Source of the DNA: Acetomicrobium hydrogeniformans
GTDB lineage: Bacteria; Synergistota; Synergistia; Synergistales; JAFGMB01
DNA: 64,000 bases
Assembly (NCBI GenBank): GCA_016841745.1
Contig: JAENYO010000007.1
Span: forward strand, 9,408 to 73,407
Direction of reading: 5' to 3'
The notes beneath the pieces were generated by a model that did not search any database, was not told the origin of the DNA, and saw nothing but the letters and a program-made list of their open reading frames with translations. This document shows, one piece after another, positions 1 to 64,000 of the stretch. The translations under genes were made by a program, and so were the position numbers. Numbering within the stretch: the first letter of the stretch is position 1; every line of letters begins with the position of its first letter.

Positions 1-53
1 TCCTGGGAGCTAACTACATAGCTTCCATGCTTCCCTATTAGGAGGTTCGGTCA

Positions 54-197
54 ATGACCCTTATATATAGAGGTATAGTGCTATTTGTTCTTGCCCTGGT
101 TATCCGGTGCATATTCAGAGAGAAAGATTTCTGGAAGCAGGCTACAGGAGCTCTTGTGGTCATTCCCCTTATCCTGCGGGTCCTGATGCTCAAGTGA
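54..197 (+). CDS. small hydrophobic protein (47 aa), hypothetical
   Basis: ATG at 54 follows GGAGG (41-45) with an 8-nt spacer, and the frame runs 47 codons to TGA 195-197. Translation MTLIYRGIVLFVLALVIRCIFREKDFWKQATGALVVIPLILRVLMLK has two hydrophobic segments. It is below the ORF-track length cut-off. No homology recognised. Confidence 0.3.
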   Translation: MTLIYRGIVLFVLALVIRCIFREKDFWKQATGALVVIPLILRVLMLK

Positions 198-206
198 GGT
201 GTTCTT

Positions 207-1343
207 ATGAATTATCAAATTAAGGGGAGCAGGGTTACGGCGTGTATTCTGCTGGCTCTGTCCTGCCTTGTCTGTTTTGTTGCGGCGAAAAGTTTCACTT
301 CCATGTGGGTGGAAGAGCGGGTCTATCCCGTAGAAGAATTTCAGCAGAAAAAATTGTCAGATTATTTCTCAGGTATAAAGGGAACACCTGCAGACCAGCC
401 GGTATTCATACAGAAAGGTGAGGAGGAAGGCGGTACGGTCCTTCTTCTTTGCGGAACCCATCCCAATGAACCAGCCAGTAACCTGACCGGGGTTCTCTTC
501 CTTGAGAATGCCAAAGTTGAGAGGGGCAGACTGATCGTGATCCCAACTGCCAATATTATGGGTTTCAGTCATAATGGCCCACAGGAAGGCCATCCCCAGG
601 GCTATTTCATTGAACTAGCTGATGGCAGCAAAAGACGGTTCCCTTACGGTAATAGATTATCCAATCCTATTTACCAGTGGCCTAACCCTGATATTTACAT
701 CCACCCCTCTTCCGGACAGAATCTCTCTGGTAAAGAGAAAAGCAATCTGAACAGGTGTTATCCTGGAAGACCAGACGGTTCGATAACTGAGAAAATGGCA
801 TATGCAATAGTGGAACTTATAAGGAAGGAAAAAGTGGATCTTGCTTTTGACCTTCATGAAGCATCACCCGAATACCCCGTAGTTAATGCCATAGTTGCCC
901 ATGAAAGGAGCATGGAACTTGCGGCAATGGTTACCATGGAAATCGAAGCGATGGGTATTCCTATCAGACTTGAACCATCTCCTAAAAACCTTCATGGCCT
1001 TAGCCACAGGGAGTGGGGGGATTTTACAGACACTATGCCGATCCTTATGGAGACAGGTAATCCAAGCCAGGGACGTCTAAGGGGAAGGACCAATGAAGAC
1101 CTGGTGGTTACTGGAAAGGATAAGTGCTATTCCAGGGCCTTTGACCTTGGTAAACTTTATATCCCCTATGACGGTGATCAACCCCTTTCTCTCAGGGTTG
1201 CCAGGCATACTAACGCAGTAATGCTCTTTATGGAAAATCTTGAGTTCATCAATGAGGAAAAGGGTTTGACCGTTGAGGGTATACCCGACTTTGAAGAAAT
1301 CGTGAAAAAGGGAGTAGGGCATTTTCTGGCGGCATCCAATTGA
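207..1343 (+). CDS. exported M14-like zinc hydrolase (succinylglutamate desuccinylase/aspartoacylase-type family)
   Basis: 378-aa ORF with an N-terminal signal or anchor (ACILLALSCLVCFVAA). GTHPNEPAS contains an HxxE zinc-ligand motif. RBS GAGGTG lies upstream. Family call is by eye only. Confidence 0.55.
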   Translation: MNYQIKGSRVTACILLALSCLVCFVAAKSFTSMWVEERVYPVEEFQQKKLSDYFSGIKGTPADQPVFIQKGEEEGGTVLLLCGTHPNEPASNLTGVLFLENAKVERGRLIVIPTANIMGFSHNGPQEGHPQGYFIELADGSKRRFPYGNRLSNPIYQWPNPDIYIHPSSGQNLSGKEKSNLNRCYPGRPDGSITEKMAYAIVELIRKEKVDLAFDLHEASPEYPVVNAIVAHERSMELAAMVTMEIEAMGIPIRLEPSPKNLHGLSHREWGDFTDTMPILMETGNPSQGRLRGRTNEDLVVTGKDKCYSRAFDLGKLYIPYDGDQPLSLRVARHTNAVMLFMENLEFINEEKGLTVEGIPDFEEIVKKGVGHFLAASN

Positions 1344-1450
1344 ACCAAGGGGACAATTGGTCTTTTGCTGGGGAAAATTCGTACAGTATGTCATGTTAAT
1401 AGCTTTGAACAAAATATTATGTAAATAAATATATTACAGGGGGGAAACTA

Positions 1451-3181
1451 ATGAAGAGATTTACTATTGCTATCGTGTGTTTTTTGTTTTTTATGGTAAG
1501 CGTTTCTTGTGTATTTGCCGCCTCAGAAAAAGATGTCTATGCTAAAAATGGTATGGTATCTTCGGCACATAGGATGGCTTCTCAAGCTGGTATTGAAATA
1601 ATGAAAAAGGGTGGAAATGCTGTTGACGCCGCCGTTGCTACATCAATTGCCCTAAGTGTTGTTGAGGGACACTTTACTGGCATTGGTGGAGGTGGTTTTA
1701 TGACAATAAGAGATGCAGAAAGCGAAAAAGTAACTTTTTTAGATTATAGAGAGATGGCTCCCGCAGGTGCTACAAAGGACATGTTTGACTCTGATCGAAA
1801 AGTGTTCTATCCCTCGAAAGTGGATGCAAAGAAATGGAAGAGTGTAGGTGGTAAGACTGCCGGAGTCCCAGGTTGGGTTTCAGGGATGTTCTATGCATTG
1901 GAGAAATACGGCACTATGTCTTTTGCAGAAGTTGCAAAGCCTGCAATCAGAATGGCTATTCTTGGATGGGAAGTAGAGCCTAACCAGGCATATTGGTATG
2001 AGTATATGGGCCTACCTCTTGTTGATCTTTATAAATCTAAGGACATTCCGTTATTTAATGGAGATTTCCCGTACCAGGCAGGTGAATATATGACACGTAT
2101 GGATCTTGCTAAAACGTATCAGCTTTTAGCTGAAAAGGGTCCTGATGTTTTTTACAAAGGGGAAATTGGGGAAGCTTTTGTAAAAGAAGTTCAGCGACTT
2201 GGTGGAGTTATGACAATGGAAGACCTTGAAAATTACAAACTGTACGAAAGGAAACCGACTACTGGATCATACCATGGTTATAAAATTTTTTCTGCTCCTC
2301 CAGCATCTAGCGGTGGCACACACATAGTACAAGTCTTAAATATACTTGAAAACTTTCCAATGAAAAAATGGACCCCCATATCTCCAGAGCGTCAACATGT
2401 CACTGCTGAAGCTGTTCGACTAATGTTTGCAGATCGTCAAAAATATATGGCTGACTCAGATTTTACCAATGTGCCTCTCAAAGGTCTTGTAAATAAAAAT
2501 TATGCAAAGAAAATAGCTCAACAAATTGATATTAAGAAAACAATGGAATCTGTTCAAGCAGGAAATCCTTGGGAATATGAAGAAAAGAAAGTTGCGAAAT
2601 ACTTTGGAGGGCAGTTGGGTTTAGGTTCAAGTACATCACATTTTTCAGTTGCTGATGCAGAAGGAAATATTGTTGCTTGCACGAACACCCACAACTACGC
2701 TGCAGGTTTTGTTCCAGGGTATGGGGTTATCATCAATAATGAAATGGCAGATTTTTCTTCTGATCCTGAAAGTGTTAATGCGCCTGAACCAGGCAAACGT
2801 CCACTTTCAAGCATGTCACCAACTATCATTCTGTCTCCCAATGGGAAACCTTTTATGACAGTAGGGAGTGCTGGAGGTTGGAGAATCCTGACAGCCCTTG
2901 TCCAGATAATCACAAATGTCATAGACTATGATATGAGCATGGCTGAAGCAATTGACCACCCGCGCCTTTTTACCTACACCTATGATGGTAAGCCGGCAGC
3001 TTATATTGTTGAAGATAAAATGCTGGAAAGTACATTAAAAATTCTTGAGGCCCTTGGGGAAAAAGTTGATGTCCGTAAATTTGGGGATTATTTTGGAACA
3101 TCTCAGGGTATTATTTATAAAAATGGCATGATGAACGGTGGGGCTGACTGCCGTCGTCTTGGAGTGCCAGTAGGATACTGA
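1451..3181 (+). CDS. ggt: gamma-glutamyltranspeptidase (GGT/CapD family), secreted
   Basis: 576 aa with a signal peptide. GGT motifs include GGNAVDAAVAT, GIGGGGF, the autoprocessing region SSTSHFSVAD, and PGKRPLSSMSPT. Confidence 0.9.
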   Translation: MKRFTIAIVCFLFFMVSVSCVFAASEKDVYAKNGMVSSAHRMASQAGIEIMKKGGNAVDAAVATSIALSVVEGHFTGIGGGGFMTIRDAESEKVTFLDYREMAPAGATKDMFDSDRKVFYPSKVDAKKWKSVGGKTAGVPGWVSGMFYALEKYGTMSFAEVAKPAIRMAILGWEVEPNQAYWYEYMGLPLVDLYKSKDIPLFNGDFPYQAGEYMTRMDLAKTYQLLAEKGPDVFYKGEIGEAFVKEVQRLGGVMTMEDLENYKLYERKPTTGSYHGYKIFSAPPASSGGTHIVQVLNILENFPMKKWTPISPERQHVTAEAVRLMFADRQKYMADSDFTNVPLKGLVNKNYAKKIAQQIDIKKTMESVQAGNPWEYEEKKVAKYFGGQLGLGSSTSHFSVADAEGNIVACTNTHNYAAGFVPGYGVIINNEMADFSSDPESVNAPEPGKRPLSSMSPTIILSPNGKPFMTVGSAGGWRILTALVQIITNVIDYDMSMAEAIDHPRLFTYTYDGKPAAYIVEDKMLESTLKILEALGEKVDVRKFGDYFGTSQGIIYKNGMMNGGADCRRLGVPVGY

Positions 3182-3200
3182 TATTTTCCCTTTATTTTGA

Positions 3201-3252
3201 GAGAAAAATCTATACAGGACGGTTGTTTTACCGTCCTGTATAGATTTTTCTC
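3201..3252 (+). terminator. rho-independent terminator / perfect 22-bp hairpin
   Basis: gagaaaaatctatacaggacgg (3201-3222) is the exact reverse complement of ccgtcctgtatagatttttctc (3231-3252), with an 8-nt loop. It lies directly after the ggt stop. Confidence 0.7.
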
Positions 3253-3268
3253 GAGTTCGTCGTAATCA

Positions 3269-3560
3269 ATGGATATAGAAGCTATTGGAATCCCTACCAG
3301 GCTTGAGCTTTCCCCGAAAAACATTCATGGACTGAGTCACAGGGAATGGGGGGATTTTACCTATACCATGCCAATTCTTATGGAAAAGGGAAACCAAAAC
3401 CAGGAAAGTCTGAAGGAAAAGACGAAAGGCGAACTGATAAGAGCGATATGTATGTAAATTTGGCCAGAGGTATTTGTGCGTCGCTGAAATCTTTTCCAGG
3501 TAAATTCCAGAGCACTTATTCCCGGGCAAGATTGAAGAGGATATTCAAGTAAAAGTTCAA
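3269..3560 (+). pseudogene. decayed 3' remnant of an M14-like hydrolase gene (paralog of 207..1343)
   Basis: Translation MDIEAIGIPTRLELSPKNIHGLSHREWGDFTYTMPILMEKGN aligns to MEIEAMGIPIRLEPSPKNLHGLSHREWGDFTDTMPILMETGN of ORF 207..1343. Further C-terminal similarity (GKIEEDIQVK vs GIPDFEEIVKKG) appears only after a frame shift and a stop. The N-terminal ~240 codons are absent. Confidence 0.7.
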
Positions 3561-3586
3561 AATACTATGTTAAGGGAGGTAGGGTA

Positions 3587-5278
3587 ATGAAAAGATTTTC
3601 AGTTTTTCTTATGGTGTTAGTTCTGGTTCTGTCTCTTGGAACAGCGTGTGTGGCCAAGGATCATTCCCCTGTTGATGTAACAGCAAAGCAGGGCATGGTG
3701 GCAGCAGCCAACAGGCTTGCTTCAGAAGCTGGTATAGAGATACTCAAGCAGGGCGGGAACGCTGTTGATGCTGCAGTGGCAACAGCATTTGCGCTTAATG
3801 TGGTTGAGTCTAATGCTTCTGGTATCGGCGGTGGTGGTTTTATGCTTGTAAAGATGGCTGGTTCTGACAAGGTCATAGCTATTGACTACAGGGAAATGGC
3901 TCCAGCTGCAGCTACCAAAGATATGTATGCATCTGCAGAAGCAAAAGAAAAGAATCTCAGCAAATACAGTCCTTTTGCAGTGGGTGTTCCCGGAACTGTC
4001 GCGGGTCTGACATTTGCCCTTGAGCAGTACGGGACAATGACCCTGGCAGAGGTTATGGCTCCAGCTATCCGCTATGCTGAAGAGGGATTCCCTCTTGCTG
4101 AAGTTACAAGCGAGGCGGCCGAAAGTCATTTTGACACTCTCTCAGAACTTAATGATCTTTCCAAAGTAGTATTTTTCAAAGAAGGGCTTCCTGCGGAACC
4201 TGGTACTCTCATCAAACAGCCTGGCCTTGTAAAAGCTTTCAAACTTCTTGCCAGGGATGGAGCAAAGGCTTTTTATGAAGGACCCATAGGCGAGTCCATG
4301 GTAAATCGCATCCAGGAACTTGGCGGCAAAATGACCATGGAAGATCTCAAGAACTACACGGTTGCTCTCCGCGAGCCAGCAGAGGGAACATACAGGGATT
4401 ACCAGATCTATTCCATGTCTCCTCCTTCTTCCGGCGGAGTAACCCTCGTTGAGATCCTGAACATCCTCGAAAATTTCCCCCTTTCTAAATGGGGGCATAA
4501 TACTCCAAGAACAATGCACTATATGACCGAAGCCTTCAAGATGGCATTTGCTGACAGAAGTGCATTCCTGGGAGATCCTGACTTCCTTGATATCCCTCTT
4601 GAAGGTATGACTTCAAAAGAATATGCTAAGACCTTGGCAGCGAAGATAGATTCCTATAAAGCGATGCAGGAAATACCCACTGGAGACCCATCCATGTACG
4701 AGCATCATTCAACAACCCATACCTCTGTGGCAGATGTCCAGGGTAATCTTGTGGCTTTTACCCAGACAGTAAATTACTTCTTCGGTGCCAGTATTATTGA
4801 TCCTGAGTATGGATTTGTGTACAATAATGAAATGGACGATTTTTCAAAGAATCCAGCAAGTGTTAATGCTCCTGAACCTGGCAAACGTCCACTTTCTTCA
4901 ATGTCTCCCTCTATAGTTCTTGATCCGGAAGGGGTTCCCTTCCTTATCGCCGGAACTCCTGGAGCATGGAGAATCATCACTTCCATGGCCGAGATCATAA
5001 CGAATCTTGTTGACTTCGGAATGTCAATTGATGAAGCTATTGAGGCTCCCAGGTTTACCTGCCGGGCCATAGGAGGAAAACCCGATAATCTGCAGGTTGA
5101 ATCCAGGATTCCAGAGTCAACCCTGAGCTATCTTGCCTTCCGTGGGCATGACATAAAGGTCCGTAACGATTATGACCTGTATTTCGGAGGAGCTCAGGGT
5201 ATACTGTTTGACCCCCTGAACGATCTTCTTATGGGTGGAGCAGACTCCAGAAGAGATGGAGCTGCAGTAGGTTACTGA
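3587..5278 (+). CDS. ggt: gamma-glutamyltranspeptidase (GGT/CapD family), secreted, second paralog
   Basis: 563 aa with a signal peptide. Same GGT motifs, including the nucleophile region HSTTHTSVAD and PGKRPLSSMSPS. RBS GGGAGG. Confidence 0.9.
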   Translation: MKRFSVFLMVLVLVLSLGTACVAKDHSPVDVTAKQGMVAAANRLASEAGIEILKQGGNAVDAAVATAFALNVVESNASGIGGGGFMLVKMAGSDKVIAIDYREMAPAAATKDMYASAEAKEKNLSKYSPFAVGVPGTVAGLTFALEQYGTMTLAEVMAPAIRYAEEGFPLAEVTSEAAESHFDTLSELNDLSKVVFFKEGLPAEPGTLIKQPGLVKAFKLLARDGAKAFYEGPIGESMVNRIQELGGKMTMEDLKNYTVALREPAEGTYRDYQIYSMSPPSSGGVTLVEILNILENFPLSKWGHNTPRTMHYMTEAFKMAFADRSAFLGDPDFLDIPLEGMTSKEYAKTLAAKIDSYKAMQEIPTGDPSMYEHHSTTHTSVADVQGNLVAFTQTVNYFFGASIIDPEYGFVYNNEMDDFSKNPASVNAPEPGKRPLSSMSPSIVLDPEGVPFLIAGTPGAWRIITSMAEIITNLVDFGMSIDEAIEAPRFTCRAIGGKPDNLQVESRIPESTLSYLAFRGHDIKVRNDYDLYFGGAQGILFDPLNDLLMGGADSRRDGAAVGY

Positions 5279-5306
5279 TACTTAATTCAGTATTTCCCAA
5301 ATTGAC

Positions 5307-5341
5307 AAAAGGGACGGCCTGGAAAAGGCCGTCCCTTTTTA
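5307..5341 (+). terminator. rho-independent terminator
   Basis: aaaagggacggcc / ggccgtcccttttt hairpin followed by a T run. Confidence 0.7.
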
Positions 5342-5376
5342 AATTATGATAAGAAAAAGGTGTTAAAATCGTTTTC

Positions 5377-6369
5377 ATGAAAGTGAAGAAAGATTACCCT
5401 ATCAAAATAATGGTTACCGGTAGCAGAGGCAAAAGTTCTCTGGTAAGGCTTGTCCATTCAGCTCTTTTGGCAAATGGAATAAAGGCCTATGGAAGAATAA
5501 CCGGTGTTCTTCCCAGGGAACTGACGCCTGATGGACAAGTCCAGATCCTTCGTAGCAGCGGAGGTCATGTGGAGGAGATGAAATGGTGGTTTTCTTCTAT
5601 TCCCGAAGATGTTCAAGCCGTTGTGATGGAAAACAGTGCTGTTTCACCTGATCTCCAGTCCTTTGCCTCAAAATGGTTTTCTCCAGGGGTAACTCTTCTG
5701 TCAAATATCCATCCTGATCACCAGGAAGCATGGGGACCATACGAAATAGATGCTGCCCTTGCCCTTTCAGGGGGTATTGGGCCTGGGGCGAAGGTGATAT
5801 TGGGGCCTGGCCTTGAAAATAAAAAATTCCTGCTGGAGATCCTGGCCTTAAAGAACTGTAAAATAATGATATCCAGGTCGGGGAAAAATGGCCTGGACTT
5901 CAGGGAGAGGAACATCCTTACCGCATCCAGATTATGTGAGTTCCTTCACCTTGATATGGATCTAGCTGAAAGAGCTATGAGGAATACCCCTCCGGACATA
6001 GCAGATTTCAGAGTAATAAGTAGGATAAGCGGTGAACTTGCCTTTGCCTTCTCTGCCAATGATATTGAAAGTACCGGGGAATTATTCAGGCTCCTGGAGT
6101 GGCCATATGAAGAAACGATGGTTCTTTATAACCATAGGAGAGATAGATCCAGCAGGTTGAAGAGTTTTAAGAAGTGGATTCTGGACAATCCCTGGGGATC
6201 AATATGTATGACAGGGGATTATCCTTTTTTCCCATGGACTCTGAAATATTACAGGCGTTCTAAAAACTTGTCTGATCTTTTAACGGTCTCCAGCCTGGGG
6301 ATGCGGGTCTTTGGTTGCGGAAATGTGGCCGGTCTGCCCCTGGAGTTTGTTCTTGGAATGGAGGAATGA
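5377..6369 (+). CDS. pgsB: poly-gamma-glutamate synthase, Mur-ligase-like subunit (PgsB/CapB-like)
   Basis: P-loop GSRGKSS near the N-terminus. The pattern MENSAVSPDLQ ... SNIHPDH parallels Bacillus PgsB ECMAVNPDYQ ... NVLEDH, recalled from memory. It is directly followed by pgsC. Confidence 0.75.
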   Translation: MKVKKDYPIKIMVTGSRGKSSLVRLVHSALLANGIKAYGRITGVLPRELTPDGQVQILRSSGGHVEEMKWWFSSIPEDVQAVVMENSAVSPDLQSFASKWFSPGVTLLSNIHPDHQEAWGPYEIDAALALSGGIGPGAKVILGPGLENKKFLLEILALKNCKIMISRSGKNGLDFRERNILTASRLCEFLHLDMDLAERAMRNTPPDIADFRVISRISGELAFAFSANDIESTGELFRLLEWPYEETMVLYNHRRDRSSRLKSFKKWILDNPWGSICMTGDYPFFPWTLKYYRRSKNLSDLLTVSSLGMRVFGCGNVAGLPLEFVLGMEE

Positions 6370-6374
6370 CAGGA

Positions 6375-6812
6375 ATGTCCTATATGGAACTGTTCGTCCT
6401 GGGGGCAGGGATTTTCTGGGGTATGCTTTATTATCAGAAGACAGGGTGGTCCTGTGGAGGGATAATCACGCCAGGCTTAATAGCTGTAAACATTGCCTAT
6501 CCTGGAGCGATCATTTTTTCACTTCTTTCGGCTGTACTTATATCCATAGTGCTTGAAATAATCGTAAGGCTTTATTCTCTTTACGGGAGGCAGCGGATAG
6601 CACTCGCTATGCTTCTTGCTCTTCTGTTCAGGGGAGGAACTCTCAGGTTGTTTCCCTTCACTTCCCTTTGGATAGGGTGGGTCATTCCTGCTCTTATTGC
6701 TTCCGATATTCAAAAACAGGGACTGTTTAAAACACTTTCCGGAACCCTTTCCATCAGCATGGTTTCCCTCATGTCTGTAGAGTTGCTTCGTGATTTCATC
6801 ATGGTATTCTGA
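6375..6812 (+). CDS. pgsC: poly-gamma-glutamate synthase membrane subunit (PgsC/CapC-like)
   Basis: About 145-aa polytopic membrane protein. YGRQRIA and WVIPALIASDIQKQGL match Bacillus PgsC YGRRKFA and IIVPGLIANTIQKQGL. I chose the start at 6375, 9 nt after GGAGGA; the ORF track extends it to 6315. Confidence 0.85.
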   Translation: MSYMELFVLGAGIFWGMLYYQKTGWSCGGIITPGLIAVNIAYPGAIIFSLLSAVLISIVLEIIVRLYSLYGRQRIALAMLLALLFRGGTLRLFPFTSLWIGWVIPALIASDIQKQGLFKTLSGTLSISMVSLMSVELLRDFIMVF

Positions 6813-7899
6813 GCCTGGAATGGTTTGCAAAATGAAGAATACGAAATTACCATACCTTTATAAAAACAATCTGTTTATTCAAACTAATTCCTGGCTGCTG
6901 TACATTCTTACCCTTATCCTTCTTGTATTATGGTTTATTCCAGGGCGAACCATTCTGACTCCTGATGAAGACCGTTTATGGGAGAGGGTAAGAAGAGCCG
7001 AGGATTTTATTTATGAGTGGAGGGTTTCCAACCTTATGGAAACTGCCTCGGAATATGATCCATGGAAAACGGGACTCATAGGTCTTGAATGGAGTCCAAT
7101 CACTACCACACTAGGCAGTCTTCCCTCGAAAAGGACTGCAGGTGATCCCCGATGGTCTATTGTTGCCGGCAGGTGGTTTGAGAAGTTGGGACTTTCAGAA
7201 GGAGACAAAGTTGCCATATATTCTTCCGGTTCCTTTCCGGGCATGCTCCTTAATGTTCTCTGTGCCGCGGAGCAAAGGAATCTGGAAGTATTCCTTGCAG
7301 TTTCCCTTGGATCGTCCACGTGGGGAGCTAACAGACCGGACCTGTCCTGGCCTGAGATGGAGAGCCTTCTGAGAAAGGGTGGCTTTATCAGTACTGTTTC
7401 ATTTTTCTATACCCTCGGAGGCGGGGGTGAGAATGGTAATGGAATTCCGCCTGAAGGCCTGGATATCCTCGAAAGAGCAGCCGAAAAAGCTCAGGTCAGA
7501 ATAGTGAAGACAAATGATCTGGATGAAATGATCAGATTGAAACTTGACCTGCTGACAGCAAATAAGATAACAGTTCTGGTAAATATAGGAGGCTCTGCCT
7601 CTGCATTAGGGACAGACGAAAACATTTTAAAATTACCTGGAGGGCTTATACGCCCGTCAGAAAAGTCTAATGCAGGGAATGGAGTTATTGCGGGGGCATT
7701 ATCCCATAATATTCCTGTTATTCATTTCCTGAGCCTTAAAGATCTTGGGGAAAGAGTTGGTATTCCATTTGATTTGGAGCCGAGAAAGATGATTAACAAG
7801 AGGGAGAGCCCTTTCTTCTCGTTAACAGGTATTATCGTTTTTCTGCTGGCTATATTGAAATATAAACGATGGGGAAAGGACGATAATCTGTATGGTTGA
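6790..7899 (+). CDS. membrane-anchored poly-gamma-glutamate system protein (third component of non-Bacillus PGA loci)
   Basis: ORF immediately follows pgsC, with an N-terminal and a C-terminal TM segment and a large extracytoplasmic domain. The start is uncertain (ATG 6820 or 6832 also possible). Family call comes from gene context plus architecture. Confidence 0.55.
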   Translation: MISSWYSEPGMVCKMKNTKLPYLYKNNLFIQTNSWLLYILTLILLVLWFIPGRTILTPDEDRLWERVRRAEDFIYEWRVSNLMETASEYDPWKTGLIGLEWSPITTTLGSLPSKRTAGDPRWSIVAGRWFEKLGLSEGDKVAIYSSGSFPGMLLNVLCAAEQRNLEVFLAVSLGSSTWGANRPDLSWPEMESLLRKGGFISTVSFFYTLGGGGENGNGIPPEGLDILERAAEKAQVRIVKTNDLDEMIRLKLDLLTANKITVLVNIGGSASALGTDENILKLPGGLIRPSEKSNAGNGVIAGALSHNIPVIHFLSLKDLGERVGIPFDLEPRKMINKRESPFFSLTGIIVFLLAILKYKRWGKDDNLYG

Positions 7900-9244
7900 A
7901 CCTCAAGAGACGCAACAGGCTAATATGCCGGCACAATATGTTTTTTCCGGGATATGTTTTCTTATCTTATGGGTTCTATTTCAGAATGTTCCAACAACAA
8001 AAGTATTCTATTTTATGAATAGAGCAAGCGAATATGGGGATAGCGGTTACCTGCTTGCTGCCGCAGTTGTCCTTGTCATGGTAAATGCAACCAGGGCGAT
8101 TTCTCTTTATCTCGGCTGGTTTCTTATTGGCGAAGGTACGTCGGAGTACTTTCAAGAGAGATCTTTCTATTCATGGCTGATCCCTCTGATAGCAATTCCC
8201 ATGTCATATTTTCTCTTATCATACATAGGAGGCGGAATAGGACCTCATTTCGGAATTCCGGCTTTCCTGAGTGTTACAAGCGTATTGATCCTTCACTACA
8301 TGACAAGGGAGGTATCAGGCTGGTTCAACAAAGCTGTCGCACTTGCCCTTTTTATTTTTTCTTTTCAATGGTTCGATATAATGCCTTTTCTGACCCTCTA
8401 CGGCGCAGGCTGGGGAGAACTGTCCCTTTCTCTTAAAGGGTTGGCCATACTTATGGAGAGGGAAATGGTATTGAACATCTCAGGTTTTACCCTTTTCTGC
8501 AGCCTGTTTCTGGGAGGGGTTATAACATCAGAACTTCTGGTAGCATATAGTTTCCAGTTAAAACAGATGGTTCTTCTCCGGGAAAATGAAAAGAACCTTG
8601 CCCTTCTGCGGGAAGAGAATATTCGAAGCAGGGGTGCGGTCGAACTCCAGCAGCTTGTGCATGACCTGAAAAGGCCGCTTACTACTATAACCGGCCTGAC
8701 GGATGTGCTCCTTTCTTTGAACGAGCCGAAACATATGGTCAAGCATACCTCTGTGATCGCAAAAGCAGCAGGGAATATGAACGATATGGTTTCGGAAATT
8801 CTTCATGCCCATGCAAGAAGAAAGATCTCAATTTCAGAACTTGTAAATTATACCCTGAATCAGATCAGTCCTTTTGACTGGAAGGAAAATGTAATGATAT
8901 CAGCAGATCAGGAAGTTCTTAAAACTGAAATATCTATTAACCTGGTTCGACTGTCCCGGGCACTTGTAAATCTGCTTGATAATGCCAACAGGGCAGTCAG
9001 CACAATGAAAGATCCAAAGATAGAGATGGATATTTGTGTTGAGAGCAGGTACATCTCCATAATTGTCGCCGATAATGGTTCCGGTTTTGGATCTGAAGGA
9101 TATTCCGAAAAGGGTTCCGGCTGGAATTCAACGGGGATCGGCCTGGGATTTGTAAAGACGGTCATGGAAGATCACAATGGGGAAATGTCAATATCAGATA
9201 CAGTTGATGGAGGCGCTCGGGTTATAATGAGTTTTCCCAGGTAA
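7892..9244 (+). CDS. sensor histidine kinase with polytopic membrane sensor domain
   Basis: About 6 TM segments, H-box HDLKRPLTTI, and ATPase motifs LLDNANRA, DNGSGF and GIGLGF. The start overlaps the stop of the preceding gene by 8 nt (ATGGTTGA). Confidence 0.85.
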   Translation: MVEPQETQQANMPAQYVFSGICFLILWVLFQNVPTTKVFYFMNRASEYGDSGYLLAAAVVLVMVNATRAISLYLGWFLIGEGTSEYFQERSFYSWLIPLIAIPMSYFLLSYIGGGIGPHFGIPAFLSVTSVLILHYMTREVSGWFNKAVALALFIFSFQWFDIMPFLTLYGAGWGELSLSLKGLAILMEREMVLNISGFTLFCSLFLGGVITSELLVAYSFQLKQMVLLRENEKNLALLREENIRSRGAVELQQLVHDLKRPLTTITGLTDVLLSLNEPKHMVKHTSVIAKAAGNMNDMVSEILHAHARRKISISELVNYTLNQISPFDWKENVMISADQEVLKTEISINLVRLSRALVNLLDNANRAVSTMKDPKIEMDICVESRYISIIVADNGSGFGSEGYSEKGSGWNSTGIGLGFVKTVMEDHNGEMSISDTVDGGARVIMSFPR

Positions 9245-9276
9245 AATAGATCATAATCCCAATTTCGGAGGATAAT

Positions 9277-9903
9277 ATGACCCTTCATATAGGCGCCATA
9301 GACGATGATCCTGATATTTTATATACATTGGAGGCAATGGCCTCGACCCAGGGTTGGTACATGGTTACCAGTACTGATCCTCAAACCTGTTTTCAATGGA
9401 TATCCGGTAAAGAGATAGATATCCTTCTTGTTGACTTTCATATGCCGGAAATGAATGGCCTGGAGGTTATCAGAAAAGCAAGGGAATTGTCCGGTGATGT
9501 GGTTCTTATAGCCCTGACCATAGAAGATGACGAAAAACTTGCTTCTGAACTGTTACTTGCAGGGGCGGATGATTTTATTACCAAACCCATACATCTGGCA
9601 GATTTCAAGGCCAGGATAAGGCTCCATGGAAAACTGGTTATTCAGAGACGGTCCATGAACTGGGATGAACGGAAGAAAGGTATCAGCAGTGATACCCTGC
9701 ACAGGGTTTTGGTCTATATACGGGATAGTAGAACTGATATTAACTGTGAAGACGTTTCAGCTCAATGCGATCTTTCTTATGTTACTGCCCACAGGTATAT
9801 GGAGTACCTGTCCAACCGCGGGTTGGTGGTTAAGACAAGTATTTTACAGGATGGGAAACCGGGACGTCCACGGTCATTCTACCGATGGTGTCTAGATAAA
9901 TGA
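9277..9903 (+). CDS. response regulator (REC + C-terminal HTH, CitB/DcuR-like)
   Basis: Acidic pocket DDD, phospho-acceptor in LLVDFHMPEMNG, and conserved T and KP. The C-terminal HTH-like segment is DVSAQCDLSYVTAHRYMEYL. RBS GGAGG. Confidence 0.8.
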   Translation: MTLHIGAIDDDPDILYTLEAMASTQGWYMVTSTDPQTCFQWISGKEIDILLVDFHMPEMNGLEVIRKARELSGDVVLIALTIEDDEKLASELLLAGADDFITKPIHLADFKARIRLHGKLVIQRRSMNWDERKKGISSDTLHRVLVYIRDSRTDINCEDVSAQCDLSYVTAHRYMEYLSNRGLVVKTSILQDGKPGRPRSFYRWCLDK

Positions 9904-9921
9904 ATTTCAGGGGGAAATGTT

Positions 9922-11169
9922 ATGGGGAGACATAGCCTTTTATTTGGGAAGTCCCATGTTGAGTTTGATCTTGAAGGCCCCGTCAATTATCCCAGGGGAG
10001 CTGACTTCAAGATTGATGCCAATACGCCGGCAGAAGCGCTGAAAGACCCACTGGGTTCTCCGGGGCTGGAGGAAATGGCAGAAAGAGTTTCCAGTATAGC
10101 TGTAGTAATTCCAGACGCCACAAGATCCTGGCAGAATGTCAGCCTTATGGCTGAAGCAGTGAGGTTCTCCCTTGGAAAGGTTGAAAGAGTGGACTGGATC
10201 ATAGGTGGAGGCCAGCACCGCCTTCCAACCGAGGAAGAGATCTACCTTCTTCTGGGAAATGCCAGGCGGGAAAAGGATCACCTTTATTTTCATGATTCCA
10301 ATCTTTACGTTGATACTGGACTGGTTACTTCAGGTGGTAATCCTGTAACCCTTCATCGAAAAGTCTTTGAGGTGGAACTGGTAGTACTTATCGGCGGTAT
10401 CGCCTATCACGATCTGGCAGGTTTCAGTGGGGGAAGAAAAGCAATAATCCCCGGTATTAGTGGAAGGGAGTCAATTATCAAGAACCATTCCTTTTGCCTT
10501 GAGAATGGGATTATAGTACCTTCCATCGGATGCGGCAAACTTAAAGGTAATCCTGTACATGAGGATATGATGGAATATGCAGGTTTTGCTATGGCGGGTA
10601 AACAGGTCTTTATCCTCAATGTCATTCCTGATGAAAAGGGTTTACCCTGGCGGTATGTTGCTGGAGATCTTGTCTCAGCCTGGGAAAGAGGTGTTAAGAC
10701 AGCCCAGGAGCTCCAGACTCTATGGGTTCCGGAAAAAGCAGACTGGGCAATTGTATCACCCGGGGGATATCCCTATGATATAGACCTATACCAGGCTACA
10801 AAATCAATAAGTGCAGTTCTTGGGGCTTTGAAGAAAGGTAGTGCCATCGTTATAGTTGCAGAACTCGAGGATGGAAGTGGTCCGGGAGATTATGGTGAAG
10901 TCCTTGAAGTGAGCATGAAAGATCCACGGAGAATCCTGGCTGAGCTGGAGAGAGATTTTACCATTCCGGCCTTCTGTGCCTTTAAACTGGTTCTTGACCT
11001 TAATGCACATCCGTCCATCCTTGTCTCGTCCCAAAGAGGCGTGCCCTTTCCCGGATTGGTATGCAATTCGGCAGGAGAGGCCATCAAAATCCTGAAGACA
11101 AGAGGATTACTGGATGGAGTAGGGCTTATCCTGCCTGCAGGCAACTCTGTGGTACTTCAGAGTAAATAA
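9922..11169 (+). CDS. LarA-like nickel-pincer-cofactor-dependent racemase/epimerase (DUF2088 family)
   Basis: 415 aa. The motifs GGGQHRLPTEEE, YHDLAGFSGGRKAIIPG and IKNH correspond to the LarA catalytic His, the cofactor-tethering Lys and the Ni-binding His regions, recalled from memory. Confidence 0.7.
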   Translation: MGRHSLLFGKSHVEFDLEGPVNYPRGADFKIDANTPAEALKDPLGSPGLEEMAERVSSIAVVIPDATRSWQNVSLMAEAVRFSLGKVERVDWIIGGGQHRLPTEEEIYLLLGNARREKDHLYFHDSNLYVDTGLVTSGGNPVTLHRKVFEVELVVLIGGIAYHDLAGFSGGRKAIIPGISGRESIIKNHSFCLENGIIVPSIGCGKLKGNPVHEDMMEYAGFAMAGKQVFILNVIPDEKGLPWRYVAGDLVSAWERGVKTAQELQTLWVPEKADWAIVSPGGYPYDIDLYQATKSISAVLGALKKGSAIVIVAELEDGSGPGDYGEVLEVSMKDPRRILAELERDFTIPAFCAFKLVLDLNAHPSILVSSQRGVPFPGLVCNSAGEAIKILKTRGLLDGVGLILPAGNSVVLQSK

Positions 11170-11229
11170 AATGGAGGGGCCGTCAAAGCCCCTCCTGTAT
11201 TTCCTTAAACTGTGGTCTAGATGCTGTGG

Positions 11230-11985
11230 TTATTCCTTGAACCATTTAGCCTTCATATTATCCAGTTCACCTGATTTGACCATTTCATCAAGGGCCTTGT
11301 TTACTGCTTCGGTAAAATCTCCTTCATCGAGGTTCATGGCAAGGGCCTTGCCAGAACCTGTTATTTCGTGATCAAAGGCGATTTTGACCTTGCCTTCAAA
11401 GTCCTTCTGTTCGACGAATTTCAGTGCAACTGGTCTGTCCATTAGAGTTGCGTCAGCCCTTCCCAATGCAACTTCCCTTACGCAGTCATCAAATTTCTGG
11501 AAGGGTTTTACCGAAACTCCTTCGATGGATTTAGCGTAAGCGTCCTGAACCGTCCCGAGCTGGGCTGTAACCACTTTACCATTCAGGTCTTCAATATTTT
11601 TGATAGAATTGTTGTCTGCATTGACTATGAAAGTGCTTAGAGATATTTCATAGGGAGTTGAAAAGGAGACCTTTTTTGCCCTTTCTGCGGTGGCACTCAA
11701 GCCCGCAGCTATTATATCGATCTTTTTCGAGAGAAGAGCGGGTATCAGGCTGTCAAAGGGCATATCCACCCATTCCACTTTCTTTCCGATCTTTTCCGCA
11801 ATAGCTTCCATCATCTCGATATCGAATCCCTTAAGGTTATTATTTTCATCTCTGAATTCATAGGGGGGGTAGGTGCTCTCGGTCCCGACTTTTATGACAT
11901 CGTTATCGAGAACACCCGCCCAAGTAGTAACGCCAACAGATAGAATTGCAGTAATCAGTAAAATTATTATATACATCTTTTTCAT
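11230..11985 (-). CDS. polar amino-acid ABC transporter substrate-binding protein (family 3 SBP), orphan
   Basis: 251 aa with a signal peptide. Typical motifs include TYPPYEF, GFDIE, and the SLIPALLSKKIDII..GLS region. No permease or ATPase genes lie adjacent. Confidence 0.85.
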   Translation of the reverse strand: MKKMYIIILLITAILSVGVTTWAGVLDNDVIKVGTESTYPPYEFRDENNNLKGFDIEMMEAIAEKIGKKVEWVDMPFDSLIPALLSKKIDIIAAGLSATAERAKKVSFSTPYEISLSTFIVNADNNSIKNIEDLNGKVVTAQLGTVQDAYAKSIEGVSVKPFQKFDDCVREVALGRADATLMDRPVALKFVEQKDFEGKVKIAFDHEITGSGKALAMNLDEGDFTEAVNKALDEMVKSGELDNMKAKWFKE

Positions 11986-12196
11986 TATAAATTTCCTCCA
12001 GATAAACTAAAGTTAAGTATTATTTTTTATTATAAACAATAATACTTTTTTAGAAAGGATAATGGCTTAAGTCACTTTTGTCAATAGAGTAAAGTGAAAA
12101 ATCAACAGAGGGATGTAAATTCTCTGGTTACAGATTTCTCAATGTTGAGAACTTGAGCGCTTTCTGGTATTTAATTTAGTAAAATGAAAAAAAGAG

Positions 12197-13411
12197 GTGA
12201 CCCCTTTGTACTGGAGCAGTTTATTTAACGTCAGAATGAAAAGACTTAATCCTTCAGTTATCCAGGAGATGATGACTCTTATTTCAAAGCCCGGCTGCAT
12301 CAGTTTTACAGCTGGAGAGCCTTCTATGGATCTTCATCCTCTGGAAAAGATCAGATCTGCCTTTGATGAAACACTTTTCAATGACCCGGAAGTACTAGCC
12401 TATTCGGAACCTTCCGGAGATCCGGGCCTCAGGGCATGGATCTCCTCCTGGCTGGAGAAAAATCAATATGCCGCAAGCAATCCGGGAATGGAGAGGATCT
12501 TTTTGACCAATGGTTCTCAAGCCGGGCTTAATTTTATTTCCCTTATGTTTTTAAAAGAAGGGGATAAAATACTTGTTGAAGATCCTTCCTATACAGAGGC
12601 CATATTGTCTTTCGGAAAGGAAGGGGTGGAATTTCTCCCTGTCCCGTTGAAGGAAGAAGGGCCTGACCTTCAGGTGATGGAAGATTTCCTGAAGAAGAAC
12701 AGGGTTTCTTTTTTCTACTCAATTCCCACCTTCCAGAATCCTTCCGGAAGAAGTATTTCCAAAGAAAGAAAGAGGGAAATCCTCAAGCTTGCAGAGAGGT
12801 ATGATTTCCTGATAGTGGAGGATGATCCTTATCGGGAACTATGGTTTGATTCTCCTCCGCCTGCTACATTCCTGAGCCTTTCCAGAGATGACGAAAGAGT
12901 CATTTACCTTGGCAGCTTTTCCAAGATCATTGCTCCCGGGCTGAGATGTGGATATATGGTTCTGCCGCTTTCCGTTATGAAGAAAGCGGCAGAACTCAGA
13001 GTTGCCCTTGAGATCAATCTTCCCGCCATTATTCATAAGACAGTTCTCAAGGTGGTTGATGACCCTCTTTTTTCTCTGCACCTTGATAATATCAGAAGTA
13101 CATACAGGTTAAGACGAGATAGTATGGTGAAAAATGTAAATGAACTGTTAACTCCCCTGGGATTCAGCTTTTCACCTCCACAGGGTGGTTTCTTTATTTG
13201 GGGAAGTATGAAGGGACTTAATGGGCTGGAATTTTCACGCTATGCAGCTATCAATGAAAAGATAGGTGTAATACCAGGAGAGGGTTTTTTCGTAGGAGCG
13301 GGAGGAGAAAACTATCTGCGATTTTCCTTTGCCCAGGTTCTTGAGGATCAGTCCAGGGAGGGTGTTATTCGTCTCAGTAGAGCCTTGAAGAATTTTGTGA
13401 GAACAGAGTAA
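12197..13411 (+). CDS. PLP-dependent aminotransferase, class I/II
   Basis: SFSKIIAPGLRCGY contains the PLP-lysine motif. NPSGR and the overall fold-type I pattern are present. The start is uncertain (GTG 12197, TTG 12206 or ATG 12236). Confidence 0.8.
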   Translation: MTPLYWSSLFNVRMKRLNPSVIQEMMTLISKPGCISFTAGEPSMDLHPLEKIRSAFDETLFNDPEVLAYSEPSGDPGLRAWISSWLEKNQYAASNPGMERIFLTNGSQAGLNFISLMFLKEGDKILVEDPSYTEAILSFGKEGVEFLPVPLKEEGPDLQVMEDFLKKNRVSFFYSIPTFQNPSGRSISKERKREILKLAERYDFLIVEDDPYRELWFDSPPPATFLSLSRDDERVIYLGSFSKIIAPGLRCGYMVLPLSVMKKAAELRVALEINLPAIIHKTVLKVVDDPLFSLHLDNIRSTYRLRRDSMVKNVNELLTPLGFSFSPPQGGFFIWGSMKGLNGLEFSRYAAINEKIGVIPGEGFFVGAGGENYLRFSFAQVLEDQSREGVIRLSRALKNFVRTE

Positions 13412-13509
13412 AAAGCCGATGTGATGTGAGATAAAGCTGATCTGTTCGGTTATTCATCTGTTCAGATGTATAATATAGTCATGATTCAGATTGGAAAGAG
13501 GAGATATCC

Positions 13510-14169
13510 ATGGAAGGCTGGAGACTTTATGCCGGAGAAATGGTCACTACACAGATCTACTCCAGGGGGATATTGAACACTAACCTTCTTGAAGCCATGA
13601 AAAATATTCCAAGACATATGTTCGTTCCACTTGAATACCAGAGACTTTCCTATTCAGACTGTGCTGTACCCATAGGTTTGGATCAGACTATTTCACAGCC
13701 ATATATGGTGGCTAAAATGACAGACCTCCTGGTACCATCACCTGAAGAGGGAACAAAGATACTTGAGATCGGTACAGGGTCCGGTTACCAGGCGGCCGTC
13801 CTTTCAGAGATGGGAATGGTAGTGAACTCCATTGAGAGGATTGAAGAACTTGGGATCAGGGCACAGAAAGTTCTAAGGGAGCTTGGCTATTCCGCAAAGG
13901 TCCTGGTGTCTGATGGAAGAAACGGGTATGAACCAGATTCGCCCTATGACGGGATCATTGTTACCGCTGCTTCAGACAGGATAGAGGATGCATGGATGAA
14001 TCAGTTGGCCAATGGAGGAAGGATCGTCATACCTCTCAGGATAAAACCGGGTCTGGAACAGCTACTGGTAAGGGTAAAACGGGGTTCTCAATGTCAGGAT
14101 ACATGGTATGATTACTGTCAGTTCGTCCCGCTCTTAAAGGGAGTAATTGTTGATGATCCCTTTTCATAA
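13510..14169 (+). CDS. pcm: protein-L-isoaspartate O-methyltransferase
   Basis: QTISQPYMVA and the SAM motif ILEIGTGSGYQAAVL are present. 219 aa. RBS GAGGAG. Confidence 0.9.
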   Translation: MEGWRLYAGEMVTTQIYSRGILNTNLLEAMKNIPRHMFVPLEYQRLSYSDCAVPIGLDQTISQPYMVAKMTDLLVPSPEEGTKILEIGTGSGYQAAVLSEMGMVVNSIERIEELGIRAQKVLRELGYSAKVLVSDGRNGYEPDSPYDGIIVTAASDRIEDAWMNQLANGGRIVIPLRIKPGLEQLLVRVKRGSQCQDTWYDYCQFVPLLKGVIVDDPFS

Positions 14170-14203
14170 AAAGGGATCTCCGGGTATTGTTAATTATTGC
14201 TTA

Positions 14204-14233
14204 TTGACACAGAGTCCGGGCCCTTTGTATAAT
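14204..14233 (+). promoter_or_regulatory. sigma70-type promoter of the lysA leader
   Basis: TTGACA (14204-14209), an 18-nt spacer, then TATAAT (14228-14233). Confidence 0.5.
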
Positions 14234-14289
14234 AGCCCGCAATCTGGAACACTTTAAGATCTTTCTCGTTTGAATATTGTAAAGGCAAT

Positions 14290-14541
14290 GAAACGGGACG
14301 TCTTAGGACATAATCGTTGACAGAGAAGGATATCCACCGGCTGAAAAATATCCTCAACGAGATCTTAAGGCATAAAGCCCGCGGAGCTGGAGCTGAAAGA
14401 GATTATTCGAAGTAAGCTTCCCGGGTCAGGTCTCCGTAAAAGGGCTTATAAGCGGGATATTCGTAGAATGTCCAAGCAGGGTGGTACCGCGAGATCATAT
14501 ATCAGAGACTCGTCCCTACAGTGGGATGAGTCTCTTTTTTT
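14290..14541 (+). promoter_or_regulatory. T-box leader (tRNA-sensing riboswitch), predicted Lys (AAA) specifier
   Basis: Stem I elements are CAGAGAAGG and CCGGCTGAAA. The specifier loop is TCTTAAGGCATAAAG, with AAA at 14374-14376 followed by a purine. Also present are the box GAAGTAAG, the F-box-like CCGTAA, and the T-box AGGGTGGTACCGCGAG (14478-14493). The terminator GAGACTCGTCCC/GGGATGAGTCTC plus a T-run runs to 14541. Confidence 0.8.
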
Positions 14542-14591
14542 ATGTGATCAGGAAACAGGATTGAAAGATAAATCTGCCGGGAGGTATCTGG

Positions 14592-15881
14592 ATGAAAAGA
14601 AAAAATAATCTGATCTTTGGAGGATGGGATGTAGTCGATCTGGCTTCCCGTTTTGGGACTCCTCTCTATGTCCTTTCAGAGGATGCGATAAGGGACCGGT
14701 GCAGGGAGGTTCAGTCCTGTTTCCTGAAAAAGTATGAAAATACCCATGCTGTCTATGCCAGCAAGGCTTTTCTTACCCTTGCCATGTGTCGCATTCTTGA
14801 AACTGAGGGAATTGGGCTTGATGTTGTTTCGGGAGGAGAGATATACACGGCTGCAAAAGCAGGATTTTCCATGGAAAAACTGATTTTCCATGGAAATAAC
14901 AAATCACCTGATGAACTCAGGTTAGCCCTTGAAAAGGGTGTTGGCAGAATAGTAGTAGACAGTGAGAATGAATATGACATCCTCGAAGGGATAGCAGAAG
15001 AAGTGGAGAGTGAGGCAGATATCCTTTTTAGGGTTGCTCCTGGAGTGGATGCCCATACCCATAAATACATCGCTACGGGACACACCGCTTCCAAATTTGG
15101 CATGCCTGTACTGGGAGATGGAATAACAAGGATTGTCGAGAGGGCAATGACTTCCAGGTTCCTCCATCTCAAGGGGTTCCATTTTCATGTAGGTTCACAA
15201 CTGAAAGATAACATGTCTCATCTTATGGCAGTCAATGTCCTTCTGGATCTGATATCCAATGTCAGGGACAGGTCTGGTTTTCTGACTGAGGAACTTAATG
15301 TGGGAGGTGGTTTTGGAGTCCCCGAGTTACCTGGTGAAGATCCGGTAAAGCTTTCTGATTTTATAGATCCCGTAATGGAGAGGATCATCTCTGGGTGTGA
15401 AGATAGAGGTTTGAGAATACCCCAGACTATCATAGAACCTGGACGGTGGATAGTATCCGAAGCCGGTATTACCTTATATTCTATAGGTTTACTCAAGGAA
15501 ATTCCTGGCGTCATTACCTATGTTAGTGTAGACGGCGGGATGACTGATAACCCCAGGCCGGCACTCTATGGAGCGCTTTATCATGGGGTAGTGGCCAACA
15601 GAATGGATGAAAAAGCTTCCATGAAAGTGTCAGTTGTAGGAAAATGTTGTGAATCGGGGGATGTGCTGATCCGCGACCTTGAAATCCCTTCAATCAAACC
15701 CGGGGATATTCTGGCTGTTTTTAACACTGGAGCATATAATTTTTCCATGGCCAGTAATTATAATCGGAATCCCCGTCCGGGATTGATCCTGGTAAGTGAA
15801 GGAAAGGCTGATATCATAGTGGAAAGACAAACTTATGAAGATCTCCTTAGAGGAGAAACAATTCCTGAACATCTTAAATAA
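14592..15881 (+). CDS. lysA: diaminopimelate decarboxylase
   Basis: 429 aa. Fold-type III PLP decarboxylase motifs include YASKAF, HFHVGSQ, GGGFG and CESGD. RBS GGGAGG. Confidence 0.95.
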   Translation: MKRKNNLIFGGWDVVDLASRFGTPLYVLSEDAIRDRCREVQSCFLKKYENTHAVYASKAFLTLAMCRILETEGIGLDVVSGGEIYTAAKAGFSMEKLIFHGNNKSPDELRLALEKGVGRIVVDSENEYDILEGIAEEVESEADILFRVAPGVDAHTHKYIATGHTASKFGMPVLGDGITRIVERAMTSRFLHLKGFHFHVGSQLKDNMSHLMAVNVLLDLISNVRDRSGFLTEELNVGGGFGVPELPGEDPVKLSDFIDPVMERIISGCEDRGLRIPQTIIEPGRWIVSEAGITLYSIGLLKEIPGVITYVSVDGGMTDNPRPALYGALYHGVVANRMDEKASMKVSVVGKCCESGDVLIRDLEIPSIKPGDILAVFNTGAYNFSMASNYNRNPRPGLILVSEGKADIIVERQTYEDLLRGETIPEHLK

Positions 15882-15933
15882 TTTATCGAGCTTTAAATAT
15901 TTATTTAATTCAAAACAGGGGGGAAAAGAGATA

Positions 15934-17586
15934 ATGAGTGAAAAAACTAATCATCGTGTTATTGTTTTTTCTATGGCTGTCTGTATTGTTCTTGTTTTTG
16001 CGGGAATGTGTCTGGGAGCAGAAGGAGATATGCCGAATTTCGGGGTTCTCTCTTTACTGCCTCCACTTCTGGCAATAGGCCTGTGTATCATTACCAAGGA
16101 AGTGATACCTTCTCTTTTCGTCGGTATATGGGTTGCAGGGACCATGCTTGCAGGCTGGAACCCGATCCTGGGCTTTGGTAAAGCGGTAGAATCACTTTGG
16201 AACAGTCTTGGCGACCCATGGGGAGCCCGGATCGTACTTACAAGTCTTACCATGGGTGGACTTGTCGGTGTCATGAAGGTGGGGGGAGGTATTGATGCCG
16301 CAATACAGTGGATAACCGGAAGGGTCAAAAGTCCAAGGGGAGCCATGTTTTTCACAGAACTTGCAGGTTTTATAATTTTCTTTGAGGATTATGTCAACAC
16401 GGCAGTTGTAGGAACCACTATGTCACCTATTACTGACCGGTACAGGATATCAAAGGAAAAACTTTCCTATATAGTTGATACAACTGCAGCACCTATTGCA
16501 TGTATTGCCGGTATTTCTTCATGGATAGCCTATATGGTGGGACAGATAGGCAGCCAGTTCAATGAACTCGGTATAACTGTCTCTCCATACGTTACTTATC
16601 TGAAATCCATCCCCTTCGTTCTCTATAACATCGTGGCCCTTGTCCTTCTTACTTACGTCGTCTTTTCCCAGAGGGATTTTGGTCCCATGCTTACCGCTGA
16701 AAGACGGGCCAGGAAGACTGGTAAAGTCCTTCGTGACGGGGCCCAACCCCTTGTCAATACAAACGTGGAGGGAACTATTGCTGATAAGAATTGCCCCAGG
16801 AGAGGTATCAATTTTGTTCTTCCAATAGTATTTCTCGTTTCACTCATCTTCCTGATGCTTATCATTACCGGAGGGTGGCCAGAGGTACCTGTAGCCACAG
16901 CAATAGGCGAAGGCAGTAGCTCCAAGGCCCTTGTCTGGGGCGCCTTTGGTTCTGTATTTCTTACCATAGCTCTGTATGGTGTACAGGGGCTCGCTTCAAC
17001 CCAGAAACTGTTTAAGGGATATATGGAAGGCATGATGTCCATATTTGTTGGCACCATAATACTTGTCTTTGCCTGGGGGATAGGATCTTCCATAAAACAG
17101 GTGGGTACTGCGGCATACATTGTCAGCATTGCAGGAGATATCCTTTCTCCGGGTTGGATACCTGTTATAACCTTTATTACCGGAGCGATAATATCCTTCT
17201 GTACAGGTACATCCTACGGAACAATGGGTATCCTGATGCCCATTGTTGTGCCTCTGGTCTACAAGGTTTCCCAGGGTGCAGGTATAGACCCCATGATGTT
17301 CATGATCCCAACCATTGGAGCGGTCTTTGCTGGAGCTGTCTGGGGGGACCACTGCAGTCCCATTTCCGATACCACCATCATGTCTTCCATGTTCAGCGGA
17401 GCTGACCACATGGATCATGTAAACACCCAGATACCATATGCTCTTACTGCAGCAGCAGGTGCCCTCGTGGGATATATAGGGGTAGCAATGGGGCTCCCTG
17501 CAATTGCCAATATTGCCATATCAGCAGTTGTGGCCTGTTTTATCTTCAGGATCATATCCAGGCCTATCGAAGTTTCTGTACCCTGA
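15934..17586 (+). CDS. NhaC-family membrane transporter (LysW-like candidate lysine transporter)
   Basis: Polytopic membrane protein of the Na+/H+ antiporter NhaC type. It lies downstream of lysA in the same T-box-controlled unit. I chose the start at ATG 15934 after GGGGGGA; the ORF track starts at 15835, inside lysA. Confidence 0.75.
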   Translation: MSEKTNHRVIVFSMAVCIVLVFAGMCLGAEGDMPNFGVLSLLPPLLAIGLCIITKEVIPSLFVGIWVAGTMLAGWNPILGFGKAVESLWNSLGDPWGARIVLTSLTMGGLVGVMKVGGGIDAAIQWITGRVKSPRGAMFFTELAGFIIFFEDYVNTAVVGTTMSPITDRYRISKEKLSYIVDTTAAPIACIAGISSWIAYMVGQIGSQFNELGITVSPYVTYLKSIPFVLYNIVALVLLTYVVFSQRDFGPMLTAERRARKTGKVLRDGAQPLVNTNVEGTIADKNCPRRGINFVLPIVFLVSLIFLMLIITGGWPEVPVATAIGEGSSSKALVWGAFGSVFLTIALYGVQGLASTQKLFKGYMEGMMSIFVGTIILVFAWGIGSSIKQVGTAAYIVSIAGDILSPGWIPVITFITGAIISFCTGTSYGTMGILMPIVVPLVYKVSQGAGIDPMMFMIPTIGAVFAGAVWGDHCSPISDTTIMSSMFSGADHMDHVNTQIPYALTAAAGALVGYIGVAMGLPAIANIAISAVVACFIFRIISRPIEVSVP

Positions 17587-17649
17587 GAAGCTCATAAAAA
17601 TACAAAAGCCATTTTAACCGGGAGGCGTTTTTCCGCTTCCCGGTTCTTT

Positions 17650-18648
17650 CTATCCTCTCTGCAGTTTTAATATATCTTTTTCGATGCTGAGTATTTCCTG
17701 TTTCTGAAGGTCAGTAAGATTATCCATGACACTTTTTCTGAAGTCCATGGAATTTTCTTCCCTGTTTTTCTTCCTATCTGCTGTCAGTTCTGTCCAGCCT
17801 ATCTTTCTCCGGTTAAAATAAAGATCGAAGTCAACAAAGCGTTCCCCTTCTTCTGAATATTCAAGGCCCATGAGGGCTCTCTTAAGAACCTTTGGAGGAT
17901 AAAATGTAAGTATTTTCATGGTATAGACCCGAAGTGGCATCAGTATGTGTGCGTAATCCTTGCCCCACCCTTCTCCAATGGTCAGTCCCATCTCGCATGC
18001 TTCAAGGAAAAGCCTCAGGCGCCTGCAGTGAAGCAGATATCTTGAATAACTGTCATATATTCTTATTTCAACAAGATTCCATTCCTTTTCATTGAGACCT
18101 TCGTTAAAGTATGATACGGCTCGCCATTGGAGATGTCTTAAAAGAAGGTGAGGAGGCATGTTAATGTAGAGTATATCTTTGAAATGATCTTCCAGGTATA
18201 GATTCCTGTTAAGGGGTTTATCTGTGAAAAGAACGGCAATACCTTTATCCGAAGTATCATAAAGCAATTCATCAAGCTTACCCCGTACTCCGTTAAAATC
18301 GTTGCCGATCTGCTCAATAATTGGTTCAGGATTCCCGGTTACCCTGAAATGAATGGATCTGGGCAGGAGCCTTACAGTGATGTCTTCAGGAAGATCCGTG
18401 TGGCAATTGAACATGACCTGCATCATTTCTTCAGGAGACCTGTCTACGACAAAGGAGTAGTGGGAGTCCTCTGTTTTCCATGTGGTAGAAAGGAGAACAA
18501 CGGTCTGGTCGGGTTCTGACCTGTTCATGCTTTCCATGAGTCCATATTCCATTAAAGAGAAATTCTTCTTAAGCCATTCCGCAGTTGAGTCTATCTTGCT
18601 GGTCTTTAGAATAAGGCTTCTTGCTCCCTGACGAAGTAGAAAAAGCAA
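17650..18648 (-). CDS. hypothetical protein (332 aa), no family recognised
   Basis: Long ORF with a TTG start 8 nt after GGAG. It is convergent with the transporter gene and shares a hairpin at ~17616-17646. Coding-like composition. Confidence 0.5.
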   Translation of the reverse strand: MLFLLRQGARSLILKTSKIDSTAEWLKKNFSLMEYGLMESMNRSEPDQTVVLLSTTWKTEDSHYSFVVDRSPEEMMQVMFNCHTDLPEDITVRLLPRSIHFRVTGNPEPIIEQIGNDFNGVRGKLDELLYDTSDKGIAVLFTDKPLNRNLYLEDHFKDILYINMPPHLLLRHLQWRAVSYFNEGLNEKEWNLVEIRIYDSYSRYLLHCRRLRLFLEACEMGLTIGEGWGKDYAHILMPLRVYTMKILTFYPPKVLKRALMGLEYSEEGERFVDFDLYFNRRKIGWTELTADRKKNREENSMDFRKSVMDNLTDLQKQEILSIEKDILKLQRG

Positions 18649-18794
18649 GTCATCATCTCCTTGAGGTAATTATGTCATCGGGTATCGATTAAAACAACTG
18701 GATGTAAGATTTTTTCTTCCTGAACTTGATATAATTATCTTTCAGTTCTCCAGTGCACGTACATCCTAAACAGCATCTCAGGGAGTGAGACTTT

Positions 18795-19625
18795 ATGAAA
18801 TTCTGCAAAATACAGGGTAATGGAAATGACTTTATTGTGATAGAAAACTTTCAGTCCAGGCATACTTCTTCTCAGCTGTCAGAAATGGCCATGAAGATAT
18901 GCAGAAGACGTCAATCTCTTGGAGCTGACGGGATCCTGATCCTTGAAGGCTCTCAAAGGGCGGATTTTACCATGCGCCTTTTCAACAGCGACGGCTCCGA
19001 AGGAGAAATGTGCGGTAATGGAGCCAGGTGTATAGCCAGATATGCCTTTCAACAAGGAATAGCTCCGTCGGTAATGTCTTTTGAAACCCTCGCAGGAGTA
19101 ATGGGTGCAACGGTGGATGAACCTTATGTGACTCTCGATATGGGTCGGATAGATCTATCCGGGGCTGTATGGGAGGGGATAATTACAACCTGTAATGGCC
19201 GTGTAAAATATTCATTTCTCAATGTCGGTGTTCCCCATTGTGTTATTTGGACGGAAGATCTTAATGGCACTTCCAGGGAGTATCTTGTAACTCTTGGCCG
19301 ATCCATAAGGAATAACCAGGACCTCTTTCCCCAGGGTACGAATGTGAATTTTGCAGAACTCGCCGGTCCAGGAGATATTAATGTCACAACATATGAAAGA
19401 GGAGTGGAGGATCTTACAGAATCGTGTGGAACCGGTTCCACAGCAAGTGCTATAGTATCGTGTCATCTCTTTGGTTTAACCAGTCCCGTGAAAGTTCATA
19501 ATCCTGGTGGAATAAATGAAGTATTTCTCGATTTTCAGGCTGAAGAGAATTGCTGTAATGCCGGTCTGAAAGGGAAGACAGTTATCATAGCGAAGGGTGA
19601 TATCACACAGGAAGCCCTGGTGTGA
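18795..19625 (+). CDS. dapF: diaminopimelate epimerase
   Basis: N-terminal KIQGNGNDFIVIE, plus catalytic Cys motifs CGNGARC and SCGTGSTA. 276 aa. Confidence 0.9.
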   Translation: MKFCKIQGNGNDFIVIENFQSRHTSSQLSEMAMKICRRRQSLGADGILILEGSQRADFTMRLFNSDGSEGEMCGNGARCIARYAFQQGIAPSVMSFETLAGVMGATVDEPYVTLDMGRIDLSGAVWEGIITTCNGRVKYSFLNVGVPHCVIWTEDLNGTSREYLVTLGRSIRNNQDLFPQGTNVNFAELAGPGDINVTTYERGVEDLTESCGTGSTASAIVSCHLFGLTSPVKVHNPGGINEVFLDFQAEENCCNAGLKGKTVIIAKGDITQEALV

Positions 19626-19636
19626 TCCTTTAAAAG

Positions 19637-20098
19637 ATGCAGACCTTTTTGCCTTATGCTGATTTCAGAAGATCCGCTGCTGTACTTGATATAAAACGAC
19701 TTGGTAAACAGAGGGTTGAAGTTCTTCAGATCCTTAATTGTCTAGATCCCCTTTCTTCCCGTAAAGGCTGGAATAACCATCCTGCTGTAAAGATGTGGCG
19801 GGGTTATGAAACTGCCCTTATACTTTATGGTCTCGTTGTGTGTGATGCATGGATCAAAAAAGGATATAAAGACACATGTTACGAAAAAATATTATTAAAA
19901 CTTGGAACAGATATTTCCAGATCTGACCTTGAAAGATCATTCGTCAAAAGAAGTAGGTTTTTCCTTCCCTCATGGTTCGGCAATGAACCCTTTCATTCTT
20001 CCCATCGCTCGAATCTTCTTAGAAAAGACCCGGTCTGGTATGGTCAATTTGGATGGACCGAGCCTGATGATCTTCCATATCTATGGCCGGTGTCGTGA
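19637..20098 (+). CDS. conserved hypothetical protein (MQTFLPY...RLGKQRVE family)
   Basis: N-terminus MQTFLPYADFRRSAAVLDIKRLGKQRVEVLQIL and NHPAVKMWRGYE resemble a widespread small conserved family I recall only loosely. Function not asserted. Confidence 0.45.
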   Translation: MQTFLPYADFRRSAAVLDIKRLGKQRVEVLQILNCLDPLSSRKGWNNHPAVKMWRGYETALILYGLVVCDAWIKKGYKDTCYEKILLKLGTDISRSDLERSFVKRSRFFLPSWFGNEPFHSSHRSNLLRKDPVWYGQFGWTEPDDLPYLWPVS

Positions 20099-20203
20099 AA
20101 AAAGTTTCAATTTGCGAGATACCCGGGGGAGGTTTGTATATTTGAGTTCAAGTGATAAAATAGCAACATATAAATTACTTTAACACGTCAGGAAGGTGAT
20201 AAT

Positions 20204-23200
20204 ATGTCTATGAATAAACGAAATCTGTATATTATCTTTGCTTTGATCGCCATTGCAGGTTTTGCCCTGATCCTTTCAAGTGTTGACATAGGAGGGGATA
20301 TAGTAAGGGAACAGGCTCGAAAAGCCGTTAACCAGATGCTAAAGGCCGATCTGAAGATCGACAAAATTAAGGGAAATCCCTTTCGGGGTTACGCAATAAG
20401 TGGAGTAACACTTGTCAGAGATGGGGAAACTCTGCTTTCATCCCGCCAGATCTCGGTAAAGCCGAAGGTTCTCTCCCTTATTTCCAGGAAACCCAAACTA
20501 TCCCTGGTGAGGATAGAGGGCTTTGATTCAGATGTTGAAAAGATCAACAGAATAATCAACTTTCTGGAGCTTGAGGGGGGAGATGGAGAAAGCCCGCTTG
20601 AGAAGCTTGAGATAGCTGGCAGTACCGTCAGTTCTCCCTGGGCCATGGCAACAATAAGAAATGTTCTTCTGGATTTCACGGGCAGGCAGATCAGGAGTGA
20701 GATTGACCTCATGCTTGATGATCTTCCGGTCAAGGGCAGTGTGGAGATTCTAAAGAAAGGTAATGATCTGGATCTAGGCAAGCTGGATATTTCTGTTGGT
20801 CAGGGCAGAGTTAAAGCTGAGGGAAAGATCCTTCCCGGTCTGGATGTGCTGGGGCAGATAAGCGAACTGGATGTTGTGCAGGTTCTGGCTTTCTGGCCTG
20901 AAGGGGATGTTTCATCCTATGAAGGATCTTTATCAACATCCATTAAGGGCAGCGGGTCCTGGCAAAAACCGGATCTTACCGGTGAACTAACCTTCCAGGG
21001 TAAAAAACTTGCAGGTTTTCCGATCAGCGAAGCTTCTTCAAGATGGCGTTTCAGGGAAAACAGGCTTGATATAGCAGACCTTGTTGCCAATCCTCTGGGG
21101 ATTCCTCTGAAGGGGAATCTTGCCTTTGTGTTCAGAGATGCCGCTCCTGACATGCTTGTTGATCTTGAGGCTACTTCAGTAAATCTTACATCCCTCAAGG
21201 ATTTTTCTCCCCGGCTTGAGAGTATGGAAGGGACGATTGACAGGGTAAAGATTAAACTTCAAGGGAAGGTTTCCGCACCGGATGGTCAGATACAGATCCA
21301 GTCCCGTCAGCTCAAATTTATGGGATATTCCCTCGATAACTCCGATCTGGGTATAAATATCTCCAAGGGAAATATGCAGATCAAGGGTAAGAGTGAATAT
21401 GACAAGGCACCCCTTAATTTCTCGGGTTCTGTTGCTTCTTTTATGACCTCTCCTGTGGTTGATATCAGGGGTAACCTGAGGTCTTTTAATTTAAAAAGCC
21501 TTCAGCCCATAGTGCCTGTTCTGAAAGTGGTCCAGGCGGAAGGGATGCTGGACGGAGACTTGAGAATTTCGGGCAAAAGTGACAATCCAGAGATCTCGGG
21601 AAAGATCTGGTCCAGGAAGTTAATGGTGAAGAAAGAGGAATTTGCCAGTCCTTCAACTCTCTTCAGGTTCAGTAATGACACTCTGAGTTTTTCTGAAATT
21701 AAAGCTGGATGGAGAGGCGCTTCCCTTTCAGGGGGTGGAAAAATATCTGAACTTTCAACAAAATCAAGGGGAATAGATCTGGAGATCCGGTCAGACGGTA
21801 TGGATAGCAGTTTTTTTGAAAAGTTTGCCCCCATGGTATCCCAATACGACCTCAAGGGGAATATATCAGGTAAAGTCAGGCTTAAAGGCGTTCTTCCTGA
21901 TCCTGGTATAACGATAGATCTTTTTTCCAGTTCTCTTGGCATAATGAAACAGCACAGTTTCTCTAACCTGAGTTTAGTTACTTCATTGCCCCGGATTCCG
22001 AAAAAGACTCCGGAAGATCTTAAACTTTCTCTTTCCGCTTCTTCTGCCAGATTAGCCGAAGTTCCTGTAAAGGATATTATCCTTAACCTGGAGAAAAAAG
22101 GAAATGTCGTCAATATTAATGATAGTAAGGCTTTTATTGGTGGTGGCAGCCTGAATGCTTCGGGTTTGATTAATCTTGCATCAAAGGGCAAGGATCCTGA
22201 TCTGGATCTGATTATAAAGGCTTCTGCTATTGATCTGAAGGAAGTAACCTCCGCTATGAAGGATATTATGCTAATGGATGGTGTTATAACCGCAGAAGTC
22301 ACGGTTAAGGGGCCCCTTTCCGATCCATACTTTAAAGTTACAGGCAGTTCTTCATCCTTTGCTGCGACAGGTATGAAAATGCAGGATCTTTCTGCATCTC
22401 TTGCAGGGAATATGTCTCTTGTAAAGATAGAGAAACTACAGGCCAGGGCCGGTGGAGGTACTGTAGATATATCTGGCCAGTTGAAGCCCAAAGCCTCAAA
22501 TGCAGATCTTGTCATAAAAGGGTCGAAGCTGGACCTTTCGGTGCTTACAGCCGGGTTCCCCCAGGCAAAGGATTTTAACATTACAGGGGAAATAGATCTT
22601 GACTTTAAGGGGCATTTTGAAGAAGGCGGTAATTCCGGTTCTGGCAATCTCTCTTCTCCACAGATAGCTGGCATGGGTATCAAATTTACAGAAGTTGAAT
22701 ATCCCATATCCCTTGAAGGAAACATGCTAACCGCTACTGATGGTAGAGCTAACCTTTATGGTGGTTCTGTAAAAGGAGAAGGTTCTCTGGATATTGAGAA
22801 ATTTAAATTCAGGGAGAGCATTGATGTAACAGGAACCGATTTAGACAGTATGCTGAGGGATGCCTTTGGTCTCAAAGGCCATATTACGGGTAAAGCCCAG
22901 TTATTTGCCAAGGTTGAAGGTAACTTTGCCGGGGGACTTTCCTATAATGGCAATGGATTGTTAAAAGTGGGGGAAGGGGATATATCCGGTTTCAAGGGAA
23001 TAACTCTTGTAGCTGCCCTTCATGGTATGAAATCACTCCGTTACAGATCTGTATATGCCCCCTTTGATCTGGGAACCGGAAAACTGATCCTTAAAACAGA
23101 TACAGAGGTCAAAGCATTTGATGGAGACCCTCTTTACAGGTATCTTAAGGCGGAGGGACCAGTAGGCCCCGAATCCAGGCTGGACCTTTCATGTAAAGGG

Positions 23201-23584
23201 AATTTTAATATCCAGTTGCTTAATGTACTGCTTGGAGGGGCAACTGGTGGTTTTACTGCGGATAAATCCATAGAAGGTTTACTTAAAGGAGTTATACAGG
23301 GTGCTGGAGAGCAGACGGGCAAGAATGATTTCAGGGATGCTACTTTCAAGGTAGGTGGTACCTTCGCGAAGCCAAAGGTCTCTGCAGTGAAAGTCGAATC
23401 TCTTCCAAAGGCAGACTCTCAGCAGCAGGTGCAGAAGGAACAGTCTGTACCAACAGATATAATTCAGAAACCTCAGGAAGTTATGCCGGAACAGCCGCCT
23501 GTTCAGAGTCCTGACGTGCAAGATAAGAAGAATGTTCAAGAACAGATTAAAGATGAGATCCTTAAACAGATATTCAAGCAGTGA
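20204..23584 (+). CDS. giant AsmA/TamB-like envelope protein
   Basis: 1126 aa with a single N-terminal TM anchor. It has long repetitive beta-rich segments (GxIxGxVxLKG-type repeats) and a Q/P/K-rich tail. This architecture is typical of the AsmA-like lipid-transfer / outer-membrane biogenesis family. Confidence 0.6.
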   Translation: MSMNKRNLYIIFALIAIAGFALILSSVDIGGDIVREQARKAVNQMLKADLKIDKIKGNPFRGYAISGVTLVRDGETLLSSRQISVKPKVLSLISRKPKLSLVRIEGFDSDVEKINRIINFLELEGGDGESPLEKLEIAGSTVSSPWAMATIRNVLLDFTGRQIRSEIDLMLDDLPVKGSVEILKKGNDLDLGKLDISVGQGRVKAEGKILPGLDVLGQISELDVVQVLAFWPEGDVSSYEGSLSTSIKGSGSWQKPDLTGELTFQGKKLAGFPISEASSRWRFRENRLDIADLVANPLGIPLKGNLAFVFRDAAPDMLVDLEATSVNLTSLKDFSPRLESMEGTIDRVKIKLQGKVSAPDGQIQIQSRQLKFMGYSLDNSDLGINISKGNMQIKGKSEYDKAPLNFSGSVASFMTSPVVDIRGNLRSFNLKSLQPIVPVLKVVQAEGMLDGDLRISGKSDNPEISGKIWSRKLMVKKEEFASPSTLFRFSNDTLSFSEIKAGWRGASLSGGGKISELSTKSRGIDLEIRSDGMDSSFFEKFAPMVSQYDLKGNISGKVRLKGVLPDPGITIDLFSSSLGIMKQHSFSNLSLVTSLPRIPKKTPEDLKLSLSASSARLAEVPVKDIILNLEKKGNVVNINDSKAFIGGGSLNASGLINLASKGKDPDLDLIIKASAIDLKEVTSAMKDIMLMDGVITAEVTVKGPLSDPYFKVTGSSSSFAATGMKMQDLSASLAGNMSLVKIEKLQARAGGGTVDISGQLKPKASNADLVIKGSKLDLSVLTAGFPQAKDFNITGEIDLDFKGHFEEGGNSGSGNLSSPQIAGMGIKFTEVEYPISLEGNMLTATDGRANLYGGSVKGEGSLDIEKFKFRESIDVTGTDLDSMLRDAFGLKGHITGKAQLFAKVEGNFAGGLSYNGNGLLKVGEGDISGFKGITLVAALHGMKSLRYRSVYAPFDLGTGKLILKTDTEVKAFDGDPLYRYLKAEGPVGPESRLDLSCKGNFNIQLLNVLLGGATGGFTADKSIEGLLKGVIQGAGEQTGKNDFRDATFKVGGTFAKPKVSAVKVESLPKADSQQQVQKEQSVPTDIIQKPQEVMPEQPPVQSPDVQDKKNVQEQIKDEILKQIFKQ

Positions 23585-23588
23585 AAAT

Positions 23589-23642
23589 AGGAACGAAAGA
23601 AGAGGACCCTTCCTGCAGGAAGGGTCCTCTTCTTTCGTTCCT
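23589..23642. terminator. bidirectional terminator between convergent genes
   Basis: Perfect inverted repeat aggaacgaaagaagaggacccttcc / ggaagggtcctcttctttcgttcct around a 4-nt centre (TGCA). Confidence 0.7.
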
Positions 23643-23659
23643 GAAGGGCCGGTTATTTA

Positions 23660-24940
23660 TCAGCTTCCCTTTTCACCAACAAGGGATGGATCCAGGTCAC
23701 AACGCAACTTGATAGCCGGTTTTGATATAACTACTATTCCGGAGTCTTCATCAAGGTGGTATCTCTCCCTGTCATATTGCCTGTCATAACCTATTACGGT
23801 GTTTGCCGGGATCTCATTATTGGAATCTACAATTACTCTGCGAAGCTGACATCCCTCATTGATAATAACATCATGCCCTATAATGCATTCTTCCACCACT
23901 GATTTTGGATGGATTACGCAGTTTCTTGAAAGGACTGATCTGTGAACTACTGCCCCGAAGACACGACTTCCCTCAGAAGCAAGACTTCCCATAATAGAAC
24001 AGATCTGGCCCTTGACTGGATAGAAATATGAAGGCGGGTCGGCATAGGAAACGGTTCTTATGGGCCAATCCGGGTTGTATAAAGTCATTTTGGAATTATG
24101 CTGGAGAAGGTCCATGTGAGTTTGCCAGTAGGCCTTTAAGGTTCCCACATCTCTCCAGTATGGCTCATCTCTACCCGGCAACTGGTTTGCTGAAAAATCA
24201 TATGCAAAAATCCTGCATTTATCGTGCCATTTGGGGAAAATGTCTTTCCCAAAATCGTGGCTGCTTGAAGGATCATGGGCATCTCCGATAACTGTTCTTT
24301 CAAGTATCTCTCTTTCAAAAATATAATTTCCCATGGAAACGTAGCAAAAACCTGGTCTACCTGGTATTTCCGGAGGGTCAGCAGGTTTTTCAACGAAACC
24401 CGTAATTCGATCACTTTCATCTACAGCTATGCATCCGAACTGGGATGCCTCAGCTTTTGGAACAACATTGGCAGTTACGGTAATATCAGCTTCTTTTTCC
24501 ATGTGATAATCCAGGACTTGTCGAACATCCATTTTATATATGTGATCCGCTGCAAAAACACATAACCTGTCTGCATCGTATTTTGTAATAAGGTGTATGT
24601 TCTGAAAAACAGCATCGGCTGTTCCCTGAAACCAGTGTTCTCCACTCCACATCTGGGCTGGAGCAAGGGTTACAAAAAGATCCCTGCCCCTCATAGCACC
24701 GCCGAACTGCCAGCTGCGTTCGATGTGTTCCGTCAGGGACTGGCTTTTGAACTGAATAAGAACATAAACAGAATAAATTCCACTGTTGATAAGGTTTGAA
24801 AGGGCGAAATCAATTATCCTGTACTTGCCCGCAAAATGAACTGCAGGCTTTGCACGGTATTTTGTAAGAGGCATGAGCCTGGTACCTTTTCCTCCTGCCA
24901 GAACGATTCCAAGAACTCGTCCATGTCTTTTTGCCTTCAT
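23660..24940 (-). CDS. glgC: glucose-1-phosphate adenylyltransferase
   Basis: LAGGKGTRLMPLTKYRAKPAVHFAGKYRIIDFALSN signature. 426 aa. Confidence 0.95.
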   Translation of the reverse strand: MKAKRHGRVLGIVLAGGKGTRLMPLTKYRAKPAVHFAGKYRIIDFALSNLINSGIYSVYVLIQFKSQSLTEHIERSWQFGGAMRGRDLFVTLAPAQMWSGEHWFQGTADAVFQNIHLITKYDADRLCVFAADHIYKMDVRQVLDYHMEKEADITVTANVVPKAEASQFGCIAVDESDRITGFVEKPADPPEIPGRPGFCYVSMGNYIFEREILERTVIGDAHDPSSSHDFGKDIFPKWHDKCRIFAYDFSANQLPGRDEPYWRDVGTLKAYWQTHMDLLQHNSKMTLYNPDWPIRTVSYADPPSYFYPVKGQICSIMGSLASEGSRVFGAVVHRSVLSRNCVIHPKSVVEECIIGHDVIINEGCQLRRVIVDSNNEIPANTVIGYDRQYDRERYHLDEDSGIVVISKPAIKLRCDLDPSLVGEKGS

Positions 24941-24984
24941 ATTTCTCCCTCCAATCTGATCTTGCCGAAAATGTGTAATTGAGG

Positions 24985-26475
24985 TTACTTTCCCTCAATC
25001 TTCTGATTGTATATCCGGGAATAAACAGCCTGGTATTCGGGGGCTGAATGGTTCCAGGAAAAATCCATCTTCATTCCTCTATCCCTTATACTATTCCATC
25101 TATTCTTATTTTTAAAGGATTTAAAAGCCCTTTGAAGAGATGACAGCATTGCATGAGATGAAAATTCAGAAAAAACGAATCCAAAACCTTCACTATTACT
25201 GTCAGCATCAAGAACAGTATCGGCAAGGCCGCCAACAGACCTGACAACGGGGACTGTTCCGTACCTGAGGGAAATCAGCTGGGAAAGACCGCATGGTTCG
25301 AAGAGTGATGGCATCAGAAATATATCTCCTGCACCATAAACAAGATGTGCCAGAGGCTCATCATATCCTTTCACAAAAGAGACTTTATCAGGGTATTCCC
25401 TGGTCTTTTTGAAAAGAGCTTCTTCATACGTTTTTTCGCCGCTTCCTAGAATAAATATCCTGCCTCCCCAGTTGATGATCTGTTCAATGCCCTCGAGCAT
25501 CAGTTCTATTCCCTTCTGTTTGTAAAGTCTACCCACCATAGTGATCAGCGGACTGCAGTTTTTTTCCCAGCCTGTCTTTTCAAAAAGCGTTGATCGGCAG
25601 ACCATTTTCCCAGACATGTTCCCCCTGTCATAATTGGAAGGAAGAAAGCTGTCACTTGACGGATTCCAGTAATCTGTATCAAGACCATTAAGGATTCCGG
25701 AAACTTTTGAGATGTTTTGTTTTACGACCCCCTCAAGACCCATTCCCATGGATTTATGAGTTATCTCTGATGCGTAACGGGGACTGACGGTTGTTACTGC
25801 ATGAGATGCAATAATGGCTCCTTTCAGAAGGTTTACAGAGTTATAATACTCAAGGCCCTCCATGTGAAATGCTTTATTCAATCCCCATCCTTCAAGCACT
25901 TCCGGTTTGAGAATTCCCTGGTGGGCCAGATTATGGATAGTGAGAACCGTCCTGTATTGGTTCTGATAACAGCTGAAGTAGGGATGCCATTTCATTGCTA
26001 TAGGAACTATGGAAGTAGACCAGTCATGTAAATGAAATATATCCGGTGTCCATGGGATAGCATTGGAGATCTGAAATGCAGCGAAGGAAAGGAAGATAAA
26101 GGGTAGAGCAGTTGTCTGGTTCAATTCTCCAGGGTATATCCCGGGATCGTTGAAAATATCAGGGTTATCAAGGACATAAACAGGAGTAGTCCCATACTGT
26201 ATTTTCCAGAGCCTGGATGAGTAGACCCGCCAGTTGATTGAAAGGTCTATGTTGCGCCTGATCCTGGTAATTCTGTAATCCATTTTTTCTGCTTGTTCGA
26301 AAACACCTGGAAATGCAGGGATCAGTACCCTGGCATCGGTTCCAATTCTGTTAAGTGCTCCAGGGAGGGAAGATATAACATCAGCAAGTCCACCAATCTT
26401 TGAAAAAGGAGCCATTTCCGGAGCCACATGGAGGACTTTGAATCCTCCTTCTAAATGGTCAGACAAAAAGATCAC
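24985..26475 (-). CDS. glgA: glycogen synthase (GT5)
   Basis: KIGGLADV motif near the N-terminus and C-terminal PSLFEPCGLSQL. The start is uncertain (GTG 26475 or TTG 26466). Confidence 0.9.
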   Translation of the reverse strand: MIFLSDHLEGGFKVLHVAPEMAPFSKIGGLADVISSLPGALNRIGTDARVLIPAFPGVFEQAEKMDYRITRIRRNIDLSINWRVYSSRLWKIQYGTTPVYVLDNPDIFNDPGIYPGELNQTTALPFIFLSFAAFQISNAIPWTPDIFHLHDWSTSIVPIAMKWHPYFSCYQNQYRTVLTIHNLAHQGILKPEVLEGWGLNKAFHMEGLEYYNSVNLLKGAIIASHAVTTVSPRYASEITHKSMGMGLEGVVKQNISKVSGILNGLDTDYWNPSSDSFLPSNYDRGNMSGKMVCRSTLFEKTGWEKNCSPLITMVGRLYKQKGIELMLEGIEQIINWGGRIFILGSGEKTYEEALFKKTREYPDKVSFVKGYDEPLAHLVYGAGDIFLMPSLFEPCGLSQLISLRYGTVPVVRSVGGLADTVLDADSNSEGFGFVFSEFSSHAMLSSLQRAFKSFKNKNRWNSIRDRGMKMDFSWNHSAPEYQAVYSRIYNQKIEGK

Positions 26476-26507
26476 CTCTGTTCCGGATGGAAAGATCTTC
26501 TCTGATT

Positions 26508-28244
26508 TTACATCCCCAGGAATTCGATACCGTAGGCCTGTTCACAATATTCACGGACGACCCTGTGGGTGTTGAAATAACTGGCATTAAGGGCAATGAT
26601 ATTTTTCATCATCCCGATCCAGCCTTCCCTGTCTTTGTAATAAAGGGGGATAACCTTTTCTTCGAGCTTCCTGTAGAGGTCCTCTGCATCTTTTGTTTCA
26701 TCATAGCTTGACAGGAAATTTTCTACCGCCTCCGGTCCGATCGCCCATCCTGTTACTCCTTCGATACAACCTTCAATCCACCAGCCGTCCAGGATCGAAA
26801 AATTTGGGACCCCATTCAGGGCACATTTCATGCCGCTGGTTCCTGAGGCTTCCCTGGGTCTGCGGGGAGTATTAAGCCAGAGATCAACTCCCTGTGTCAA
26901 GAGCGCACCTGTTTCCATATCGTAATCTTCAAGGAAAACAAGGGGAATATTGTCTCCGAGAACCTCAGACAGGCCTATTATCTTCTGAATGATTCCCTTG
27001 CCACCTTCATCTCGGGGATGAGCTTTTCCTGCAAATACGAGCTGGATTTTTCCCGAGGCTATATCCAGTAGTTTGTGAAGGTCGGAAAAAATAAGATCAG
27101 CCCTCTTGTAAGGGGTGGCTCTTCTGCCGAAGCCTATGGTGAGGATATTTTCATCAAGCCTGATGTCCTGTGTATCCTTAATATATGAGATCAGTCTGGA
27201 TTTGGCTGACATATGAGCCTTCCATATCTTGTTACCGGATATATTGACGGACTGTACCATCCTGGCAGGTGCGTTTATCCAACCAGGAATGGATGAATCA
27301 AAGATGAGTTTCATTTCAGGGCTGATCCACGTTCCAGGGTGGACCCCGTTGGTTATTGAATGAATGTCCTCTTTTTGGAACATTTTTCTACTGACTTCGG
27401 CATGTTTTCTGGATACTCCATTAACAAAGGAGCAGTAGCGCATCCCCAATTCAGTCATGGAGACACCTTCCTGAGAAAGCATCTTTCTTAACTGGTTTAC
27501 AATGTTAACGCTCATTACCTTTTCAACCAGTTCGTATGAGAAGTGGTCATGTCCAGCCGGAACCGGCGTATGGGTAGTGAATACACCCCGTTCACGGATT
27601 TTCTGGAAATTTTCAAAACCCTCTTCCCGTAACATTTCCAAAACAAGGAATGCCGCATGGCCTTCATTAAGGTGAAATTTTCTAAGATTGTTAAATCCTA
27701 TGGAACGGAGCATTCTCAAGCCGCCAAGCCCCAGGATCAGTTCCTGACAGAGGCGATATCTTTCATCACCTCCATAGAGGCTGCCGGTAAGGGCTCGGTC
27801 CTTTGGATCATTTCCTTCAATATCAGTATCCAGGAAATAAACTGGTATGGTATAACCAGTATTTCCTGTGATTTCATGTACCCAGACCCTGATCATGATT
27901 TTCCTCTGTTCAAGGGTTATGATTATTTCATTGGGAAGGAGTTCCATCTCTTCAGAAGGATCCCATTCGGCAGGTTTTTCAACCTGCCGTCCATTTATAT
28001 CCAACTCCTGCGTAAAGTAGCCCTTTCTGTAGAGCAGGGTAACTCCCACCATGGGTACTGCCAGATCTGCGGCACTTTTCAAAATGTCTCCAGCCAGAAT
28101 CCCGAGTCCTCCTGCGTATGTGGGCATGTTTGCCTTGATTCCTATTTCCATTGAAAAATATGCAACGGTCCTGAAAATGGGATCAAAGTCCATGATACCC
28201 TTAAGCGATTTTGTCGTGTTAACACCACACTTCATAAGTGTCAT
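26508..28244 (-). CDS. glgP: alpha-glucan phosphorylase (GT35, short form)
   Basis: 578 aa with AYFSMEIG, GGLGILAGD and the PLP-lysine region EASGTSGMK. Confidence 0.85.
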   Translation of the reverse strand: MTLMKCGVNTTKSLKGIMDFDPIFRTVAYFSMEIGIKANMPTYAGGLGILAGDILKSAADLAVPMVGVTLLYRKGYFTQELDINGRQVEKPAEWDPSEEMELLPNEIIITLEQRKIMIRVWVHEITGNTGYTIPVYFLDTDIEGNDPKDRALTGSLYGGDERYRLCQELILGLGGLRMLRSIGFNNLRKFHLNEGHAAFLVLEMLREEGFENFQKIRERGVFTTHTPVPAGHDHFSYELVEKVMSVNIVNQLRKMLSQEGVSMTELGMRYCSFVNGVSRKHAEVSRKMFQKEDIHSITNGVHPGTWISPEMKLIFDSSIPGWINAPARMVQSVNISGNKIWKAHMSAKSRLISYIKDTQDIRLDENILTIGFGRRATPYKRADLIFSDLHKLLDIASGKIQLVFAGKAHPRDEGGKGIIQKIIGLSEVLGDNIPLVFLEDYDMETGALLTQGVDLWLNTPRRPREASGTSGMKCALNGVPNFSILDGWWIEGCIEGVTGWAIGPEAVENFLSSYDETKDAEDLYRKLEEKVIPLYYKDREGWIGMMKNIIALNASYFNTHRVVREYCEQAYGIEFLGM

Positions 28245-28316
28245 CCTCTACTACCTCCTGTTACCTTTTCTCTCCAGTATTCTCCTGTAGAAAAGCGTAA
28301 GATCCGATACTCCTGA

Positions 28317-29834
28317 TCAAGAACCCTCTATATTCAACCTACCGAATATGGCAGTTATTTCATAAAATCTTTCAGCAAGAGAACCTTCCAAATAGGAAGG
28401 GTCTATTCTCCATTCCCAGTTACCTCTGGAGATAGCAGGTCTGTTTGTCCTGGCCCAACTGCCAAGTGCCAGCAGATCCTGCATTGGAATAATACAAGTC
28501 GTTGCAACTGATACCATGGCCATCCTTATCAATTCCCATGATACATTATCGCCATCGGCTAGAGAACCATTATACAGGTTCAGGGTTTGTTTCTGTTTCT
28601 CAGAGAGTTCCTCTTCAAACCATCCCTTTGTGGTGTTGTTATCATGGGTTCCCGTGTAGACTATATTGTTTGGTGTGTGGTTATGGGGGAGATAAGGGTT
28701 GTTTTTCATGTCTCCGTCGAATGCAAACTGGAGTACAAGCATTCCCGGGAGACCTAGTTTTTCCATAGCCTGATCCACGTCAGGAGTTATTACACCCAGG
28801 TTTTCGGCAATGATGGCAAATTCGGTGAATTGTTCAACGAGTCCTTCAAAAAAGGCATTGGATGGACCTCTTTCCCAGTGACCTTTTACAGCTGTATTTT
28901 CACCAGATGGAATTGACCAGTATGAAAGAAAGCCCCGAAAATGATCTATACGAAGAAGGTCGCAGATCCGTCCAGCATGACCGATCCTGTTATACCACCA
29001 TGAAAAACCGTCTTCTTCAAGTTTATTCCACAGGTAAAGAGGATTACCCCAACGTTGTCCATTCTCACTGAAATAATCGGGAGGAACTCCCGCTACAGCT
29101 TGAGGATATCCGGATCGGTCAAGTTGGAAGTATTTTCTGTTGGCCCATACGTCTGCACTATCGAGATCGACATATATGGGCATATCACCAAGTATATCGA
29201 TCTTTTTATGTCTGCAGTATTCGTGAAGGTCTGTCCACTGTTTGGAAAAGAGGTACTGTACGAATTTCAGATAATCCAGTTCCCTTTCAAGAGTCAGCTT
29301 AGCTCTGGAAAGGGATTCCGGATTCCTGTCCCGGAAATCTTCTGGCCATTCATACCAGGGTTTTTCCCGAAAATATCCTTTTAATGCTTTAAAAAGAACG
29401 AAATCATCCAGCCAATAACTGTTCCCTCTGCAGAAACTGCTATAACTCTTTGTATAATTCATTTCTGTTGATCTCTGAAATGCTTCTACAAGGATTTCTG
29501 TTTTAAATTTTTCTACGAGAGCATAATGGACCCTGTCATTTCCAAAGTCTGGTGTATCCAGGAGACTTGCCTTCCTGAGCAGCCCATCTTCAAAAAGCAT
29601 CTGGGGACTAATATAAAGAGGATTTCCGGCAAAGGCCGAAACCGAGCTGTAGGGAGAATTGCCCGTAGCCTGTTGTGTCATGGAAAGAGGCAGGATCTGC
29701 CATACTGATTGGCCTGATTTAGAAAGGAAATCACAGAAACACCTTGACCCGGGTCCCATATCTCCGATTCCAAACCTTGAAGGCAGGGAGAATAGGGGCA
29801 TGAGAATACCACTTCTTCTTTCCTTATGAATCAC
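28317..29834 (-). CDS. malQ: 4-alpha-glucanotransferase (GH77 amylomaltase)
   Basis: 505 aa with RSGILMPLFSLPS, RIDHFRGF and the GTHDN motif. GTG start after GGAGGG. Confidence 0.9.
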   Translation of the reverse strand: MIHKERRSGILMPLFSLPSRFGIGDMGPGSRCFCDFLSKSGQSVWQILPLSMTQQATGNSPYSSVSAFAGNPLYISPQMLFEDGLLRKASLLDTPDFGNDRVHYALVEKFKTEILVEAFQRSTEMNYTKSYSSFCRGNSYWLDDFVLFKALKGYFREKPWYEWPEDFRDRNPESLSRAKLTLERELDYLKFVQYLFSKQWTDLHEYCRHKKIDILGDMPIYVDLDSADVWANRKYFQLDRSGYPQAVAGVPPDYFSENGQRWGNPLYLWNKLEEDGFSWWYNRIGHAGRICDLLRIDHFRGFLSYWSIPSGENTAVKGHWERGPSNAFFEGLVEQFTEFAIIAENLGVITPDVDQAMEKLGLPGMLVLQFAFDGDMKNNPYLPHNHTPNNIVYTGTHDNNTTKGWFEEELSEKQKQTLNLYNGSLADGDNVSWELIRMAMVSVATTCIIPMQDLLALGSWARTNRPAISRGNWEWRIDPSYLEGSLAERFYEITAIFGRLNIEGS

Positions 29835-30005
29835 CGAAAACTCCCTCCTTTCATCTTTGTATTAAAAGGTTAGCATTTTAAAACGAATATAACAACTATA
29901 CTGGAATGTTTTCAGTCTTTCTCGATTAACGGAGTATGGACTCAGACTGCTATAATTCTTGTAGGGACAGCGGGTGTTGCTTCCGCAAGAGGGAGGAGTG
30001 AATAA

Positions 30006-31931
30006 ATGGAGCGTTCTTTATCAGAGGATGGTATTGGAAAGGCCAGCCTGTTTTCAGACCTTGATGTTTTCCTTTTCAGGGAAGGAACCCACTGCAACCT
30101 TTTTGAAAAGCTTGGTTCCCATGAATTAGTCCATTCTGGTTCAAAGGGTACGTATTTTGCGGTCTGGGCGCCAAATGCGGTAGAAGTGTCTCTTATCGGT
30201 GATTTTAATCAATGGAAACAGGGAGAGAATATGCTTTCCTTAAGAAATGACGGATCGGGTATATGGGAGTGTTTTATCCCTGGCATAGGGAAAGGCTCCC
30301 TTTACAAGTACCATATTTGTTCCAGATATCATAACTATTCTGTTGATAAGGGAGATCCCTTCTCTTTTTTCTGGGAAGTGTCTCCCAGAACAGCTTCTGT
30401 TGTATGGGACCTTGAATATGAATGGGGTGATGAGGACTGGATATCCCGGCGTGAAGTAATGAATCTGTCCACCTCTCCAATTTCAATATATGAAATCCAC
30501 CTGGGATCCTGGAGACCCGGAGGCAATGGTTCCGATCCTCTTACTTACAGGGAAATAGCCCCACTTCTTTCAGAACATGTGAAAAAACTTGGCTTTACCC
30601 ATGTGGAATTTCTCCCACTTATGGAACATCCTTTTTATGGTTCATGGGGATACCAGACAGTGGGCTATTTTGCTCCGACAAGCCGCTATGGAACTCCCCA
30701 GGACCTTATGTACCTTATCGACTATCTTCATCAGAAGGGGATCGGGGTCATACTGGATTGGGTCCCGTCACATTTCCCTAGTGACGAATATGGACTTGCC
30801 AGATTTGATGGTACGGCCCTTTTTGAACATGAAGATCCCCGGCAGGGTTTCCATCCTGATTGGAAAAGCAGTATCTTCAATTATGGGAGAAAAGAGGTAC
30901 ATGCGTTCCTTATAAGCAGTGCCATGTTCTGGATCGAACATTATCATGCAGATGGTCTCAGGATTGATGCCGTTGCGTCAATGCTGTATCTGGATTATTC
31001 CAGGGAAGAGGGACAATGGATACCCAACAGGTATGGCGGAAGGGAAAACCTTGATGCCATTGATTTACTGAGAAAACTTAATACTGCCGTTTTTGAGCGA
31101 TTTCCCCATGTTCAGATGATCGCTGAAGAATCAACCTCCTGGCCCATGGTTACCAGGCCGGTTCATGTTGGAGGTCTGGGTTTCTCCATGAAATGGAACA
31201 TGGGGTGGATGCATGACGTCCTGGAATATATGAGCACTGATCCCATCTTCAGGAAGTATCATCACGACAAGCTTACCTTCAGTATCTGGTATGCTTTTTC
31301 CGAGGATTTCCTGTTACCTGTATCCCATGATGAAGTAGTTCATGGCAAGGGGTCTCTTCTTAACAAGATGCCGGGGGATACGTGGAGAAAATTTGCAAAT
31401 ATGAGAGTCTTTTTAGGTTATATGTATGCCCACCCGGGAAAGAAACTCCTTTTTATGGGTGTCGAGATGGGGCAGATGTCTGAATGGAATCATGACGGAT
31501 ACCTGCACTGGGATTTGTTGGACCACCTTCCCCACCAGGGTGTATCTTTATGGATAAGGGACCTGAACAGTTTGTACCGAAATGAAAGGGCTCTTTATTC
31601 TACAGATTATGATCCAAAGGGATTTGAATGGATCGATTTTGGCGATGCGGAAAAAAGTATAATTGCTTTTTTGAGATCTGATGGTAAGTCCCTTATTCTT
31701 ACTGCCTGTAACTTTACGCCTGAGCCTAGATATGAATACAGGATAGGAGTTCCTTATTCTGGATACTGGAGTGAAATTCTAAACAGTGATTCCCATATAT
31801 ATGGTGGAACCGGTCACGGAAATTTTGGAGGCATAGAAGCAGAGAAGATTCAACATCATGGACGGCCCTTTTCTCTTATGGTTACATTACCCCCGCTCTG
31901 CTGTATCATTTTTAAACTTTCAGAGGTGTAG
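30006..31931 (+). CDS. glgB: 1,4-alpha-glucan branching enzyme (GH13)
   Basis: 641 aa with DWVPSHF, GLRIDAV, AEEST and SHDEVVHGK motifs. Confidence 0.95.
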   Translation: MERSLSEDGIGKASLFSDLDVFLFREGTHCNLFEKLGSHELVHSGSKGTYFAVWAPNAVEVSLIGDFNQWKQGENMLSLRNDGSGIWECFIPGIGKGSLYKYHICSRYHNYSVDKGDPFSFFWEVSPRTASVVWDLEYEWGDEDWISRREVMNLSTSPISIYEIHLGSWRPGGNGSDPLTYREIAPLLSEHVKKLGFTHVEFLPLMEHPFYGSWGYQTVGYFAPTSRYGTPQDLMYLIDYLHQKGIGVILDWVPSHFPSDEYGLARFDGTALFEHEDPRQGFHPDWKSSIFNYGRKEVHAFLISSAMFWIEHYHADGLRIDAVASMLYLDYSREEGQWIPNRYGGRENLDAIDLLRKLNTAVFERFPHVQMIAEESTSWPMVTRPVHVGGLGFSMKWNMGWMHDVLEYMSTDPIFRKYHHDKLTFSIWYAFSEDFLLPVSHDEVVHGKGSLLNKMPGDTWRKFANMRVFLGYMYAHPGKKLLFMGVEMGQMSEWNHDGYLHWDLLDHLPHQGVSLWIRDLNSLYRNERALYSTDYDPKGFEWIDFGDAEKSIIAFLRSDGKSLILTACNFTPEPRYEYRIGVPYSGYWSEILNSDSHIYGGTGHGNFGGIEAEKIQHHGRPFSLMVTLPPLCCIIFKLSEV

Positions 31932-31933
31932 TA

Positions 31934-34354
31934 ATGACTATTTATGTATGTGTTCACGGTCACTTCTACCAGCCGCCGAGGGAGAATCCCTGGCTGGAAG
32001 AAGTCGAGATCCAGAGAACTGCTGCGCCATATGAGAACTGGAACGAAAGAATAACGGCAGAATGCTATTCTCCCAACGGAGCTGCCCGTATTCTTGGAGA
32101 AAAGGGTTTGATAACCGCAATCCAGAACAATTATTCCAGGATGAGCTTTAACTTTGGACCGACCCTTCTATCATGGCTGGAAGTGCATTCACCTCATACT
32201 TATGAAAACATATTGAGGGCTGATACAGAAGGTCGGAAGAGATTTTCTGGCCATGGCCCTGCAATCGCCCAGGCCTACAATCATATGATCCTCCCCCTTG
32301 CTTCGGACAGGGATAAAAGAACCCAGATATTATGGGGTATCGCTGATTTTGAAAAGAGATTTAAACGTTTTCCAGAAGGCATGTGGCTTCCAGAAACTGC
32401 AGTGGATCTGAAAACCCTGGAATTCCTTTCAGAAGAAGGCATACAGTTCACCATCCTTTCACCATATCAGGCTTCCAGGATACGTCTTTCAGAAGGTGTT
32501 CCCTGGACAGGTGTAAGGGGAGGGAAAATAGATCCATCCACTCCTTATAGCTGCCAGCTTCCTTCTGGAAGGACTATAGCCCTTTTTTTCTATGATGGAA
32601 GAATTTCACAGGATATTGCTTTCGGCGGATTGCTCAGAAATGGTGAAATGTTTGCTCAACGATTTCTTTCCAGATGGGACAGGAAAACAGGTGAAGGAAG
32701 AATTATTTCTGTCGCGACTGACGGAGAAACGTACGGACATCATCAAAAATATGGAGACATGGCTCTTGCATACTGTCTTGACCGGATAGAAGGAGAAATG
32801 GGAGCTGAGCTTACCATATTCGGGGAATTCCTGGAGAAACACCCCGCCATAAGGGAAGTAGAGATAATAGAGAACAGTTCCTGGAGCTGTGTGCATGGAG
32901 TGGAGAGATGGAGGGGCGATTGTGGCTGCTGTACTGGAATGAACCACGATTGGAACCAGTCCTGGCGTAAGCCCCTCAGGGAAGGGCTTGACTGGTTACA
33001 TACGGAACTGGAATCCATCTTTTTAGACTCCATGAAAGGAAAGGTCAGGGATCCATGGCTCACAAGAGATGAGTATATACATTTAATCCTTGAAAGATCA
33101 AAGGAGAACATGGATAACTTCATCAAATCTCATTCAGAAAGTGAACTTTCAGTTGTTGACAGGGAACTGGTAATGAAATCTCTGGAGATGCAGCGCTCGG
33201 CTATGCTTATGTTTACCAGTTGCGGATGGTTCTTTGATGATCTTTCGGGCATCGAATCTCTCCAGATACTTCGTTATGCTGCTCATGCCATTCAATATGC
33301 CATGGAGATATCTGGAAATAACCTGGAACCAGCTTTCCTTAATTTTCTTGGAAGGGCGAAAAGCAACATTCCGGATCAGGGAACTGGAGTGGAGATTTAC
33401 AGCAATTCTGTGAAACCATTCAGTTTTGACCTTTCCAGGTTGGGAGCACATTACGGTATTCTTTCATTGTTTACGGATGAACCTTCTAACATCTCGATGT
33501 ATTGTTACAAAGTTATTCCACTTAAAGAATTTTCTCTGAATGCAGGTAAAATAAAATTTTGCGGGGGATGCCTGAACATAGAATCAGATATTACCCTTGA
33601 ATCGTGTCGTACCTGGTATGCTTCTCTTGGTCTTGGCGGGCACAATGTACTATGTTCCCTTTCTCCAGATCTTGGAGAAGATGTTTTCAGCAGATTCATT
33701 GAGGAGGTTCGATTATTCTTCAGCAAGGGAAATATTCCTGGCGTTATCAGTACCATAGACGACTATTTTGGTGGCCATGATTATGATCTGGGCCATATTT
33801 TCCGGAATGAACAGCAGAAGGTCTTTAATTCCATAATTCGAGGGGATCTTTTGCGTCTTGAATCTTTTCTCAGGGAGATAATTGAAGATGATTATCTGTT
33901 AATGAATTTTATCTCTTCAGTACAGATGCCAGTGCCTCCCCAGTTTCTTAAAGCTGCAGAAGTTGTCCTCAACTCGGGAATCAGGGAAGAATTTGATAAG
34001 GATTTACCAGATCTCGAGAATATCAGAAATTCCTTCGATACTGCAAAACGATGGAAGATAGCCCTGGATATGGATCTTTTTGAACTTTCTGCTTCAAGAT
34101 GGATTAATAGCCAGATACAGGATCTTGAACAAAATTGTTATGATGTCCCTGTTTTGATAAATTTAGCGGCTTTTTTGAAAGTTATCGGTGAAATCGGTTT
34201 GAAGCCGGATCTATGGTTCAGCCAGAACATATTTTTCAGAATAAAAACTGGTTGTGGTTATGCGGGGCTTGCGATGAATGAAGTTGAGGGGTTTACAGTA
34301 GAATGGAAGATCCATTTTGAGGAACTGGGTCGCCTTTTAAAAGTATTGATCTGA
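31934..34354 (+). CDS. GH57-family glycoside hydrolase with long C-terminal extension
   Basis: N-terminal HGHFYQPPRENPW, a GH57 hallmark. 806 aa. The start is 3 nt after the glgB stop. Confidence 0.8.
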   Translation: MTIYVCVHGHFYQPPRENPWLEEVEIQRTAAPYENWNERITAECYSPNGAARILGEKGLITAIQNNYSRMSFNFGPTLLSWLEVHSPHTYENILRADTEGRKRFSGHGPAIAQAYNHMILPLASDRDKRTQILWGIADFEKRFKRFPEGMWLPETAVDLKTLEFLSEEGIQFTILSPYQASRIRLSEGVPWTGVRGGKIDPSTPYSCQLPSGRTIALFFYDGRISQDIAFGGLLRNGEMFAQRFLSRWDRKTGEGRIISVATDGETYGHHQKYGDMALAYCLDRIEGEMGAELTIFGEFLEKHPAIREVEIIENSSWSCVHGVERWRGDCGCCTGMNHDWNQSWRKPLREGLDWLHTELESIFLDSMKGKVRDPWLTRDEYIHLILERSKENMDNFIKSHSESELSVVDRELVMKSLEMQRSAMLMFTSCGWFFDDLSGIESLQILRYAAHAIQYAMEISGNNLEPAFLNFLGRAKSNIPDQGTGVEIYSNSVKPFSFDLSRLGAHYGILSLFTDEPSNISMYCYKVIPLKEFSLNAGKIKFCGGCLNIESDITLESCRTWYASLGLGGHNVLCSLSPDLGEDVFSRFIEEVRLFFSKGNIPGVISTIDDYFGGHDYDLGHIFRNEQQKVFNSIIRGDLLRLESFLREIIEDDYLLMNFISSVQMPVPPQFLKAAEVVLNSGIREEFDKDLPDLENIRNSFDTAKRWKIALDMDLFELSASRWINSQIQDLEQNCYDVPVLINLAAFLKVIGEIGLKPDLWFSQNIFFRIKTGCGYAGLAMNEVEGFTVEWKIHFEELGRLLKVLI

Positions 34355-34802
34355 GTCGCTGCTTTCAGTGTTTTTGAGGAATGTTCTGTCTTTTCATCAT
34401 AAGGTTTGCCCTGTTCCTTATCCATGTATTCTGAACATACTTTCTTCATAGTTCCTTGTAAAGTCATTCTTATCCGTCTGGTTCTGAAGTAGATATCAGG
34501 GGATTATCCATTGTTGTCCTGGCAGGCAGTTGTCAAAGTGATCAGCCAGCAAACCCGCAATATTTCATGGAACCCTGATCCTGGGGTAACAGTATCTATT
34601 AATTTTAATCAACCTCACAAGACCTGGAATAAGATGTTTTTCCTCGCGACTCTTCGTTTTATGTCATGGATATTCATGAGCCCGGGGTCTGAAAAAAAGA
34701 ATTTTCCCTGTTCCCATCTGCCATCTCTACTCAAGATAGGGGCGTAGTTCTCATTCAACGCAGATCTTTTTATCCCATATCAGCAGGATTGCCTGGATAT
34801 TT

Positions 34803-35192
34803 TCATTGTTTTATCAGCAGATCAGAAAGTAGTTCCTTGATTATCTGGGCATCTTTTTTAAGGATGGAGTCCAGGTTCATTTCTTTTTCATCTGTCTGTA
34901 AAATCAACCGTGCAAACATAAAGCTGGTTTCACAGGAAACAGAAACTATTTCTGACAGGGGAATGGTTTCCTGAAAACCATCGATTATCTTTCTGTAAAG
35001 GAATATAACCTTTCTGTCAGTTAAGACCATAAGCCATTTCCTTTCCTTGTACAGGACAGAGGTCAGGGCCTTTACGATTTCTTCCCCTTCCATAAGCTGA
35101 GGCAAAAAATTCAGTTCAGTCTTGTTCGACCATCTTCGGAAATCCTTTAATCTCAATATTTGTCCTCTAATAGAAGATTCATCAATTGGCAT
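34803..35192 (-). CDS. small bacterial PH-domain-like protein
   Basis: 129 aa. The pattern GEEIVKAL..., LVLTDRKVIFL, and IPLSEIVSV is reminiscent of YokE/bPH-type domains. Weak call. Confidence 0.4.
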   Translation of the reverse strand: MPIDESSIRGQILRLKDFRRWSNKTELNFLPQLMEGEEIVKALTSVLYKERKWLMVLTDRKVIFLYRKIIDGFQETIPLSEIVSVSCETSFMFARLILQTDEKEMNLDSILKKDAQIIKELLSDLLIKQ

Positions 35193-35407
35193 ATCATATC
35201 CTCCTGCTTTATCTGAAAAATAATTTGTTTGAACATAGATGATTATAAGTTAAAATTGTAGTCTTTAGGGGTTAAGTATACTTATTTACAACCTGCTTGT
35301 GGATGGTGTAACTTATGGGGTAGAATGTCTGTATCTGGATTACTAGCTATTAGGATAAAAATATAGCCTGATAAAATTATTCAGGTTCTGTATCAGGGAG
35401 GATAACC

Positions 35408-36178
35408 ATGTATTCTTCCTTTAGGCTTATGATAGCATGGAAAGTTTTCTTCTTCCTTCTGATCTTGTCATTATTATTTATTTGCCCAAGGGAGGTAGCC
35501 GCTATGAATACTGACAAGAGTGTTCTTTCAAAGAAGCCCATTCTTGATGAAGAACTGCCTTTAAAGGTTGAAACTGCGACGTTTGCTCTGGGCTGATTCT
35601 GGGGACCTGATTCCCGGTTCGGGATAATTCCAGGAGTTATACGTACACGGGTGGGTTATTCTGGCGGGACGTTAAAGGATCCCAGCTACCATGATCTGGG
35701 TGACCATACTGAAAGTATTCAGATGGACTTTGACCCCGAAAAGCTTTCCTTTTCTGAGTTACTTGAAGTTTTCTGGGCAAGTCATGATCCTACACAAAAG
35801 GCTTCATCCCGTCAGTATATTTCTATTCTTTTTTATCATAATGAATCGCAGAAACAAAAGATCATCGAAAGTATATCAGAAGAAGAGAGAAAACGTGGAA
35901 GACTTATTCTAACAGAAGTGATTCCCTTCCGTGAATTTTACCTGGCTGAAGAATATCACCAGAAATATCGCTTGAAAATGTTCAGGGAGTTTATGGATGA
36001 ATATTCAAAGATCTTTGTAAGTGATAGAGAACTTACTGATTCGACTGCTGCAGCAAGGCTTAACGGATATGTTTCCGGGATGGGTGATCTTTTACAGCTT
36101 GAAAATGAGATAGACCTCCTCGGTTTATCTTCAGCCGCTCAAGATAAACTCAGAAAGATGGTATCTGCTTCAGAATAG
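35408..36178 (+). CDS. msrA: peptide methionine-S-sulfoxide reductase MsrA, selenocysteine form (in-frame UGA at 35594-35596)
   Basis: ORFs 35408..35596 and 35651..36178 are in one frame. Read-through gives ...ATFALG-U-FWGPDSRFGIIPGVIRTRVGYSGG...FDPEKLSFSELLEVFWASHDPTQ, so the UGA sits exactly at the catalytic Cys of the GCFWG motif. An alternative start is ATG 35504. Confidence 0.8.
35606..35634 (+). promoter_or_regulatory. candidate bacterial SECIS hairpin for msrA
   Basis: cctgattccc-GGTTC-gggataattccagg folds into an imperfect stem. The apical loop GGUUC begins 22 nt after the U of UGA. Folded by hand only. Confidence 0.45.
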
Positions 36179-36256
36179 TAACTTCAAAATGAAAAGGCAA
36201 GGTTTTGAAGCTTCCCTTTTTATTTTAGTTTGCTTAAGGGGTAACGGAGGGATTCA

Positions 36257-37912
36257 ATGGTAGATGAAATGAGGTCAGAAAAGGGATCGTGTAATCTTCT
36301 CACTTCTTTCGATAACCTCTTTAACTTGAAGGATATCTCCGATTTTCGAGGAGAAATTATTCAATTGCTGCGCCCTCTTTCCAGTTCCATCTCTTCAGAT
36401 AATTCCTTTTCTTTCCAGGGACAAATACTTCGGTTTTATGATGAGTTCCTTGAAAGAAGCTACCTTTCAACCATAGTCGAGGAAACAGAAGATATAGTAA
36501 CAATGTTCGATCTAGACCTTAAGCTGCTAACAGCTAACCGGGCTTTTGTAAAGGCTGTCTGGAAACATGATATTACCGAAGTCGTCGGAAAAACGCATGA
36601 AGAGATTTATAGCCCCCATATTGATATGGAGACAGTGAAGCAATATTCATCGGATGAAGCTCTAGCCCAGACTCTCCCGAAGGGAAATTTTATCGAAAGA
36701 GAAAGAAATATTATTTATCCCGACGGAGTGGAAAAATCTTTTCACAGTCGTAAGTTTCCCCTGTTTAACCTGGAGGACCAGGTTATTGCTACAGCAACAA
36801 TTGCGAGGGATATCTCTTCTCTGAAGCTTATCCAGAGGGAGTTAAAGGAAAGTGAGAATAAGTACCGTTACCTTTTTCAGAATGCTTCGGACAAGATATT
36901 CCTGCTTAAAATTCGCGATGATGGTCTTCCCGGTCGTTTTGTGGAAGTGAACAACGCAGCATGCCGTTCCCTGGGTTATTCCAGAAAAGAATTTTTATCT
37001 ATGGCGTTGCGGGATATTGAAGGAATAACCGGTCCCCCAAATATGGAAAAAATAATGAAAATACTCAGAAAAAAGGGAAGGACGACTTTTGAGGCAGACC
37101 ACGTGAGAAAGGATGGGTCAGGAATCAATGTCGAGATAAGTGCTCATCTTTTCCATCTTGAAGGGGAGCCATTGATGCTATGTATATCCCGAGATATTTC
37201 AGAAAGGAAGGAGCGGGAGGTCTTATCCCACAACTATCAGCGTCAGCTCCAGGGGCTGTCATATAGAGTGACTTATCTTGAGGAAAAGACCAGAAGATCG
37301 ATAGCCCACCAGCTCCATGACAATATAGGTCAGGACCTCATTCTCTCGAAATTAAGACTTGAAATGGCCCGCAAAGGTCTCAGTGATCCCGAAACATGTT
37401 CCCATCTGGATGAAGCTTTCCGTAATCTGGAAAATGCCATATCCTACGTTCGTGACATTACCTTTGAATTGAGCCCTCCTGTTCTCTATGAACTGGGCTT
37501 CTCCGCAGCAGTAGAATGGCTGGGCGAAAAACTAGAGAAACAGTCTGGCATCAAAATTTCCTGTCAATTTAAGAATATTCCTTCAGAAATGCCTGATGAT
37601 ATCAAAGCCTTTCTTTTCAGGGCAGTTCGGGAACTGCTGACAAATGTTATCAAACATGCAGAAGCGACAGTAGCTGATGTTTCCGCGACCGTTATCAAAG
37701 GCGATCTCCGGGTATCTGTCAGGGATAATGGAAAGGGTATCCGCAGACTATCTGATCATGAATATTCAGAGAAAGATTACAGTTTCGGCCTCTTCAGCTT
37801 AAGGGAACAGGCCAGAACCCTGGGAGGCTTTTTGAGTATTGGACGTAACAGAAATGGAGGGGCTAGAGTCTCCATTTCTCTTCCTTTGGCTTTAGGAAAG
37901 AGGGAACCATAA
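36257..37912 (+). CDS. cytoplasmic PAS-domain sensor histidine kinase (HisKA_3 type)
   Basis: Two PAS-like segments, H-box HQLHDNIGQDL, and an ATPase domain with NVIKHA and DNGKG. No TM segments are evident. Confidence 0.85.
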   Translation: MVDEMRSEKGSCNLLTSFDNLFNLKDISDFRGEIIQLLRPLSSSISSDNSFSFQGQILRFYDEFLERSYLSTIVEETEDIVTMFDLDLKLLTANRAFVKAVWKHDITEVVGKTHEEIYSPHIDMETVKQYSSDEALAQTLPKGNFIERERNIIYPDGVEKSFHSRKFPLFNLEDQVIATATIARDISSLKLIQRELKESENKYRYLFQNASDKIFLLKIRDDGLPGRFVEVNNAACRSLGYSRKEFLSMALRDIEGITGPPNMEKIMKILRKKGRTTFEADHVRKDGSGINVEISAHLFHLEGEPLMLCISRDISERKEREVLSHNYQRQLQGLSYRVTYLEEKTRRSIAHQLHDNIGQDLILSKLRLEMARKGLSDPETCSHLDEAFRNLENAISYVRDITFELSPPVLYELGFSAAVEWLGEKLEKQSGIKISCQFKNIPSEMPDDIKAFLFRAVRELLTNVIKHAEATVADVSATVIKGDLRVSVRDNGKGIRRLSDHEYSEKDYSFGLFSLREQARTLGGFLSIGRNRNGGARVSISLPLALGKREP

Positions 37913-37913
37913 T

Positions 37914-38573
37914 ATGGCTGCATTAAAGATCATGCTTGTAGATAATCACAGGGTTATGAGAGAGGGTCTTCGCATCCTTATAGATTCTGAAAAGGATATG
38001 AAGGTTATTGCCGAAGCTGATAATGGGAGAGAAGCTCTTTCCATATCAACAAAACATAGACCAGACATAATACTGATGGATGTTATGATGCCTGATATGA
38101 ACGGTATAGAAGCTGCCAGACGGATCCATTCACAATTTGAAACCGTAAGGGTTCTTGCCCTTTCCATGTACGATGATCGTCATTATGTTGCAGAAATGCT
38201 TCGGGCAGGTGCTTCGGGATATCTTCTCAAGGACTGTGCTTTCATGGAGCTTTCGAGGGCGATCCGTACGGTCGCTGAGGGTAAATTCTACCTCAGTCCT
38301 TCCATATCGGGGATGGTAATAGACGAATATATCAAAATGCTTGAAAATGGTGGTGGAGAAGAAACCATTTCTACCCTTACCTCAAGAGAAAGAGAGATTC
38401 TTCAACTGATAGCTGAAGGTAAAAGCACAAGGGATATTGCCACTTCTATAAATGTTAGCGTGAAAACTGTAGAAACGCACCGTTACCATATAATGCAGAA
38501 GATCAATGTCACTTCCATCGCCGAACTGACAAAGTTTGCCATTAGAGAAGGATTAACTTCAGTTTGTGAGTAG
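37914..38573 (+). CDS. NarL/LuxR-family response regulator
   Basis: REC domain (IILMDVMMPDMNG) plus a LuxR HTH (LTSREREILQLIAEGKSTRDIA...SVKTVETHR). Confidence 0.9.
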   Translation: MAALKIMLVDNHRVMREGLRILIDSEKDMKVIAEADNGREALSISTKHRPDIILMDVMMPDMNGIEAARRIHSQFETVRVLALSMYDDRHYVAEMLRAGASGYLLKDCAFMELSRAIRTVAEGKFYLSPSISGMVIDEYIKMLENGGGEETISTLTSREREILQLIAEGKSTRDIATSINVSVKTVETHRYHIMQKINVTSIAELTKFAIREGLTSVCE

Positions 38574-38923
38574 TTACTCTCTAGCTGGAGGTAGTGTTTG
38601 TCCCGAAAAAATATTTTTTCTTGTTAGTGCAGTCTTTGAACATGAAAAATAAGGTTTTTTTACTTCCCTATTCAGAATTTCCCCGATTTCATACTGTTCA
38701 GTGTGAAATTATACTGAAAGTCCATCACCTTTTCCCTGAATTCGAAAATGCCTTTCTCGAAGCAGGATCTGGTTATATCCTGCTTCGAGGTTAGAGTACT
38801 TTTCTTTCTTATGAATCAGTGCTACATGGAAGTCTTTTCCTATTACAAAATATTTCCAGGAGGACTACTGTTCTGAAAAATATGATCGGCGAGAGATTCT
38901 TTTTGAGGGAGGAGTTGAACAGA

Positions 38924-39088
38924 ATGGAAAAGATAAGAGATTTGCTAAGGCAGAAAAGATTTCTGGAAGCTTCGGAAAAGGCACTGGAAATGAACAGTTC
39001 CGAATGGGAAGCCATGTATATTAAGGTGCTGGTAGAACTGAACAGGGAAGAGAAAAGAACGAGTGAACTCTCTCTCAGGAGTTTCTAG
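38924..39088 (+). CDS. small hypothetical protein (54 aa)
   Basis: ATG 38924 lies 9 nt after GAGGGAGGAG and is followed by a terminator at 39121-39151. No homology recognised. Confidence 0.3.
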   Translation: MEKIRDLLRQKRFLEASEKALEMNSSEWEAMYIKVLVELNREEKRTSELSLRSF

Positions 39089-39120
39089 TCTTTACGTCTT
39101 ATGCAATTTTATTACGATTG

Positions 39121-39151
39121 AAAGGGAGGGGCTTTGTTCCCTCCCTTTTTT
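39121..39151 (+). terminator. rho-independent terminator
   Basis: aaagggaggg / ccctcccttt hairpin followed by a T-run. Confidence 0.6.
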
Positions 39152-39301
39152 ATGGATCAATGGCGGATAAAATTCAGCATCTTACGTGAAAAAGGCCTAT
39201 CTTTTCCTCCTTTGTCCTATTGTATTTATATACTGCCCCGTGAGTATCAAAAAGAGGTATATCAGGCATTTCTTTCTTTTAAAACAACCTGCCAGCATTC
39301 T

Positions 39302-39625
39302 TTAAAGTTCAGGGACATGTTTTTCCATGATCTGTTCTCCTCCGGAATAGACAGGCATAAAATCAGTAATTCTAGCTATTCCGGATCCTGTTCGGAAAGT
39401 TGTTGTAAGGATGTTGGTCTGAGGTATATATTTAGAATATGAGTCCCAGTCTTCAAAGGGATGGAGAGAGAATGATCCCCCTTTCCGGTCATCCAGGATC
39501 GCCCCGAAAACACTTGGAGAATCGATGAAAGTTAGACAGAGCCAGTCAATAGACCCATCGGAATCAATAAGGGCTACTGTATGAAGATCTACTATAACGC
39601 CGTAATTCGATATTGGTTTATACAT
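39302..39625 (-). pseudogene. N-terminal fragment of a GH15 glucoamylase/trehalase-like gene
   Basis: 107-aa ORF. YGVIVDLHTVALIDSDGSIDWLCLTFIDSPSVFGAILD..GGSF matches the conserved GH15 N-domain start. Full-length enzymes are ~600 aa, and no GH15-like continuation appears in any frame downstream. Confidence 0.55.
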
Positions 39626-39837
39626 TTTATTTCTCCCTGTTTCATGCGGAGAGCATCTTGCTCTGCCTGTTCGCTATAACACTTTGATAAACAGTTCTTT
39701 ATTGTTTCGTGTTAAAAGAGTAGAATTAATTATGGATTACCCGGGAAGAATATTTCCAGATTCTTTGCTGATTTCTTTTTGGGGGGACCGGGTATTTTCA
39801 TAGAAAATGCCTGGTATTACTGAGAGGAGTGATATGT

Positions 39838-40893
39838 ATGTTGCGATTCAGGAAGAGCGTTTCTATGGTAGGTCTCGTGGTGTTTCTGGTTGCGATCTCT
39901 GCAGTGGCGGTGTGGGCTGCTCCGATGGAACTCAAGATGTCCTACAATGGTCCTGCCGATGCCGAGAACAACGCTGTACACCTTTTTGCGAGCAATTTTA
40001 AGAAATTTGTGGAAGAAGGTACAGGCGGTGAAGTGGATATAAAACTTTTCCCTGACAGTCAGTTGGGCAACGAAGAAGAGAGAATGGAATTGCTCATGGA
40101 GTCGGGAATGAACCAGCCTATCATAAATGTTGCTTCCTATGGTGGGATAGCTCCTGTCTTTCCCGAGATGTATGCTACGAACGTGCCTTTCCTGTTCAAC
40201 AGCTACAAGGCTGCCCATATTTTCTTTGACGAGAGTGCCTTTATGGTAAAGGCACAGGATGAATTCCACAAAAGAACAGGTGCCTATCTTCTGGAGGTTA
40301 TTGAAGAAGGAGGATTCCTTGCCTTTACAAATTCGAAGAAAGAAATAAAATCACCTGCTGATTTTAAAGGGTTGAAATTCAGAGGGATGGCAGAAGATCA
40401 AGTAGCCCTGTATAAAGCATTTGGAGCCAGTGGTACCCCCATTCCCTGGACAGAACTTTACATGGCTTTGAAAACGGGAGTTGTTGATGGACAGATGAAC
40501 CCGGCCATGTACATCAAGATGGGAAGTCTTTTTGAAGTTCAGAAATTTCTCACCCTTGCCAATATCCAGTATTCAGACCAGTTCCTGGTTATAAATGGCG
40601 CTGTTCTGGATTCACTGACCGATTCCCAGAAAAAGGTTGTTAAGGACGCCTCGAGAAAGGCCAATGCCATAAACAGGACTACCATGGAAAGCCAGGATTC
40701 TAAAGACATCCAGTTCCTTGTGGATAACGGAATGTTGGCATATTCTCCGAATGAAGAGGAAATGAATGCCTTCAGAGAACAGGGTCAACCTGCCTATCTT
40801 GAGTGGCTGAAGGATAAAGTAGGCGAGGATTGGGTTGAACTCTCCCTGGAATGTGCGGTCACCGCAAACAAAAAGGCAGGAGAAGGCAAATAG
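39838..40893 (+). CDS. dctP: TRAP transporter substrate-binding protein (DctP family)
   Basis: Signal peptide and typical DctP-family layout. I chose the start at ATG 39838, 9 nt after GAGGAG. Confidence 0.85.
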   Translation: MLRFRKSVSMVGLVVFLVAISAVAVWAAPMELKMSYNGPADAENNAVHLFASNFKKFVEEGTGGEVDIKLFPDSQLGNEEERMELLMESGMNQPIINVASYGGIAPVFPEMYATNVPFLFNSYKAAHIFFDESAFMVKAQDEFHKRTGAYLLEVIEEGGFLAFTNSKKEIKSPADFKGLKFRGMAEDQVALYKAFGASGTPIPWTELYMALKTGVVDGQMNPAMYIKMGSLFEVQKFLTLANIQYSDQFLVINGAVLDSLTDSQKKVVKDASRKANAINRTTMESQDSKDIQFLVDNGMLAYSPNEEEMNAFREQGQPAYLEWLKDKVGEDWVELSLECAVTANKKAGEGK

Positions 40894-40898
40894 CCGGT

Positions 40899-41390
40899 AT
40901 GGGTAAAAAGACTGCTGTCGATCTCTGGATCACAAGACTGGAACGCCTCAGCGCCTGGAGCGCTGGGGCGCTCCTTGTTATCAATGTGGGAGACATTCTG
41001 CTGGGCATCTTCTGCCGCTATGTGCTGAAAAGTTCCATTATCTGGACGGAGGAGGTTGCACGGTTTTCCCTGGTATGGCTTGTACTTATGGCTGCGGGAG
41101 GCGCCTATTATCATGGTGATCACATGGTAATTGATTTTGTTGTTCCGAGACTTCCCCGGTTTTTACAGAAAATAATAGATTATTTCAAACTGGCCCTCTC
41201 TATCTTTATCCTGGGGCTTATGATCTGGCTTGGTCTGATGAATGCAGTTAAGATCTGGCACATGAAGACCATGGCTCTTGGTATCCCAAAGACCATACCC
41301 CTCATGTCTGTTCCAGCAGGTCTTGCCCTTCTCCTTGCAATCTTCCTTCTTCTGCAATTCAGATCACGGAAAGCGGGGATATCAGAATAA
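40899..41390 (+). CDS. dctQ: TRAP transporter small permease (DctQ family)
   Basis: 4-TM protein of ~163 aa with the W(T/S)EE motif (IIWTEEVARF). I chose the start at ATG 40899. Confidence 0.8.
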   Translation: MGKKTAVDLWITRLERLSAWSAGALLVINVGDILLGIFCRYVLKSSIIWTEEVARFSLVWLVLMAAGGAYYHGDHMVIDFVVPRLPRFLQKIIDYFKLALSIFILGLMIWLGLMNAVKIWHMKTMALGIPKTIPLMSVPAGLALLLAIFLLLQFRSRKAGISE

Positions 41391-42679
41391 TGGCTCTTCT
41401 AATGCTGGTCCTATTCTTTATGCTTATGGTAGCAGGAGTACCCCTTTATCTTTCCCTTCTTTCAGCAGCTTTTGCAGGTATTGCCTATCTCGGAGACTGG
41501 TCTCTTTTGCGGATAATGTCTCAGCAGTTTTACGGAGGAATGGATATTTTCTCGCTTATGGCCATACCCTTCTTCATACTTGCGGGTATCCTGATGAACA
41601 GGTCCGGCCTTACTGACCGGCTCCTCGATTTCAGCCGGCTTCTTGTGGGTTCAGTCCGTGGAGGGCTGGGTTACGTTAATGTGGTTGGCGGAATTATCCT
41701 TGCAGGAGTTAACGGATCTGCTGCGGCTGATGCTTCTGCCCTGGGATCAATATTGATCCCTGCTATGGTTAAGGATGGATTTTCTCCTGCGTATTCAGCG
41801 GGTCTTACTGCCAGCAGTTCTCTTATTGGACCGATCATTCCTCCCAGTATTTTCATGATCATCTATGCGACTATGACGAATACGTCCATAGGGGGTCTGT
41901 TTGCTGCAGGTATGCTTCCCGGACTGGTTCTTGGACTTGCCTTCATGGGCATGAACTGGTATTACTCCCGGAAATATGAAGTGCCCATCTCAGATTTTGG
42001 CGAAGTCCGTAAACAGGCAAAACAGATCCTTCTCCGCTCTACGGCTGCGTTGATCGCACCAGTGATAATAATTGGCGGTATTGTTACGGGGATAGTAACT
42101 CCCACCGAGTCAGGTGCCCTTGGAGTTGCATATTGTCTTGTTGCCGGTTTTTTCTATACAAAAAAACTGGATCTTGGAAATCTTGGTTATTCGATCTATG
42201 AAACTGTACGACTTACAAGTTCCATATTTCTTATTATGGGAGCAGCTACTGTAATAGGGTGGTTACTCAAATGGGAACAGATACCCCAGAAGTTTGCTTC
42301 CATTATTGTAAATTCGGGTCTTATTCATAACCCATGGTTATTGATGATAGTCCTGAGTGCAGTTATCTTCCCGGTGGGAATGTTCATGGAGGAAGTGTCT
42401 ACCCTTACTCTTCTTACTCCCATATTTGCTCCACTTGCTGTTAAAGCAGGTATTGATCCCCTGCATTTTGGTATCGTTATGACCTTGAATGTCACGATTG
42501 CTCTTATCACACCTCCAATGGGTGCGTGTAATTATATCGTTGCTGCAGTTGGCAGAGTAAAGCTTGGTGATGTCTTTAAAGTGATATGGCCCTTTATCGG
42601 AGTAGCAATGTTCGTCCTGCTGGTGATAATAACTTTTCCCGCGATAACGACCATTATTCCGAAATTGCTAAATCTCTGA
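41390..42679 (+). CDS. dctM: TRAP transporter large permease (DctM family)
   Basis: 429-aa polytopic protein. Its start overlaps the dctQ stop. Confidence 0.9.
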   Translation: MALLMLVLFFMLMVAGVPLYLSLLSAAFAGIAYLGDWSLLRIMSQQFYGGMDIFSLMAIPFFILAGILMNRSGLTDRLLDFSRLLVGSVRGGLGYVNVVGGIILAGVNGSAAADASALGSILIPAMVKDGFSPAYSAGLTASSSLIGPIIPPSIFMIIYATMTNTSIGGLFAAGMLPGLVLGLAFMGMNWYYSRKYEVPISDFGEVRKQAKQILLRSTAALIAPVIIIGGIVTGIVTPTESGALGVAYCLVAGFFYTKKLDLGNLGYSIYETVRLTSSIFLIMGAATVIGWLLKWEQIPQKFASIIVNSGLIHNPWLLMIVLSAVIFPVGMFMEEVSTLTLLTPIFAPLAVKAGIDPLHFGIVMTLNVTIALITPPMGACNYIVAAVGRVKLGDVFKVIWPFIGVAMFVLLVIITFPAITTIIPKLLNL

Positions 42680-42682
42680 AGA

Positions 42683-43465
42683 ATGAAAGAAGGTGTAACC
42701 GTGGAGAAGGTGAAGCATTTGTTCTCACGTCCCATTCCCCAAATGGCAGGATGGAATTGGGATGCCGCTCGCCGTATCCCTATTGAGGACAATGGAGAGG
42801 ATCTGGTCCCGGTAAGTTTATTACCGGAAAAGATCCTTGTCAGGAGTGAGTATTTTATTCAGGGTCTTCGTGGAGCGATGCCGGAGTGTTTTCTTCGCAG
42901 AGGTGCGTTTCTGAAGCTGGCGGAGGCATCGGAAAAACTGCCCTCAGGCTACAGGTTTGTTATATTTGATGGATGGAGATCCCCATATCTCCAGAAAAAT
43001 CTTTTCCATATCCTGAAAGAAGAGATCGCAGGGGCTTACCCGGATCTTTCTGAAGAGGATCTCAAATCGAGGGTATGTCAGTATGTTGCTCTGCCTTCGG
43101 TATGTTCGGATAGTCCATCTCCCCATATAACTGGAGGAGCTGTAGACCTTAGTATTGTCAATGAGCAGGGTCTGCTGCTCAATATGGGATCCGGGTTTGA
43201 CGATACTTCAATTCTTTCCGAAACATGTTACTTTGAGAAGCTTGCCGGGAAAAGCAGAGAACTGTCTCGGGAAGAAAATGAAATTATCCGGAACAGGCGT
43301 TTTCTTTTCAACCTTATGACAGATGTTGGATTTACTAACTATTCCGACGAATGGTGGCATTATGACTACGGTAATCAGAACTGGGCCTGGGCAATAGATA
43401 TGGACTCACCCGCTATGTACGGAAAGATCTATCCTGAAATGAGATGGAAAGGAGATTTTCAATAG
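42683..43465 (+). CDS. ddpX: D-alanyl-D-alanine dipeptidase (VanX/DdpX, M15D family)
   Basis: Motifs FDGWRS, SPHITGGAVDL (SxHxxGxAxD) and EWWHYDYG are present. The start is 4 nt after the dctM stop. Confidence 0.8.
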   Translation: MKEGVTVEKVKHLFSRPIPQMAGWNWDAARRIPIEDNGEDLVPVSLLPEKILVRSEYFIQGLRGAMPECFLRRGAFLKLAEASEKLPSGYRFVIFDGWRSPYLQKNLFHILKEEIAGAYPDLSEEDLKSRVCQYVALPSVCSDSPSPHITGGAVDLSIVNEQGLLLNMGSGFDDTSILSETCYFEKLAGKSRELSREENEIIRNRRFLFNLMTDVGFTNYSDEWWHYDYGNQNWAWAIDMDSPAMYGKIYPEMRWKGDFQ

Positions 43466-43648
43466 TATAATCCACCAAGGTCCGATTTTTAAGGAGAAAG
43501 GATGACTGAAAGATCATCCTTTCTCCTTTCTTGAAGCCTGTTATAATAGTCCGAGTAGTTGCTTCCCGAAAGAGTTTCTTAAAGACAGAATCTATTGTTT
43601 TCTGCGATTAGTTATCCTCCCGATGGAAGGTTCAGGTGAAAGACTATT

Positions 43649-44608
43649 TTGAAAAAAATCGGTGTGCTCTACGGCGGAGAAGGCTTCGAGAAAGAAGTTT
43701 CTCTTAAAAGCGGAGGATCTGTTATCAGCGGCCTTTCCCAGGCCGGTTTTGATGTCCGCCCCTTCCTGATAAGTAAACCGGCAGAATTGATCAAATTGTC
43801 AGATGATGAAAAGCCTGATCTTTTCTTTATCGCCCTTCATGGGAGCTGGGGAGAGAACGGTCAGATCCAGGCTCTTCTTGATCTTATGAATATACCCTAT
43901 ACAGGGCCCGGTTATGAAGCCTGTGCTCTTTCCATGGATAAATGGGTTAGTAAAAGCATCTTCAGGATAAGTGGAGTGCCCGTTCCGGATGGATGTATCA
44001 TTCCTGCAAATGCTTACTCCAGAGAAAATCCCCTTCCTTCTGGTCTTTGTCCGTCGCCTTTTTCAGGAAAGGTCGTAGTCAAGCCAAACTCATGTGGAAG
44101 TACAGTGGGTGTAAGCATACTGGATCATGGAGAAGAGATGATCGAAGCGGTTAATTTTGCTTCCAGGTTTTCCAGGAATGTTCTTGTGGAAGAGTATATA
44201 GCCGGAAGGGAACTTGCAATAACGGTAATAGAAAGAAGAGGGAATATCGAGGTCCTTCCTGTTGTTGAAATTGTTCCCAAAGCAGATTTTTACACCTACG
44301 AGGCGAAATATAGCAGTGGGAAAAGTGAATATCTTGTTCCAGCCCCCCTGGAAGAAGGGGAGCTTCAGTCTGTAATCGAGGCAGCAAGGAACGCTTTTCT
44401 TGCCCTTGGGTGCAGGGTATATGCCAGAATAGATATTCGACTTCCCCACAGTGGAGAACCCAGGGTCCTTGAAGTGAACACAGTACCGGGAATGACTTCA
44501 ACCAGCCTTGTACCAAAAGCTGCAAGGGCCGCGGGATCAGGCTTCCCGGATTTTCTAAGGTCCCTGGTGGAGGAATCTTTTTTTCTCCGAAAACCTTATA
44601 TGTACTGA
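43649..44608 (+). CDS. ddl: D-alanine--D-alanine ligase
   Basis: 319 aa with an ATP-grasp layout. It has IGVLYGGEGFEKEVSL, ALHGSWGENGQIQ and EVNTVPGMT motifs. TTG start. Confidence 0.9.
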   Translation: MKKIGVLYGGEGFEKEVSLKSGGSVISGLSQAGFDVRPFLISKPAELIKLSDDEKPDLFFIALHGSWGENGQIQALLDLMNIPYTGPGYEACALSMDKWVSKSIFRISGVPVPDGCIIPANAYSRENPLPSGLCPSPFSGKVVVKPNSCGSTVGVSILDHGEEMIEAVNFASRFSRNVLVEEYIAGRELAITVIERRGNIEVLPVVEIVPKADFYTYEAKYSSGKSEYLVPAPLEEGELQSVIEAARNAFLALGCRVYARIDIRLPHSGEPRVLEVNTVPGMTSTSLVPKAARAAGSGFPDFLRSLVEESFFLRKPYMY

Positions 44609-44624
44609 TCCTGCTGATGTGAAT

Positions 44625-45329
44625 TTATTTGAGAAAGTACAGGGCCAGGATGAAAGATACAACCAGAGCTGGAAGCATGTTCATTATTCTCAGTTTTTTA
44701 ATCTCCAGGATATTCAGGGCAATACCTATCAGGATTATCCCCCCGACACCGCTTATCTCGCTTATTACGGCCTCTGAAAGTATGTCCTTTAAATAGAATG
44801 CAAAGAACGTTATGCATCCCTGGTATATCAGAAGGGGCAGGGCAGCCAGTATTACCCCCCCCCCGAGGGAAGACGCCAGGGTTAAAGATGCAATCCCATC
44901 GAGGAGAGATTTGGCTATCAGAAGGTTCGGAATACCTCCCAGACCTTCTTCGATGGCTCCAAGGACCCCTAGAGATCCGGTGCAATACAAGAGAGAAGCA
45001 GTAATAAAACCCTCTCTGAATTTAGTTTTTTCTTTAACAGGATCTGCATTTTTCAATGAAAGCCCGGTAATTCTTTCATCTATTTTTAATGTTTCCCCTA
45101 TAATAGAACCAGCAACAATGCTGAATACCATGATAAGCATGTTATTGCTTGACAGGGCCATTGAAATACCTGCTGCAAGGGTGAATAATCCCAAGGCCTG
45201 AAAGCATATGGTGTTAAACCTTTCGGATAATCGTGAGTTAATGGCCAGTCCGAACAAGCCTCCCAAGGTAGCCGCAGCCGTGTCCAGAAGGGTCCCGAAG
45301 GCCGGGATATGTAAAAGATAGTCGTGCAA
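44625..45329 (-). CDS. DUF554 (YdfK/YqgA-like) membrane protein
   Basis: The sequence parallels B. subtilis YdfK as I recall it (GTLLDT..., SLLDGIASLTLASSLG, LIYQG). I chose the start at TTG 45329, 8 nt after GGAGG; the ORF track extends it to 45413. Confidence 0.7.
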   Translation of the reverse strand: MHDYLLHIPAFGTLLDTAAATLGGLFGLAINSRLSERFNTICFQALGLFTLAAGISMALSSNNMLIMVFSIVAGSIIGETLKIDERITGLSLKNADPVKEKTKFREGFITASLLYCTGSLGVLGAIEEGLGGIPNLLIAKSLLDGIASLTLASSLGGGVILAALPLLIYQGCITFFAFYLKDILSEAVISEISGVGGIILIGIALNILEIKKLRIMNMLPALVVSFILALYFLK

Positions 45330-45565
45330 ATTTTCTTCCTCCTGTGTTATCTCAATGGAAATGATCGTTTTCAATTTGTCGAGGAAACAGTCTAGCACAG
45401 ATCCTGATCCCATACAATCTCCTTGGTTAGTCAGACACCATTATGACATGATATACTACAGAAGTGGAGGCAGGATCATCCTTCCAGATATGCTTTTCAA
45501 ATCCTGCTAGATGCACCGAGGCTATTGTTAACCTGGAGAAGGGGGGGAGGAAATTGAAACATTAC

Positions 45566-45922
45566 ATGAAGGTGGAATGTCCAATTTGCGGAAAGATAAC
45601 TTATGGAAGGGAACAGGGACAATTTCACCAGGGATGCGACCATTTTGAAAGGGTTGATGTGAAAGAGTCTGTGGTTCTCTTTGTGAATGATTTCGGAGAA
45701 GAATTGCCGGTAGATCTCAGCGCGGTCGGAGATAGATGTCTATCCTTCAACTGTCCTATCTGTAATGAACAGCTGGATGCCTGTATCCGGGAAGCTGCAA
45801 AGGAATACAAGATAGAGGGCAAGTGTCCCCATTTCGAGGAACTTAAAACAGATGAGCAGGGGGTTATGCTCGCCTATTTTATTGATGATGAACAGAATCA
45901 GAGGTCCATTAAACTGGTCTAG
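45566..45922 (+). CDS. small zinc-ribbon-like hypothetical protein
   Basis: Two CPIC...C..H-type clusters (VECPICGK...GCDHFE and FNCPICNE...GKCPHFE). It is followed by a terminator hairpin at ~45961-45990. The start is uncertain. Confidence 0.4.
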   Translation: MKVECPICGKITYGREQGQFHQGCDHFERVDVKESVVLFVNDFGEELPVDLSAVGDRCLSFNCPICNEQLDACIREAAKEYKIEGKCPHFEELKTDEQGVMLAYFIDDEQNQRSIKLV

Positions 45923-46101
45923 TTCAAAGTGCTATTCCAGCTGAGGTTTTAAGTGATGTAGAAAAGAGGGTCCAGGGACCCTCTTTTCCTTGTGTAGTGA
46001 GGGTAAAATAATGCAGTACATGTTACCATTAAAAAATATATCTCTGTTTATGCTTTTCATCGGCAACTCTCTCTATTTTTCGAAAGGGGCGTATTGAAGG
46101 A

Positions 46102-47682
46102 ATGAAAAAGATCCTTACGTTACTGGCAGTTCTTGCACTTTTATGTACTGGAGCTTTTTACATGTTGTTCAAGCCCGTACCCGTTACACTTGTTACGGAA
46201 GATTTCATTCCTTCGAGGGTAGAGGGAGATAATACTTTTCTGCTGTTAAAGATAGCTGACTCAGGAGCTTTTACCGGTCCTTTAGTCCATGTTACAGACT
46301 ATTTCGCAGAGAAAATGTCGAAGACTGCAAATACTACATCTTCAGAAACAGTTCGGGATCTGCGATTCCTGAGAGACTGTATAAAAGAATATTCTCCTGC
46401 TTTTGGTGAATCCAGGGTCTTTTTTTCAGCCAGACCGGGAGGTCAGATGCCGGAAATCAGTCTTTACGGAGTCTGCGCAATAAGGGAGAAGGAACCAGAA
46501 TCTATCTTGAATTCTCTTTTTGATCAGATATCCTCGAAGACTGATGATCTTTCAGTAATTCCATATAGCGCGGACCTGGGCGAGGATGTGCTCCCCCTCT
46601 ATCAGATCTTTGATACAACTACTGGAATGACCTTATCTATAGCTCTTTTCGGGACAGACCCGGTATTTCTTCTTTTTTCTTCTGGAACTGAAGGGCTCCG
46701 AGATATGATCGCAGCAGCTGCTGACCCTTCTGGGAAATTGGAGATTCAAGAAAAACTGACGGAAATGAACAGTATTTACCTATCCCTGGATACTTCGATG
46801 TTCAAAGTATTGCTAGAATCAGAAGGTGTGCATTTTTTTTCTGAAAAGCCAGTTATTTTAGAGGTCTCTTTCCAGAAGGATAATGAAGGATGGATGATCA
46901 GATCACATTCAAATGTTGCTGAAATATTTATGTCTGAAGAACAACGTGAGTCCTACCAACCTCTCAAGGGCATTCCAGAATTTCCGGGAGGAGGGCAGGT
47001 TATAGGTTTTATCCATGGGAGGACTTCCGGTCTTGACGCTTCAAGGATAGAAAACATGCTGAATGATCCCAAGGCTTCAGAAGCAAGGCTTGGGATGGAA
47101 TATTTTGAGAAACTCTACGGTATAACCCTGGAGGATATCGTTGATCTCTTTGGAGGCACTCTTTCTCTGGTCCTTGGGGGAAGGTCCTTCAGTCCTTTAG
47201 GTGAAATCCCAGGGTTTTATGTCATGTTTCAGCCTGAAAAGGAGGGTATTGCCGAAAAATTCATGTCAATTGTCCCTTTGCTTAATTTACCCTTGCCTGT
47301 AAATCAGATCGAAATTCCAGAATGGGAGAGGGTTTATGGAATTGATTCTGTAATGCGCTTTACCCTTGCCAGCAGGAATAAACAGCTTCTGGCAGGAGTC
47401 CTTGATCCTCAGCAGCTCTCTGTAGTTTTGGAGATTCCTGAAAATCTGAGTAGATTTGTGAAGGGAGATAGTTACGGTATATTAGCCCTTTCTGTTGGAA
47501 GGCTTGAAGAAGAGCTTGTGGAACTATCAAAAAGAATGGGACCCATAATGCAGAATGATACGATCGACAACGACATTAAAAAGTTTCGGGAGGTCCTTGG
47601 ACATGTGGATTCCTTTATTGCCAGGGGAGAATCCCTTTATGATTCTTTTCTTAAGATCCTTATAAATCAGGAAAGGGAGTAG
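46102..47682 (+). CDS. exported/anchored hypothetical protein (526 aa)
   Basis: N-terminal signal or anchor MKKILTLLAVLALLCTGAF. No family recognised. Confidence 0.5.
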   Translation: MKKILTLLAVLALLCTGAFYMLFKPVPVTLVTEDFIPSRVEGDNTFLLLKIADSGAFTGPLVHVTDYFAEKMSKTANTTSSETVRDLRFLRDCIKEYSPAFGESRVFFSARPGGQMPEISLYGVCAIREKEPESILNSLFDQISSKTDDLSVIPYSADLGEDVLPLYQIFDTTTGMTLSIALFGTDPVFLLFSSGTEGLRDMIAAAADPSGKLEIQEKLTEMNSIYLSLDTSMFKVLLESEGVHFFSEKPVILEVSFQKDNEGWMIRSHSNVAEIFMSEEQRESYQPLKGIPEFPGGGQVIGFIHGRTSGLDASRIENMLNDPKASEARLGMEYFEKLYGITLEDIVDLFGGTLSLVLGGRSFSPLGEIPGFYVMFQPEKEGIAEKFMSIVPLLNLPLPVNQIEIPEWERVYGIDSVMRFTLASRNKQLLAGVLDPQQLSVVLEIPENLSRFVKGDSYGILALSVGRLEEELVELSKRMGPIMQNDTIDNDIKKFREVLGHVDSFIARGESLYDSFLKILINQERE

Positions 47683-47784
47683 CTAGGGTCAAAATAGGAC
47701 GGTTATGCATGAAACAGTCTCTTCAGAGTCTTTATATAATATCTCTGGTAAAATTAGTCCCGGTAATAAGAACTATCACATATT

Positions 47785-48291
47785 ATGGAGGTGCCTTTTT
47801 TGGTTCTGATACTTAAATGTCTTTTCCCCATGCTTCTATGGGCCTGGATCCTGTCGAGTTCTTATCCCCGATATGTCGTACCGCGGGTGCAGTCTGTTCA
47901 TGATATTGCTGAAAGCCTTGAAAAAAGACATGCTGAAGGGGATTTACAGGGACCTCTTCCTGGGATAGCCGCAGGTTCCCTGAGGGTGGTGCTTTCCCTG
48001 TCACAGATTTATGTTCTTGGGATATGGTCCGGTTACTGTGTTTTAAGGGTTATCCGATATACTCATCTCCCCGGGGCAGAGCATAAATGGATCATTCATG
48101 TGCTCGCATTTTTTATTTGTGAAGGTGCATTAGGGGTGATTGCTCATCGGGAAACATACAGGGGTATTCTTTCCATCCTGCATTCAGCCATGGCAATGGG
48201 AATGTTCGTAATGTTTTCTCTCAATCCATATATGATGGCACCGGTTTATCCATGGCTTATAAGAACGATGGGGATCCAGGGATTGTTGTGA
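47785..48291 (+). CDS. hypothetical membrane protein (168 aa)
   Basis: Four or more hydrophobic segments. No family recognised. Confidence 0.4.
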   Translation: MEVPFLVLILKCLFPMLLWAWILSSSYPRYVVPRVQSVHDIAESLEKRHAEGDLQGPLPGIAAGSLRVVLSLSQIYVLGIWSGYCVLRVIRYTHLPGAEHKWIIHVLAFFICEGALGVIAHRETYRGILSILHSAMAMGMFVMFSLNPYMMAPVYPWLIRTMGIQGLL

Positions 48292-48507
48292 TACAAAGGG
48301 TATGATCGATCTATTTATTATTGTTTCCCATAAGCACATAAAAACTTATACAGTTGACTTTGATCTGACCTTTATCTATTACAAAGCCCTTGTCCGGATC
48401 TTATATTACGCTGTATGAAGAAGAATTGCCGATCATTCCCCTATGCTGTCGGCTACATAAAAACGGATAGCCTTTTTGTAGATTTGTAATCTGAATTCTT
48501 CCGGGGA

Positions 48508-49203
48508 TTAATGAAATACTTTCAACTGTTTCATTGCCTCATAGATATGTTCCCTGGCGAGTTCTTTTGCCGTTTCACTATCCCTTGCCTCTATGGCAAT
48601 TACCATTTGCTGGTGTTGCCGAAGGATCTTTTCTGGCCATTCCAGGTAAGGGAAAAGCCTTCTCCTGCTGTTCCCGATATATTTTTCCATAACTGCAGAA
48701 AGCCCTTCATATACACGAGATAATAATTTATTGTTGGCAGAATCGATTATCAGAGTGTGGAGAAGGGAATCCCAGTGTGCTCCTTCGCCCTCATGGTCTT
48801 CTCCATTAAGGTGGATCCTTTCAAGCTGATGTATGCACTCCCTGAGCCTGTCCAGTTGTCCTGTTGTTCTTCGTTCTGCTGCCAGGCCTGAAGCAGGGAT
48901 CTCCGTAAGGAGGCGCATTTCCATTAGTTGCTGCATCATGTCTTCAGGCCAGATACTGATATTTCTTAACCCGCTGTCAAGATCAGCAAGATCTATTTCC
49001 CGGATAAAGATACCCTCTCTTCCATGCATTTCAATGTAGCCAAGACATTCAAGGGTCACAAGCGCCTCCCTCAGAAGGTTTCTGCTTACTCCGAGCTGTT
49101 TTGAGAATTCTCTCTCAGGAGGGAGTTTGTTTCCCTTGATTATTTTGCCTTCCCGAATCAATTCTGTAATTTGTTCAACAAGTATTGCTCTCTTGGATTC
49201 CAT
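48508..49203 (-). CDS. GntR-family transcriptional regulator (FadR/FCD subfamily)
   Basis: N-terminal winged helix (LPPEREFSKQLGVSRNLLREALVTLECLGYIE) plus an all-helical C-terminal domain. RBS GGAGG. Confidence 0.85.
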   Translation of the reverse strand: MESKRAILVEQITELIREGKIIKGNKLPPEREFSKQLGVSRNLLREALVTLECLGYIEMHGREGIFIREIDLADLDSGLRNISIWPEDMMQQLMEMRLLTEIPASGLAAERRTTGQLDRLRECIHQLERIHLNGEDHEGEGAHWDSLLHTLIIDSANNKLLSRVYEGLSAVMEKYIGNSRRRLFPYLEWPEKILRQHQQMVIAIEARDSETAKELAREHIYEAMKQLKVFH

Positions 49204-49231
49204 GTTTGCCTCCTGAAGAATGGAAGGATCC

Positions 49232-49294
49232 TTGTCTATTTTTGTATATCATACTATAATTTAGTTTAAGTTGGTAGTACCTTGGTAGGACCAA
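49232..49294 (+). promoter_or_regulatory. promoter plus candidate GntR operator of TRAP operon 2
   Basis: TTGTCT (49232-37), a 17-nt spacer, then TATAAT (49255-60). This is followed by TTGGTAGTACC-TTGGTAGGACCAA (49271-49294), which contains GT-N-AC cores typical of GntR/FadR operators. Confidence 0.4.
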
Positions 49295-49317
49295 CAAAAA
49301 GGAGGATGATTCGGATA

Positions 49318-50292
49318 ATGAGAAAAGTAATCAGTGCGATCTTGCTTAGTGCTCTTGTTGTTTCTTTATTCAGTTCAATGGCCTTTGCTGTTACAACTAT
49401 CAGGCTTGCCCATGTTGTAAATGAGAAGGATGCCTTCCATCAGTGCGCATTAAAGTTCAAGGAACTGGTCGAAGCTGGTAGTGACGGAGAACTGAAGATT
49501 ACCATTTTCCCCAATGCAAAACTTGGAGACGAGAGAACACTTCTTGAAAGAATGAAACTTGGAGTTGTAGATGCTGGAATCATAACCGGTGGTCCCATTA
49601 TCAATTTCATGCCCAGCTTCGGTGTATTTGACCTGCCCTTTATTTTCAGCAGTCCCGAGCATGCTTATAAGGTTCTGGACGGTCCAGTGGGTCAGCAGAT
49701 GTTGAATGACATGGAACAGTTTGGCTGGAAGGGCTTGGCATACGGGGAAAGGGGTTTTCGCAATCTGACCAACAGTAAGAGGGAAGTCAAGACTCCTGAA
49801 GACATTAAAGGACTCAAGATACGCCTGATGCAGAACCCGGTTTATGTTGATTCATTCAAGGCTCTTGGTGCAAATGCAGTTCCCATGGCCTGGACAGAAG
49901 TACTCACAGCTCTTCAACAGGGTACAGTTGACGGCCAGGAAAATCCCCTCAATGTTATTGTTGCCTTCAAACTTTATGAAACTCAGAAGTACCTATCCAT
50001 CACAAGGCATGCTTATGCACCCAATGTCATAATGGTCAGCATGAAAACCTGGAATAAACTTTCTCCTGAACAGCAGACCCTGGTTCAGGAATCTGCCCAT
50101 GCCGCAGCTGCATACAACCGTAAACTCGATAATGACAATGCGGCAGAATGGCTCCAGTTCCTTAAAGATCAGGGAATGGTGGTTACCCAGCCCGATCTTG
50201 CCGCCTTCAGAGAGGCTGTGAAGCCTGTTTATGAAAAATATCAGGATAAGTTTGGTAAAGACCTGATCGATTCCATACTCAACACAAAGTAG
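49318..50292 (+). CDS. dctP: TRAP transporter substrate-binding protein (DctP family)
   Basis: Signal peptide and DctP-family layout. I chose the start at ATG 49318, downstream of AAGGAGG. Confidence 0.85.
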   Translation: MRKVISAILLSALVVSLFSSMAFAVTTIRLAHVVNEKDAFHQCALKFKELVEAGSDGELKITIFPNAKLGDERTLLERMKLGVVDAGIITGGPIINFMPSFGVFDLPFIFSSPEHAYKVLDGPVGQQMLNDMEQFGWKGLAYGERGFRNLTNSKREVKTPEDIKGLKIRLMQNPVYVDSFKALGANAVPMAWTEVLTALQQGTVDGQENPLNVIVAFKLYETQKYLSITRHAYAPNVIMVSMKTWNKLSPEQQTLVQESAHAAAAYNRKLDNDNAAEWLQFLKDQGMVVTQPDLAAFREAVKPVYEKYQDKFGKDLIDSILNTK

Positions 50293-50309
50293 GAGTCTCA
50301 GAGAAAAAC

Positions 50310-50813
50310 ATGAATGAAAAAGAAATGGACAGGGGCGAGTTGAAAGGCTCGCCTCTGCTTAAATTAAGCGACAAACTGAATCATATCAGTGAAGTTGTCC
50401 TGTTCTTCCTCATGGTGGGCATGATCGGGATCACTACACTGCAGATATTCTGCAGGTTTTTTCTGGATGCCCTTATCTGGTCCGAGGAGCTTACACGATT
50501 TATGCTTGTGGGCGCCTCTCTTCTGGGAGCAGCTATAGCCTTTAAAAGAGGATCTCACATTGCGGTGACCTTTCTGGTTATGAAACTTCCTGCACCGGTC
50601 CGAAAGCTTGTAGCCCTGCTGGTCCAGTTAATTGGAATAGCTTTTTTCATTATTGTAGCCTATTACGGGGCGATCCTTATGCACAGTGAGTCTTATCAGA
50701 CGACTCCTGCCATGGGGATCTCCATGAAATGGGTATATATGATGTATCCGCTGATCGGTGGGATTATTCTGATCCATTTAATATCCGGGATCAGGGAAAT
50801 CCTCAGGAGGTAG
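50310..50813 (+). CDS. dctQ: TRAP transporter small permease (DctQ family)
   Basis: 167 aa, 4 TM segments, with the IWSEELTRF motif. Confidence 0.8.
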   Translation: MNEKEMDRGELKGSPLLKLSDKLNHISEVVLFFLMVGMIGITTLQIFCRFFLDALIWSEELTRFMLVGASLLGAAIAFKRGSHIAVTFLVMKLPAPVRKLVALLVQLIGIAFFIIVAYYGAILMHSESYQTTPAMGISMKWVYMMYPLIGGIILIHLISGIREILRR

Positions 50814-50819
50814 AGGAAA

Positions 50820-52109
50820 ATGGGCTGGATTCTTGCAGGTTCCTTTTTCTTTTTTCTATTACTGGGAGTTCCTATAGGTCTTTCCATAGGGGTTTCCGCA
50901 GTAACAGTGTTGATTATCAGCGATATCCCACTGGAAATGGTTCCGCAAACCATGTTTGCCGGAAATAATTCTTTTGCCCTTGTTGCTGTCCCCTTCTTTA
51001 TTCTTGCGGGAGATATCCTTGCAAAGGGAGGGATATCCGAGAGGATCGTAGCATTTGCAGAAGCGACTCTCGGCAGGATACGGGGAGGCCTTTCCATCGT
51101 TTCGACAGTAGCGTCCATGTTTATAGCAGCTATTTCAGGGTCAGGAGCTGCCACCACTGCTGCTGTAGGGACTGCCCTGCTTCCTGATCTGGAAGAGATG
51201 GGGTACGATGTTGACTTTTCTGCTGCTTTAATAGCAGCGTCGGGAACCATAGGTGTGGTTATTCCCCCGAGTGTTCCCATGGTTCTTTATGCAGTAATAG
51301 CTGGGGAATCGGTGGCCAAACTTTTTATGGGAGGAGTTATTCCGGGGATCCTTATGGGACTTGGGCTTATAAGCCTTGCCATCTATGTTGCCCGGAAAAG
51401 GGGCTATCCAGCCAGTGAAAAGGTAAGCGGCAAGGAGAAATGGAACCGCTTTGTAAATTCACTCTGGGGGCTTATGACACCTGTAATAATCCTTGGTGGT
51501 ATATTCTCCGGAGTCTTTACTCCATCAGAAGCTGCAGCCATAGCAGTTGATTATTCCCTATTGGTGGCTTTCTTTGTATACAAGACAATGGATCTTAAAA
51601 AACTTTACAAGCTTGTGATCAATGCAGGTGTAACTTCTGCACTGATCATGTTTATCATCGCGACAGCAAAGCTATTTGGATGGGGACTTGCCTTTTATGA
51701 AGTGCCCGAGGCTGTCGCAAGTGCATTTCTTGGAGTCGCAGGAGGAAACCGGTTCTTTGTATACCTTATGATAATCATAATAGTCCTTCTGGCTGGAATG
51801 TTCATGGAAACTGCGTCAGCTCTCATAATTCTCACACCTATATTCCTGCCGACAATAAGTCAGTTGGGAGGTAACCTTATCCATTTCGGAGTTATTATAG
51901 CCATAGGTCTTGCAATTGGAATGGCGACTCCACCTGTTGCTATAGATATATATGTTGCCAGTGCTATAACGGGTCTATCCATGGAAGAGATCAGTAAACC
52001 CATAATTCCCATGGTCCTTGTCCTGATAGCAGTTCTGCTCCTTGTTACATATTTCCCGTCTATAGCACTATTCCTTCCAAAACTTTTCTGGGGAGCGGCT
52101 GGAGTCTAG
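50820..52109 (+). CDS. dctM: TRAP transporter large permease (DctM family)
   Basis: 429-aa polytopic protein, a paralog of 41390..42679. Confidence 0.9.
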   Translation: MGWILAGSFFFFLLLGVPIGLSIGVSAVTVLIISDIPLEMVPQTMFAGNNSFALVAVPFFILAGDILAKGGISERIVAFAEATLGRIRGGLSIVSTVASMFIAAISGSGAATTAAVGTALLPDLEEMGYDVDFSAALIAASGTIGVVIPPSVPMVLYAVIAGESVAKLFMGGVIPGILMGLGLISLAIYVARKRGYPASEKVSGKEKWNRFVNSLWGLMTPVIILGGIFSGVFTPSEAAAIAVDYSLLVAFFVYKTMDLKKLYKLVINAGVTSALIMFIIATAKLFGWGLAFYEVPEAVASAFLGVAGGNRFFVYLMIIIIVLLAGMFMETASALIILTPIFLPTISQLGGNLIHFGVIIAIGLAIGMATPPVAIDIYVASAITGLSMEEISKPIIPMVLVLIAVLLLVTYFPSIALFLPKLFWGAAGV

Positions 52110-52146
52110 CCCCTTTCCTGAAATATTCTGAATGGAGGTTGAATCT

Positions 52147-53811
52147 ATGATGAAAAGTGACAATGCAAAGAAAGGTCCAGAAAGAGCACCTCACAGATCC
52201 CTTATGAAAGCAGGGGGATATACGGATTGGGAGATAGAACGTCCATGGATTGGTGTGGTTAATGCCTATAATTCTATCATTCCAGGTCATACCCATCTGA
52301 ACAGAATAACTGAAGCTGTCAAATCAGGGGTCTATGCCAGCGGAGGCCTTCCTCTCGAATTTCCAGTGATCGGTATTTGTGACGGTATCGCAATGAATCA
52401 TGAGGGAATGAAATTTTCCCTTCCCAGCCGAGAGCTTATCATGGATTCTATAGAGGTAATGGCAAGGGGTCATGCCCTTGATGCTCTGGTTCTTGTTACC
52501 AACTGCGATAAAATAATTCCAGGTATGGCCATGGCGGCTGCCATGTTGAACATTCCGGCTATCATAATCAGCGGCGGGCCAATGCTTGCTGGTATTCACG
52601 GCAAGAGGGATATTGATCTCAGTACGGTATTTGAAGCTGTTGGACGAAGGGTAGTTGGAACCATATCGGAAGAAGAGCTGAAGGAAGTGGAGAATTGTGC
52701 CTGTCCCACCTGCGGTTCATGTTCAGGTATGTTTACAGCTAATACAATGAATTGCATGATGGAAGCCCTGGGTTTTGCCCTCCCTGGAAATGGAACAATT
52801 CCTGCCGTTTTTGCAGAAAGGGAAAGACTGGCAAAAGATGCGGGAAGAAAGATCATGTATCTGGTGGAAAACAATATCAAACCGAGGGATATTCTTACAA
52901 AAAAAGCTTTTGAAAATGCAGTTGCGGTAGATATGGCCCTGGGTGGTTCTACAAATACAGCTCTTCATCTCCCTGCAATTGCCCATATGGCAGGAGTGGA
53001 TCTGACTCTTGAAAAGCTTGATGAAATAAGTAAGAAGACACCCCATCTCTGCAGCATGAGTCCAGGTGGTCCTTATCATATTCAGGATCTTTACTTTGCC
53101 GGAGGGGTACAGGCGGTGATGAAACGTCTTTCCGGAAATGGTCTTATTCATATGGATATTCCTACTGTAACGGGAGAAAGTGTAGGAACGAACCTCGAAA
53201 AAATAAGAGTAAAGGACGATGAGATTATTCGACCCCTTAACAATCCCTATCACGAAACAGGAGGTATAGCAGTTCTCAAAGGGAATATTGCCATTGAGGG
53301 CTCAGTTGTAAAACAGACAGCTGTTGCTCCTGAAATGCTTGTTCATAAGGGGCCTGCCCGGGTTTTCAATAGTGAAGAAGATGCCAGCAGGGCTATTCTC
53401 GGGAAGGATATCAGGGAAGGTGACGTTATCGTTATCCGTTATGAAGGGCCAAAAGGCGGACCTGGAATGAGAGAGATGCTTTCTCCCACTTCCTCTCTTG
53501 CCGGTATGGGAATGGACAAGACAGTTGCACTGATAACGGATGGCAGATTTTCCGGGGCTACAAAGGGTGCGGCTATAGGACATGTTTCTCCGGAAGCAGC
53601 CGCAGGCGGCGATATTGCCCTTATTGAAGAGGGAGATATTATAGAGATCAATATCCCTGCTGGGAAACTGAACGTACTTATCTCTGAAGAAGAACTTTCC
53701 AGGAGAAGGTCAGTATGGGAGCCTTATCAGAACAATATGGAAAGTCCCTTCCTCACCAGGTATCGAGAATTTGTCACTTCCGGTGCCAGAGGAGCGGTGT
53801 TCAAAGACTGA
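52147..53811 (+). CDS. ilvD: IlvD/Edd-family dehydratase (dihydroxy-acid dehydratase-like)
   Basis: Motifs [43 protein letters not shown] and TDGRFSG are present. I chose the start at ATG 52147, 8 nt after GGAGG. Confidence 0.85.
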
Positions 53812-53904
53812 TCTCACCTGTTTCAATAACAAGTAAAGAGGAAACCCCTTCCTTCTTTGTCATGGGCCTGCCGGTTTATCGGCAGGCCTCGCTTTTCCAG
53901 GTCA

Positions 53905-55230
53905 TCAACCCAGGATGGCAACTGGTATATCTTCCCATCTTGTGGTGTAGAAGGGAGATCTGAAGGCACTCTGCATTGTCCAATTCTGTTGAATTCCTGC
54001 TGAAGCAAGTCTGATACTGTTCTTTCCGTATTTTCTGTTAATCTTGTCAGTTGCATTCATGAGCCTTTCATGTTTTTCATTCAAATTGCCCGTTTCAAAG
54101 AGTCCAAGTTGGAGTTTGTTATCCTGAATAATACCTGAAAGGATAACTCCTGATTTTTTATAAGTGTACCCGGTACGGTATATTCTGCTCAGAATTTCGC
54201 AGGATCTTCTAACTATAAGAGGAGTATAGGATGTAGGCGTTACTAGGTTTATAGTGGCAATATTATGATATTGGGGGTCATTCCTGAAGGGATTGGTCTG
54301 CAGGAAAACGGATATCCGGGCTGCACACGACCTCTGTTCTCTCAGTTTTTCAGCGGCCCTGCTGGCGTATTCCGTTACCGATTCCACAAGTTCTTCAAAT
54401 TTTTTTACCTGTCTACCAAAAGATCTTGAAACAATGATCTGTTTTTTGGGAGATAAGGTGTCCTTGATGGATATACAGGAAATTCCTCTCAATTCCCATA
54501 CAGTCCTTAATCCTTCTATGGTCATATGTTTTCTTACCCAATCATCAGAAGCGTATTTAAGTTTACATGCATCTGAAATTCCATTAAAAAAAAGTTTCCT
54601 GGAATAGGCTTTACCTACTCCCCATATATGTTCCACGTCTATTCTTTCCAGCATTTTATCTACATCCGGATGGTTGCTAAGATCACATACTCCATTGAAA
54701 AGGGGATATCTCTTTGCCAATCCGTTTGCCCCTTTAGCAAGGGTTTTTGTTGGTCCTATACCTATGGAAACGGGAATTCCTGTCCATCTTTTTACCTTCT
54801 GCCGGATATCCCGGGCATATTTATCCAGGTTGAACCGGGACATGGTACTAAGACGCAGAAAAGCCTCATCTATGGAATATACTTCCACCTCCGGGCATCT
54901 TTCAGCCAGTATGTCCATGACCCTTTGAGACATGTTGTCGTATAGGGTATAGTTGGAGGAATAGGCTACGACATCGTTTTTCTCAAAGAGGTCCCTGCAT
55001 CTGAAAGCCGGTTCTCCCATCTTTATACCGAGAGCCTTGGCTTCTTCGGATCGTGCTATAATGCAGCCATCATTGTTGGAGAGTACGACGACGGCTTTTC
55101 TTTCTATGACTGGGTTGAAAACCCTTTCGCAGGATACATAAAAATTATTACAGTCTACCAGCGCAAATATTTCATTTCTGGATTCCTTTATCTTTTTGAG
55201 GGATGTATTATCCATGCTATTACCCCCCAT
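53905..55230 (-). CDS. umuC: Y-family DNA polymerase (UmuC/DinB-like)
   Basis: N-terminal ALVDCNNFYVSCE, SNNDGC, and SIDEAFL motifs. 441 aa. It overlaps the upstream umuD-like gene. Confidence 0.85.
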   Translation of the reverse strand: MGGNSMDNTSLKKIKESRNEIFALVDCNNFYVSCERVFNPVIERKAVVVLSNNDGCIIARSEEAKALGIKMGEPAFRCRDLFEKNDVVAYSSNYTLYDNMSQRVMDILAERCPEVEVYSIDEAFLRLSTMSRFNLDKYARDIRQKVKRWTGIPVSIGIGPTKTLAKGANGLAKRYPLFNGVCDLSNHPDVDKMLERIDVEHIWGVGKAYSRKLFFNGISDACKLKYASDDWVRKHMTIEGLRTVWELRGISCISIKDTLSPKKQIIVSRSFGRQVKKFEELVESVTEYASRAAEKLREQRSCAARISVFLQTNPFRNDPQYHNIATINLVTPTSYTPLIVRRSCEILSRIYRTGYTYKKSGVILSGIIQDNKLQLGLFETGNLNEKHERLMNATDKINRKYGKNSIRLASAGIQQNWTMQSAFRSPFYTTRWEDIPVAILG

Positions 55231-55529
55231 AGAGAGTTTACATGATATGCTGCGGGATCAGCAGATAGTCGGGAAAAGAGCTCTATTGTCAGTTTCTCAC
55301 TGGAACAGGAAACCACAAGGTCTCCTTCTTTCGGTGTAAGGCTTCGGTCTACTATCAGGATGTCCCCTTCGTAAATACCAGTAATATCACTGTATTCACC
55401 AACTGCCTTCAGAAAAAAGGTAGCAGAAGGATTGCTTATAAGAAGATCGTCAAGATCGAGTTTTTTCTCCCTGAAATCATTTGCAGGAGAAGGGAATCCG
55501 CTTGTTATCATTTTTTGCACACAACCCAT
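55188..55529 (-). CDS. umuD: UmuD-like S24-fold protein (apparently non-cleavable, UmuD-prime-like)
   Basis: GFPSPANDF...LDLDDLLISNPSATFFLKAVG...GDILIVDR aligns with E. coli UmuD residues ~25-90, from memory. It lacks the N-terminal arm. Confidence 0.7.
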   Translation of the reverse strand: MGCVQKMITSGFPSPANDFREKKLDLDDLLISNPSATFFLKAVGEYSDITGIYEGDILIVDRSLTPKEGDLVVSCSSEKLTIELFSRLSADPAAYHVNSLWGVIAWIIHPSKR

Positions 55530-55639
55530 ATGGAAAATATTTATATTTACTTATAGTTTACAATATATTTTTTTGTAGTCAATATTATCCATATGAGTTG
55601 AATGGGGAAAAATAAAAAAGGGACGTCCTGAGACATCCC

Positions 55640-56734
55640 TTAAAAATCTATCCTTGAAAGGATATCGTCAATTTCCTGGAAGGTTATATTGAGGGGGGGG
55701 AGAAACCTTATCCCGCCACTGGTGACATTAAGAAGAACTTTTTCTTCGAAGGCTCTTTTTTTTACCATGTCCGGGTTTTCCGTACCGGCTCCTATCATGA
55801 GACCCCTTTCCCTTACCTCTGTTACCCATTTAAGTTTCGAAAGGCCCTCTGATAAATATTTACCCTTTCTCCGAACTTCCTCTAGAAAGACAGAGGTAAT
55901 TTTTGAAAGAAAAACCATGCCAGCTGATACTGCAATCGGGTTTGGTGCAAAGGTTGATCCGTGGTCTCCCATATCAAAAGGGGCAAAATTCAGAAAAATA
56001 GTTGCTCCAAGAGGCAGTCCCCCTCCAATAGACTTACCTATGGTAATAATATCGGGTTCCAGGCCATAACCCTGGTAGGAGAAATAGTTTCCTGTTCGTC
56101 CCAGTCCGGCCTGTATTTCGTCAGTAACAAGGATAAATCCCTTTTCTTTATGGAGTTCCATGACCGTTTGGGCAAGGTCATGGGGAATCGGAAGAACTCC
56201 GCTGTTACCCTGGATACACTCAAGAAAAAGGCCGGAAATAGTATTTTCTGATGCAAATTTACGTAAGGCATTTTCGTCAAGAGGAAGAAATACTGTATCG
56301 GGAAGAAGGGGTTCAAAGGGTAACCTGATCTTTTCACTATGGGTTATGGATAAAGCACCTGTGGTTCTCCCGTGGAAATTACCTTTAAAAGATACTATTT
56401 TCCCCTTCTTCCTGCACTTTTTTATGGCCTTTAATGCGGCTTCCGTTGCTTCAGTTCCGGAGTTTGAAAAATATACACAACCCTGCCCTCCGCTGAAATT
56501 CAGAAGGGTCTGAGCCATTACTGGAACCTCAGGATCGAGAAAGTAGTTTGAAAGGTGAGCATATTTCCTCACCTTGGAAACTATTGCCTCTACTACTTCA
56601 GGGTATGAGTGTCCCAGGTTCATTACACCAATACCGGCAAAGGTATCGAGAAATATTCCTTTATCGGTATGGATCCGTATTCCCTCGGCTTTTTCCACGG
56701 TAAGATCATAGGGAGAGTATATCTTTGCCTCCAT
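55640..56734 (-). CDS. class III PLP aminotransferase (ArgD-like; candidate N-acetyl-LL-DAP aminotransferase)
   Basis: Motifs SGTEATEAALK, DEIQAGLGRTG and TFAPNP are present. It is the last gene of the dap operon, with a TAATG overlap with lysC. Confidence 0.75.
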   Translation of the reverse strand: MEAKIYSPYDLTVEKAEGIRIHTDKGIFLDTFAGIGVMNLGHSYPEVVEAIVSKVRKYAHLSNYFLDPEVPVMAQTLLNFSGGQGCVYFSNSGTEATEAALKAIKKCRKKGKIVSFKGNFHGRTTGALSITHSEKIRLPFEPLLPDTVFLPLDENALRKFASENTISGLFLECIQGNSGVLPIPHDLAQTVMELHKEKGFILVTDEIQAGLGRTGNYFSYQGYGLEPDIITIGKSIGGGLPLGATIFLNFAPFDMGDHGSTFAPNPIAVSAGMVFLSKITSVFLEEVRRKGKYLSEGLSKLKWVTEVRERGLMIGAGTENPDMVKKRAFEEKVLLNVTSGGIRFLPPLNITFQEIDDILSRIDF

Positions 56735-57948
56735 TAATCTGCCTCCAGTAAACCGAATTCTTCTGCAAGAACTTTCACTGCTTTTTCTGATTCATCCTTA
56801 TGAAGCAGAACGGATATTTTGATTTCCGAGGTAGTAGTGGCAAGCATTTTTATTTTATCTTTACTGAGGGCTCCGAAAAACCTGCCAGCTACGCCCGGTG
56901 TTGACTGCATCCCAACTCCTACTACGGCTAGTTTGACGACATCCTCATTTGTACCGAATTTCCATCCTTCTATACCTTTAAGGGTCTCATTGAGAGTTTT
57001 TCGGACAATTTCATAGTTTCCGGAAATAAAGGTGAAGGTCAGGTGAGAATGCCCGTTATCGTTGACTGCCGATATCATATCCACATTAACCTCATTCGCA
57101 GCAAGATCGATAAATATTCGGCTGATAAGGCCAGTATCGTTGGGAATATTACTCAGAGTCACCTTCATCTGGTTGGGGTCAGTTGTTATTCCTGTAACAA
57201 CGGGTTGCTCGAGCCATTCGGGTATATTGTTCACCAGGTAAGTCCCCCTTTCTTCTGAAAATGTTGATGCACAATACGTTTTCACGGAATACTTCTTCGC
57301 GATCTCAACTGCCCGGGAATGGAGGACTCTGGCTCCGGATGAGGCCAGTTCCAGCATTTCATCATAGGTTATATATTCAAGTTTTCGAGCTGAGTGCTCA
57401 ACCCGGGGGTCACAGCTGTATACTCCAGCCACATCACTGTAAATTTCGCATGAAGTGCCCATTTTTGCCGCAATTGCTACAGCCGAGGTATCAGATCCCC
57501 CCCTGCCTAGAGTTGTTATCTGACCTTCGTCAGTAATACCCTGAAATCCGGTTACTACTACAACGTCGTGTGTTTCAAGTTCCCGTTGTAACTTTGAGAG
57601 CTTAAGATCCTTGATCCTGGCGTTATTATGGGTTTTAGTAGTAACCATCTCAAGTTGAAAAGCATTGTAGGATATGGCAGGGACTCCAGTCCCGTTCAGA
57701 GCCATTGATAAAAGAGAAGCAGAAACCTGCTCTCCAGTGGATAGCAGCATATCCATCTCTCTTTCCTTGGGGTTTCCCGATATGGAATATGCAAGATCGA
57801 TCAGCTGATTAGTTGACTCACCCATTGCTGATACAACAACTACAAGCTTTTCTCCCTGTTGAACCCTTACTTTTATCTTTTCAGCTATATTCCGGATCTT
57901 TTCAGGAGTTGCCATGGAAGATCCGCCATACTTCTGGACAATCAACAA
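56734..57948 (-). CDS. lysC: aspartate kinase
   Basis: N-terminal IVQKYGGSS, TLGRGGSD and C-terminal ACT repeats. 404 aa. Confidence 0.9.
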   Translation of the reverse strand: MLIVQKYGGSSMATPEKIRNIAEKIKVRVQQGEKLVVVVSAMGESTNQLIDLAYSISGNPKEREMDMLLSTGEQVSASLLSMALNGTGVPAISYNAFQLEMVTTKTHNNARIKDLKLSKLQRELETHDVVVVTGFQGITDEGQITTLGRGGSDTSAVAIAAKMGTSCEIYSDVAGVYSCDPRVEHSARKLEYITYDEMLELASSGARVLHSRAVEIAKKYSVKTYCASTFSEERGTYLVNNIPEWLEQPVVTGITTDPNQMKVTLSNIPNDTGLISRIFIDLAANEVNVDMISAVNDNGHSHLTFTFISGNYEIVRKTLNETLKGIEGWKFGTNEDVVKLAVVGVGMQSTPGVAGRFFGALSKDKIKMLATTTSEIKISVLLHKDESEKAVKVLAEEFGLLEAD

Positions 57949-58010
57949 GAACCACCTCTTGGTCTGTTTGCTGGAGGCCCTATTCGACCTCCAGCGCAGC
58001 GATATGGAGA

Positions 58011-58709
58011 TTAAAGATTTCTAAGGTCTTTGACTATCTGTGTTTTATCTGAAGTCTTTGCGTCGACCTCTTTGATCACTTTGGCCGGTGATCCAGCTAC
58101 CACACTGTATTCCGGAACATCTTTTGTTACGATGGCTCCAGCAGCAACAACAGAACCCTTTTTGACTCTGACACCCTCAAGTATCACCGCATTGGCACCA
58201 ACGAGAACATTATCTTCTATTACCACAGGCTGAGCGCTGGGAGGCTCTATTACTCCTGCCACAACAGCACCGGCACCTATGTGACAGTTGCGGCCTATCA
58301 TGGCTCTACCGCCCAGGACGGCATTCATGTCGATCATGGTGCCTTCCCCTATGACACTGCCGATATTTATAACTGCCCCCATCATTATCACAGCACCCTT
58401 ACCTATTTCCACCATATCTCTTATGATCGCGCCTGGCTCAATGCGGGCCTCATATTTAGTCAGATCGGCAAGGGGAAGAGCTGAATTTCTGGCCTGTACC
58501 TGGATGTCCACTTTATCGATGGAATCAGAAAATCTTTCTAGAAGGAATACGATTTTCTGGTAATCTCCGGTCAGGAGTCCGAATGTCTCCGTACCCATAA
58601 AATCCAGTCCATCCCAGTCTATCTCTTTGAGGTTCCCCTGTATGAATACCCTTGCGGATGTCTTTTTTTCTGCTTGACTTATCATTCTGATTATTTCTTC
58701 AGCTCGCAC
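58011..58709 (-). CDS. dapH: tetrahydrodipicolinate N-acetyltransferase (DapH-type hexapeptide transferase)
   Basis: 232 aa. The N-terminal domain resembles B. subtilis DapH, followed by left-handed beta-helix hexapeptide repeats. GTG start. Confidence 0.8.
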
Positions 58710-59341
58710 GAAAGAACCTCCTCAAAAGAATAGAATCCCCTTTTTCTCTGGCTTACGAATTCTGCAGCCTTAAGTGCTCCAAGGGCAAAAACCCTTCTGG
58801 AGAGAGCCCTGTGAGTGAATTCAATAACCTCACCCTCATTGGCAAAAAGAACAGAGTGATCTCCAGGGATCCCCCCAAGTCTGAGGGAAGAAATGCTGCA
58901 ATCTCTGCCTGTTGCATCTTTGAGGAGAATAGCTGTTCCTGAAGGCGCATCCTTCTTCATTATATGGTGACTCTCTGTCATTTCCATGTCCCAATTCTCC
59001 AGGTAAGTGGAATATTCCCGAAGGATCATCTTTAAAATATTGATCCCCATGGAAAAATTGAAGCTCTGAACCACTGAAACGGTTTTTCCCAGTTCCCTCA
59101 GCATCCCAAGTTGTTCTCCGGAAAGGGCAGTGGTGCCAATGACCAGTCCTGAATGGTTTTCGCGGCATAATTCAATTGTTCTCGGTGTGACAGCGCAGGA
59201 TGAAAAATCCACAATAACATCGGGTGAGCTGTCCAGCCACTCTTTTTCTTTGTCCAATGTCAGGCTGAGCATATGGTTTCTAAAAACAGACTGAATTTCA
59301 AGTCCCATCCTTCCCGATGAGCCTATGAGACCGTATTTCAC
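58691..59341 (-). CDS. dapB: 4-hydroxy-tetrahydrodipicolinate reductase
   Basis: [10 protein letters not shown] dinucleotide motif and [15 protein letters not shown] signature. I chose the start at GTG 59341, which overlaps the dapA stop as GTGA. Confidence 0.85.
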
Positions 59342-60222
59342 TTTGTAACACCACACTCGGTCATGGCCGCTTCGATCTTTTCCATGGCTGTTCCTGATGC
59401 AGGAACAAGGGGGAGTCTCAGTATATTTTCACAGAATCCAAGACGGCTCACTGCATATTTGACAGGGATAGGATTTGTTTCAACAAAAAGATCTCTCATG
59501 AGCGGGAAGAGATCCATATGCAGTTCTCTTCCTCTTGTAATATCACCTTCAAGGGTCGCGTTTATCATTGCGGAAGTTTCAGCGGGCATAACGTTTGAAA
59601 GGACTGATATTACTCCGTCACCTCCACTGCAGACCAGGTGGAATGCCTGATCGTCATTTCCTGAAAAAATCCGGAAATCAGGTCTGGTCTTTCTGATCTT
59701 CCGTATCAGGAGATCTACCTGGATCATGTCCCCGGAGGCTTCCTTTACTGCGACGATATTATCGATCTCGGAACATCTGACCACTGTATCCGGAAGTATA
59801 TTACTACCGGTTCTTCCTGGTACGTTATAAATGATGAGAGGGCCCTTTATGTTTTCTGCTACTGCTCTGTAATGCTGGAAAAGGCCTTCCTGGGTGGGCT
59901 TATTGTAATAGGGAGTGACTACCAGTACTCCATCTGCACCCAGGTCCAGTGCCTGTCCGGACATTTCGATAGTATGGTTTGTCGAATTAGATCCAGTTCC
60001 CACTATTATGGGAACTCTTTTTCTGGCTGTCTTTACTGCAAAGGAGATGATATCCGCTCTCTCTGAAGTGGTAATGGTGGGAGCTTCGCCTGTCGTACCA
60101 AGAACGATAAGTGCATTTACACCATTCCCGATCTGGAAATTAATGAATCTCTCCATGTTTTCAAAGTCAACTTCTGTCCCCTTAAAGGGAGTTACGATAG
60201 CAGTTCCTGTTCCTCTGAACAT
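59338..60222 (-). CDS. dapA: 4-hydroxy-tetrahydrodipicolinate synthase
   Basis: [21 protein letters not shown] and the active-site KEAS region. 294 aa. Confidence 0.9.
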
Positions 60223-60276
60223 TGATTGTTCCTCCTTTTCTCGATTTAACCAATAATCTTTTGATGGAACATTTAT

Positions 60277-61251
60277 CTAAGCAGGGTTATTGAGACGAAG
60301 ATGTTCTTTGAGTATCCTGACTGCATTAGTAGCTGCACCTACTCTTATGTTATCAGCAATATTCCACATCAGGAACCTCCTGTTGTCAAATGTTCTTACC
60401 CTTGATACGTAGGTCAGATCTGTTCCCGCTACCTCCAGAGGAGTTATCATTTCTTCGGAAAGAACAACATCTTCACTATTTCTTAAGGCCTCATGTATTT
60501 CCTCAAGTTCAAAGGGGTCACGGGTTTCTACAAAGATCGATTCTGAATGTCCATATTCGACGGGAACCCTTATAGTAGTAGGCCATATTGAAATGTTACC
60601 GTCATCAAGTATCTTGCGTGTTTCATCTACCATTTTCATTTCTTCAGTACTGAAACCATCAGCCATGATATCTCCTATCTGCGGGACAAGGTTTCTATGG
60701 ATCTGCTTAATGAATGCAGACGATTCTATGTTGCCTTTTTCCTGAAATTCCAGTTCAATTATGCCCTTTCTTCCCGCTCCGGAAACTGCCTGATAGGTGC
60801 TTACGACAATTGTTCTTATACCGAATCTTTCATGGATCCTGTAAAGTGAAAGGACCATCTGTATGGTGGAGCAGTTTGGATTTGCAACAATCCCCCTGTA
60901 TCCCCTTAGCAGATTCCCGTTTATTTCAGGAACTACCAGGGGAACATCCTGATCCATTCTAAAAGCAGAGGAATTGTCGATCACTACAGACCCGGCTTTC
61001 GCTGCAATCGGTGCGAATCTCCTTGATGCTGATCCTCCGGCTGAAAACAGCACATAGTCAAACCCTTCCTTCAGGATTTCTTCCGTCAATTCCTTAACCC
61101 TGTAATTCTTGCCATTAAAGAGGATTTCCTTCCCTTCAGAACGGGCTGAGGCCAGAAAAGCTATTTGCGAAGGGAGGATCCCCATCTCCTGAAGAACCTG
61201 CGACATCATTCTACCCACTTCTCCCGTTGCACCTGCCACTGCTATTCTCAT
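60277..61251 (-). CDS. asd: aspartate-semialdehyde dehydrogenase
   Basis: MRIAVAGATGEVG, the NPNCSTI active site and the SGAG motif. 324 aa. Confidence 0.9.
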   Translation of the reverse strand: MRIAVAGATGEVGRMMSQVLQEMGILPSQIAFLASARSEGKEILFNGKNYRVKELTEEILKEGFDYVLFSAGGSASRRFAPIAAKAGSVVIDNSSAFRMDQDVPLVVPEINGNLLRGYRGIVANPNCSTIQMVLSLYRIHERFGIRTIVVSTYQAVSGAGRKGIIELEFQEKGNIESSAFIKQIHRNLVPQIGDIMADGFSTEEMKMVDETRKILDDGNISIWPTTIRVPVEYGHSESIFVETRDPFELEEIHEALRNSEDVVLSEEMITPLEVAGTDLTYVSRVRTFDNRRFLMWNIADNIRVGAATNAVRILKEHLRLNNPA

Positions 61252-61271
61252 AACTCATATCAGCTCCTTAT

Positions 61272-61552
61272 AAAAATAAAGACCCGTCCCTGTGAAGGGA
61301 CGAGTCTGGATAAACTCGCGGTACCACCCGACTTGAATTTCTGAAGAACCAGAAATTCCGCTTTGAGCCCTTTAACGGAGGCTGAACCGGGATCTTACTT
61401 CAGGAGTTTTGAATCCCTTTCAGAACCAGCTCCACAGGTTTTGGGCCTTCAGATAACATCGGGGACCCCTTTCAGCCGGTGAGTATCCCTCTCTGTCGAT
61501 GTTTACAACCTTTCAAGCGCCCTGCTTCTTCGCTTTTCCTATTATTATTACT
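61272..61552 (-). promoter_or_regulatory. T-box leader, promoter-distal copy (adjacent to asd), predicted Lys (AAA) specifier
   Basis: On the minus strand: CAGAGAGGG, CCGGCUGAAA, and specifier loop UCUGAAGGCCCAAAA with AAA at 61442-61440 plus a purine. Also GAAGUAAG, F-box CCGUUA and T-box GGGUGGUACCGCG (61329-61317). The terminator is AGACUCGUCCC/GGGACGGGUCU plus a U-run. Confidence 0.8.
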
Positions 61553-61819
61553 AAAAAAAGGCCCGTCCCTGTGAAGGGACGAGCCTGGATAAACTCGCGG
61601 TACCACCCGACTTGAATTTCTGAAAAACCAGAAATTCCGCTTTGAGCCCTTTAACGGAGGCTGAACCGGGATCTTACTCAGGGAGTTTGAAATCCCTTTC
61701 AGAACCAGCTCCACAGGTTTTAGGCCTTCAGATAACATCGGGGACCCCTTTCAGCCGGTGAGCATCCCTCTCTGTCGATGTTTACAACCTTTCAAGCGCC
61801 CTGCTTCTTCGCTTTTGGT
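61281..61819 (-). repeat. direct tandem duplication (2 x ~260 nt, 279-nt period) comprising the two T-box leaders
   Basis: Manual alignment of 61281-61539 with 61560-61818 shows about seven differences, including a compensatory pair in the terminator stem. Confidence 0.85.
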
Positions 61820-61855
61820 AGTGTTCAATAACTGACAAGATACAGAATTCAATTT
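61553..61855 (-). promoter_or_regulatory. T-box leader, promoter-proximal copy, predicted Lys (AAA) specifier
   Basis: Same element set, shifted by 279 nt. AAA is at 61721-61719 and the T-box at 61608-61596. The terminator AGGCUCGUCCC/GGGACGGGCCU is followed by UUUUUUU. Confidence 0.8.
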
Positions 61856-61861
61856 TCGGAA

Positions 61862-61890
61862 ATTATAAAAGAGTTAGACCTTTTTGTCAA
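61862..61890 (-). promoter_or_regulatory. sigma70-type promoter of the asd-dap-lysC operon
   Basis: On the minus strand: TTGACA (61890-61885), a 17-nt spacer, then TATAAT (61867-61862). Confidence 0.5.
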
Positions 61891-61936
61891 CCTGGTTACT
61901 ATATTTTTTTCAGAAATAGCTCTATCGTTCATATAT

Positions 61937-62485
61937 CTATACGTATTTCCTTATCATATCCAATCCTTTCCTGTACTTCGGCGGGATATTTTCTGAAGCC
62001 GGATATCCCAGGCTGAGCAGAAGATCTATCTTTATATTTCCTTTAAGTCCCAGCTGTTTTTTTACTGACCCTTCATTGAACCAGCCAAACCAGCATGTAC
62101 CCAAACCCATTTCTGTTGCCTGAAGAGAAATATGCTCACATGCGATTCCTATATCCAGAAGGCTGAACTGGACTCCTCTGAAAAGGCCTCCAAGTCTTGC
62201 TGTATATTTTGATGGTTCCGTTATAACTGTAATTATTACTGGTGCTGTTCTGGCAAAGGCGTTCATGGAAAAGGCTCCTGAAAATGCTGTTTCTGCTAGA
62301 GGTATGCTTTTTTCATATCCCATGGATATCATAAAGAACCACGGTTGAGAATTACAGGCAGAAGGTGCAAATTGTGCTGCTTCCATGCATTTTTCAACCA
62401 TTTCTTTGGGTACTTCCCTGTGGATGTATTTTCGGACGCTGTATCTATGTTTCACGAGATCCGTGAAATCCATTATTTTATCCAA
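61937..62485 (-). CDS. nitroreductase-family protein
   Basis: 182 aa. RYSVRKY near the N-terminus, APSACNSQPW, and C-terminal LGYP are typical of the NADH oxidase/flavin reductase nitroreductase fold. Confidence 0.8.
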   Translation of the reverse strand: MDKIMDFTDLVKHRYSVRKYIHREVPKEMVEKCMEAAQFAPSACNSQPWFFMISMGYEKSIPLAETAFSGAFSMNAFARTAPVIITVITEPSKYTARLGGLFRGVQFSLLDIGIACEHISLQATEMGLGTCWFGWFNEGSVKKQLGLKGNIKIDLLLSLGYPASENIPPKYRKGLDMIRKYV

Positions 62486-62491
62486 TCCTTA

Positions 62492-63193
62492 TCATGGCGC
62501 TTTGTAGATAAGGAGCAAACCAATGATAAGAAGGATTACTCCAAAAACGTAATTCATTACAAGGGTAAACCTGGATTTTTCATCAAGCTTCATGAATCCT
62601 GAAACAAAACCGACAGAAGTTCCGGCTGTAACGAGAACGGTACAGTTTCCAAGAGCATACATCAAAACCAGCAAGAAACCAAAATAGGGATTGACCGTAG
62701 CAGCTTTCATTGCTATCACCAGCATGGGAGCCAGGTATGCAAATGCACATGGACCAATGGCCATCCCGGAAAGAGCCCCAAGCAGAAGAGCCCCAAGAGG
62801 GCCTTTATGTTTGTATTCTTTCATCCCGGCCTGTTTGAACCATGGCATATCTATCACTTCGAGAAGGTGAAGACCGAAGAGGAAAAAGACAGTCGCGACA
62901 AAATAATTGGAGTATCTGCCAACCTCCGATAAAAGGCTTCCTGCAGAAGCTATAACTACACCTACAAGGGCTACATTCACAAAAATACCCAGGGAAAACC
63001 ACGAGGATATAACGAAAGCATTTTTCATGCCTCTGGTTTCCTGGGATTCTATGTATCCCACCACAATGGGTATTGTTACAAGACTGCAGGGGCTCAGCAG
63101 CATACCGAAAACCCCCCAGATATAGGATGCCAGGAGGGCTAAATAACCAGCCCCCTGTAATGTCGTATATACTTTACTGACGAGCTCTATCAT
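62492..63193 (-). CDS. ccdA: CcdA/DsbD-family thiol-disulfide electron transfer membrane protein
   Basis: 233 aa, ~6 TM segments. Two conserved Cys sit in TM helices (LSPCSLVTIP and IGPCAFAYLAP). The start overlaps the upstream stop as TAATG. Confidence 0.8.
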   Translation of the reverse strand: MIELVSKVYTTLQGAGYLALLASYIWGVFGMLLSPCSLVTIPIVVGYIESQETRGMKNAFVISSWFSLGIFVNVALVGVVIASAGSLLSEVGRYSNYFVATVFFLFGLHLLEVIDMPWFKQAGMKEYKHKGPLGALLLGALSGMAIGPCAFAYLAPMLVIAMKAATVNPYFGFLLVLMYALGNCTVLVTAGTSVGFVSGFMKLDEKSRFTLVMNYVFGVILLIIGLLLIYKAP

Positions 63194-63603
63194 TAAGGCT
63201 GTTTCCCTTCTTCTTTAAGTTCAAATCCCAGCTCCTTCCATTTTTTCAGAAGCATTTCTTCGGTCATTACACCTTCATGTCTGTAAAGTTCATTTTGTTC
63301 CGGATCCAGAAATATCAAAGTAGGTACAACTCTTATAGAGTATTTTTCTGCTTCTTCAGGTTGTTTCCAGAGGTCTATCATATTGATTTCCACACTTCCC
63401 ATGTATCTTTTCTGGAATTCTTCCAGAATCCCTTTCATTTCCCTGCAGGCAGGTCAGGTCGCAGTTGCCATATCAAGGAGGACAGGAAGTTTGCCATTTG
63501 CAACTACCTGTTGTTCCACCTCGTTGCTATTTTTGAGCATAAAAGTTGCTATTATTGCTATTCCAAGGATCGATAGAATTATGATCTTACGCATTTTTCC
63601 CAT
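63193..63603 (-). CDS. membrane-anchored thioredoxin-like protein with UxxC (selenocysteine) redox motif, in-frame UGA at 63456-63454
   Basis: ATG 63603 follows GGAGGAAGG. An N-terminal anchor (IIILSILGIAIIATF) is followed by ...LPVLLDMATAT-U-PAC-REMKGILEEF..., continuing in frame into track ORF 63193..63438 (VVPTLIF, typical cis-Pro Trx fold). Confidence 0.75.
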
Positions 63604-63925
63604 GTTCCTTCCTCCTTTTCTCTACGACGCAGAACCATTATATAATATACCGTTTAGGCATATATATCCAGATAACTGTTTACTATGCAAAATTATATCT
63701 TCTACGCGAATATCTAAATAGAGGATAATCGTTGACCTCTGTGCTTTACCGGGCAATAATTATTCTATGGTAATAGTCTAGTTTCACCAGTATCGTATCC
63801 TTGTTCCTACAGGATCGGAAAGGATAGTATGATAATACTATTGAGTAATTGGTCAGTTATTCGTTAATATTACATATTCTTTTAACGATTGATAAAATAT
63901 GGGGAATGTTTTCGGAGGTTTTTAT

Positions 63926-64000
63926 ATGATAGCGCAAAAAATAATTGAGTTATCGGAAAAATATTGTGATGAAATAATCAGGATTCGCAGAAAGATTCAC
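63926..64000 (+). CDS. 5' end of a probable M20-family amidohydrolase (partial, runs off window)
   Basis: ATG 63926 follows GGAGG. MIAQKIIELSEKYCDEIIRIRRKIH resembles the ...IxxRRxxH(xxPE) N-terminus of M20D amidohydrolases. Only 25 codons are visible. Confidence 0.35.
   Translation, partial: MIAQKIIELSEKYCDEIIRIRRKIH

What the first reader, a model, noticed from the sequence alone, without database searches (positions are those of the whole stretch)
14204..17586. Third Lys T-box controls lysA plus an NhaC/LysW-like transporter, defining a tRNA-Lys regulon
- **Third leader:** a T-box leader (14290-14541) sits behind a TTGACA-18-TATAAT promoter, upstream of lysA and a co-directional NhaC-family transporter.
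- **Specifier:** aligned position by position with the asd leaders, the specifier-loop region is ATCT.AAGGC..AAA(R)CC.G.GGAGCTGG. AAA followed by G or A is invariant in all three.
- **tRNA fit:** the T-box bulge UGGU would pair with an ACCA 3' end, which needs discriminator base A. E. coli tRNA-Lys has A at this position, from memory; this organism's tRNA-Lys is not in the window.
- **Transporter:** NhaC-type LysW was previously proposed as a lysine transporter purely from L-box co-regulation. Finding it behind a Lys T-box is independent support.
- **Exclusion:** dapF (18795) has no such leader.
Basis: partly seen in the sequence, partly recalled or inferred. Interest (0 to 1): 0.7.

Follow-up and report, generated by a model that had tools for sequence, protein, structure and literature searches.

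The report
Lysine tRNA-sensing leader before lysA operon
A standard tRNA-sensing RNA switch (a T-box) of the rare lysine type sits in front of the last lysine-biosynthesis gene and an uncharacterised membrane transporter in a Synergistota bacterium, so this group apparently controls lysine supply by sensing uncharged lysine tRNA, not with the usual lysine riboswitch.

Summary
Window 14279-14541 (+) is a complete transcriptional T-box leader (Rfam RF00230, 78 bits, E 4e-17, below this release's gathering score of 93). A perfect TTGACA-18-TATAAT promoter precedes it and a strong terminator ends it.

**Operon:** lysA (14592-15881) and a 550-aa NhaC-superfamily transporter (15934-17586).

**Specifier:** AAA at 14374-14376, followed by a purine. 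Across 14 distinct related leaders the aligned triplet is AAA 12 times and AAG twice, both Lys codons. All 14 have a UGGU bulge. Covariation supports the canonical fold.

**Regulon:** the same leader type, as a tandem pair, precedes asd-dapA-dapB-dapD-lysC in this window. It also precedes lysA-transporter(-dapF) in Dethiosulfovibrio, Aminobacterium and Pyramidobacter. No lysine riboswitch is present.

**Transporter:**
- It is only 34% identical to a genuine riboswitch-controlled LysW from Vibrio. It belongs to the same branch but is not an ortholog.
- Its neighbours across phyla (LysA, DapF, DAP dehydrogenase) all use diaminopimelate (DAP). DAP import is therefore a serious rival to lysine import.

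**Verdict:** a new member of a known kind, moderately interesting. The response to tRNA-Lys and the transporter's substrate are both untested.

The parts
14204..14233 (+). Sigma-70-type promoter, TTGACA-18-TATAAT
   Evidence: 12/12 consensus match, the only perfect one in 13900-18900. Equivalent TTGACA/TATAAT promoters precede the orthologous leaders in L035 and L037.
14279..14541 (+). Complete T-box leader RNA (Stem I, Stem II, IIA/B pseudoknot, Stem III, antiterminator/terminator)
   Evidence: RF00230 full-length match 14279-14520, 78 bits, E 4.4e-17. On 11 homologous leaders the canonical structure has 88.7% of cells paired, against 34-50% when partners are slid, and 31 of 64 pairs show compensatory changes.
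14285..14387 (+). Stem I. GA/K-turn motif at the base. Basal helix CGGG 14294-14297 pairs with CCCG 14378-14381. AG bulge ACAGAGA at 14320-14326. Distal loop at 14334-14347.
   Evidence: Rfam alignment. Invariant GA, AGAGA and GGCUGA columns. Compensatory pairs in every Stem I helix.
14374..14377 (+). Specifier AAA (Lys) plus the conserved 3' purine G
   Evidence: Positions 2-4 from the end of the specifier bulge, the TBDB rule (PMC7778990). The triplet is AAA in all 12 metagenome matches to a pattern that left it free. In register it is AAA 12 times and AAG twice across 14 distinct leaders. Coordinates checked.
14478..14517 (+). Antiterminator carrying the T-box sequence AGGGUGGUACCGCG (14478-14491) and the tRNA-acceptor-binding bulge UGGU (14482-14485)
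   Evidence: Exact T-box core. Invariant in all 14 leaders. The canonical antiterminator structure has -7.5 kcal/mol, and the minimum-energy fold of that segment -10.0 kcal/mol.
14504..14541 (+). Intrinsic terminator (13-bp stem, then a T-run) that overlaps the 3' half of the antiterminator
   Evidence: Terminator scan. -24.3 kcal/mol. Compensatory changes at two stem positions among the homologs.
14592..15881 (+). lysA, diaminopimelate decarboxylase (RBS GGGAGG at 14579-14584)
   Evidence: TIGR01048 equivalog 448.6 bits, cut-off 297.9. Pfam PF02784 + PF00278.
15934..17586 (+). 550-aa NhaC-superfamily (Tet(35)/LysW-like long form) transporter, second gene of the operon. Predicted importer of lysine or diaminopimelate.
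   Evidence: PF03553, E 1e-51. No NCBIfam equivalog reached. 52-nt gap after lysA with no terminator. 34% identity to an L-box-regulated Vibrio LysW. Conserved next to lysA, dapF or ddh.
17616..17645 (+). Intrinsic-terminator-like hairpin that ends the lysA-transporter operon
   Evidence: 12-bp stem with 8 GC pairs.
61293..61818 (-). Tandem pair of Lys T-box leaders (61572-61818 and 61293-61539), each with its own terminator
   Evidence: RF00230 62.4 and 62.0 bits, E about 1e-12. The two copies are 95% identical to each other and 71% to the lysA leader. Specifier AAA+A in both.
55640..61251 (-). asd-dapA-dapB-dapD(acetyltransferase)-lysC-aminotransferase operon downstream of the tandem leaders. 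This is the other half of the window's Lys T-box regulon.
   Evidence: tblastn gives 60-71% identity to the L024 proteins. Those proteins pass the NCBIfam equivalog cut-offs for asd, dapA, dapB, DapD_Ac and aspartate kinase.
18795..19625 (+). dapF, context only. It is not behind a leader in this window and is separated from the operon by an inserted opposite-strand ORF (17650-18648).
   Evidence: TIGR00652 231.5 bits. No RNA-family hit upstream. In L035 and L037 dapF directly follows the transporter.

Best explanation
This is a canonical transcription-attenuating T-box riboswitch specific for tRNA-Lys.

**Mechanism.**
1. Transcription starts about 7 nt after the -10 box at 14233 and produces a leader of roughly 300 nt.
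2. By default the strong terminator (14504-14541) forms and transcription stops before lysA.
3. When lysine is scarce, uncharged tRNA-Lys binds Stem I. Its anticodon pairs with the AAA specifier (14374-14376), and its elbow stacks on the platform formed by the AG bulge and the distal loop.
4. The free 3' end of the tRNA (ACCA) pairs with the UGGU bulge (14482-14485). This stabilises the otherwise weak antiterminator.
5. RNA polymerase then reads through into lysA and the transporter gene.

**Regulon.** A tandem pair of the same leader type controls asd-dapA-dapB-dapD-lysC-aminotransferase. Together they form a tRNA-Lys-sensing lysine regulon. In this Synergistota lineage it takes the place that the lysine riboswitch holds in Firmicutes and Gammaproteobacteria.

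**Transporter.** It is induced together with lysA under lysine starvation, so it is most likely an importer that helps restore lysine. It could take up lysine itself (about 0.5) or diaminopimelate (DAP), the substrate of LysA (about 0.3).

**Shown versus inferred.**
- Shown: sequence and structure membership, conservation of the specifier, gene content, and terminator/antiterminator energetics.
- Inferred: the actual response to tRNA-Lys charging, and the transporter's substrate and direction.
For: **T-box identity.**
- Full-length RF00230 match, E 4e-17.
- It is one of only three RNA-family matches in the window.
- The promoter and terminator are in place.
- The terminator is worth -24.3 kcal/mol, against -7.5 to -10 for the antiterminator.

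**Fold.**
- 88.7% of cells are paired, against 34-50% for the slid controls.
- 31 pairs show compensatory changes.
- 0 of 500 shuffles reach the observed covariation score.

**Specifier.**
- All 12 metagenome hits have AAA where the search pattern left the triplet free.
- In register the triplet is AAA 12 times and AAG twice across 14 leaders. The AAG cases (Dethiosulfovibrio, Pyramidobacter) are a synonymous Lys change.
- All 14 have a purine after the triplet and a UGGU bulge.
- No other frame gives one consistent amino acid.

**Targets.**
- lysA is confirmed.
- asd, dapA, dapB, dapD and lysC are confirmed.
- The same leader precedes lysA-transporter(-dapF) in L001, L002, Dethiosulfovibrio, Aminobacterium and Pyramidobacter.
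- No lysine riboswitch is in the window, nor upstream of any close transporter homolog examined.

**Precedent.** A Lys T-box (B. cereus lysK) responds to uncharged tRNA-Lys in vivo (PMC2916919).
Against: - The score is below this Rfam release's gathering threshold (78 against 93 bits).
- The 5' side of the specifier loop lacks the usual AGUA S-turn element. A short, nearly invariant helix (GYCU/AAGGC) seems to sit there instead, and only one-sided changes support it.
- No tRNA-Lys gene from this organism or a relative was available. Anticodon and discriminator matching therefore rest on general knowledge that bacterial tRNA-Lys carries A73.
- In Dethiosulfovibrio and Pyramidobacter one base of the basal helix is unpaired. 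A strict count from the end of the bulge would then read AGG (Arg), not AAG.
- No expression or binding data exist.
- The B. cereus Lys T-box is partly induced by tRNA-Asn as well (PMC2916919), so exclusive specificity cannot be assumed.
Confidence: 0.85

Rival explanations
1. The leader works as described, but the transporter imports diaminopimelate (LL- or meso-DAP, for example from peptidoglycan debris), not lysine. On this reading lysA-transporter(-dapF) is a DAP-salvage operon. Under lysine starvation the cell takes up DAP, DapF epimerises it and LysA decarboxylates it to lysine.
For: **Every enzyme found next to close homologs uses DAP:**
- LysA and/or DapF in seven Synergistota lineages.
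- DapF alone in L011, L014, L016, L020 and L009.
- DAP dehydrogenase plus DapF, behind a sigma-54 activator and followed by a D-aminopeptidase, in Firmicutes MAGs L043 and L012.

A dehydrogenase-plus-epimerase pair is not needed for biosynthesis, which suggests use of imported DAP.

In addition, LysW is no closer to this clade than to other subfamilies.
Against: - Placing transporters for the end product in the same regulon as its biosynthesis is the common pattern, as with LysW, LysP and YvsH behind lysine riboswitches (PMC5584792).
- lysA and dapF are also simply lysine-biosynthesis genes.
- In Thermovirgaceae the transporter has no DAP gene nearby, only a GntR/FCD regulator.
- No NhaC-family DAP transporter is described in the papers searched.
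Confidence: 0.3
2. The transporter is a generic Na+/H+ antiporter or other ion/pH-homeostasis protein, as its annotation says. It is co-transcribed with lysA for reasons unrelated to amino-acid transport.
For: Databases call it 'Na+/H+ antiporter NhaC family protein'. It matches PF03553.
Against: - The match to the true NhaC equivalog model is weak and partial (45 bits, cut-off 370).
- NhaC-superfamily members include an arginine/ornithine antiporter model, transporters controlled by Tyr T-boxes (PMC2494555) and LysW controlled by the L-box.
- Linkage to lysA, dapF or ddh is conserved across two phyla.
Confidence: 0.1
3. The leader is a T-box that responds to a different or additional tRNA: tRNA-Asn cross-induction as in B. 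cereus lysK, or an alternative specifier frame.
For: - The B. cereus Lys T-box is partly induced by reduced charging of tRNA-Asn (PMC2916919).
- TBDB reports that thousands of leaders have ambiguous frames.
- The +1 frame reads AGG in two genera.
Against: - Only the aligned frame gives one amino acid in all 14 leaders.
- In the window both the 0 and +1 frames read Lys (AAA, AAG), and the -1 frame is UAA.
- Every identified biosynthetic target gene is a lysine-pathway gene.
Confidence: 0.05
4. The leader is a decayed, non-functional T-box relic, which is why it scores below the Rfam gathering threshold.
For: 78 bits against a gathering score of 93. The specifier-loop 5' side is atypical.
Against: - All functional modules are intact.
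- The leader is conserved with compensatory changes across genera whose LysA proteins are only 54-65% identical.
- The whole subfamily scores 62-78 bits, so the low score is a lineage trait and not decay.
Confidence: 0.03

Closest known systems
T-box leader family (Rfam RF00230), transcriptional class, e.g. B. subtilis tyrS and glyQS
   Same: Full architecture: GA/K-turn motif, specifier loop with codon plus purine, AG bulge and distal loop, Stem II, IIA/B pseudoknot, Stem III, the conserved AGGGUGGUACCGCG sequence with a UGGN bulge, and mutually exclusive antiterminator and terminator.
   Different: The host is a Synergistota bacterium. The subfamily scores below the current gathering threshold. 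The 5' side of the specifier loop lacks the AGUA S-turn element.
Lys-specific T-box of Bacillus cereus lysK (PMC2916919)
   Same: A T-box with a Lys specifier. The B. cereus element is shown to be induced by uncharged tRNA-Lys, so lysine T-boxes can work.
   Different: That element controls a second lysyl-tRNA synthetase, and Lys T-boxes on LysRS were found in only four species. The one here controls lysine biosynthesis and transport operons. I did not compare the two sequences.
Lysine riboswitch (L-box, RF00168) regulon
   Same: The same target set: lysC, asd, dapA, lysA and NhaC-type or other lysine transporters (PMC5584792). The logic is also the same: transcription is switched on when lysine is short.
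   Different: The L-box binds lysine directly, whereas this element senses tRNA-Lys charging. No L-box is present in the window or upstream of the close transporter homologs examined.
LysW, the NhaC-superfamily candidate lysine transporter defined by L-box co-regulation (verified example here: Vibrio sp. HDW18, L039)
   Same: - Long-form (about 530-550 aa) NhaC/Tet(35)-like protein.
- Aligns over 497 residues, E 2e-77.
- Same NCBIfam hit profile.
- Member of a lysine-responsive regulon.
   Different: Only 34% identical. LysW is equally distant (33-36%) from the other subgroups, so the two are not orthologs. The control element is a T-box, not an L-box.
NhaC-family transporters behind Tyr T-boxes in Firmicutes (Wels et al. 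2008, PMC2494555)
   Same: An NhaC-superfamily transporter placed under a T-box, with the specifier used to predict its amino-acid substrate.
   Different: The specifier there is Tyr. That survey lists Lys T-boxes only for an MFS transporter, a permease and lysS, not for NhaC or lysA.

Membership tests
T-box leader (RF00230) | Statistically significant full-length match to the family covariance model | tested here: met
   Model positions 1-219 matched, 78 bits, E 4.4e-17. E is 3.5e-15 over the whole window.
T-box leader (RF00230) | Score at or above Rfam's curated gathering threshold (an operational cut-off, not a biological feature) | tested here: not met
   78 bits against 93. The whole Synergistota Lys subfamily scores 62-78 bits.
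T-box leader (RF00230) | Stem I with a basal GA/K-turn motif, AG bulge and distal loop (the tRNA-elbow platform) | tested here: met
   GA on both strands, ACAGAGA and GGCUGAAA are invariant or nearly so in 11 leaders. The Stem I helices are 80-92% paired with compensatory changes.
T-box leader (RF00230) | Specifier loop that presents a codon followed by a purine next to the basal helix | tested here: met
   AAA+G at 14374-14377, directly 5' of CCCG, which pairs with CGGG. AAR plus a purine in all 14 leaders.
T-box leader (RF00230) | S-turn (AGUA/GAA) motif in the specifier loop | tested here: inconclusive
   The asd leaders keep a GAA on the 3' side, but the 5' AGUA is absent. A GYCU/AAGGC helix with only one-sided changes is possible instead.
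T-box leader (RF00230) | Conserved T-box sequence forming an antiterminator with a 7-nt bulge that contains UGGN | tested here: met
   AGGGUGGUACCGCG at 14478-14491. The antiterminator helices are 95-100% paired.
T-box leader (RF00230) | A competing, more stable intrinsic terminator that shares the 3' strand of the antiterminator | tested here: met
   Terminator at 14504-14535 plus a T-run. -24.3 against -7.5 to -10 kcal/mol.
T-box leader (RF00230) | Binding of the cognate uncharged tRNA and charge-dependent read-through | not testable with these tools
   This needs in vitro transcription or in vivo reporter assays. No tRNA genes were found in the window or in 34 loci.
Lys-specific T-box | The specifier is a lysine codon, and UGGN matches the tRNA-Lys discriminator | tested here: inconclusive
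   The codon part is met (AAA/AAG). UGGU implies A73, which fits bacterial tRNA-Lys from general knowledge, but the host tRNA was not available.
LysW (L-box-regulated NhaC-type lysine transporter) | A lysine riboswitch immediately upstream | tested here: not met
   No RF00168 hit in the window or upstream of the homologs. The positive control, Vibrio L039, scored 122.5 bits.
LysW (L-box-regulated NhaC-type lysine transporter) | Orthology to L-box-linked LysW proteins | tested here: not met
   34% identity to the Vibrio LysW. LysW is equidistant from all the subgroups sampled. The shared superfamily branch is confirmed.
LysW (L-box-regulated NhaC-type lysine transporter) | Lysine transport activity | not testable with these tools
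   To my knowledge LysW itself has never been assayed.
NhaC Na+/H+ antiporter (TIGR00931 equivalog) | Score above the equivalog cut-off | tested here: not met
   45.1 bits, partial, against a cut-off of 370.

The most novel reading that the evidence does not exclude
The 550-aa NhaC-superfamily protein is a dedicated diaminopimelate (DAP) importer.

In Synergistota, lysA-transporter(-dapF) would then be a DAP-salvage module switched on by uncharged tRNA-Lys. It would turn peptidoglycan-derived DAP from the environment into lysine.

In Firmicutes the same transporter would feed a sigma-54-controlled DAP dehydrogenase and epimerase for catabolism.

No dedicated secondary DAP transporter turned up in the papers I could search.
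Probability: 0.3. Interest if true: 0.55.

Novelty: new member of a known kind. Interest (0 to 1): 0.4.

Why it matters
**Rarity.** Lys-specifier T-boxes are among the rarest classes (TBDB, PMC7778990). The documented ones control a spare lysyl-tRNA synthetase or permeases.

**What is new here.** An entire lysine biosynthesis regulon is wired to tRNA-Lys charging in several Synergistota genera. It comprises asd-dapABD-lysC, lysA and at least two kinds of transporter, and no lysine riboswitch is present. This shows one regulatory RNA class taking over the job that another class does in other phyla.

**Practical consequences.**
- The current Rfam gathering threshold silently misses this whole subfamily, so automated annotation will leave these operons looking unregulated.
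- An uncharacterised subfamily, annotated only as 'Na+/H+ antiporter', now has a concrete and testable substrate prediction (lysine or diaminopimelate). The prediction rests on regulation plus cross-phylum gene context.

Tried and rejected
- **Default Rfam scan of the window:** zero hits. This is a threshold artefact, not absence.
- **Lysine riboswitch search:** none in the window or upstream of the transporter homologs. I therefore rejected the idea that this clade is the L-box LysW.
- **nhmmer profile of the leaders:** it found only the known subfamily and missed a 110-bit T-box in L012. It cannot be used to exclude other T-boxes. I used core-motif searches with mismatches instead.
- **tRNA search:** no tRNA in the window or in 34 loci, so the discriminator and anticodon could not be checked.
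- **Hypothesis that the 233-aa ORF upstream of the transporter in Thermovirgaceae is DapD:** rejected. It is a GntR/FCD regulator.
- **Papers not held:** Vitreschak 2008, Rodionov 2003 and Gutierrez-Preciado 2009. I could not check whether a Lys T-box on lysA or dap genes was tabulated there. TBDB entries could not be queried.
- **Full-text searches for a T-box on lysA or dap genes, or for T-boxes in Synergistetes lysine genes:** nothing relevant.
- **Solved structures:** no homolog of the transporter in the PDB.
- **Alkaliphilus homolog P0047:** not on record for a context look-up. In the supplementary table of PMC5584792 the only L-box entry seen for that genome is asd.
- **Alternative specifier candidates:** GGC inside the conserved AAGGC is not conserved in Dethiosulfovibrio, Aminobacterium or Pyramidobacter. 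The -1 frame reads UAA or CAA.

Full report
**1. The observation**

The region reads as the first-stage reader described it.
- A perfect TTGACA-18-TATAAT promoter lies at 14204-14233. It is the only 12/12 match in the 5 kb scanned.
- The Rfam T-box model RF00230 matches 14279-14520 over its full length (positions 1-219) at 78 bits. E is 4.4e-17 for the local search and 3.5e-15 for the whole window.
- The default scan at gathering threshold returned nothing for the whole window, because this Rfam release sets the T-box cut-off at 93 bits. The two asd leaders (61293-61539 and 61572-61818, minus strand) score 62 bits each. They are missed for the same reason.
- These three are the only RNA-family matches in the 64 kb at E<=0.001. 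There is no lysine riboswitch.

**2. Anatomy of the leader**

All canonical modules are present.

| Module | Coordinates / sequence | Evidence |
|---|---|---|
| GA/K-turn motif | base of Stem I | |
| Basal helix | CGGG 14294-14297 with CCCG 14378-14381 | |
| AG bulge | ACAGAGA, 14320-14326 | |
| Distal loop | 14334-14347, with the conserved GGCUGAAA | |
| Stem II, IIA/B pseudoknot, Stem III | between Stem I and the T-box sequence | |
| T-box sequence | AGGGUGGUACCGCG, 14478-14491 | |
| Acceptor-binding bulge | UGGU, 14482-14485 | |
| Terminator | 13-bp stem 14504-14535 plus T-run | |

- The terminator shares its 5' strand with the 3' strand of the antiterminator.
- The terminator is worth -24.3 kcal/mol. 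The canonical antiterminator is worth only -7.5, and the best fold of that segment -10.0. The default state is therefore 'off', as in studied T-boxes.
- The lysA ribosome-binding site (GGGAGG, 14579-14584) lies downstream of the terminator. The control is therefore transcriptional.

**3. Covariation**

- I collected 11 distinct homologous leaders: three from the window, two from related MAGs and six from metagenome contigs.
- RNAalifold recovers the T-box helices on its own, and 32 of its 64 predicted pairs show compensatory changes.
- For an explicitly written canonical structure, including the pseudoknot and the antiterminator, 88.7% of cells pair. With slid partners the figure is 34-50%.
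- 31 pairs have double changes, and 0 of 500 shuffles reach the observed covariation score.
- This is a conserved, selected structure and not a relic.

**4. Specifier**

[quoted passage not shown] That gives AAA at 14374-14376, followed by the purine G.
- If the bulge is taken to end one base later, the reading becomes AAG, which is also Lys. The -1 frame is UAA.
- A metagenome scan used a pattern that left the triplet free (AAGGC NN NNN R CC...GAGCTGG...GGTGGTACCGCG). All 12 hits had AAA.
- The orthologous lysA leaders of Dethiosulfovibrio (75 bits), Aminobacterium (74 bits) and Pyramidobacter do not match that pattern, so they are independent samples. They carry AAG, AAA and AAG respectively in the aligned register.
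- Across 14 distinct leaders the count is AAA 12 times and AAG twice. A purine always follows, and the bulge is always UGGU.
- The AAA-to-AAG change is synonymous. No other frame gives a single amino acid in all leaders: the +1 frame reads AGG in two, and the -1 frame reads UAA or CAA.
- UGGU requires discriminator base A. That fits bacterial tRNA-Lys from general knowledge, but no tRNA gene was available to check it.

**5. What the leaders control**

- In the window, the single leader precedes lysA (TIGR01048, 448.6 bits against a cut-off of 297.9) and a PF03553 transporter.
- The transporter most likely starts at the ATG at 15934, behind a GGGGGG ribosome-binding site. That is 52 nt after the lysA stop, with no terminator in between. 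A hairpin at 17616-17645 ends the operon.
- The tandem leaders precede asd-dapA-dapB-dapD(acetyltransferase)-lysC-aminotransferase at 61251-55640.

Elsewhere, the same leader type precedes:
- asd-dapA-dapB-dapD-lysC (L024);
- dapA-dapB-dapD-lysC (L030, L033);
- a LivJ-type periplasmic binding protein (L026);
- lysA-transporter in L001, L002 and Pyramidobacter;
- lysA-transporter-dapF in Dethiosulfovibrio and Aminobacterium.

The 'tRNA-Lys regulon' is therefore real, and it is a property of several Synergistota genera. The window itself is from a Synergistales bacterium. Its closest relative is MAG OY762654.1, whose transporter is 96% identical.

**6. dapF**

- In Dethiosulfovibrio and Aminobacterium, dapF follows the transporter directly in the same direction. 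In Aminobacterium no terminator-like site lies between them.
- The window lineage has an extra opposite-strand ORF (17650-18648, no Pfam match) inserted between the two genes.
- The exclusion of dapF therefore looks like a secondary change in this lineage.

**7. The transporter**

- It matches no NCBIfam equivalog. Its best hit is the Tet(35) model, far below cut-off, and its match to the true NhaC model is weak and partial.
- To test the 'LysW' link I needed a real LysW. The Vibrio sp. HDW18 homolog (L039) has a lysine riboswitch immediately upstream (RF00168, 122.5 bits).
- The window protein aligns with that LysW over 497 residues at 34% identity, E 2e-77. The two have the same family-hit profile.
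- However, LysW is equally distant (33-36%) from every subgroup sampled.
- No close homolog of the window protein has an L-box.
- For Alkaliphilus metalliredigens, which encodes a 70%-identical homolog, the only L-box entry seen in the published list is asd (PMC5584792 supplement).
- The protein is therefore LysW-like at the branch level, but it is a separate subfamily.

**8. Gene context of the transporter subfamily**

| Lineages | Context |
|---|---|
| Seven Synergistota lineages | lysA upstream, often dapF downstream |
| Synergistaceae / Aminiphilus (L011, L014, L016, L020) | transporter-dapF behind a conserved promoter with AnTCAT-N5-ATGAnT palindromes, no T-box |
| Firmicutes MAGs (L012, L043) | sigma-54 activator, DAP dehydrogenase, DapF, transporter; D-aminopeptidase next in L043 |
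| L009 | dapF-transporter among fermentation genes |
| Thermovirgaceae | GntR/FCD regulator only |
| 45%-identity group (L045, L046) | saccharopine-dehydrogenase-like, class-III aminotransferase and aldehyde:ferredoxin oxidoreductase genes |

- LysA, DapF and Ddh all act on diaminopimelate (DAP).
- Induction under lysine starvation argues for an importer.
- The context fits lysine, but it fits DAP at least as well. I put lysine at about 0.5, DAP at about 0.3, and other substrates at the rest.

**9. Comparison with what is known**

- T-boxes are a well-known family, and this one behaves like a standard transcriptional member.
- Lys specifiers are among the least common (PMC7778990).
- Lys T-boxes on LysRS genes were found in only four species, and the B. 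cereus lysK element is experimentally functional (PMC2916919).
- Wels et al. list Lys T-boxes for an MFS transporter, a permease and lysS. They list NhaC transporters only behind Tyr T-boxes (PMC2494555).
- I found no paper in the held library that reports a T-box on lysA or dap genes.

**10. Verdict**

This is a new member of a known kind: a lysine-biosynthesis regulon run by rare Lys T-boxes in Synergistota, plus a functional prediction for an uncharacterised transporter subfamily. Interest is moderate (0.4). The DAP-importer reading is the most novel option that the evidence leaves open.

Noticed in passing
window 61293-61818 (-): The asd operon is preceded by two complete Lys T-box leaders in tandem. 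They are 95% identical to each other and each has its own terminator. This looks like a recent duplication, and it should make induction steeper than for the single lysA leader.
   Followed up: partly
L042 1994-2091 (Pyramidobacter) and L035 3566-3636 (Dethiosulfovibrio): After the full T-box and its terminator comes a second module made only of the T-box sequence/antiterminator and a terminator, with no Stem I (nhmmer 23.6 and 47.1 bits; exact GGGTGGTACCGCG in L042). It may be the remnant of a tandem T-box, or a Stem-I-less acceptor-end sensor.
   Followed up: no
L011, L014, L016, L020, about 100-300 nt upstream of the transporter gene: In Synergistaceae/Aminiphilus MAGs the orthologous transporter-dapF pair has no T-box. 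It has a conserved TTGACG-17-TACAAT promoter that overlaps a palindrome AATCAT-N5-ATGATT, with a second copy (ACTCAT-N5-ATGAGT) about 190 nt upstream. This looks like an operator for an unidentified DNA-binding regulator.
   Followed up: no
L043 2122-6701 and L012 1958-7596: Firmicutes MAGs carry a cluster of sigma-54 activator, DAP dehydrogenase, DAP epimerase and NhaC-type transporter. In L043 a D-aminopeptidase (M55) and an M24 peptidase follow. This looks like a possible diaminopimelate/peptidoglycan-peptide utilisation operon.
   Followed up: partly
L026 391-689 (-) and 1-371 (-): A Lys T-box of the same subfamily precedes a LivJ-type periplasmic binding protein (Peripla_BP_6). This would be a candidate lysine ABC uptake system in the same regulon. 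The contig ends inside the gene.
   Followed up: partly
window 14298-14303 with 14367-14371, and the homologous columns of alignment A2: In this subfamily the usual AGUA S-turn element on the 5' side of the specifier loop is missing. A short, nearly invariant helix (GYCU with AAGGC) may replace it, leaving a small 2 x 6-nt specifier loop. Only one-sided (G-C to G-U) changes support the helix. This deviation probably explains the sub-threshold Rfam scores.
   Followed up: partly
window 17650-18648 (-): A 332-aa ORF with no Pfam or NCBIfam match sits on the opposite strand between the transporter and dapF. In other Synergistota genera those two genes are adjacent.
   Followed up: no
window 19637-20098 (+): A pyrimidine-dimer DNA glycosylase homolog (PF03013, Pyr_excise) lies directly after dapF.
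   Followed up: no
L012 12866-13087 (-) and 7864-7935 (-): A canonical T-box (110 bits) that appears unlinked to the transporter (different strand, about 5 kb beyond its 3' end), and a group II intron D1-D4 fragment just downstream of the transporter gene.
   Followed up: no

Follow-up and report, generated by a model that had tools for sequence, protein, structure and literature searches.

The window analysed here, a stretch of 64,000 nucleotides, very probably carries at 35408-36178 on the + strand one intact gene for a selenocysteine (Sec)-containing methionine sulfoxide reductase MsrA, of the type represented by CoMsrA of Clostridium (Alkaliphilus) oremlandii OhILAs, with Sec encoded by UGA. 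The sequence-only reading had seen in this region two open reading frames sharing a frame and interrupted by a single TGA, and translation of the 256 codons confirms it. ORFs 35408..35596 and 35651..36178 lie in a common frame on the + strand with 243 nt between their starts, the sole internal stop of the coding sequence is TGA 35594-35596 (context ATFALG*FWGPD), and the terminal stop is TAG 36176-36178. The frame is intact on both sides of the TGA. Read as Sec, the UGA supplies residue 63 at the catalytic position, in the motif G-U-FWG, and matches Cys16 of the CoMsrA construct.

The read-through protein belongs to the MsrA family, and the fold is intact around the UGA, as had been proposed. 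The PMSR profile (PF01625) matches residues 56-191 over profile positions 1-147 of 153 (E = 3.8e-40, 138 bits at a cut-off of 23.7). It is followed by the C-terminal helical domain at residues 205-242 (36020-36133, + strand), recognized by PF20939 ('Selenoprotein MsrA, helical domain'; E = 8.1e-08, 32.4 bits at a cut-off of 23.7). A search of the PDB returned 30 MsrA chains, with the CoMsrA entries 4U66, 4LWJ and 7C13 as the top matches (E about 1e-55). The alignment with CoMsrA is gap-free over 198 residues at 43% identity and runs on through the helical domain to residue 250 of the window protein. All active-site and substrate-binding residues listed in PMC4333827 are retained: G62-U63-F64-W65-G66, Y94, E102, Q136, Y137, H184 and Y187 occupy the places of G15-G19, Y47, E55, Q89, Y90, H137 and Y140 of CoMsrA. 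The sole cysteine of the protein is Cys26 in the N-terminal hydrophobic segment, and there is none past residue 63. The mature part is devoid of a resolving cysteine and belongs to the '1-Cys' (here 1-Sec) type.

The in-frame TGA is conserved. It is also present in five syntenic relatives (protein identity 57-91%), among which the 62 codons upstream of it have accumulated no indels. A Nitrospirota MAG carries it as well. The six related loci keep the TGA with open frames on both sides; a degraded msrA in close relatives would have spoken against a selenoprotein. The same arrangement, with flanking frames open and conserved, occurs at not less than 120 metagenome loci (at least 120 matches) found by the pattern FA-x-G-UGA-FWGPD, which fixed positions 1-17 after the UGA and left positions 18 onward free of ascertainment. 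The contig scan for relatives favoured Cys forms because its pattern contained a Cys codon, and the Sec/Cys ratio is not readable from it. The dN/dS ratio is below 1 on either side of the TGA; upstream it amounts to 0.16-0.40 in the informative pairs, which corresponds to purifying selection. The 18 codons between the TGA and GTG 35651 are among the most conserved of the family, at the protein level included.

Immediately behind the UGA, nucleotides 35606-35634 of the + strand fold into the hairpin ((((..(((((...)))))......)))) of -8.7 kcal/mol, formed by a lower stem (35606-35609/35631-35634), an upper stem (35612-35616/35620-35624) and the loop GUU (35617-35619). It lies where the sequence-only reading had placed it, and GGUUC is found as described at 35616-35620, which are positions 23-27 if the U of UGA is numbered 1; in the minimum-energy fold G23 and C27 are paired, which leaves the GUU loop. 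The four criteria of the bSECIS model (PMC13188914, Fig. 2 legend) were applied by hand. The model has a loop of 3-9 nt on an upper stem of 4-16 bp, and here the loop has 3 nt (GUU), or 5 nt (GGUUC) if G23-C27 is opened, and the upper stem, from U19-A31 to G23-C27, is 5 bp long. It asks for a G within the first two positions of the loop, in most cases with G or U next to it, and here the loop starts with G24 and then U25. The distance from the UGA to the apical loop is 20 nt (positions 4-23) for an allowed range of 16-37 nt, and the folding energy of -8.7 kcal/mol lies under the limit of -7.5 kcal/mol or lower. Taken alone, the window hairpin is no better than chance (z = -0.48; 57 of 200 shuffles fold equally well or better), and neither does the 76-nt region around it surpass shuffled sequence (z = +0.23). 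By stability it ranks 105th of the 120 Sec genes listed. No SECIS or other credible Rfam family was found in the whole window at gathering thresholds or in the surroundings of the gene at E up to 10. The hairpin is real though weak by itself, and the support for a putative SECIS is comparative.

For this comparison 120 Sec-type genes among the matches listed were set against 79 Cys-type homologs. Three synonymous positions differ sharply between the two sets: position 21 is C in 94% of the Sec genes vs 34% of the Cys genes, position 24 is G in 93% vs 47%, and position 30 is G in 89% vs 19%. GC3 is equal overall (0.63 in Sec vs 0.65 in Cys genes) and neighbouring synonymous sites are fully mixed. 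These data demonstrate a Sec-specific constraint on the hairpin that the Cys homologs do not share. Two pairs covary, 23-27 (G-C in 87 and A-U in 13 sequences, Fisher 5e-8) and 19-31 (U-A in 66 and G-C in 16, Fisher 3e-9), and the values observed for the 8-bp helix are reached by none of 500 shuffles and beat all slid registers; the significance of both the Fisher and the shuffle statistics is overstated because related sequences are treated as independent. The family consensus hairpin is GACUCCCGGUUCGGGAGUC, an 8-bp helix that was named by hand and then tested by pair counts. In it 79.5% of the cells are paired, a percentage lowered because some members pair one register off (i+j = 49). RNAalifold on the 120-sequence alignment returned a mere 3-bp consensus.

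The mean folding energy of nucleotides 15-36 is -10.5 kcal/mol in Sec genes vs -4.7 kcal/mol in Cys genes (p = 1e-21), and the loop is exposed in 81 of the 120 Sec genes listed vs 5 of the 79 Cys genes. Divergent members of the family that use other codons still have the hairpin at the same place. The lower stem of the window hairpin was considered as a conserved element and rejected, as it is not conserved across the family; family-wide conservation is limited to the upper hairpin. Once relatives are compared, both the position of the TGA and the hairpin are far from chance. The original suggestion of a SECIS-like element is supported by the published model, the synonymous constraint and the covariation.

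Other explanations of the TGA have to be weighed against Sec. A nonsense mutation that turned the codon of the catalytic Cys from TGC or TGT into TGA, in a dead or decaying gene, would take one base change, gene callers handle the locus as a truncated gene, and the window hairpin is not significant by itself. Such a pseudogene is effectively refuted because the TGA and the frames are conserved. The codon is retained in six loci down to 57% protein identity, where synonymous sites are saturated, and these loci are free of frameshifts and other stops; the at least 120 further loci of the same arrangement, the dN/dS values on either side of the TGA and the Sec-specific RNA constraint behind it all argue against decay, and we consider a pseudogene extremely improbable. 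A sequencing or assembly error has a vanishingly small probability and is refuted because the same codon occurs in independent assemblies of different samples and sources (ENA, NCBI, Logan, JGI). The warning that annotation would break up this gene proved correct, with orthologs stored as truncated proteins of 175-181 aa and separate ORFs of 30 or 62 aa. It could be asked whether the locus makes two products, one a membrane peptide of 62 residues that stops at the TGA and the other an N-terminally truncated MsrA-like protein starting from GTG 35651, as both ORFs exist mechanically and gene callers give exactly these two. The 175-aa product, however, would lack the catalytic residue together with the first beta-strand and helix (GUFWG...RTRVGY), and the 18 codons between TGA and GTG are strongly conserved; two separate products are exceedingly unlikely.

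The UGA might also be read through with an amino acid other than Sec, namely Cys by a SelB-like or tRNA-based recoding, or Trp or Gly by a near-cognate or reassigned tRNA. There are precedents for such a reading, as a few bacteria are known to insert Cys at UGA or to have variants of recoding. Against it, TGA is the commonest ordinary stop in the window, where it ends 17 of 41 genes; a global reassignment is excluded because TGA is a normal stop there. Were Trp or Gly inserted at the catalytic position, the enzyme would be inactive. In its predicted fold the hairpin shows the loop with G and U, and the spacing, of a SECIS that binds SelB (PMC13188914), and the phylum is rich in selenoproteins (PMC5029168). 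On these grounds non-Sec read-through is very unlikely, and insertion of Sec is by far the preferred reading of the codon.

The window matches the Synergistales MAG OY762654.1 at 90.6% DNA identity over 20.5 kb, and the host is, by this similarity, a Synergistales bacterium. Sec is used by 13 of 14 sequenced Synergistetes genomes, and the selenoprotein richness of the phylum is already documented (PMC5029168). Among the selenoprotein genes to be expected in Synergistota are grdA/B, prdB and fdhA. Within the 64-kb window itself there are no selA, selB, selD or tRNA-Sec genes: ARAGORN found 0 tRNAs, Rfam gave 0 hits, and Pfam scans of 46 window ORFs returned no Sel families. A second selenoprotein gene was sought in the window through split ORFs and UxxC/CxxU contexts, and this gave just adjacent ordinary genes and noise. 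We infer that selABCD are encoded elsewhere in the genome, that Sec is really inserted, and that the enzyme is active and has a reductant.

By analogy with the established bacterial mechanism, decoding would proceed as follows. When the ribosome arrives at UGA 35594-35596, the downstream mRNA hairpin (upper stem 35612-35624) would present G24 and U25 some 21 nt beyond this codon and recruit SelB with Sec-tRNA(Sec), so that Sec would be inserted instead of termination. The product would be an enzyme of the CoMsrA type, composed of a catalytic domain and, at the C terminus, a helical domain. As it is of the 1-Sec type and has no resolving Cys, it would presumably reduce Met-S-sulfoxide via a selenenic acid intermediate and depend on an external thiol reductase for its recycling. 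Next to msrA, no partner for the supply of electrons was identified.

The putative SECIS resembles the bSECIS archetype of E. coli fdhF in that the hairpin directly follows the UGA on its 3' side, within the coding region, and has a small loop opening with G and then U on a 5-bp upper stem (8 bp in the family consensus). The critical bases of fdhF, G23 and U24 from the U of UGA, have their counterparts in G24 and U25. In contrast to fdhF, no bulged U is seen in the window hairpin, and its sequence is the family-specific GACUCCCGGUUCGGGAGUC, which doubles as the codons D-S/A-R/Q-F-G-S.

The closest known enzyme is CoMsrA, which also has Sec encoded by UGA within GUFWG (PMC4333827, PMC4479559). 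Neither mature protein contains a resolving Cys (1-Cys type), and both have the C-terminal helical domain, which CoMsrA needs in order to be active (PMC4333827). CoMsrA has been produced in E. coli as a native selenoprotein (PMC4479559). The precedent invoked in the sequence-only reading stands insofar as the A. oremlandii MsrA is documented to be more active in its Sec form than in its Cys form (PMC4333827, PMC4479559); its supposed rarity was overstated in view of the at least 120 metagenome loci. CoMsrA differs in that it is 209 residues long, has its Sec at position 16 and lacks an N-terminal extension, whereas the window protein has ~47 extra N-terminal residues that include a hydrophobic segment and an internal Shine-Dalgarno sequence with AUG. 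The hosts differ too, a diderm Synergistales here and a Gram-positive clostridium in the case of CoMsrA. Cys-type MsrA proteins of the same subfamily occur in Dehalococcoidia, Bipolaricaulota, Planctomycetota, haloarchaea and others. They share the fold and the motif FALG-C-FWGPD, and many of them likewise have the helical domain as well as signal or lipoprotein sequences at the N terminus, but they have TGY for TGA, show no hairpin constraint behind this codon and are more variable in the residues encoded over the hairpin region. 

The region upstream of the UGA has features of its own. A promoter-like site was read from the sequence at 35297-35326 (+ strand; TTGTGG 35297-35302, an 18-nt spacer and TAGAAT 35321-35326); it is missing from the output of the consensus scan, as its -35 hexamer agrees with the consensus at only 3 of 6 positions. 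Its CTTGT and TAGAATGTCT blocks are kept in all six related loci while the flanks have diverged; it is a putative promoter. The Shine-Dalgarno sequence GGGAGG (35396-35401, + strand) lies 6 nt upstream of the first ATG at 35408, with an SD-like motif at the equivalent place in five of five relatives. The scan found no terminator after msrA.

Residues 9-26, IAWKVFFFLLILSLLFIC (35432-35485, + strand), form a hydrophobic segment predicted to be a signal peptide or membrane anchor. It is conserved in frame in six of six loci, and its hydropathy maximum in the relatives is 2.2-2.9. Among the matches listed, a hydrophobic core is present in 79 of 109 distinct upstream ORFs of Sec-MsrA genes and in 0 of 218 translations in the other two frames; K or R stands just ahead of the core in 78 of the 79. 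Such a segment suggests export or membrane anchoring of the long form. For an exported enzyme, the glutaredoxin recycling shown for CoMsrA would be out of reach. Extracytoplasmic repair of methionine sulfoxide is the function of the Neisseria PilB/MsrAB system, from which the window MsrA differs in that neither a thioredoxin nor an MsrB domain is fused to it. With a functional N-terminal signal, the enzyme would also resemble MsrPQ of E. coli in repairing methionine oxidation outside the cytoplasm (PMC6316033), although MsrP is a molybdoenzyme unrelated to the window MsrA.

Behind the hydrophobic segment, a second GGGAGG (35490-35495) precedes an in-frame ATG (Met33, 35504-35506) located 30 codons upstream of the UGA (35490-35506 in all, + strand). 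This internal SD with its ATG is conserved in six of six loci. A Met lies 26-38 residues ahead of U in 47 of the 70 long-form Sec-MsrA genes listed, compared to 8-9 in control intervals, and a 5-mer SD motif between -16 and -4 is present in 35 of these 47 genes (background 8%). We hypothesize that the internal AUG may be used as a second start. One mRNA might then give two selenoenzyme forms, a long one from ATG 35408 carrying the signal or anchor and a short cytoplasmic one from Met33; this proposal is tentative, and we regard it as rather doubtful at present. The combination of an export signal and an internal start site in most Sec-MsrA members might be new. No description of a dual-form or exported Sec-MsrA was found in the literature searched, which is weak evidence of novelty.

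The enzyme type itself is already known, and the window gene leaves the understanding of both MsrA and Sec decoding unchanged. With the UGA read through, the enzyme is complete again and a Synergistales genome gains a selenoprotein. In metagenomes, at least 120 genes of this kind are picked up by the pattern FA-x-G-UGA-FWGPD. The SECIS GACUCCCGGUUCGGGAGUC, which constrains five codons, is a clean case of an RNA signal superimposed on codons, and it is useful as a key with which to search for genes that need re-annotation. If the predictions for the N-terminal region are true, an anaerobe would have a Sec-MsrA in its periplasm or envelope, and the exported or dual-localised protein, not the cytoplasmic CoMsrA model, would be the common form of this selenoenzyme.

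Translation of positions 35408-36178 on the + strand gives 256 codons with a single internal stop, TGA 35594-35596, which stands between ETATFALG and FWGPDSRFGIIPGVIRTRVGYSGG. The ORFs 35408..35596 and 35651..36178, with starts 243 nt apart, share this frame, as the sequence-only reading had stated. The window follows the standard code: of its 41 Pfam-supported genes, 17 end in TGA. With Cys put in place of the internal stop, the product matches the Pfam families PMSR (E = 3.8e-40, residues 56-191) and PF20939, 'Selenoprotein methionine sulfoxide reductase A, helical domain' (residues 205-242, 32.4 bits with a cut-off of 23.7). The top matches among solved structures are 4U66, 7C13 and 4LWJ-4LWM (E about 1e-55), 4LWJ being CoMsrA, the selenoprotein MsrA of Clostridium oremlandii (PMC4333827). 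Identity to CoMsrA is 43% across 198 residues in a gap-free alignment, and its residues G15-C16-F17-W18-G19, Y47, E55, Q89, Y90, H137 and Y140 are all retained. The UGA codon aligns exactly with the catalytic Cys16 of the CoMsrA crystal construct, which together with the two Pfam matches confirms its proposed position at the MsrA catalytic Cys. The only cysteine of the whole protein is residue 26, inside an N-terminal hydrophobic segment; the mature enzyme therefore belongs to the '1-Cys' type, as does CoMsrA (PMC4479559). Experiments have verified Sec-MsrA with the GUFWG/H motif as a family of bacterial selenoproteins (PMC13188914, PMC9312934); it has solved structures and a Pfam domain of its own, and the precedent invoked for this gene is sound. 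The window gene has every defining Sec-MsrA feature that could be tested. Its interpretation as a Sec-MsrA split by UGA is right, and the kind of enzyme has already been described.

Contigs of five relatives (57-91% protein identity to the window) were fetched for comparison. All five have an opposite-strand bPH-domain gene, msrA, a histidine kinase and a LuxR-type response regulator in synteny, and in each of them msrA consists of ATG, 62 codons, TGA within FA(L/S)G-TGA-FWGPD and a further 193-194 codons. They form two subgroups between which synonymous sites are saturated. A degraded msrA in close relatives had been named as a sign against the selenoprotein, and neither frameshifts nor additional stops occur in these five genes. 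The dN/dS ratio is below 1 on either side of the TGA (0.16-0.40 upstream and 0.09-0.35 downstream in informative pairs). The TGA is present in a Nitrospirota MAG locus as well, and a metagenome scan with a degenerate pattern for FA-x-G-TGA-FWGPD found at least 120 stretches. Among the matches listed, the frame upstream of TGA is open at every locus, and the loci reaching a stop mostly have about 185-198 MsrA codons after the TGA, a few ending early at 80-167. This type of Sec-MsrA is thus common in environmental bacteria, and its description as rare has to be given up.

The hairpin proposed downstream of the UGA is present at 35606-35634 and folds as ((((..(((((...)))))......)))) with -8.7 kcal/mol. 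With the U of UGA counted as 1, GGUUC stands at positions 23-27. In E. coli fdhF the critical bases are G23 and U24 on this numbering, an offset of one nucleotide from the window. The core pairs are U19-A31, C20-G30, C21-G29, C22-G28 and G23-C27; positions 16-18 are unpaired with 32-34, and the lower stem (35606-09 with 35631-34) is a local feature that the family as a whole does not share. When the bacterial SECIS model (PMC13188914, Fig. 2 legend) is applied by hand, the hairpin agrees with it in all four points: an apical loop of 3 nt, GUU (model 3-9 nt), with an upper stem of 5 bp (4-16 bp); G24 followed by U25 at the start of the loop (model G within the first two loop positions, usually with G or U next); a UGA-to-loop spacing of 20 nt (16-37 nt) and a minimum free energy of -8.7 kcal/mol (-7.5 kcal/mol or lower). 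Taken alone, the fold is unremarkable (z-score -0.48, with 57 of 200 shuffles folding equally well or better; z = +0.23 for a 76-nt region), and therefore the case for the hairpin must rest on relatives. It is a weaker form of the family consensus, ranking 105th of 120 in stability.

Four lines of evidence establish an RNA constraint on the region after UGA that is specific to Sec (TGA-type) genes. Since there are no indels after the UGA, 120 distinct Sec genes can be aligned codon for codon, with the consensus UGA UUC UGG GGN CCN GAC UCC CGG UUC GGG AGU C and an 8-bp helix of positions 16-23 with 27-34 around the loop G24-U25-U26. At positions 21, 24 and 30, all third in their codons, C, G and G are found in 94%, 93% and 89% of Sec genes versus 34%, 47% and 19% of 79 Cys-type homologs, while overall GC3 is alike (0.63 and 0.65) and the remaining third positions of the Sec alignment are fully mixed. 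The pair 23-27 is G-C in 87 and A-U in 13 sequences, U27 accompanying A23 in 13 of 28 and G23 in 2 of 89 (Fisher 5e-8, kinship ignored); the pair 19-31 is U-A in 66, G-C in 16 and U-G in 11, and C31 is found only alongside G19 (Fisher 3e-9, kinship ignored). In the named helix 79.5% of cells are paired and both-side changes occur in six of the eight pairs; no measure was equalled in any of 500 column shuffles, and this register exceeds all slid registers in percent of cells paired, both-side changes and covariation score. For nt 15-36, folding energies average -10.5 kcal/mol in Sec versus -4.7 in Cys genes (p = 1e-21), and C22-G28 is paired with G24/U25 exposed in 81/120 versus 5/79. The hairpin statistics are inflated because related sequences were counted as independent; the Sec-versus-Cys contrast and the neighbouring-synonymous-site control are free of this assumption. 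The hairpin also keeps its place in Sec-MsrA loci with divergent codons, for example L123 (GAGGAG...CUCCUC), L183, L166 and L192. Sec-specific synonymous constraint, covariation, folding and the bSECIS criteria together bear out the SECIS-like hairpin.

Several variants of this element were observed. The stem register is shifted by one nucleotide (i+j = 49) in three syntenic relatives, L003-L005 (positions 16-33), and in the loci L091, L147 and L185; the loop is then CGGUUC or AGGUUC, with GGUU still inside it, and the window sequence allows both registers. L123, L183 and L192, metagenome loci including TARA, form a divergent Sec-MsrA subgroup with the motif U-FWGPEE-F-S...GDGHTEALK; their codons after UGA differ, yet the hairpin formed locally is strong (-15 to -20 kcal/mol).

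The database search showed the msrA products of these nearest relatives in no form other than truncated proteins, 175-181 aa long. Gene callers reported a 30- or 62-aa ORF plus a 175-176-aa ORF on the four longer contigs and the downstream 181-aa ORF only on the fifth, so the anticipated misannotation affects all five relatives. Such calls could suggest a pseudogene or two separate products; both are very improbable, as are a UGA read through as something other than Sec and a TGA arising from a sequencing or assembly error. TRNA, RNA-family and Pfam scans found no selA, selB, selD or tRNA-Sec within the 64-kb window, nor was a second selenoprotein gene found there. Of the sequenced Synergistetes, 13 of 14 use Sec (PMC5029168), and this, along with the conservation data, makes the rival explanations improbable. 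Established here are a frame that is intact and conserved, the assignment to the MsrA family, conservation of the UGA, and a hairpin that is specific to Sec genes and has the right geometry.

CoMsrA has 209 aa with Sec16; the window protein has about 47 additional N-terminal residues, and its extension (35408-35503, residues 1-32) holds a hydrophobic signal/anchor-like segment (residues 9-26, 35432-35485) that is absent from CoMsrA. All five relatives keep the extension. Of 109 distinct Sec-MsrA upstream ORFs, 79 have a similar signal-like core (0/218 in the other two frames), directly preceded by K or R in 78 of the 79 and followed by a lipobox-like motif in 24. This gives most Sec-MsrAs the look of exported or membrane-anchored proteins, which may work outside the cytoplasm. 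About 20 residues upstream of Sec there is a loosely conserved (I/L)PPID motif. Past the hydrophobic segment, an internal Shine-Dalgarno GGGAGG (35490-35495, +) and an ATG (Met33, 35504-35506, +, 30 codons before UGA) are kept in the window and all five relatives. A Met 26-38 residues ahead of Sec occurs in 47 of 70 long-form genes versus 8-9 in control intervals, with a 5-mer Shine-Dalgarno motif before it in 35 of the 47 (background 8%); the combination is weaker among Cys-type homologs (13/29). Signal-less family members start approximately at this Met. The site may be what remains of the ancestral start; that it gives two isoforms, exported and cytoplasmic, from one gene is conceivable but rather unlikely.

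Window 25666-46168 is collinear, over 20.5 kb and at 90.6% DNA identity, with the nearest genome record, the 2.95-Mb chromosome OY762654.1 ('MAG: Synergistales bacterium'), and hence the window comes from a related species. Upstream of msrA lies a divergent bPH_3-domain gene (34803-35192, -); the genes directly downstream (36257-38573, +) encode a histidine kinase with PAS/HisKA_3 and a response regulator of the LuxR family. This neighbourhood is kept in the four long-contig relatives, and in L005 as far as its short contig extends; a regulatory connection to oxidative stress is possible. The leader 35297-35376, conserved in all six loci, contains promoter-like TTGTGG, an 18-nt spacer and TAGAAT (35297-35326, +) and, between the -10 box and the ribosome-binding site, two GATAAAA direct repeats (35354-35360 and 35370-35376), which may serve as an operator, conceivably for the neighbouring response regulator of LuxR type. 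Between the response regulator and a DctP gene, the intergenic stretches 38668-38723 and 38905-39051 are 78-87% identical to L003/L004, above the flanking genes (66-72%). Rfam gave nothing at threshold there (best L20_leader, 23.7 bits vs 58.7, and Termite-leu, 22.8 vs 51); in relatives a 50-73 aa ORF is called in this region, and the stretches may represent an unannotated small RNA, leader or small ORF. The remaining window genes are ordinary bacterial ones: a complete glycogen metabolism cluster (23660-34354; glgC-like, glgA-like, phosphorylase, 4-alpha-glucanotransferase, branching enzyme, GH57/DUF3536), two tandem paralogous gamma-glutamyltranspeptidase genes (1451-3181 and 3587-5278), TRAP transporters, lysine biosynthesis, an AsmA-like protein and two-component systems.

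By analogy with the bacterial pathway, SelB with Sec-tRNA(Sec) would bind the hairpin and bring Sec to the UGA (PMC9312934). As judged from CoMsrA biochemistry, the Sec residue would reduce Met-S-sulfoxide, the Sec form would likely be far more active than the Cys form, and, because a resolving Cys is absent, recycling would require an external reductant (PMC4333827, PMC4479559). Synergistetes is a selenoprotein-rich phylum (PMC5029168, PMC13188914), and the window gene is one more Sec-MsrA, from a phylum in which selenoproteins are to be expected.

Follow-up and report, generated by a model that had tools for sequence, protein, structure and literature searches.

The leader of the asd operon of Acetomicrobium hydrogeniformans puts a familiar type of switch, the T-box, to a use that is genuine but rare. 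We read it, with a probability of about 0.88, as two complete T-boxes in series that each recognize tRNA-Lys and regulate at the level of transcription. In the window (the whole stretch of 64,000 nucleotides that was analyzed), the leader lies on the minus strand, where one promoter is followed by two complete T-boxes in series and then by asd-dapA-dapB-dapH-lysC and an aminotransferase gene. The anatomy of the leader, its structural conservation and covariation, the Lys specifier, the content of the regulon, and the distribution of the tandem were all established directly.

Two T-box units between one promoter and the asd operon

The initial annotation had placed a consensus promoter upstream of the leader, and we found that the sigma-70-type site at 61890-61862 (minus strand; TTGACA at 61890-61885, a spacer of 17 nt, TATAAT at 61867-61862) matches the consensus at 12 of 12 positions. 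Its sequence, TTGACAAAAAG...TATAAT, is kept in the relative loci L081, L082, and L086. Both T-box units lie between this single promoter-like site and the operon on the same strand, and relatives have no open reading frame (ORF) call between the units. The regulated operon (61251-55640, minus strand) comprises six genes. NCBIfam equivalog matches above cut-off confirmed the five that had been named earlier, namely, asd (61251-60277), dapA (60222-59338), dapB (59356-58691), dapH (58709-58011; DapD_Ac), and lysC (57948-56734; aspartate kinase), to which we add an ArgD-family aminotransferase gene at the end (56734-55640). Gene order in the operon is identical in the relative loci L081 to L087. 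An ORF of 88 amino acids within the leader (61738-61472) was rejected as spurious, as it spans both repeats and a terminator; the gene call is absent at this place in L081 and L082.

The leader contains a tandem repeat with a period of 279 nt (1.9 copies, 96% matches, no indels). Together with two full-length matches to the Rfam T-box model RF00230, this repeat bears out the earlier proposal of two complete T-boxes in series with that period. Copy 1 (61818-61572, minus strand; Stem I to the 3' strand of the antiterminator) covers model positions 1 to 219 at 62.4 bits (E = 4.7e-13), and copy 2 (61539-61293, minus strand) covers the same positions at 62.0 bits (E = 6e-13); the corresponding scores with an nhmmer profile of the family were 285 and 278 bits. 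The Rfam check was positive in E-value and in full-length match but not in score, since both copies, at about 62 bits, fall short of the gathering score of 93 bits. For this reason, a default scan of the whole window at gathering scores returned zero matches. That blank would have spoken wrongly against the T-boxes, and E-value mode was therefore used. The significance of the match thus lies in its E-value, its full-length coverage, and its motifs only; Rfam's own threshold is failed. The Lysine riboswitch model (RF00168) gave no match at its gathering score (30 bits) in the window and none at an E-value of ≤10 in 61150-62000.

Each copy was said to be complete, and all of the expected motifs were indeed found in both: AGAGA, the GGCUGA distal loop, AAA followed by A, the F-box CCGUUA, GGGUGGUACCGCG, a 12-bp terminator, and a U-run. 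Stem I of copy 1 (61812-61708, minus strand) comprises a K-turn region, a covarying lower helix, the AGAGA bulge, and the GGCUGA distal loop. The antiterminator of copy 1 (61608-61576, minus strand) carries the 7-nt bulge UGGUACC, with UGGU at 61605-61602, and that of copy 2 (61329-61297, minus strand) has UGGU at 61326-61323. The initial annotation would have lost its footing if one copy lacked a foldable antiterminator; both fold (-10.6 and -11.1 kcal/mol, respectively). Antiterminators fold in every copy (about -10.6 kcal/mol), as do all terminators. The intrinsic terminator of copy 1 (61586-61552, minus strand) consists of a stem at 61586-61559 followed by UUUUUUU (12 pairs, 8 of them G-C; -22.1 kcal/mol), and that of copy 2 (61307-61271, minus strand) of a stem at 61307-61280 followed by UUUAUUUUU (12 pairs; -20.0 kcal/mol). 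The terminator stems overlap the 3' strand of the antiterminator, so that the two folds are mutually exclusive.

Structural covariation and the Lys specifier

In an alignment of 47 family members, 89.7% of paired cells were occupied by standard pairs, compared to 35 to 50% when the 3' partners were slid. The covariation score was 0.518 (0.07 to 0.16 with slid partners), a value reached by 0 of 500 shuffles. The lower helix of Stem I was 94% paired, with compensatory changes and six pair types at one position, and the AGAGA bulge, the GGCUGA distal loop, and the F-box CGU.A were invariant. Antiterminator helices A1 and A2 were 100% and 99% paired, with GGGUGGUACCGCG present, and the terminator stem was 94.9% paired, again with compensatory changes. 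Helices 6 to 10, which make up Stem II with its S-turn, the Stem IIA/B pseudoknot, and Stem III, were 83 to 92% paired and showed two-sided changes at most pairs. Such conservation of pairing supports the identification of both copies as complete T-box transcription attenuators.

A structural alignment of the specifier loops, a check that the initial annotation had proposed, places a Lys codon in the frame set by the structure. The specifier of copy 1 is AAA at 61721-61719 followed by the purine A at 61718 (minus strand), in a 2x6 loop that has a covarying helix on either side. That of copy 2 is AAA at 61442-61440 followed by A at 61439 (minus strand; alignments A1 and A4). Across the family, AAR and a purine lie directly 5' of the covarying lower Stem I helix, in a compact 2x6 loop (NN-AAR-R); the covarying helix that closes it from above, 28-31/98-101, has 4 bp, paired in 46, 45, 44, and 37 of the 47 sequences. 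A frame test on these sequences gave a single amino acid only in frame 0 (AAA in 35, AAG in 12); the other frames yielded mixed amino acids or stops, and with them the Asn (AAC, frame +2) and frame +1 readings were ruled out. The search pattern already demanded AAR and UGGU of the metagenomic set, whose invariance at these sites is therefore not independent evidence. Among 13 T-boxes found via Asd homology, without the pattern, the specifier was AAA in 12 and AAG in 1, and the bulge was UGGU in all 13. The UGGU bulge implies discriminator A73 on the cognate tRNA, and bacterial tRNA-Lys carries A73. We found no tRNA genes, tRNA-Lys included, in the window or in 23 relative loci.

A naive rule that takes the codon directly after the S-turn GAA, as in GAA-NNN-R loops, would instead pick GGC, because both copies read UGAA-GGC-C, and the leaders would then sense tRNA-Gly. 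We regard this reading as almost certainly wrong. The site is unconserved, reading AGC, UGC, or GGG in relatives; its bases belong to the covarying helix (pair 28/101 is GC in 35 sequences and CG in 11, with 46, 45, and 44 of 47 paired at three positions); and the next base is C rather than a purine. UGGU suits a discriminator A, whereas bacterial tRNA-Gly carries U73. The genes downstream are lysine genes, and orthologues have an L-box at the same place. An additional helix in which GGC pairs with GCC (25-27/100-102), leaving the codon in a one-sided bulge, was considered and set aside, being paired in 32, 28, and 43 of 47 sequences, fewer than helix 28-31/98-101. A specifier that reads Lys, as AAA and then a purine, is thus strongly supported by helix covariation, the frame test, the synonymous change from AAA to AAG, the UGGU bulge, the lysA T-box, the downstream genes, and the replacement of an L-box. 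Since the 2x6 loop is compact and departs from the canonical AGUA/GAA-NNN-R form, details of tRNA docking may differ. Specificity may also be imperfect here, given the partial response to tRNA-Asn of a B. cereus T-box with the Lys specifier AAA (PMC2916919).

Distribution and concerted evolution of the tandem

A survey for one versus two copies, another check that had been proposed, found the full tandem in four assemblies (the window, L081, L082, and L086; Asd identity, 77 to 100%), while most relatives have a single T-box. More distant relatives carry a single T-box or one T-box and a partial module, and partial tandems occur in L093 and nine other loci. Only a small clade of Synergistales, the order to which relatives of IlvD assign the window, has the full tandem. 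A search of genome contigs with Asd returned mostly generic Asd, the closest among the matches listed being 50% identical, and did not serve the leader comparison.

The two copies had been thought to differ at about seven positions; the actual count is 11 columns in the core. In the window, 8 of these 11 columns fall at unpaired positions, even with 45% of all positions paired. The reported compensatory exchange in the terminator stem is real: alignment A1 columns 247/270 hold G-C in copy 1 and A-U in copy 2. Where paralogous copies differ in a base pair, which happens nine times, a standard pair remains in every case. These nine changes and the persistence of the tandem down to 77% Asd identity support the earlier suggestion that both copies are kept functional.

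Because the copies are 96% identical and a single T-box suffices in most relatives, one of them might be a recent neutral duplicate whose decay is still to come, leaving only the other functional. Gene conversion alone could even preserve such a passenger copy. We nevertheless consider this quite improbable. Four assemblies, with Asd identities from 77 to 100%, contain the tandem, and a copy-specific U-tract state (alignment A4 column 340) is common to the window, L081, and L082, from which it follows that the duplication predates their split. In addition, the paralogous differences at paired positions all keep the pair, including the double change from G-C to A-U, and both copies retain every conserved motif and a stable terminator.

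The two copies evidently evolve in concert. Quartet sites cluster them by genome and not by copy (12:1, 15:1, 44:0, 10:1, 50:0, and 51:0), a pattern also expected if the tandem had arisen by repeated recent duplications in each lineage, as opposed to an old duplication homogenized by gene conversion. Varying periods (279, 274, and 285 nt) and a different junction sequence in L086 fit such repeated events as well. However, one inter-copy junction, UUUUU-AGUAAUAA(U/C)AGG-AAAAGCG, is common to the window, L081, and L082, which also agree in how the U-tracts of their two copies differ, and repeated duplication is therefore on the unlikely side. A shared junction and U-tract, yet genome-specific interiors, point to one duplication followed by gene conversion in these three loci; the data for L086 are compatible with either history. 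This evidence of homogenization is a small, concrete addition to what is known of how tandem riboswitches are maintained.

Short-read contigs of the relatives L083, L084, and L085 break within the leader, as might be seen if the repeat were an artifact of assembly. An artifact is hardly credible, however, as four independent assemblies, one with a contig of 2.9 Mb, ERZ21831104 ctg97480c, have the same architecture in different sequences, and the copies in the window differ from each other at 11 columns and have unique flanks.

A Lys T-box regulon and its proposed mechanism

A third T-box lies in the window, on the plus strand, as a single unit before lysA (14279-14541; RF00230, 78 bits; E = 3.5e-15). 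It fits the family pattern, with the specifier AAA at 14374-14376 followed by G at 14377 and a terminator at 14504-14535 followed by a U-run. Behind it lie lysA (14592-15881, plus strand; TIGR01048, 448.6 bits) and a gene for an NhaC-family transporter (15835-17586, plus strand); in locus L131, a pair of lysA and nhaC-like genes is likewise found behind a Lys T-box. The T-boxes of the asd operon and of lysA are predicted members of one regulon. We surveyed gene content behind 44 metagenomic relatives, 40 of which had a readable downstream ORF. The first downstream gene was asd, dapA, lysC, or lysA in 27 of the 40, and a further 7 began with lysX, an argC-like reductase gene, and that of [LysW]-aminoadipate kinase, which places lysine genes of the DAP or the LysW/aminoadipate pathway behind 34 of 40. 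As all three T-boxes of the window score below the Rfam gathering score, standard pipelines will miss this regulon.

In the orthologous operons of Kosmotoga and Mesotoga (Asd, 64 to 67% identical), RF00168 matches at the same position, with 96 and 82 bits. The lysine riboswitch (L-box) of Thermotogota thus stands before an orthologous operon and serves the same regulatory goal, but it responds to free lysine itself and the T-box to the charging of tRNA-Lys, and the two RNAs have no homology. Such a natural swap of sensors, with the same operon under an L-box in Thermotogota or under tRNA-Lys charging in Synergistota, offers a clean comparison of sensing strategies. We give even odds to a broader reading, in which the Synergistota T-box would be a distinct subclass with a compact 2x6 loop, missed at the Rfam threshold, that has taken charge of the entire set of lysine genes (the DAP operon, lysA, and transporters, with LysW/aminoadipate genes in other lineages) in place of the Thermotogota L-box and was duplicated in one Synergistales clade, where gene conversion under structural selection keeps the copies near-identical. 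If true, the leader would be a tandem tRNA sensor that nature has tuned to control, in a switch-like manner, a pathway on which the cell wall also draws.

From these features we infer how tRNA would bind, how antitermination would follow, and what shape the response would take. Transcription would start from one strong promoter, and the specifier AAA in Stem I of each unit would pair with the anticodon of tRNA-Lys. The free NCCA end of an uncharged tRNA would pair with the UGGU bulge, the last U matching discriminator A73. This pairing would stabilize an antiterminator (about -10.5 kcal/mol) that is otherwise outcompeted by the overlapping terminator (-20 to -22 kcal/mol). RNA polymerase would meet two checkpoints in series, so that read-through would be roughly the product of two probabilities; with two units, basal expression would be lower and the response to falling tRNA-Lys charging steeper. 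The steep, "cooperative" response that had been predicted for the tandem is likewise something we infer, and serial, independent termination with multiplicative read-through ("pseudo-cooperativity") is the likelier form of it, rather than true cooperativity. Serial logic of this kind has been described for tandem riboswitches (PMC9481103). The operon products supply aspartate semialdehyde, DAP, and lysine precursors. With lysA and a putative transporter gene separately under a single T-box of the same type, the outcome would be a small Lys T-box regulon of graded stringency. Shutting off the whole DAP branch when lysine is plentiful seems risky if the cell wall needs DAP; basal read-through or other genes must therefore meet that need.

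All domains of the transcriptional class of RF00230 T-boxes (e.g., B. subtilis tyrS) are present and covarying here. Shared with it are the AGAGA bulge, the distal loop, the F-box, GGGUGGUACCGCG with a bulge of 7 nt, and a terminator that overlaps the antiterminator. The leader departs from that class in scoring below the gathering cut-off, in having a compact 2x6 loop where the model has AGUA/GAA-NNN-R, and in its host, which belongs to Synergistota and not to Bacillota. Lys control by T-boxes had been called unusual, a fair description given that only 170 of the 23,535 T-boxes in TBDB are Lys entries (PMC7778990). Their preference for AAA over AAG (148 versus 22) recurs here (35 versus 12). 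Reported Lys T-boxes control a LysRS paralogue (lysK/lysS in B. cereus, B. thuringiensis, C. beijerinckii, and S. thermophilum; PMC2916919) or a Lys permease (BH0807 of B. halodurans; PMC2494555), whereas the targets here are a lysine/DAP biosynthetic operon and lysA. No account of asd-dap-lysC under a Lys T-box turned up in the literature that could be searched, to which older T-box surveys that might list such a case do not belong. Lys-specifier T-boxes, among the rarest, here control lysine biosynthesis via two unrelated pathways in a phylum beyond the classical T-box range.

Tandem T-boxes as such were already known (PMC7583486, PMC9413887, PMC12452182). Like the present pair, they consist of two complete units with a shared specificity and separate terminators, but they differ in amino acid, operon, and phylum, and the concerted evolution of the copies is documented here. 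Pseudo-cooperative tandem TPP and SAM riboswitches (PMC9481103) also place two complete switches for the same ligand in series, with a terminator for each, and are predicted to have a steeper dose-response. Those tandems sense a metabolite, whereas the ligand here would be a tRNA; unlike them, T-boxes are "on" switches, and two in series would therefore multiply their read-through probabilities. How tandem T-boxes act is among the questions that PMC7583486 lists as open, and this leader, with its related single, partial-tandem, and full-tandem versions and a single-copy lysA T-box in the same genome, offers an experimental system.

Two T-box units in the asd leader and a third ahead of lysA

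The asd leader lies on the minus strand behind a sigma-70-type promoter that matches the consensus at 12 of 12 positions (TTGACA, 61890 to 61885; 17-nt spacer; TATAAT, 61867 to 61862), as the initial annotation had read it. About 45 nt beyond the promoter, two copies of a 279-nt unit follow one another head to tail (Tandem Repeats Finder: 1.9 copies, 96% matches, zero indels). In a sensitive scan of 61150 to 62000, both copies matched the T-box model RF00230 over model positions 1 to 219 (copy 1, 61818 to 61572, 62.4 bits, E = 4.7e-13; copy 2, 61539 to 61293, 62.0 bits, E = 6e-13), bearing out the claim of two complete T-boxes with a 279-nt period. The covariance model supported that claim in coverage and E value but not in bit score: both copies fall below the gathering score of the Rfam release used (93 bits) and are not Rfam hits by Rfam's rule. 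Judged by E value, model coverage, and motif content, they are clearly T-box matches. Each carries the AGAGA bulge and GGCUGA distal loop, AAA plus A at the specifier position, Stem II with GAAA...AGUA, the F-box CCGUUA with Stem III, GGGUGGUACCGCG, and a 12-bp terminator followed by a U-run (61586 to 61559 in copy 1; 61307 to 61280 in copy 2; minus strand). In all tandem genomes, each copy's antiterminator, with its 7-nt bulge, folds at about −10.5 kcal/mol, so that neither copy here lacks a foldable antiterminator; terminator energies are −22.1 kcal/mol for copy 1 and −20.0 kcal/mol for copy 2. The lysine riboswitch (L-box) model found no match in 61150 to 62000 even at E ≤ 10.

Three minor features of the leader were also observed. 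An 88-amino-acid open reading frame (61472 to 61738, minus strand) reaches from one T-box copy into the other, through the first terminator; relatives have no gene call here, and the frame is almost certainly spurious. An out-of-frame ATG (61256 to 61258, minus strand) lies 5 nt past the AAGGAG ribosome-binding site and 7 nt ahead of asd, which starts at 61251, and would open a frame of 15 codons that overlaps this start; L081, the locus of a close relative, has a similar ATG before asd. When the copy 2 expression platform is folded to minimum energy, AUAAGGAG, the ribosome-binding site at 61261 to 61270 (minus strand), pairs with the terminator's 3′ side and U-run (61271 to 61290), which hints that the site could be additionally occluded.

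Downstream of the leader lie asd, dapA, dapB, dapH (acetyltransferase type), and lysC, each scoring above its NCBIfam equivalog cutoff, and then a gene for an ArgD-family aminotransferase, which does not. A third T-box (14279 to 14541, plus strand; RF00230 match 14279 to 14520, 78 bits), which has a promoter-like TTGACA...TATAAT and a terminator to itself, lies ahead of lysA (448.6 bits) and the gene of an NhaC-family transporter (genes 14592 to 17586, plus strand) that may carry lysine. Its specifier, AAA at 14374 to 14376 plus G, occupies the same structural position as in the asd leader. All three T-boxes of the window (14279 to 14520, 61293 to 61539, and 61572 to 61818) score 62 to 78 bits, below the gathering score. 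Run with default settings on all 64 kb, Rfam reported zero families at curated thresholds; a standard annotation run thus misses the whole regulon.

Specifier codon and structure of the family

The 3′ strand of the specifier loop reads GAA-GGC-C-(U/C)-AAA-A-CCUGU and offers two codon candidates, GGC directly after GAA (the canonical GAA-NNN-R arrangement) or AAA plus purine beside the lower helix. Comparison among relatives decides for AAA as the specifier. In Asd-derived leaders, AAAA-C or AAAG-C is invariant beside the lower helix, and the AAGG-C of Pyramidobacter is a synonymous change, from Lys to Lys. At the position of GGC, relatives show AGC, UGC, or GGG, and these bases contribute to another helix with covariation, which sits immediately above the loop (pair 28/101, GC in 35 sequences and CG in 11; three positions paired in 46/47, 45/47, and 44/47 sequences). 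Thus, the specifier loop is a compact 2×6 loop with the 3′ strand N-N-AAR-R. The lower Stem I helix also covaries (GCAGG/CCUGU, CCUGG/CCAGG, and ACAAG/CUUGU); it is 94% paired in 47 distinct family members, one pair showing six pair types. Family-wide, only the specifier frame gives a single amino acid (AAA 35, AAG 12), while neighboring frames give stop/Gln, Lys/Arg, or Asn/Ser/Gly. Together with the lysA T-box and the gene content of relatives, these data uphold the Lys specifier originally proposed. The T-box bulge was UGGU in 13 of 13 independently found T-boxes, implying a discriminator A on the presumed partner tRNA; bacterial tRNA-Lys is expected to carry this base.

In copy 1, the compact loop (61716 to 61731 with 61796 to 61800) has 2 nt on one strand and 6 nt, NN-AAR-R, on the other. 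A 4-bp helix that covaries caps it, and one helix further up lies a GAA/GA internal loop (47-sequence family alignment). The canonical loop is instead AGUA/GAA-NNN-R, relative to which cmscan treats the compact-loop bases as inserts. We tallied a hand-derived structure (Stem I, Stem II, IIA, the IIB pseudoknot, Stem III, and antiterminator or terminator) on the same alignment. Standard pairs made up 89.7% of cells, compared with 35 to 50% when 3′ partners were slid by 1 to 3 columns, and 38 of 52 pairs had changed on both sides. The covariation score was 0.518, against 0.07 to 0.16 for slid structures, and was reached by 0 of 500 shuffles.

Sensors and genes in relatives

An Asd scan of reference genomes gave nothing closer than 50% identity among the matches listed, but a large protein collection held relatives at 77 to 94%, followed at 64 to 69% by Aminobacteriaceae, Synergistaceae, Aminobacterium, Kosmotoga, and Mesotoga. 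The window's IlvD is 88% identical to that of a Synergistales metagenome-assembled genome and 74 to 76% identical to those of Synergistaceae, Aminobacteriaceae, and Aminivibrio; therefore, the host is a Synergistales bacterium. Two T-boxes precede asd in the relatives' loci L081 and L082 (Asd 92 to 93%) and L086 (77%), and one in L087 (66%), L089 (Aminobacterium, 67%), and L094 (Aminobacteriaceae, 68%). L093 (Pyramidobacter, 61%) has a single T-box with an additional antiterminator/terminator module that lacks Stem I (4836 to 4917). In contrast, Kosmotoga olearia (L091, 67%) and Mesotoga (L092, 64%) carry a lysine riboswitch (4743 to 4917, 96.4 bits; 4755 to 4921, 82 bits) ahead of asd-dapF-dapA-dapB-dapH-lysC-aminotransferase. 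The orthologous operon is thus under free-lysine control in Thermotogota, where L-box operons have been described (PMC5584792, PMC3766115), and has a T-box in Synergistota. In the window, asd, dapA, and dapB of the lysine operon are the only ones seen. Tight repression under plentiful lysine would cut the supply of DAP too, a need that must then be met by basal read-through or other genes; the question applies equally to the Thermotogota operons.

A metagenome pattern scan built from the family (AGAGA, GCUGA, AARR-C..G..GAGC, CAAG..GGGUGGUA) matched 44 loci; AAR and UGGU are imposed by this pattern, but downstream gene content is free of it. The first gene was asd in 18, dapA in 4, lysA in 4, and lysC in 1, the last continuing with dapA, dapB, and DAP dehydrogenase. 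Seven loci begin with lysX, an argC-like reductase, [LysW]-aminoadipate kinase, and an aminotransferase, genes of the nonhomologous aminoadipate pathway to lysine; a few begin with transporter components, and four contigs stop ahead of any open reading frame. Thus, this Lys T-box type tracks lysine supply across unrelated enzymes. The T-boxes with LysW-pathway genes (L099, 4419 to 7849; also L100, L104, L118, L122, L132, and L119) indicate probable T-box control of the aminoadipate pathway in uncultured bacteria.

Lys specifiers are among the rarest in TBDB (170 of 23,535; AAA 148, AAG 22). Known examples regulate either a paralogue of LysRS, in four species (PMC2916919), or a permease (PMC2494555). 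In the searchable literature, no report of a Lys T-box on asd-dap-lysC or on lysA turned up, although older surveys may list it; on T-boxes in Synergistota, we found only the remark that riboswitches are enriched in this phylum. The exchange of L-box and T-box between orthologous operons is an addition to what is known, as is the failure of Rfam's threshold to pick up the regulon.

Two side observations concern neighboring genes. In one Aminobacteriaceae-like lineage (L094, 5971 to 6909; L103, L125, L128, and L130), the Lys T-box precedes asd and then, in place of the dap genes, an auxin-efflux-carrier-family membrane protein. Directly downstream of the window's lysine operon lies a pair of umuD-like (Peptidase_S24) and umuC (translesion polymerase V subunit) genes (53905 to 55529, minus strand), a synteny kept in L081 (11738 to 12975), L082, L084, L085, and L087.

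Evolution and predicted behavior of the tandem

T-boxes and tandem T-boxes as such are established, and double T-boxes have been reported on several Bacillota amino acid operons (PMC9413887, PMC12452182). Here, two complete attenuators of the same specificity stand in series behind one promoter. Uncharged tRNA-Lys would bind each unit through anticodon-AAA and NCCA-UGGU contacts and prevent termination there. Read-through to asd would then approximate the product of two probabilities; compared with one unit, basal expression would be lower and the response steeper. Such behavior would be pseudo-cooperative, as known for other tandem riboswitches (PMC9481103), rather than truly cooperative, the initial annotation's word. 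Since lysA in the same genome lies behind a single unit, the stringency of the two transcription units probably differs.

A family profile search recovered two full units in four cases only: the window, L081, L082, and L086. Short-read (Logan) contigs of close relatives with Asd at 79 to 92% start in the last part of the leader (L083, 1 to 42; L084, 1 to 110; L085, 3 to 59), as would fit breaks of such assemblies at a tandem repeat; tandem T-boxes may be undercounted in these. Copies within a genome are 94 to 99% identical, and orthologous copies 93 to 94% (window versus L081) or 77 to 79% (window versus L086). Per genome pair, 10 to 51 sites split the genomes with both copies agreeing, and 0 or 1 site groups orthologous copies. 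The window, L081, and L082 have in common both that single site, in the U-tract at the unit's 3′ edge, and the intercopy junction. For these three, the simplest account of the sequences is one older duplication followed by within-genome homogenization of the interior, and this apparent concerted evolution of both copies is a further addition; the L086 tandem may be an independent duplication.

Pairwise alignment of the window's copies shows 11 differing columns in the core, more than the roughly seven initially counted, and includes the compensatory terminator-stem exchange reported then, a double change from G-C to A-U. Eight of the 11 columns are unpaired, against 45% of positions paired, and across the four genomes pair-touching differences keep the pair in 9 of 9 cases. 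This argues, not conclusively, for selection for structure on both copies, as the earlier proposal that both are kept functional would have it; an intact second copy could also be a passenger preserved by gene conversion.

All other loci have a single unit, except for ten of the AAG (Pyramidobacter-like) group with a partial second module (L093, 4836 to 4917; L096, L097, L105, L108, L110, L114, L124, L134, and L135). In this group, the Stem I-less antiterminator/terminator module lies about 40 nt after the full T-box and is seen on asd as well as lysA leaders.
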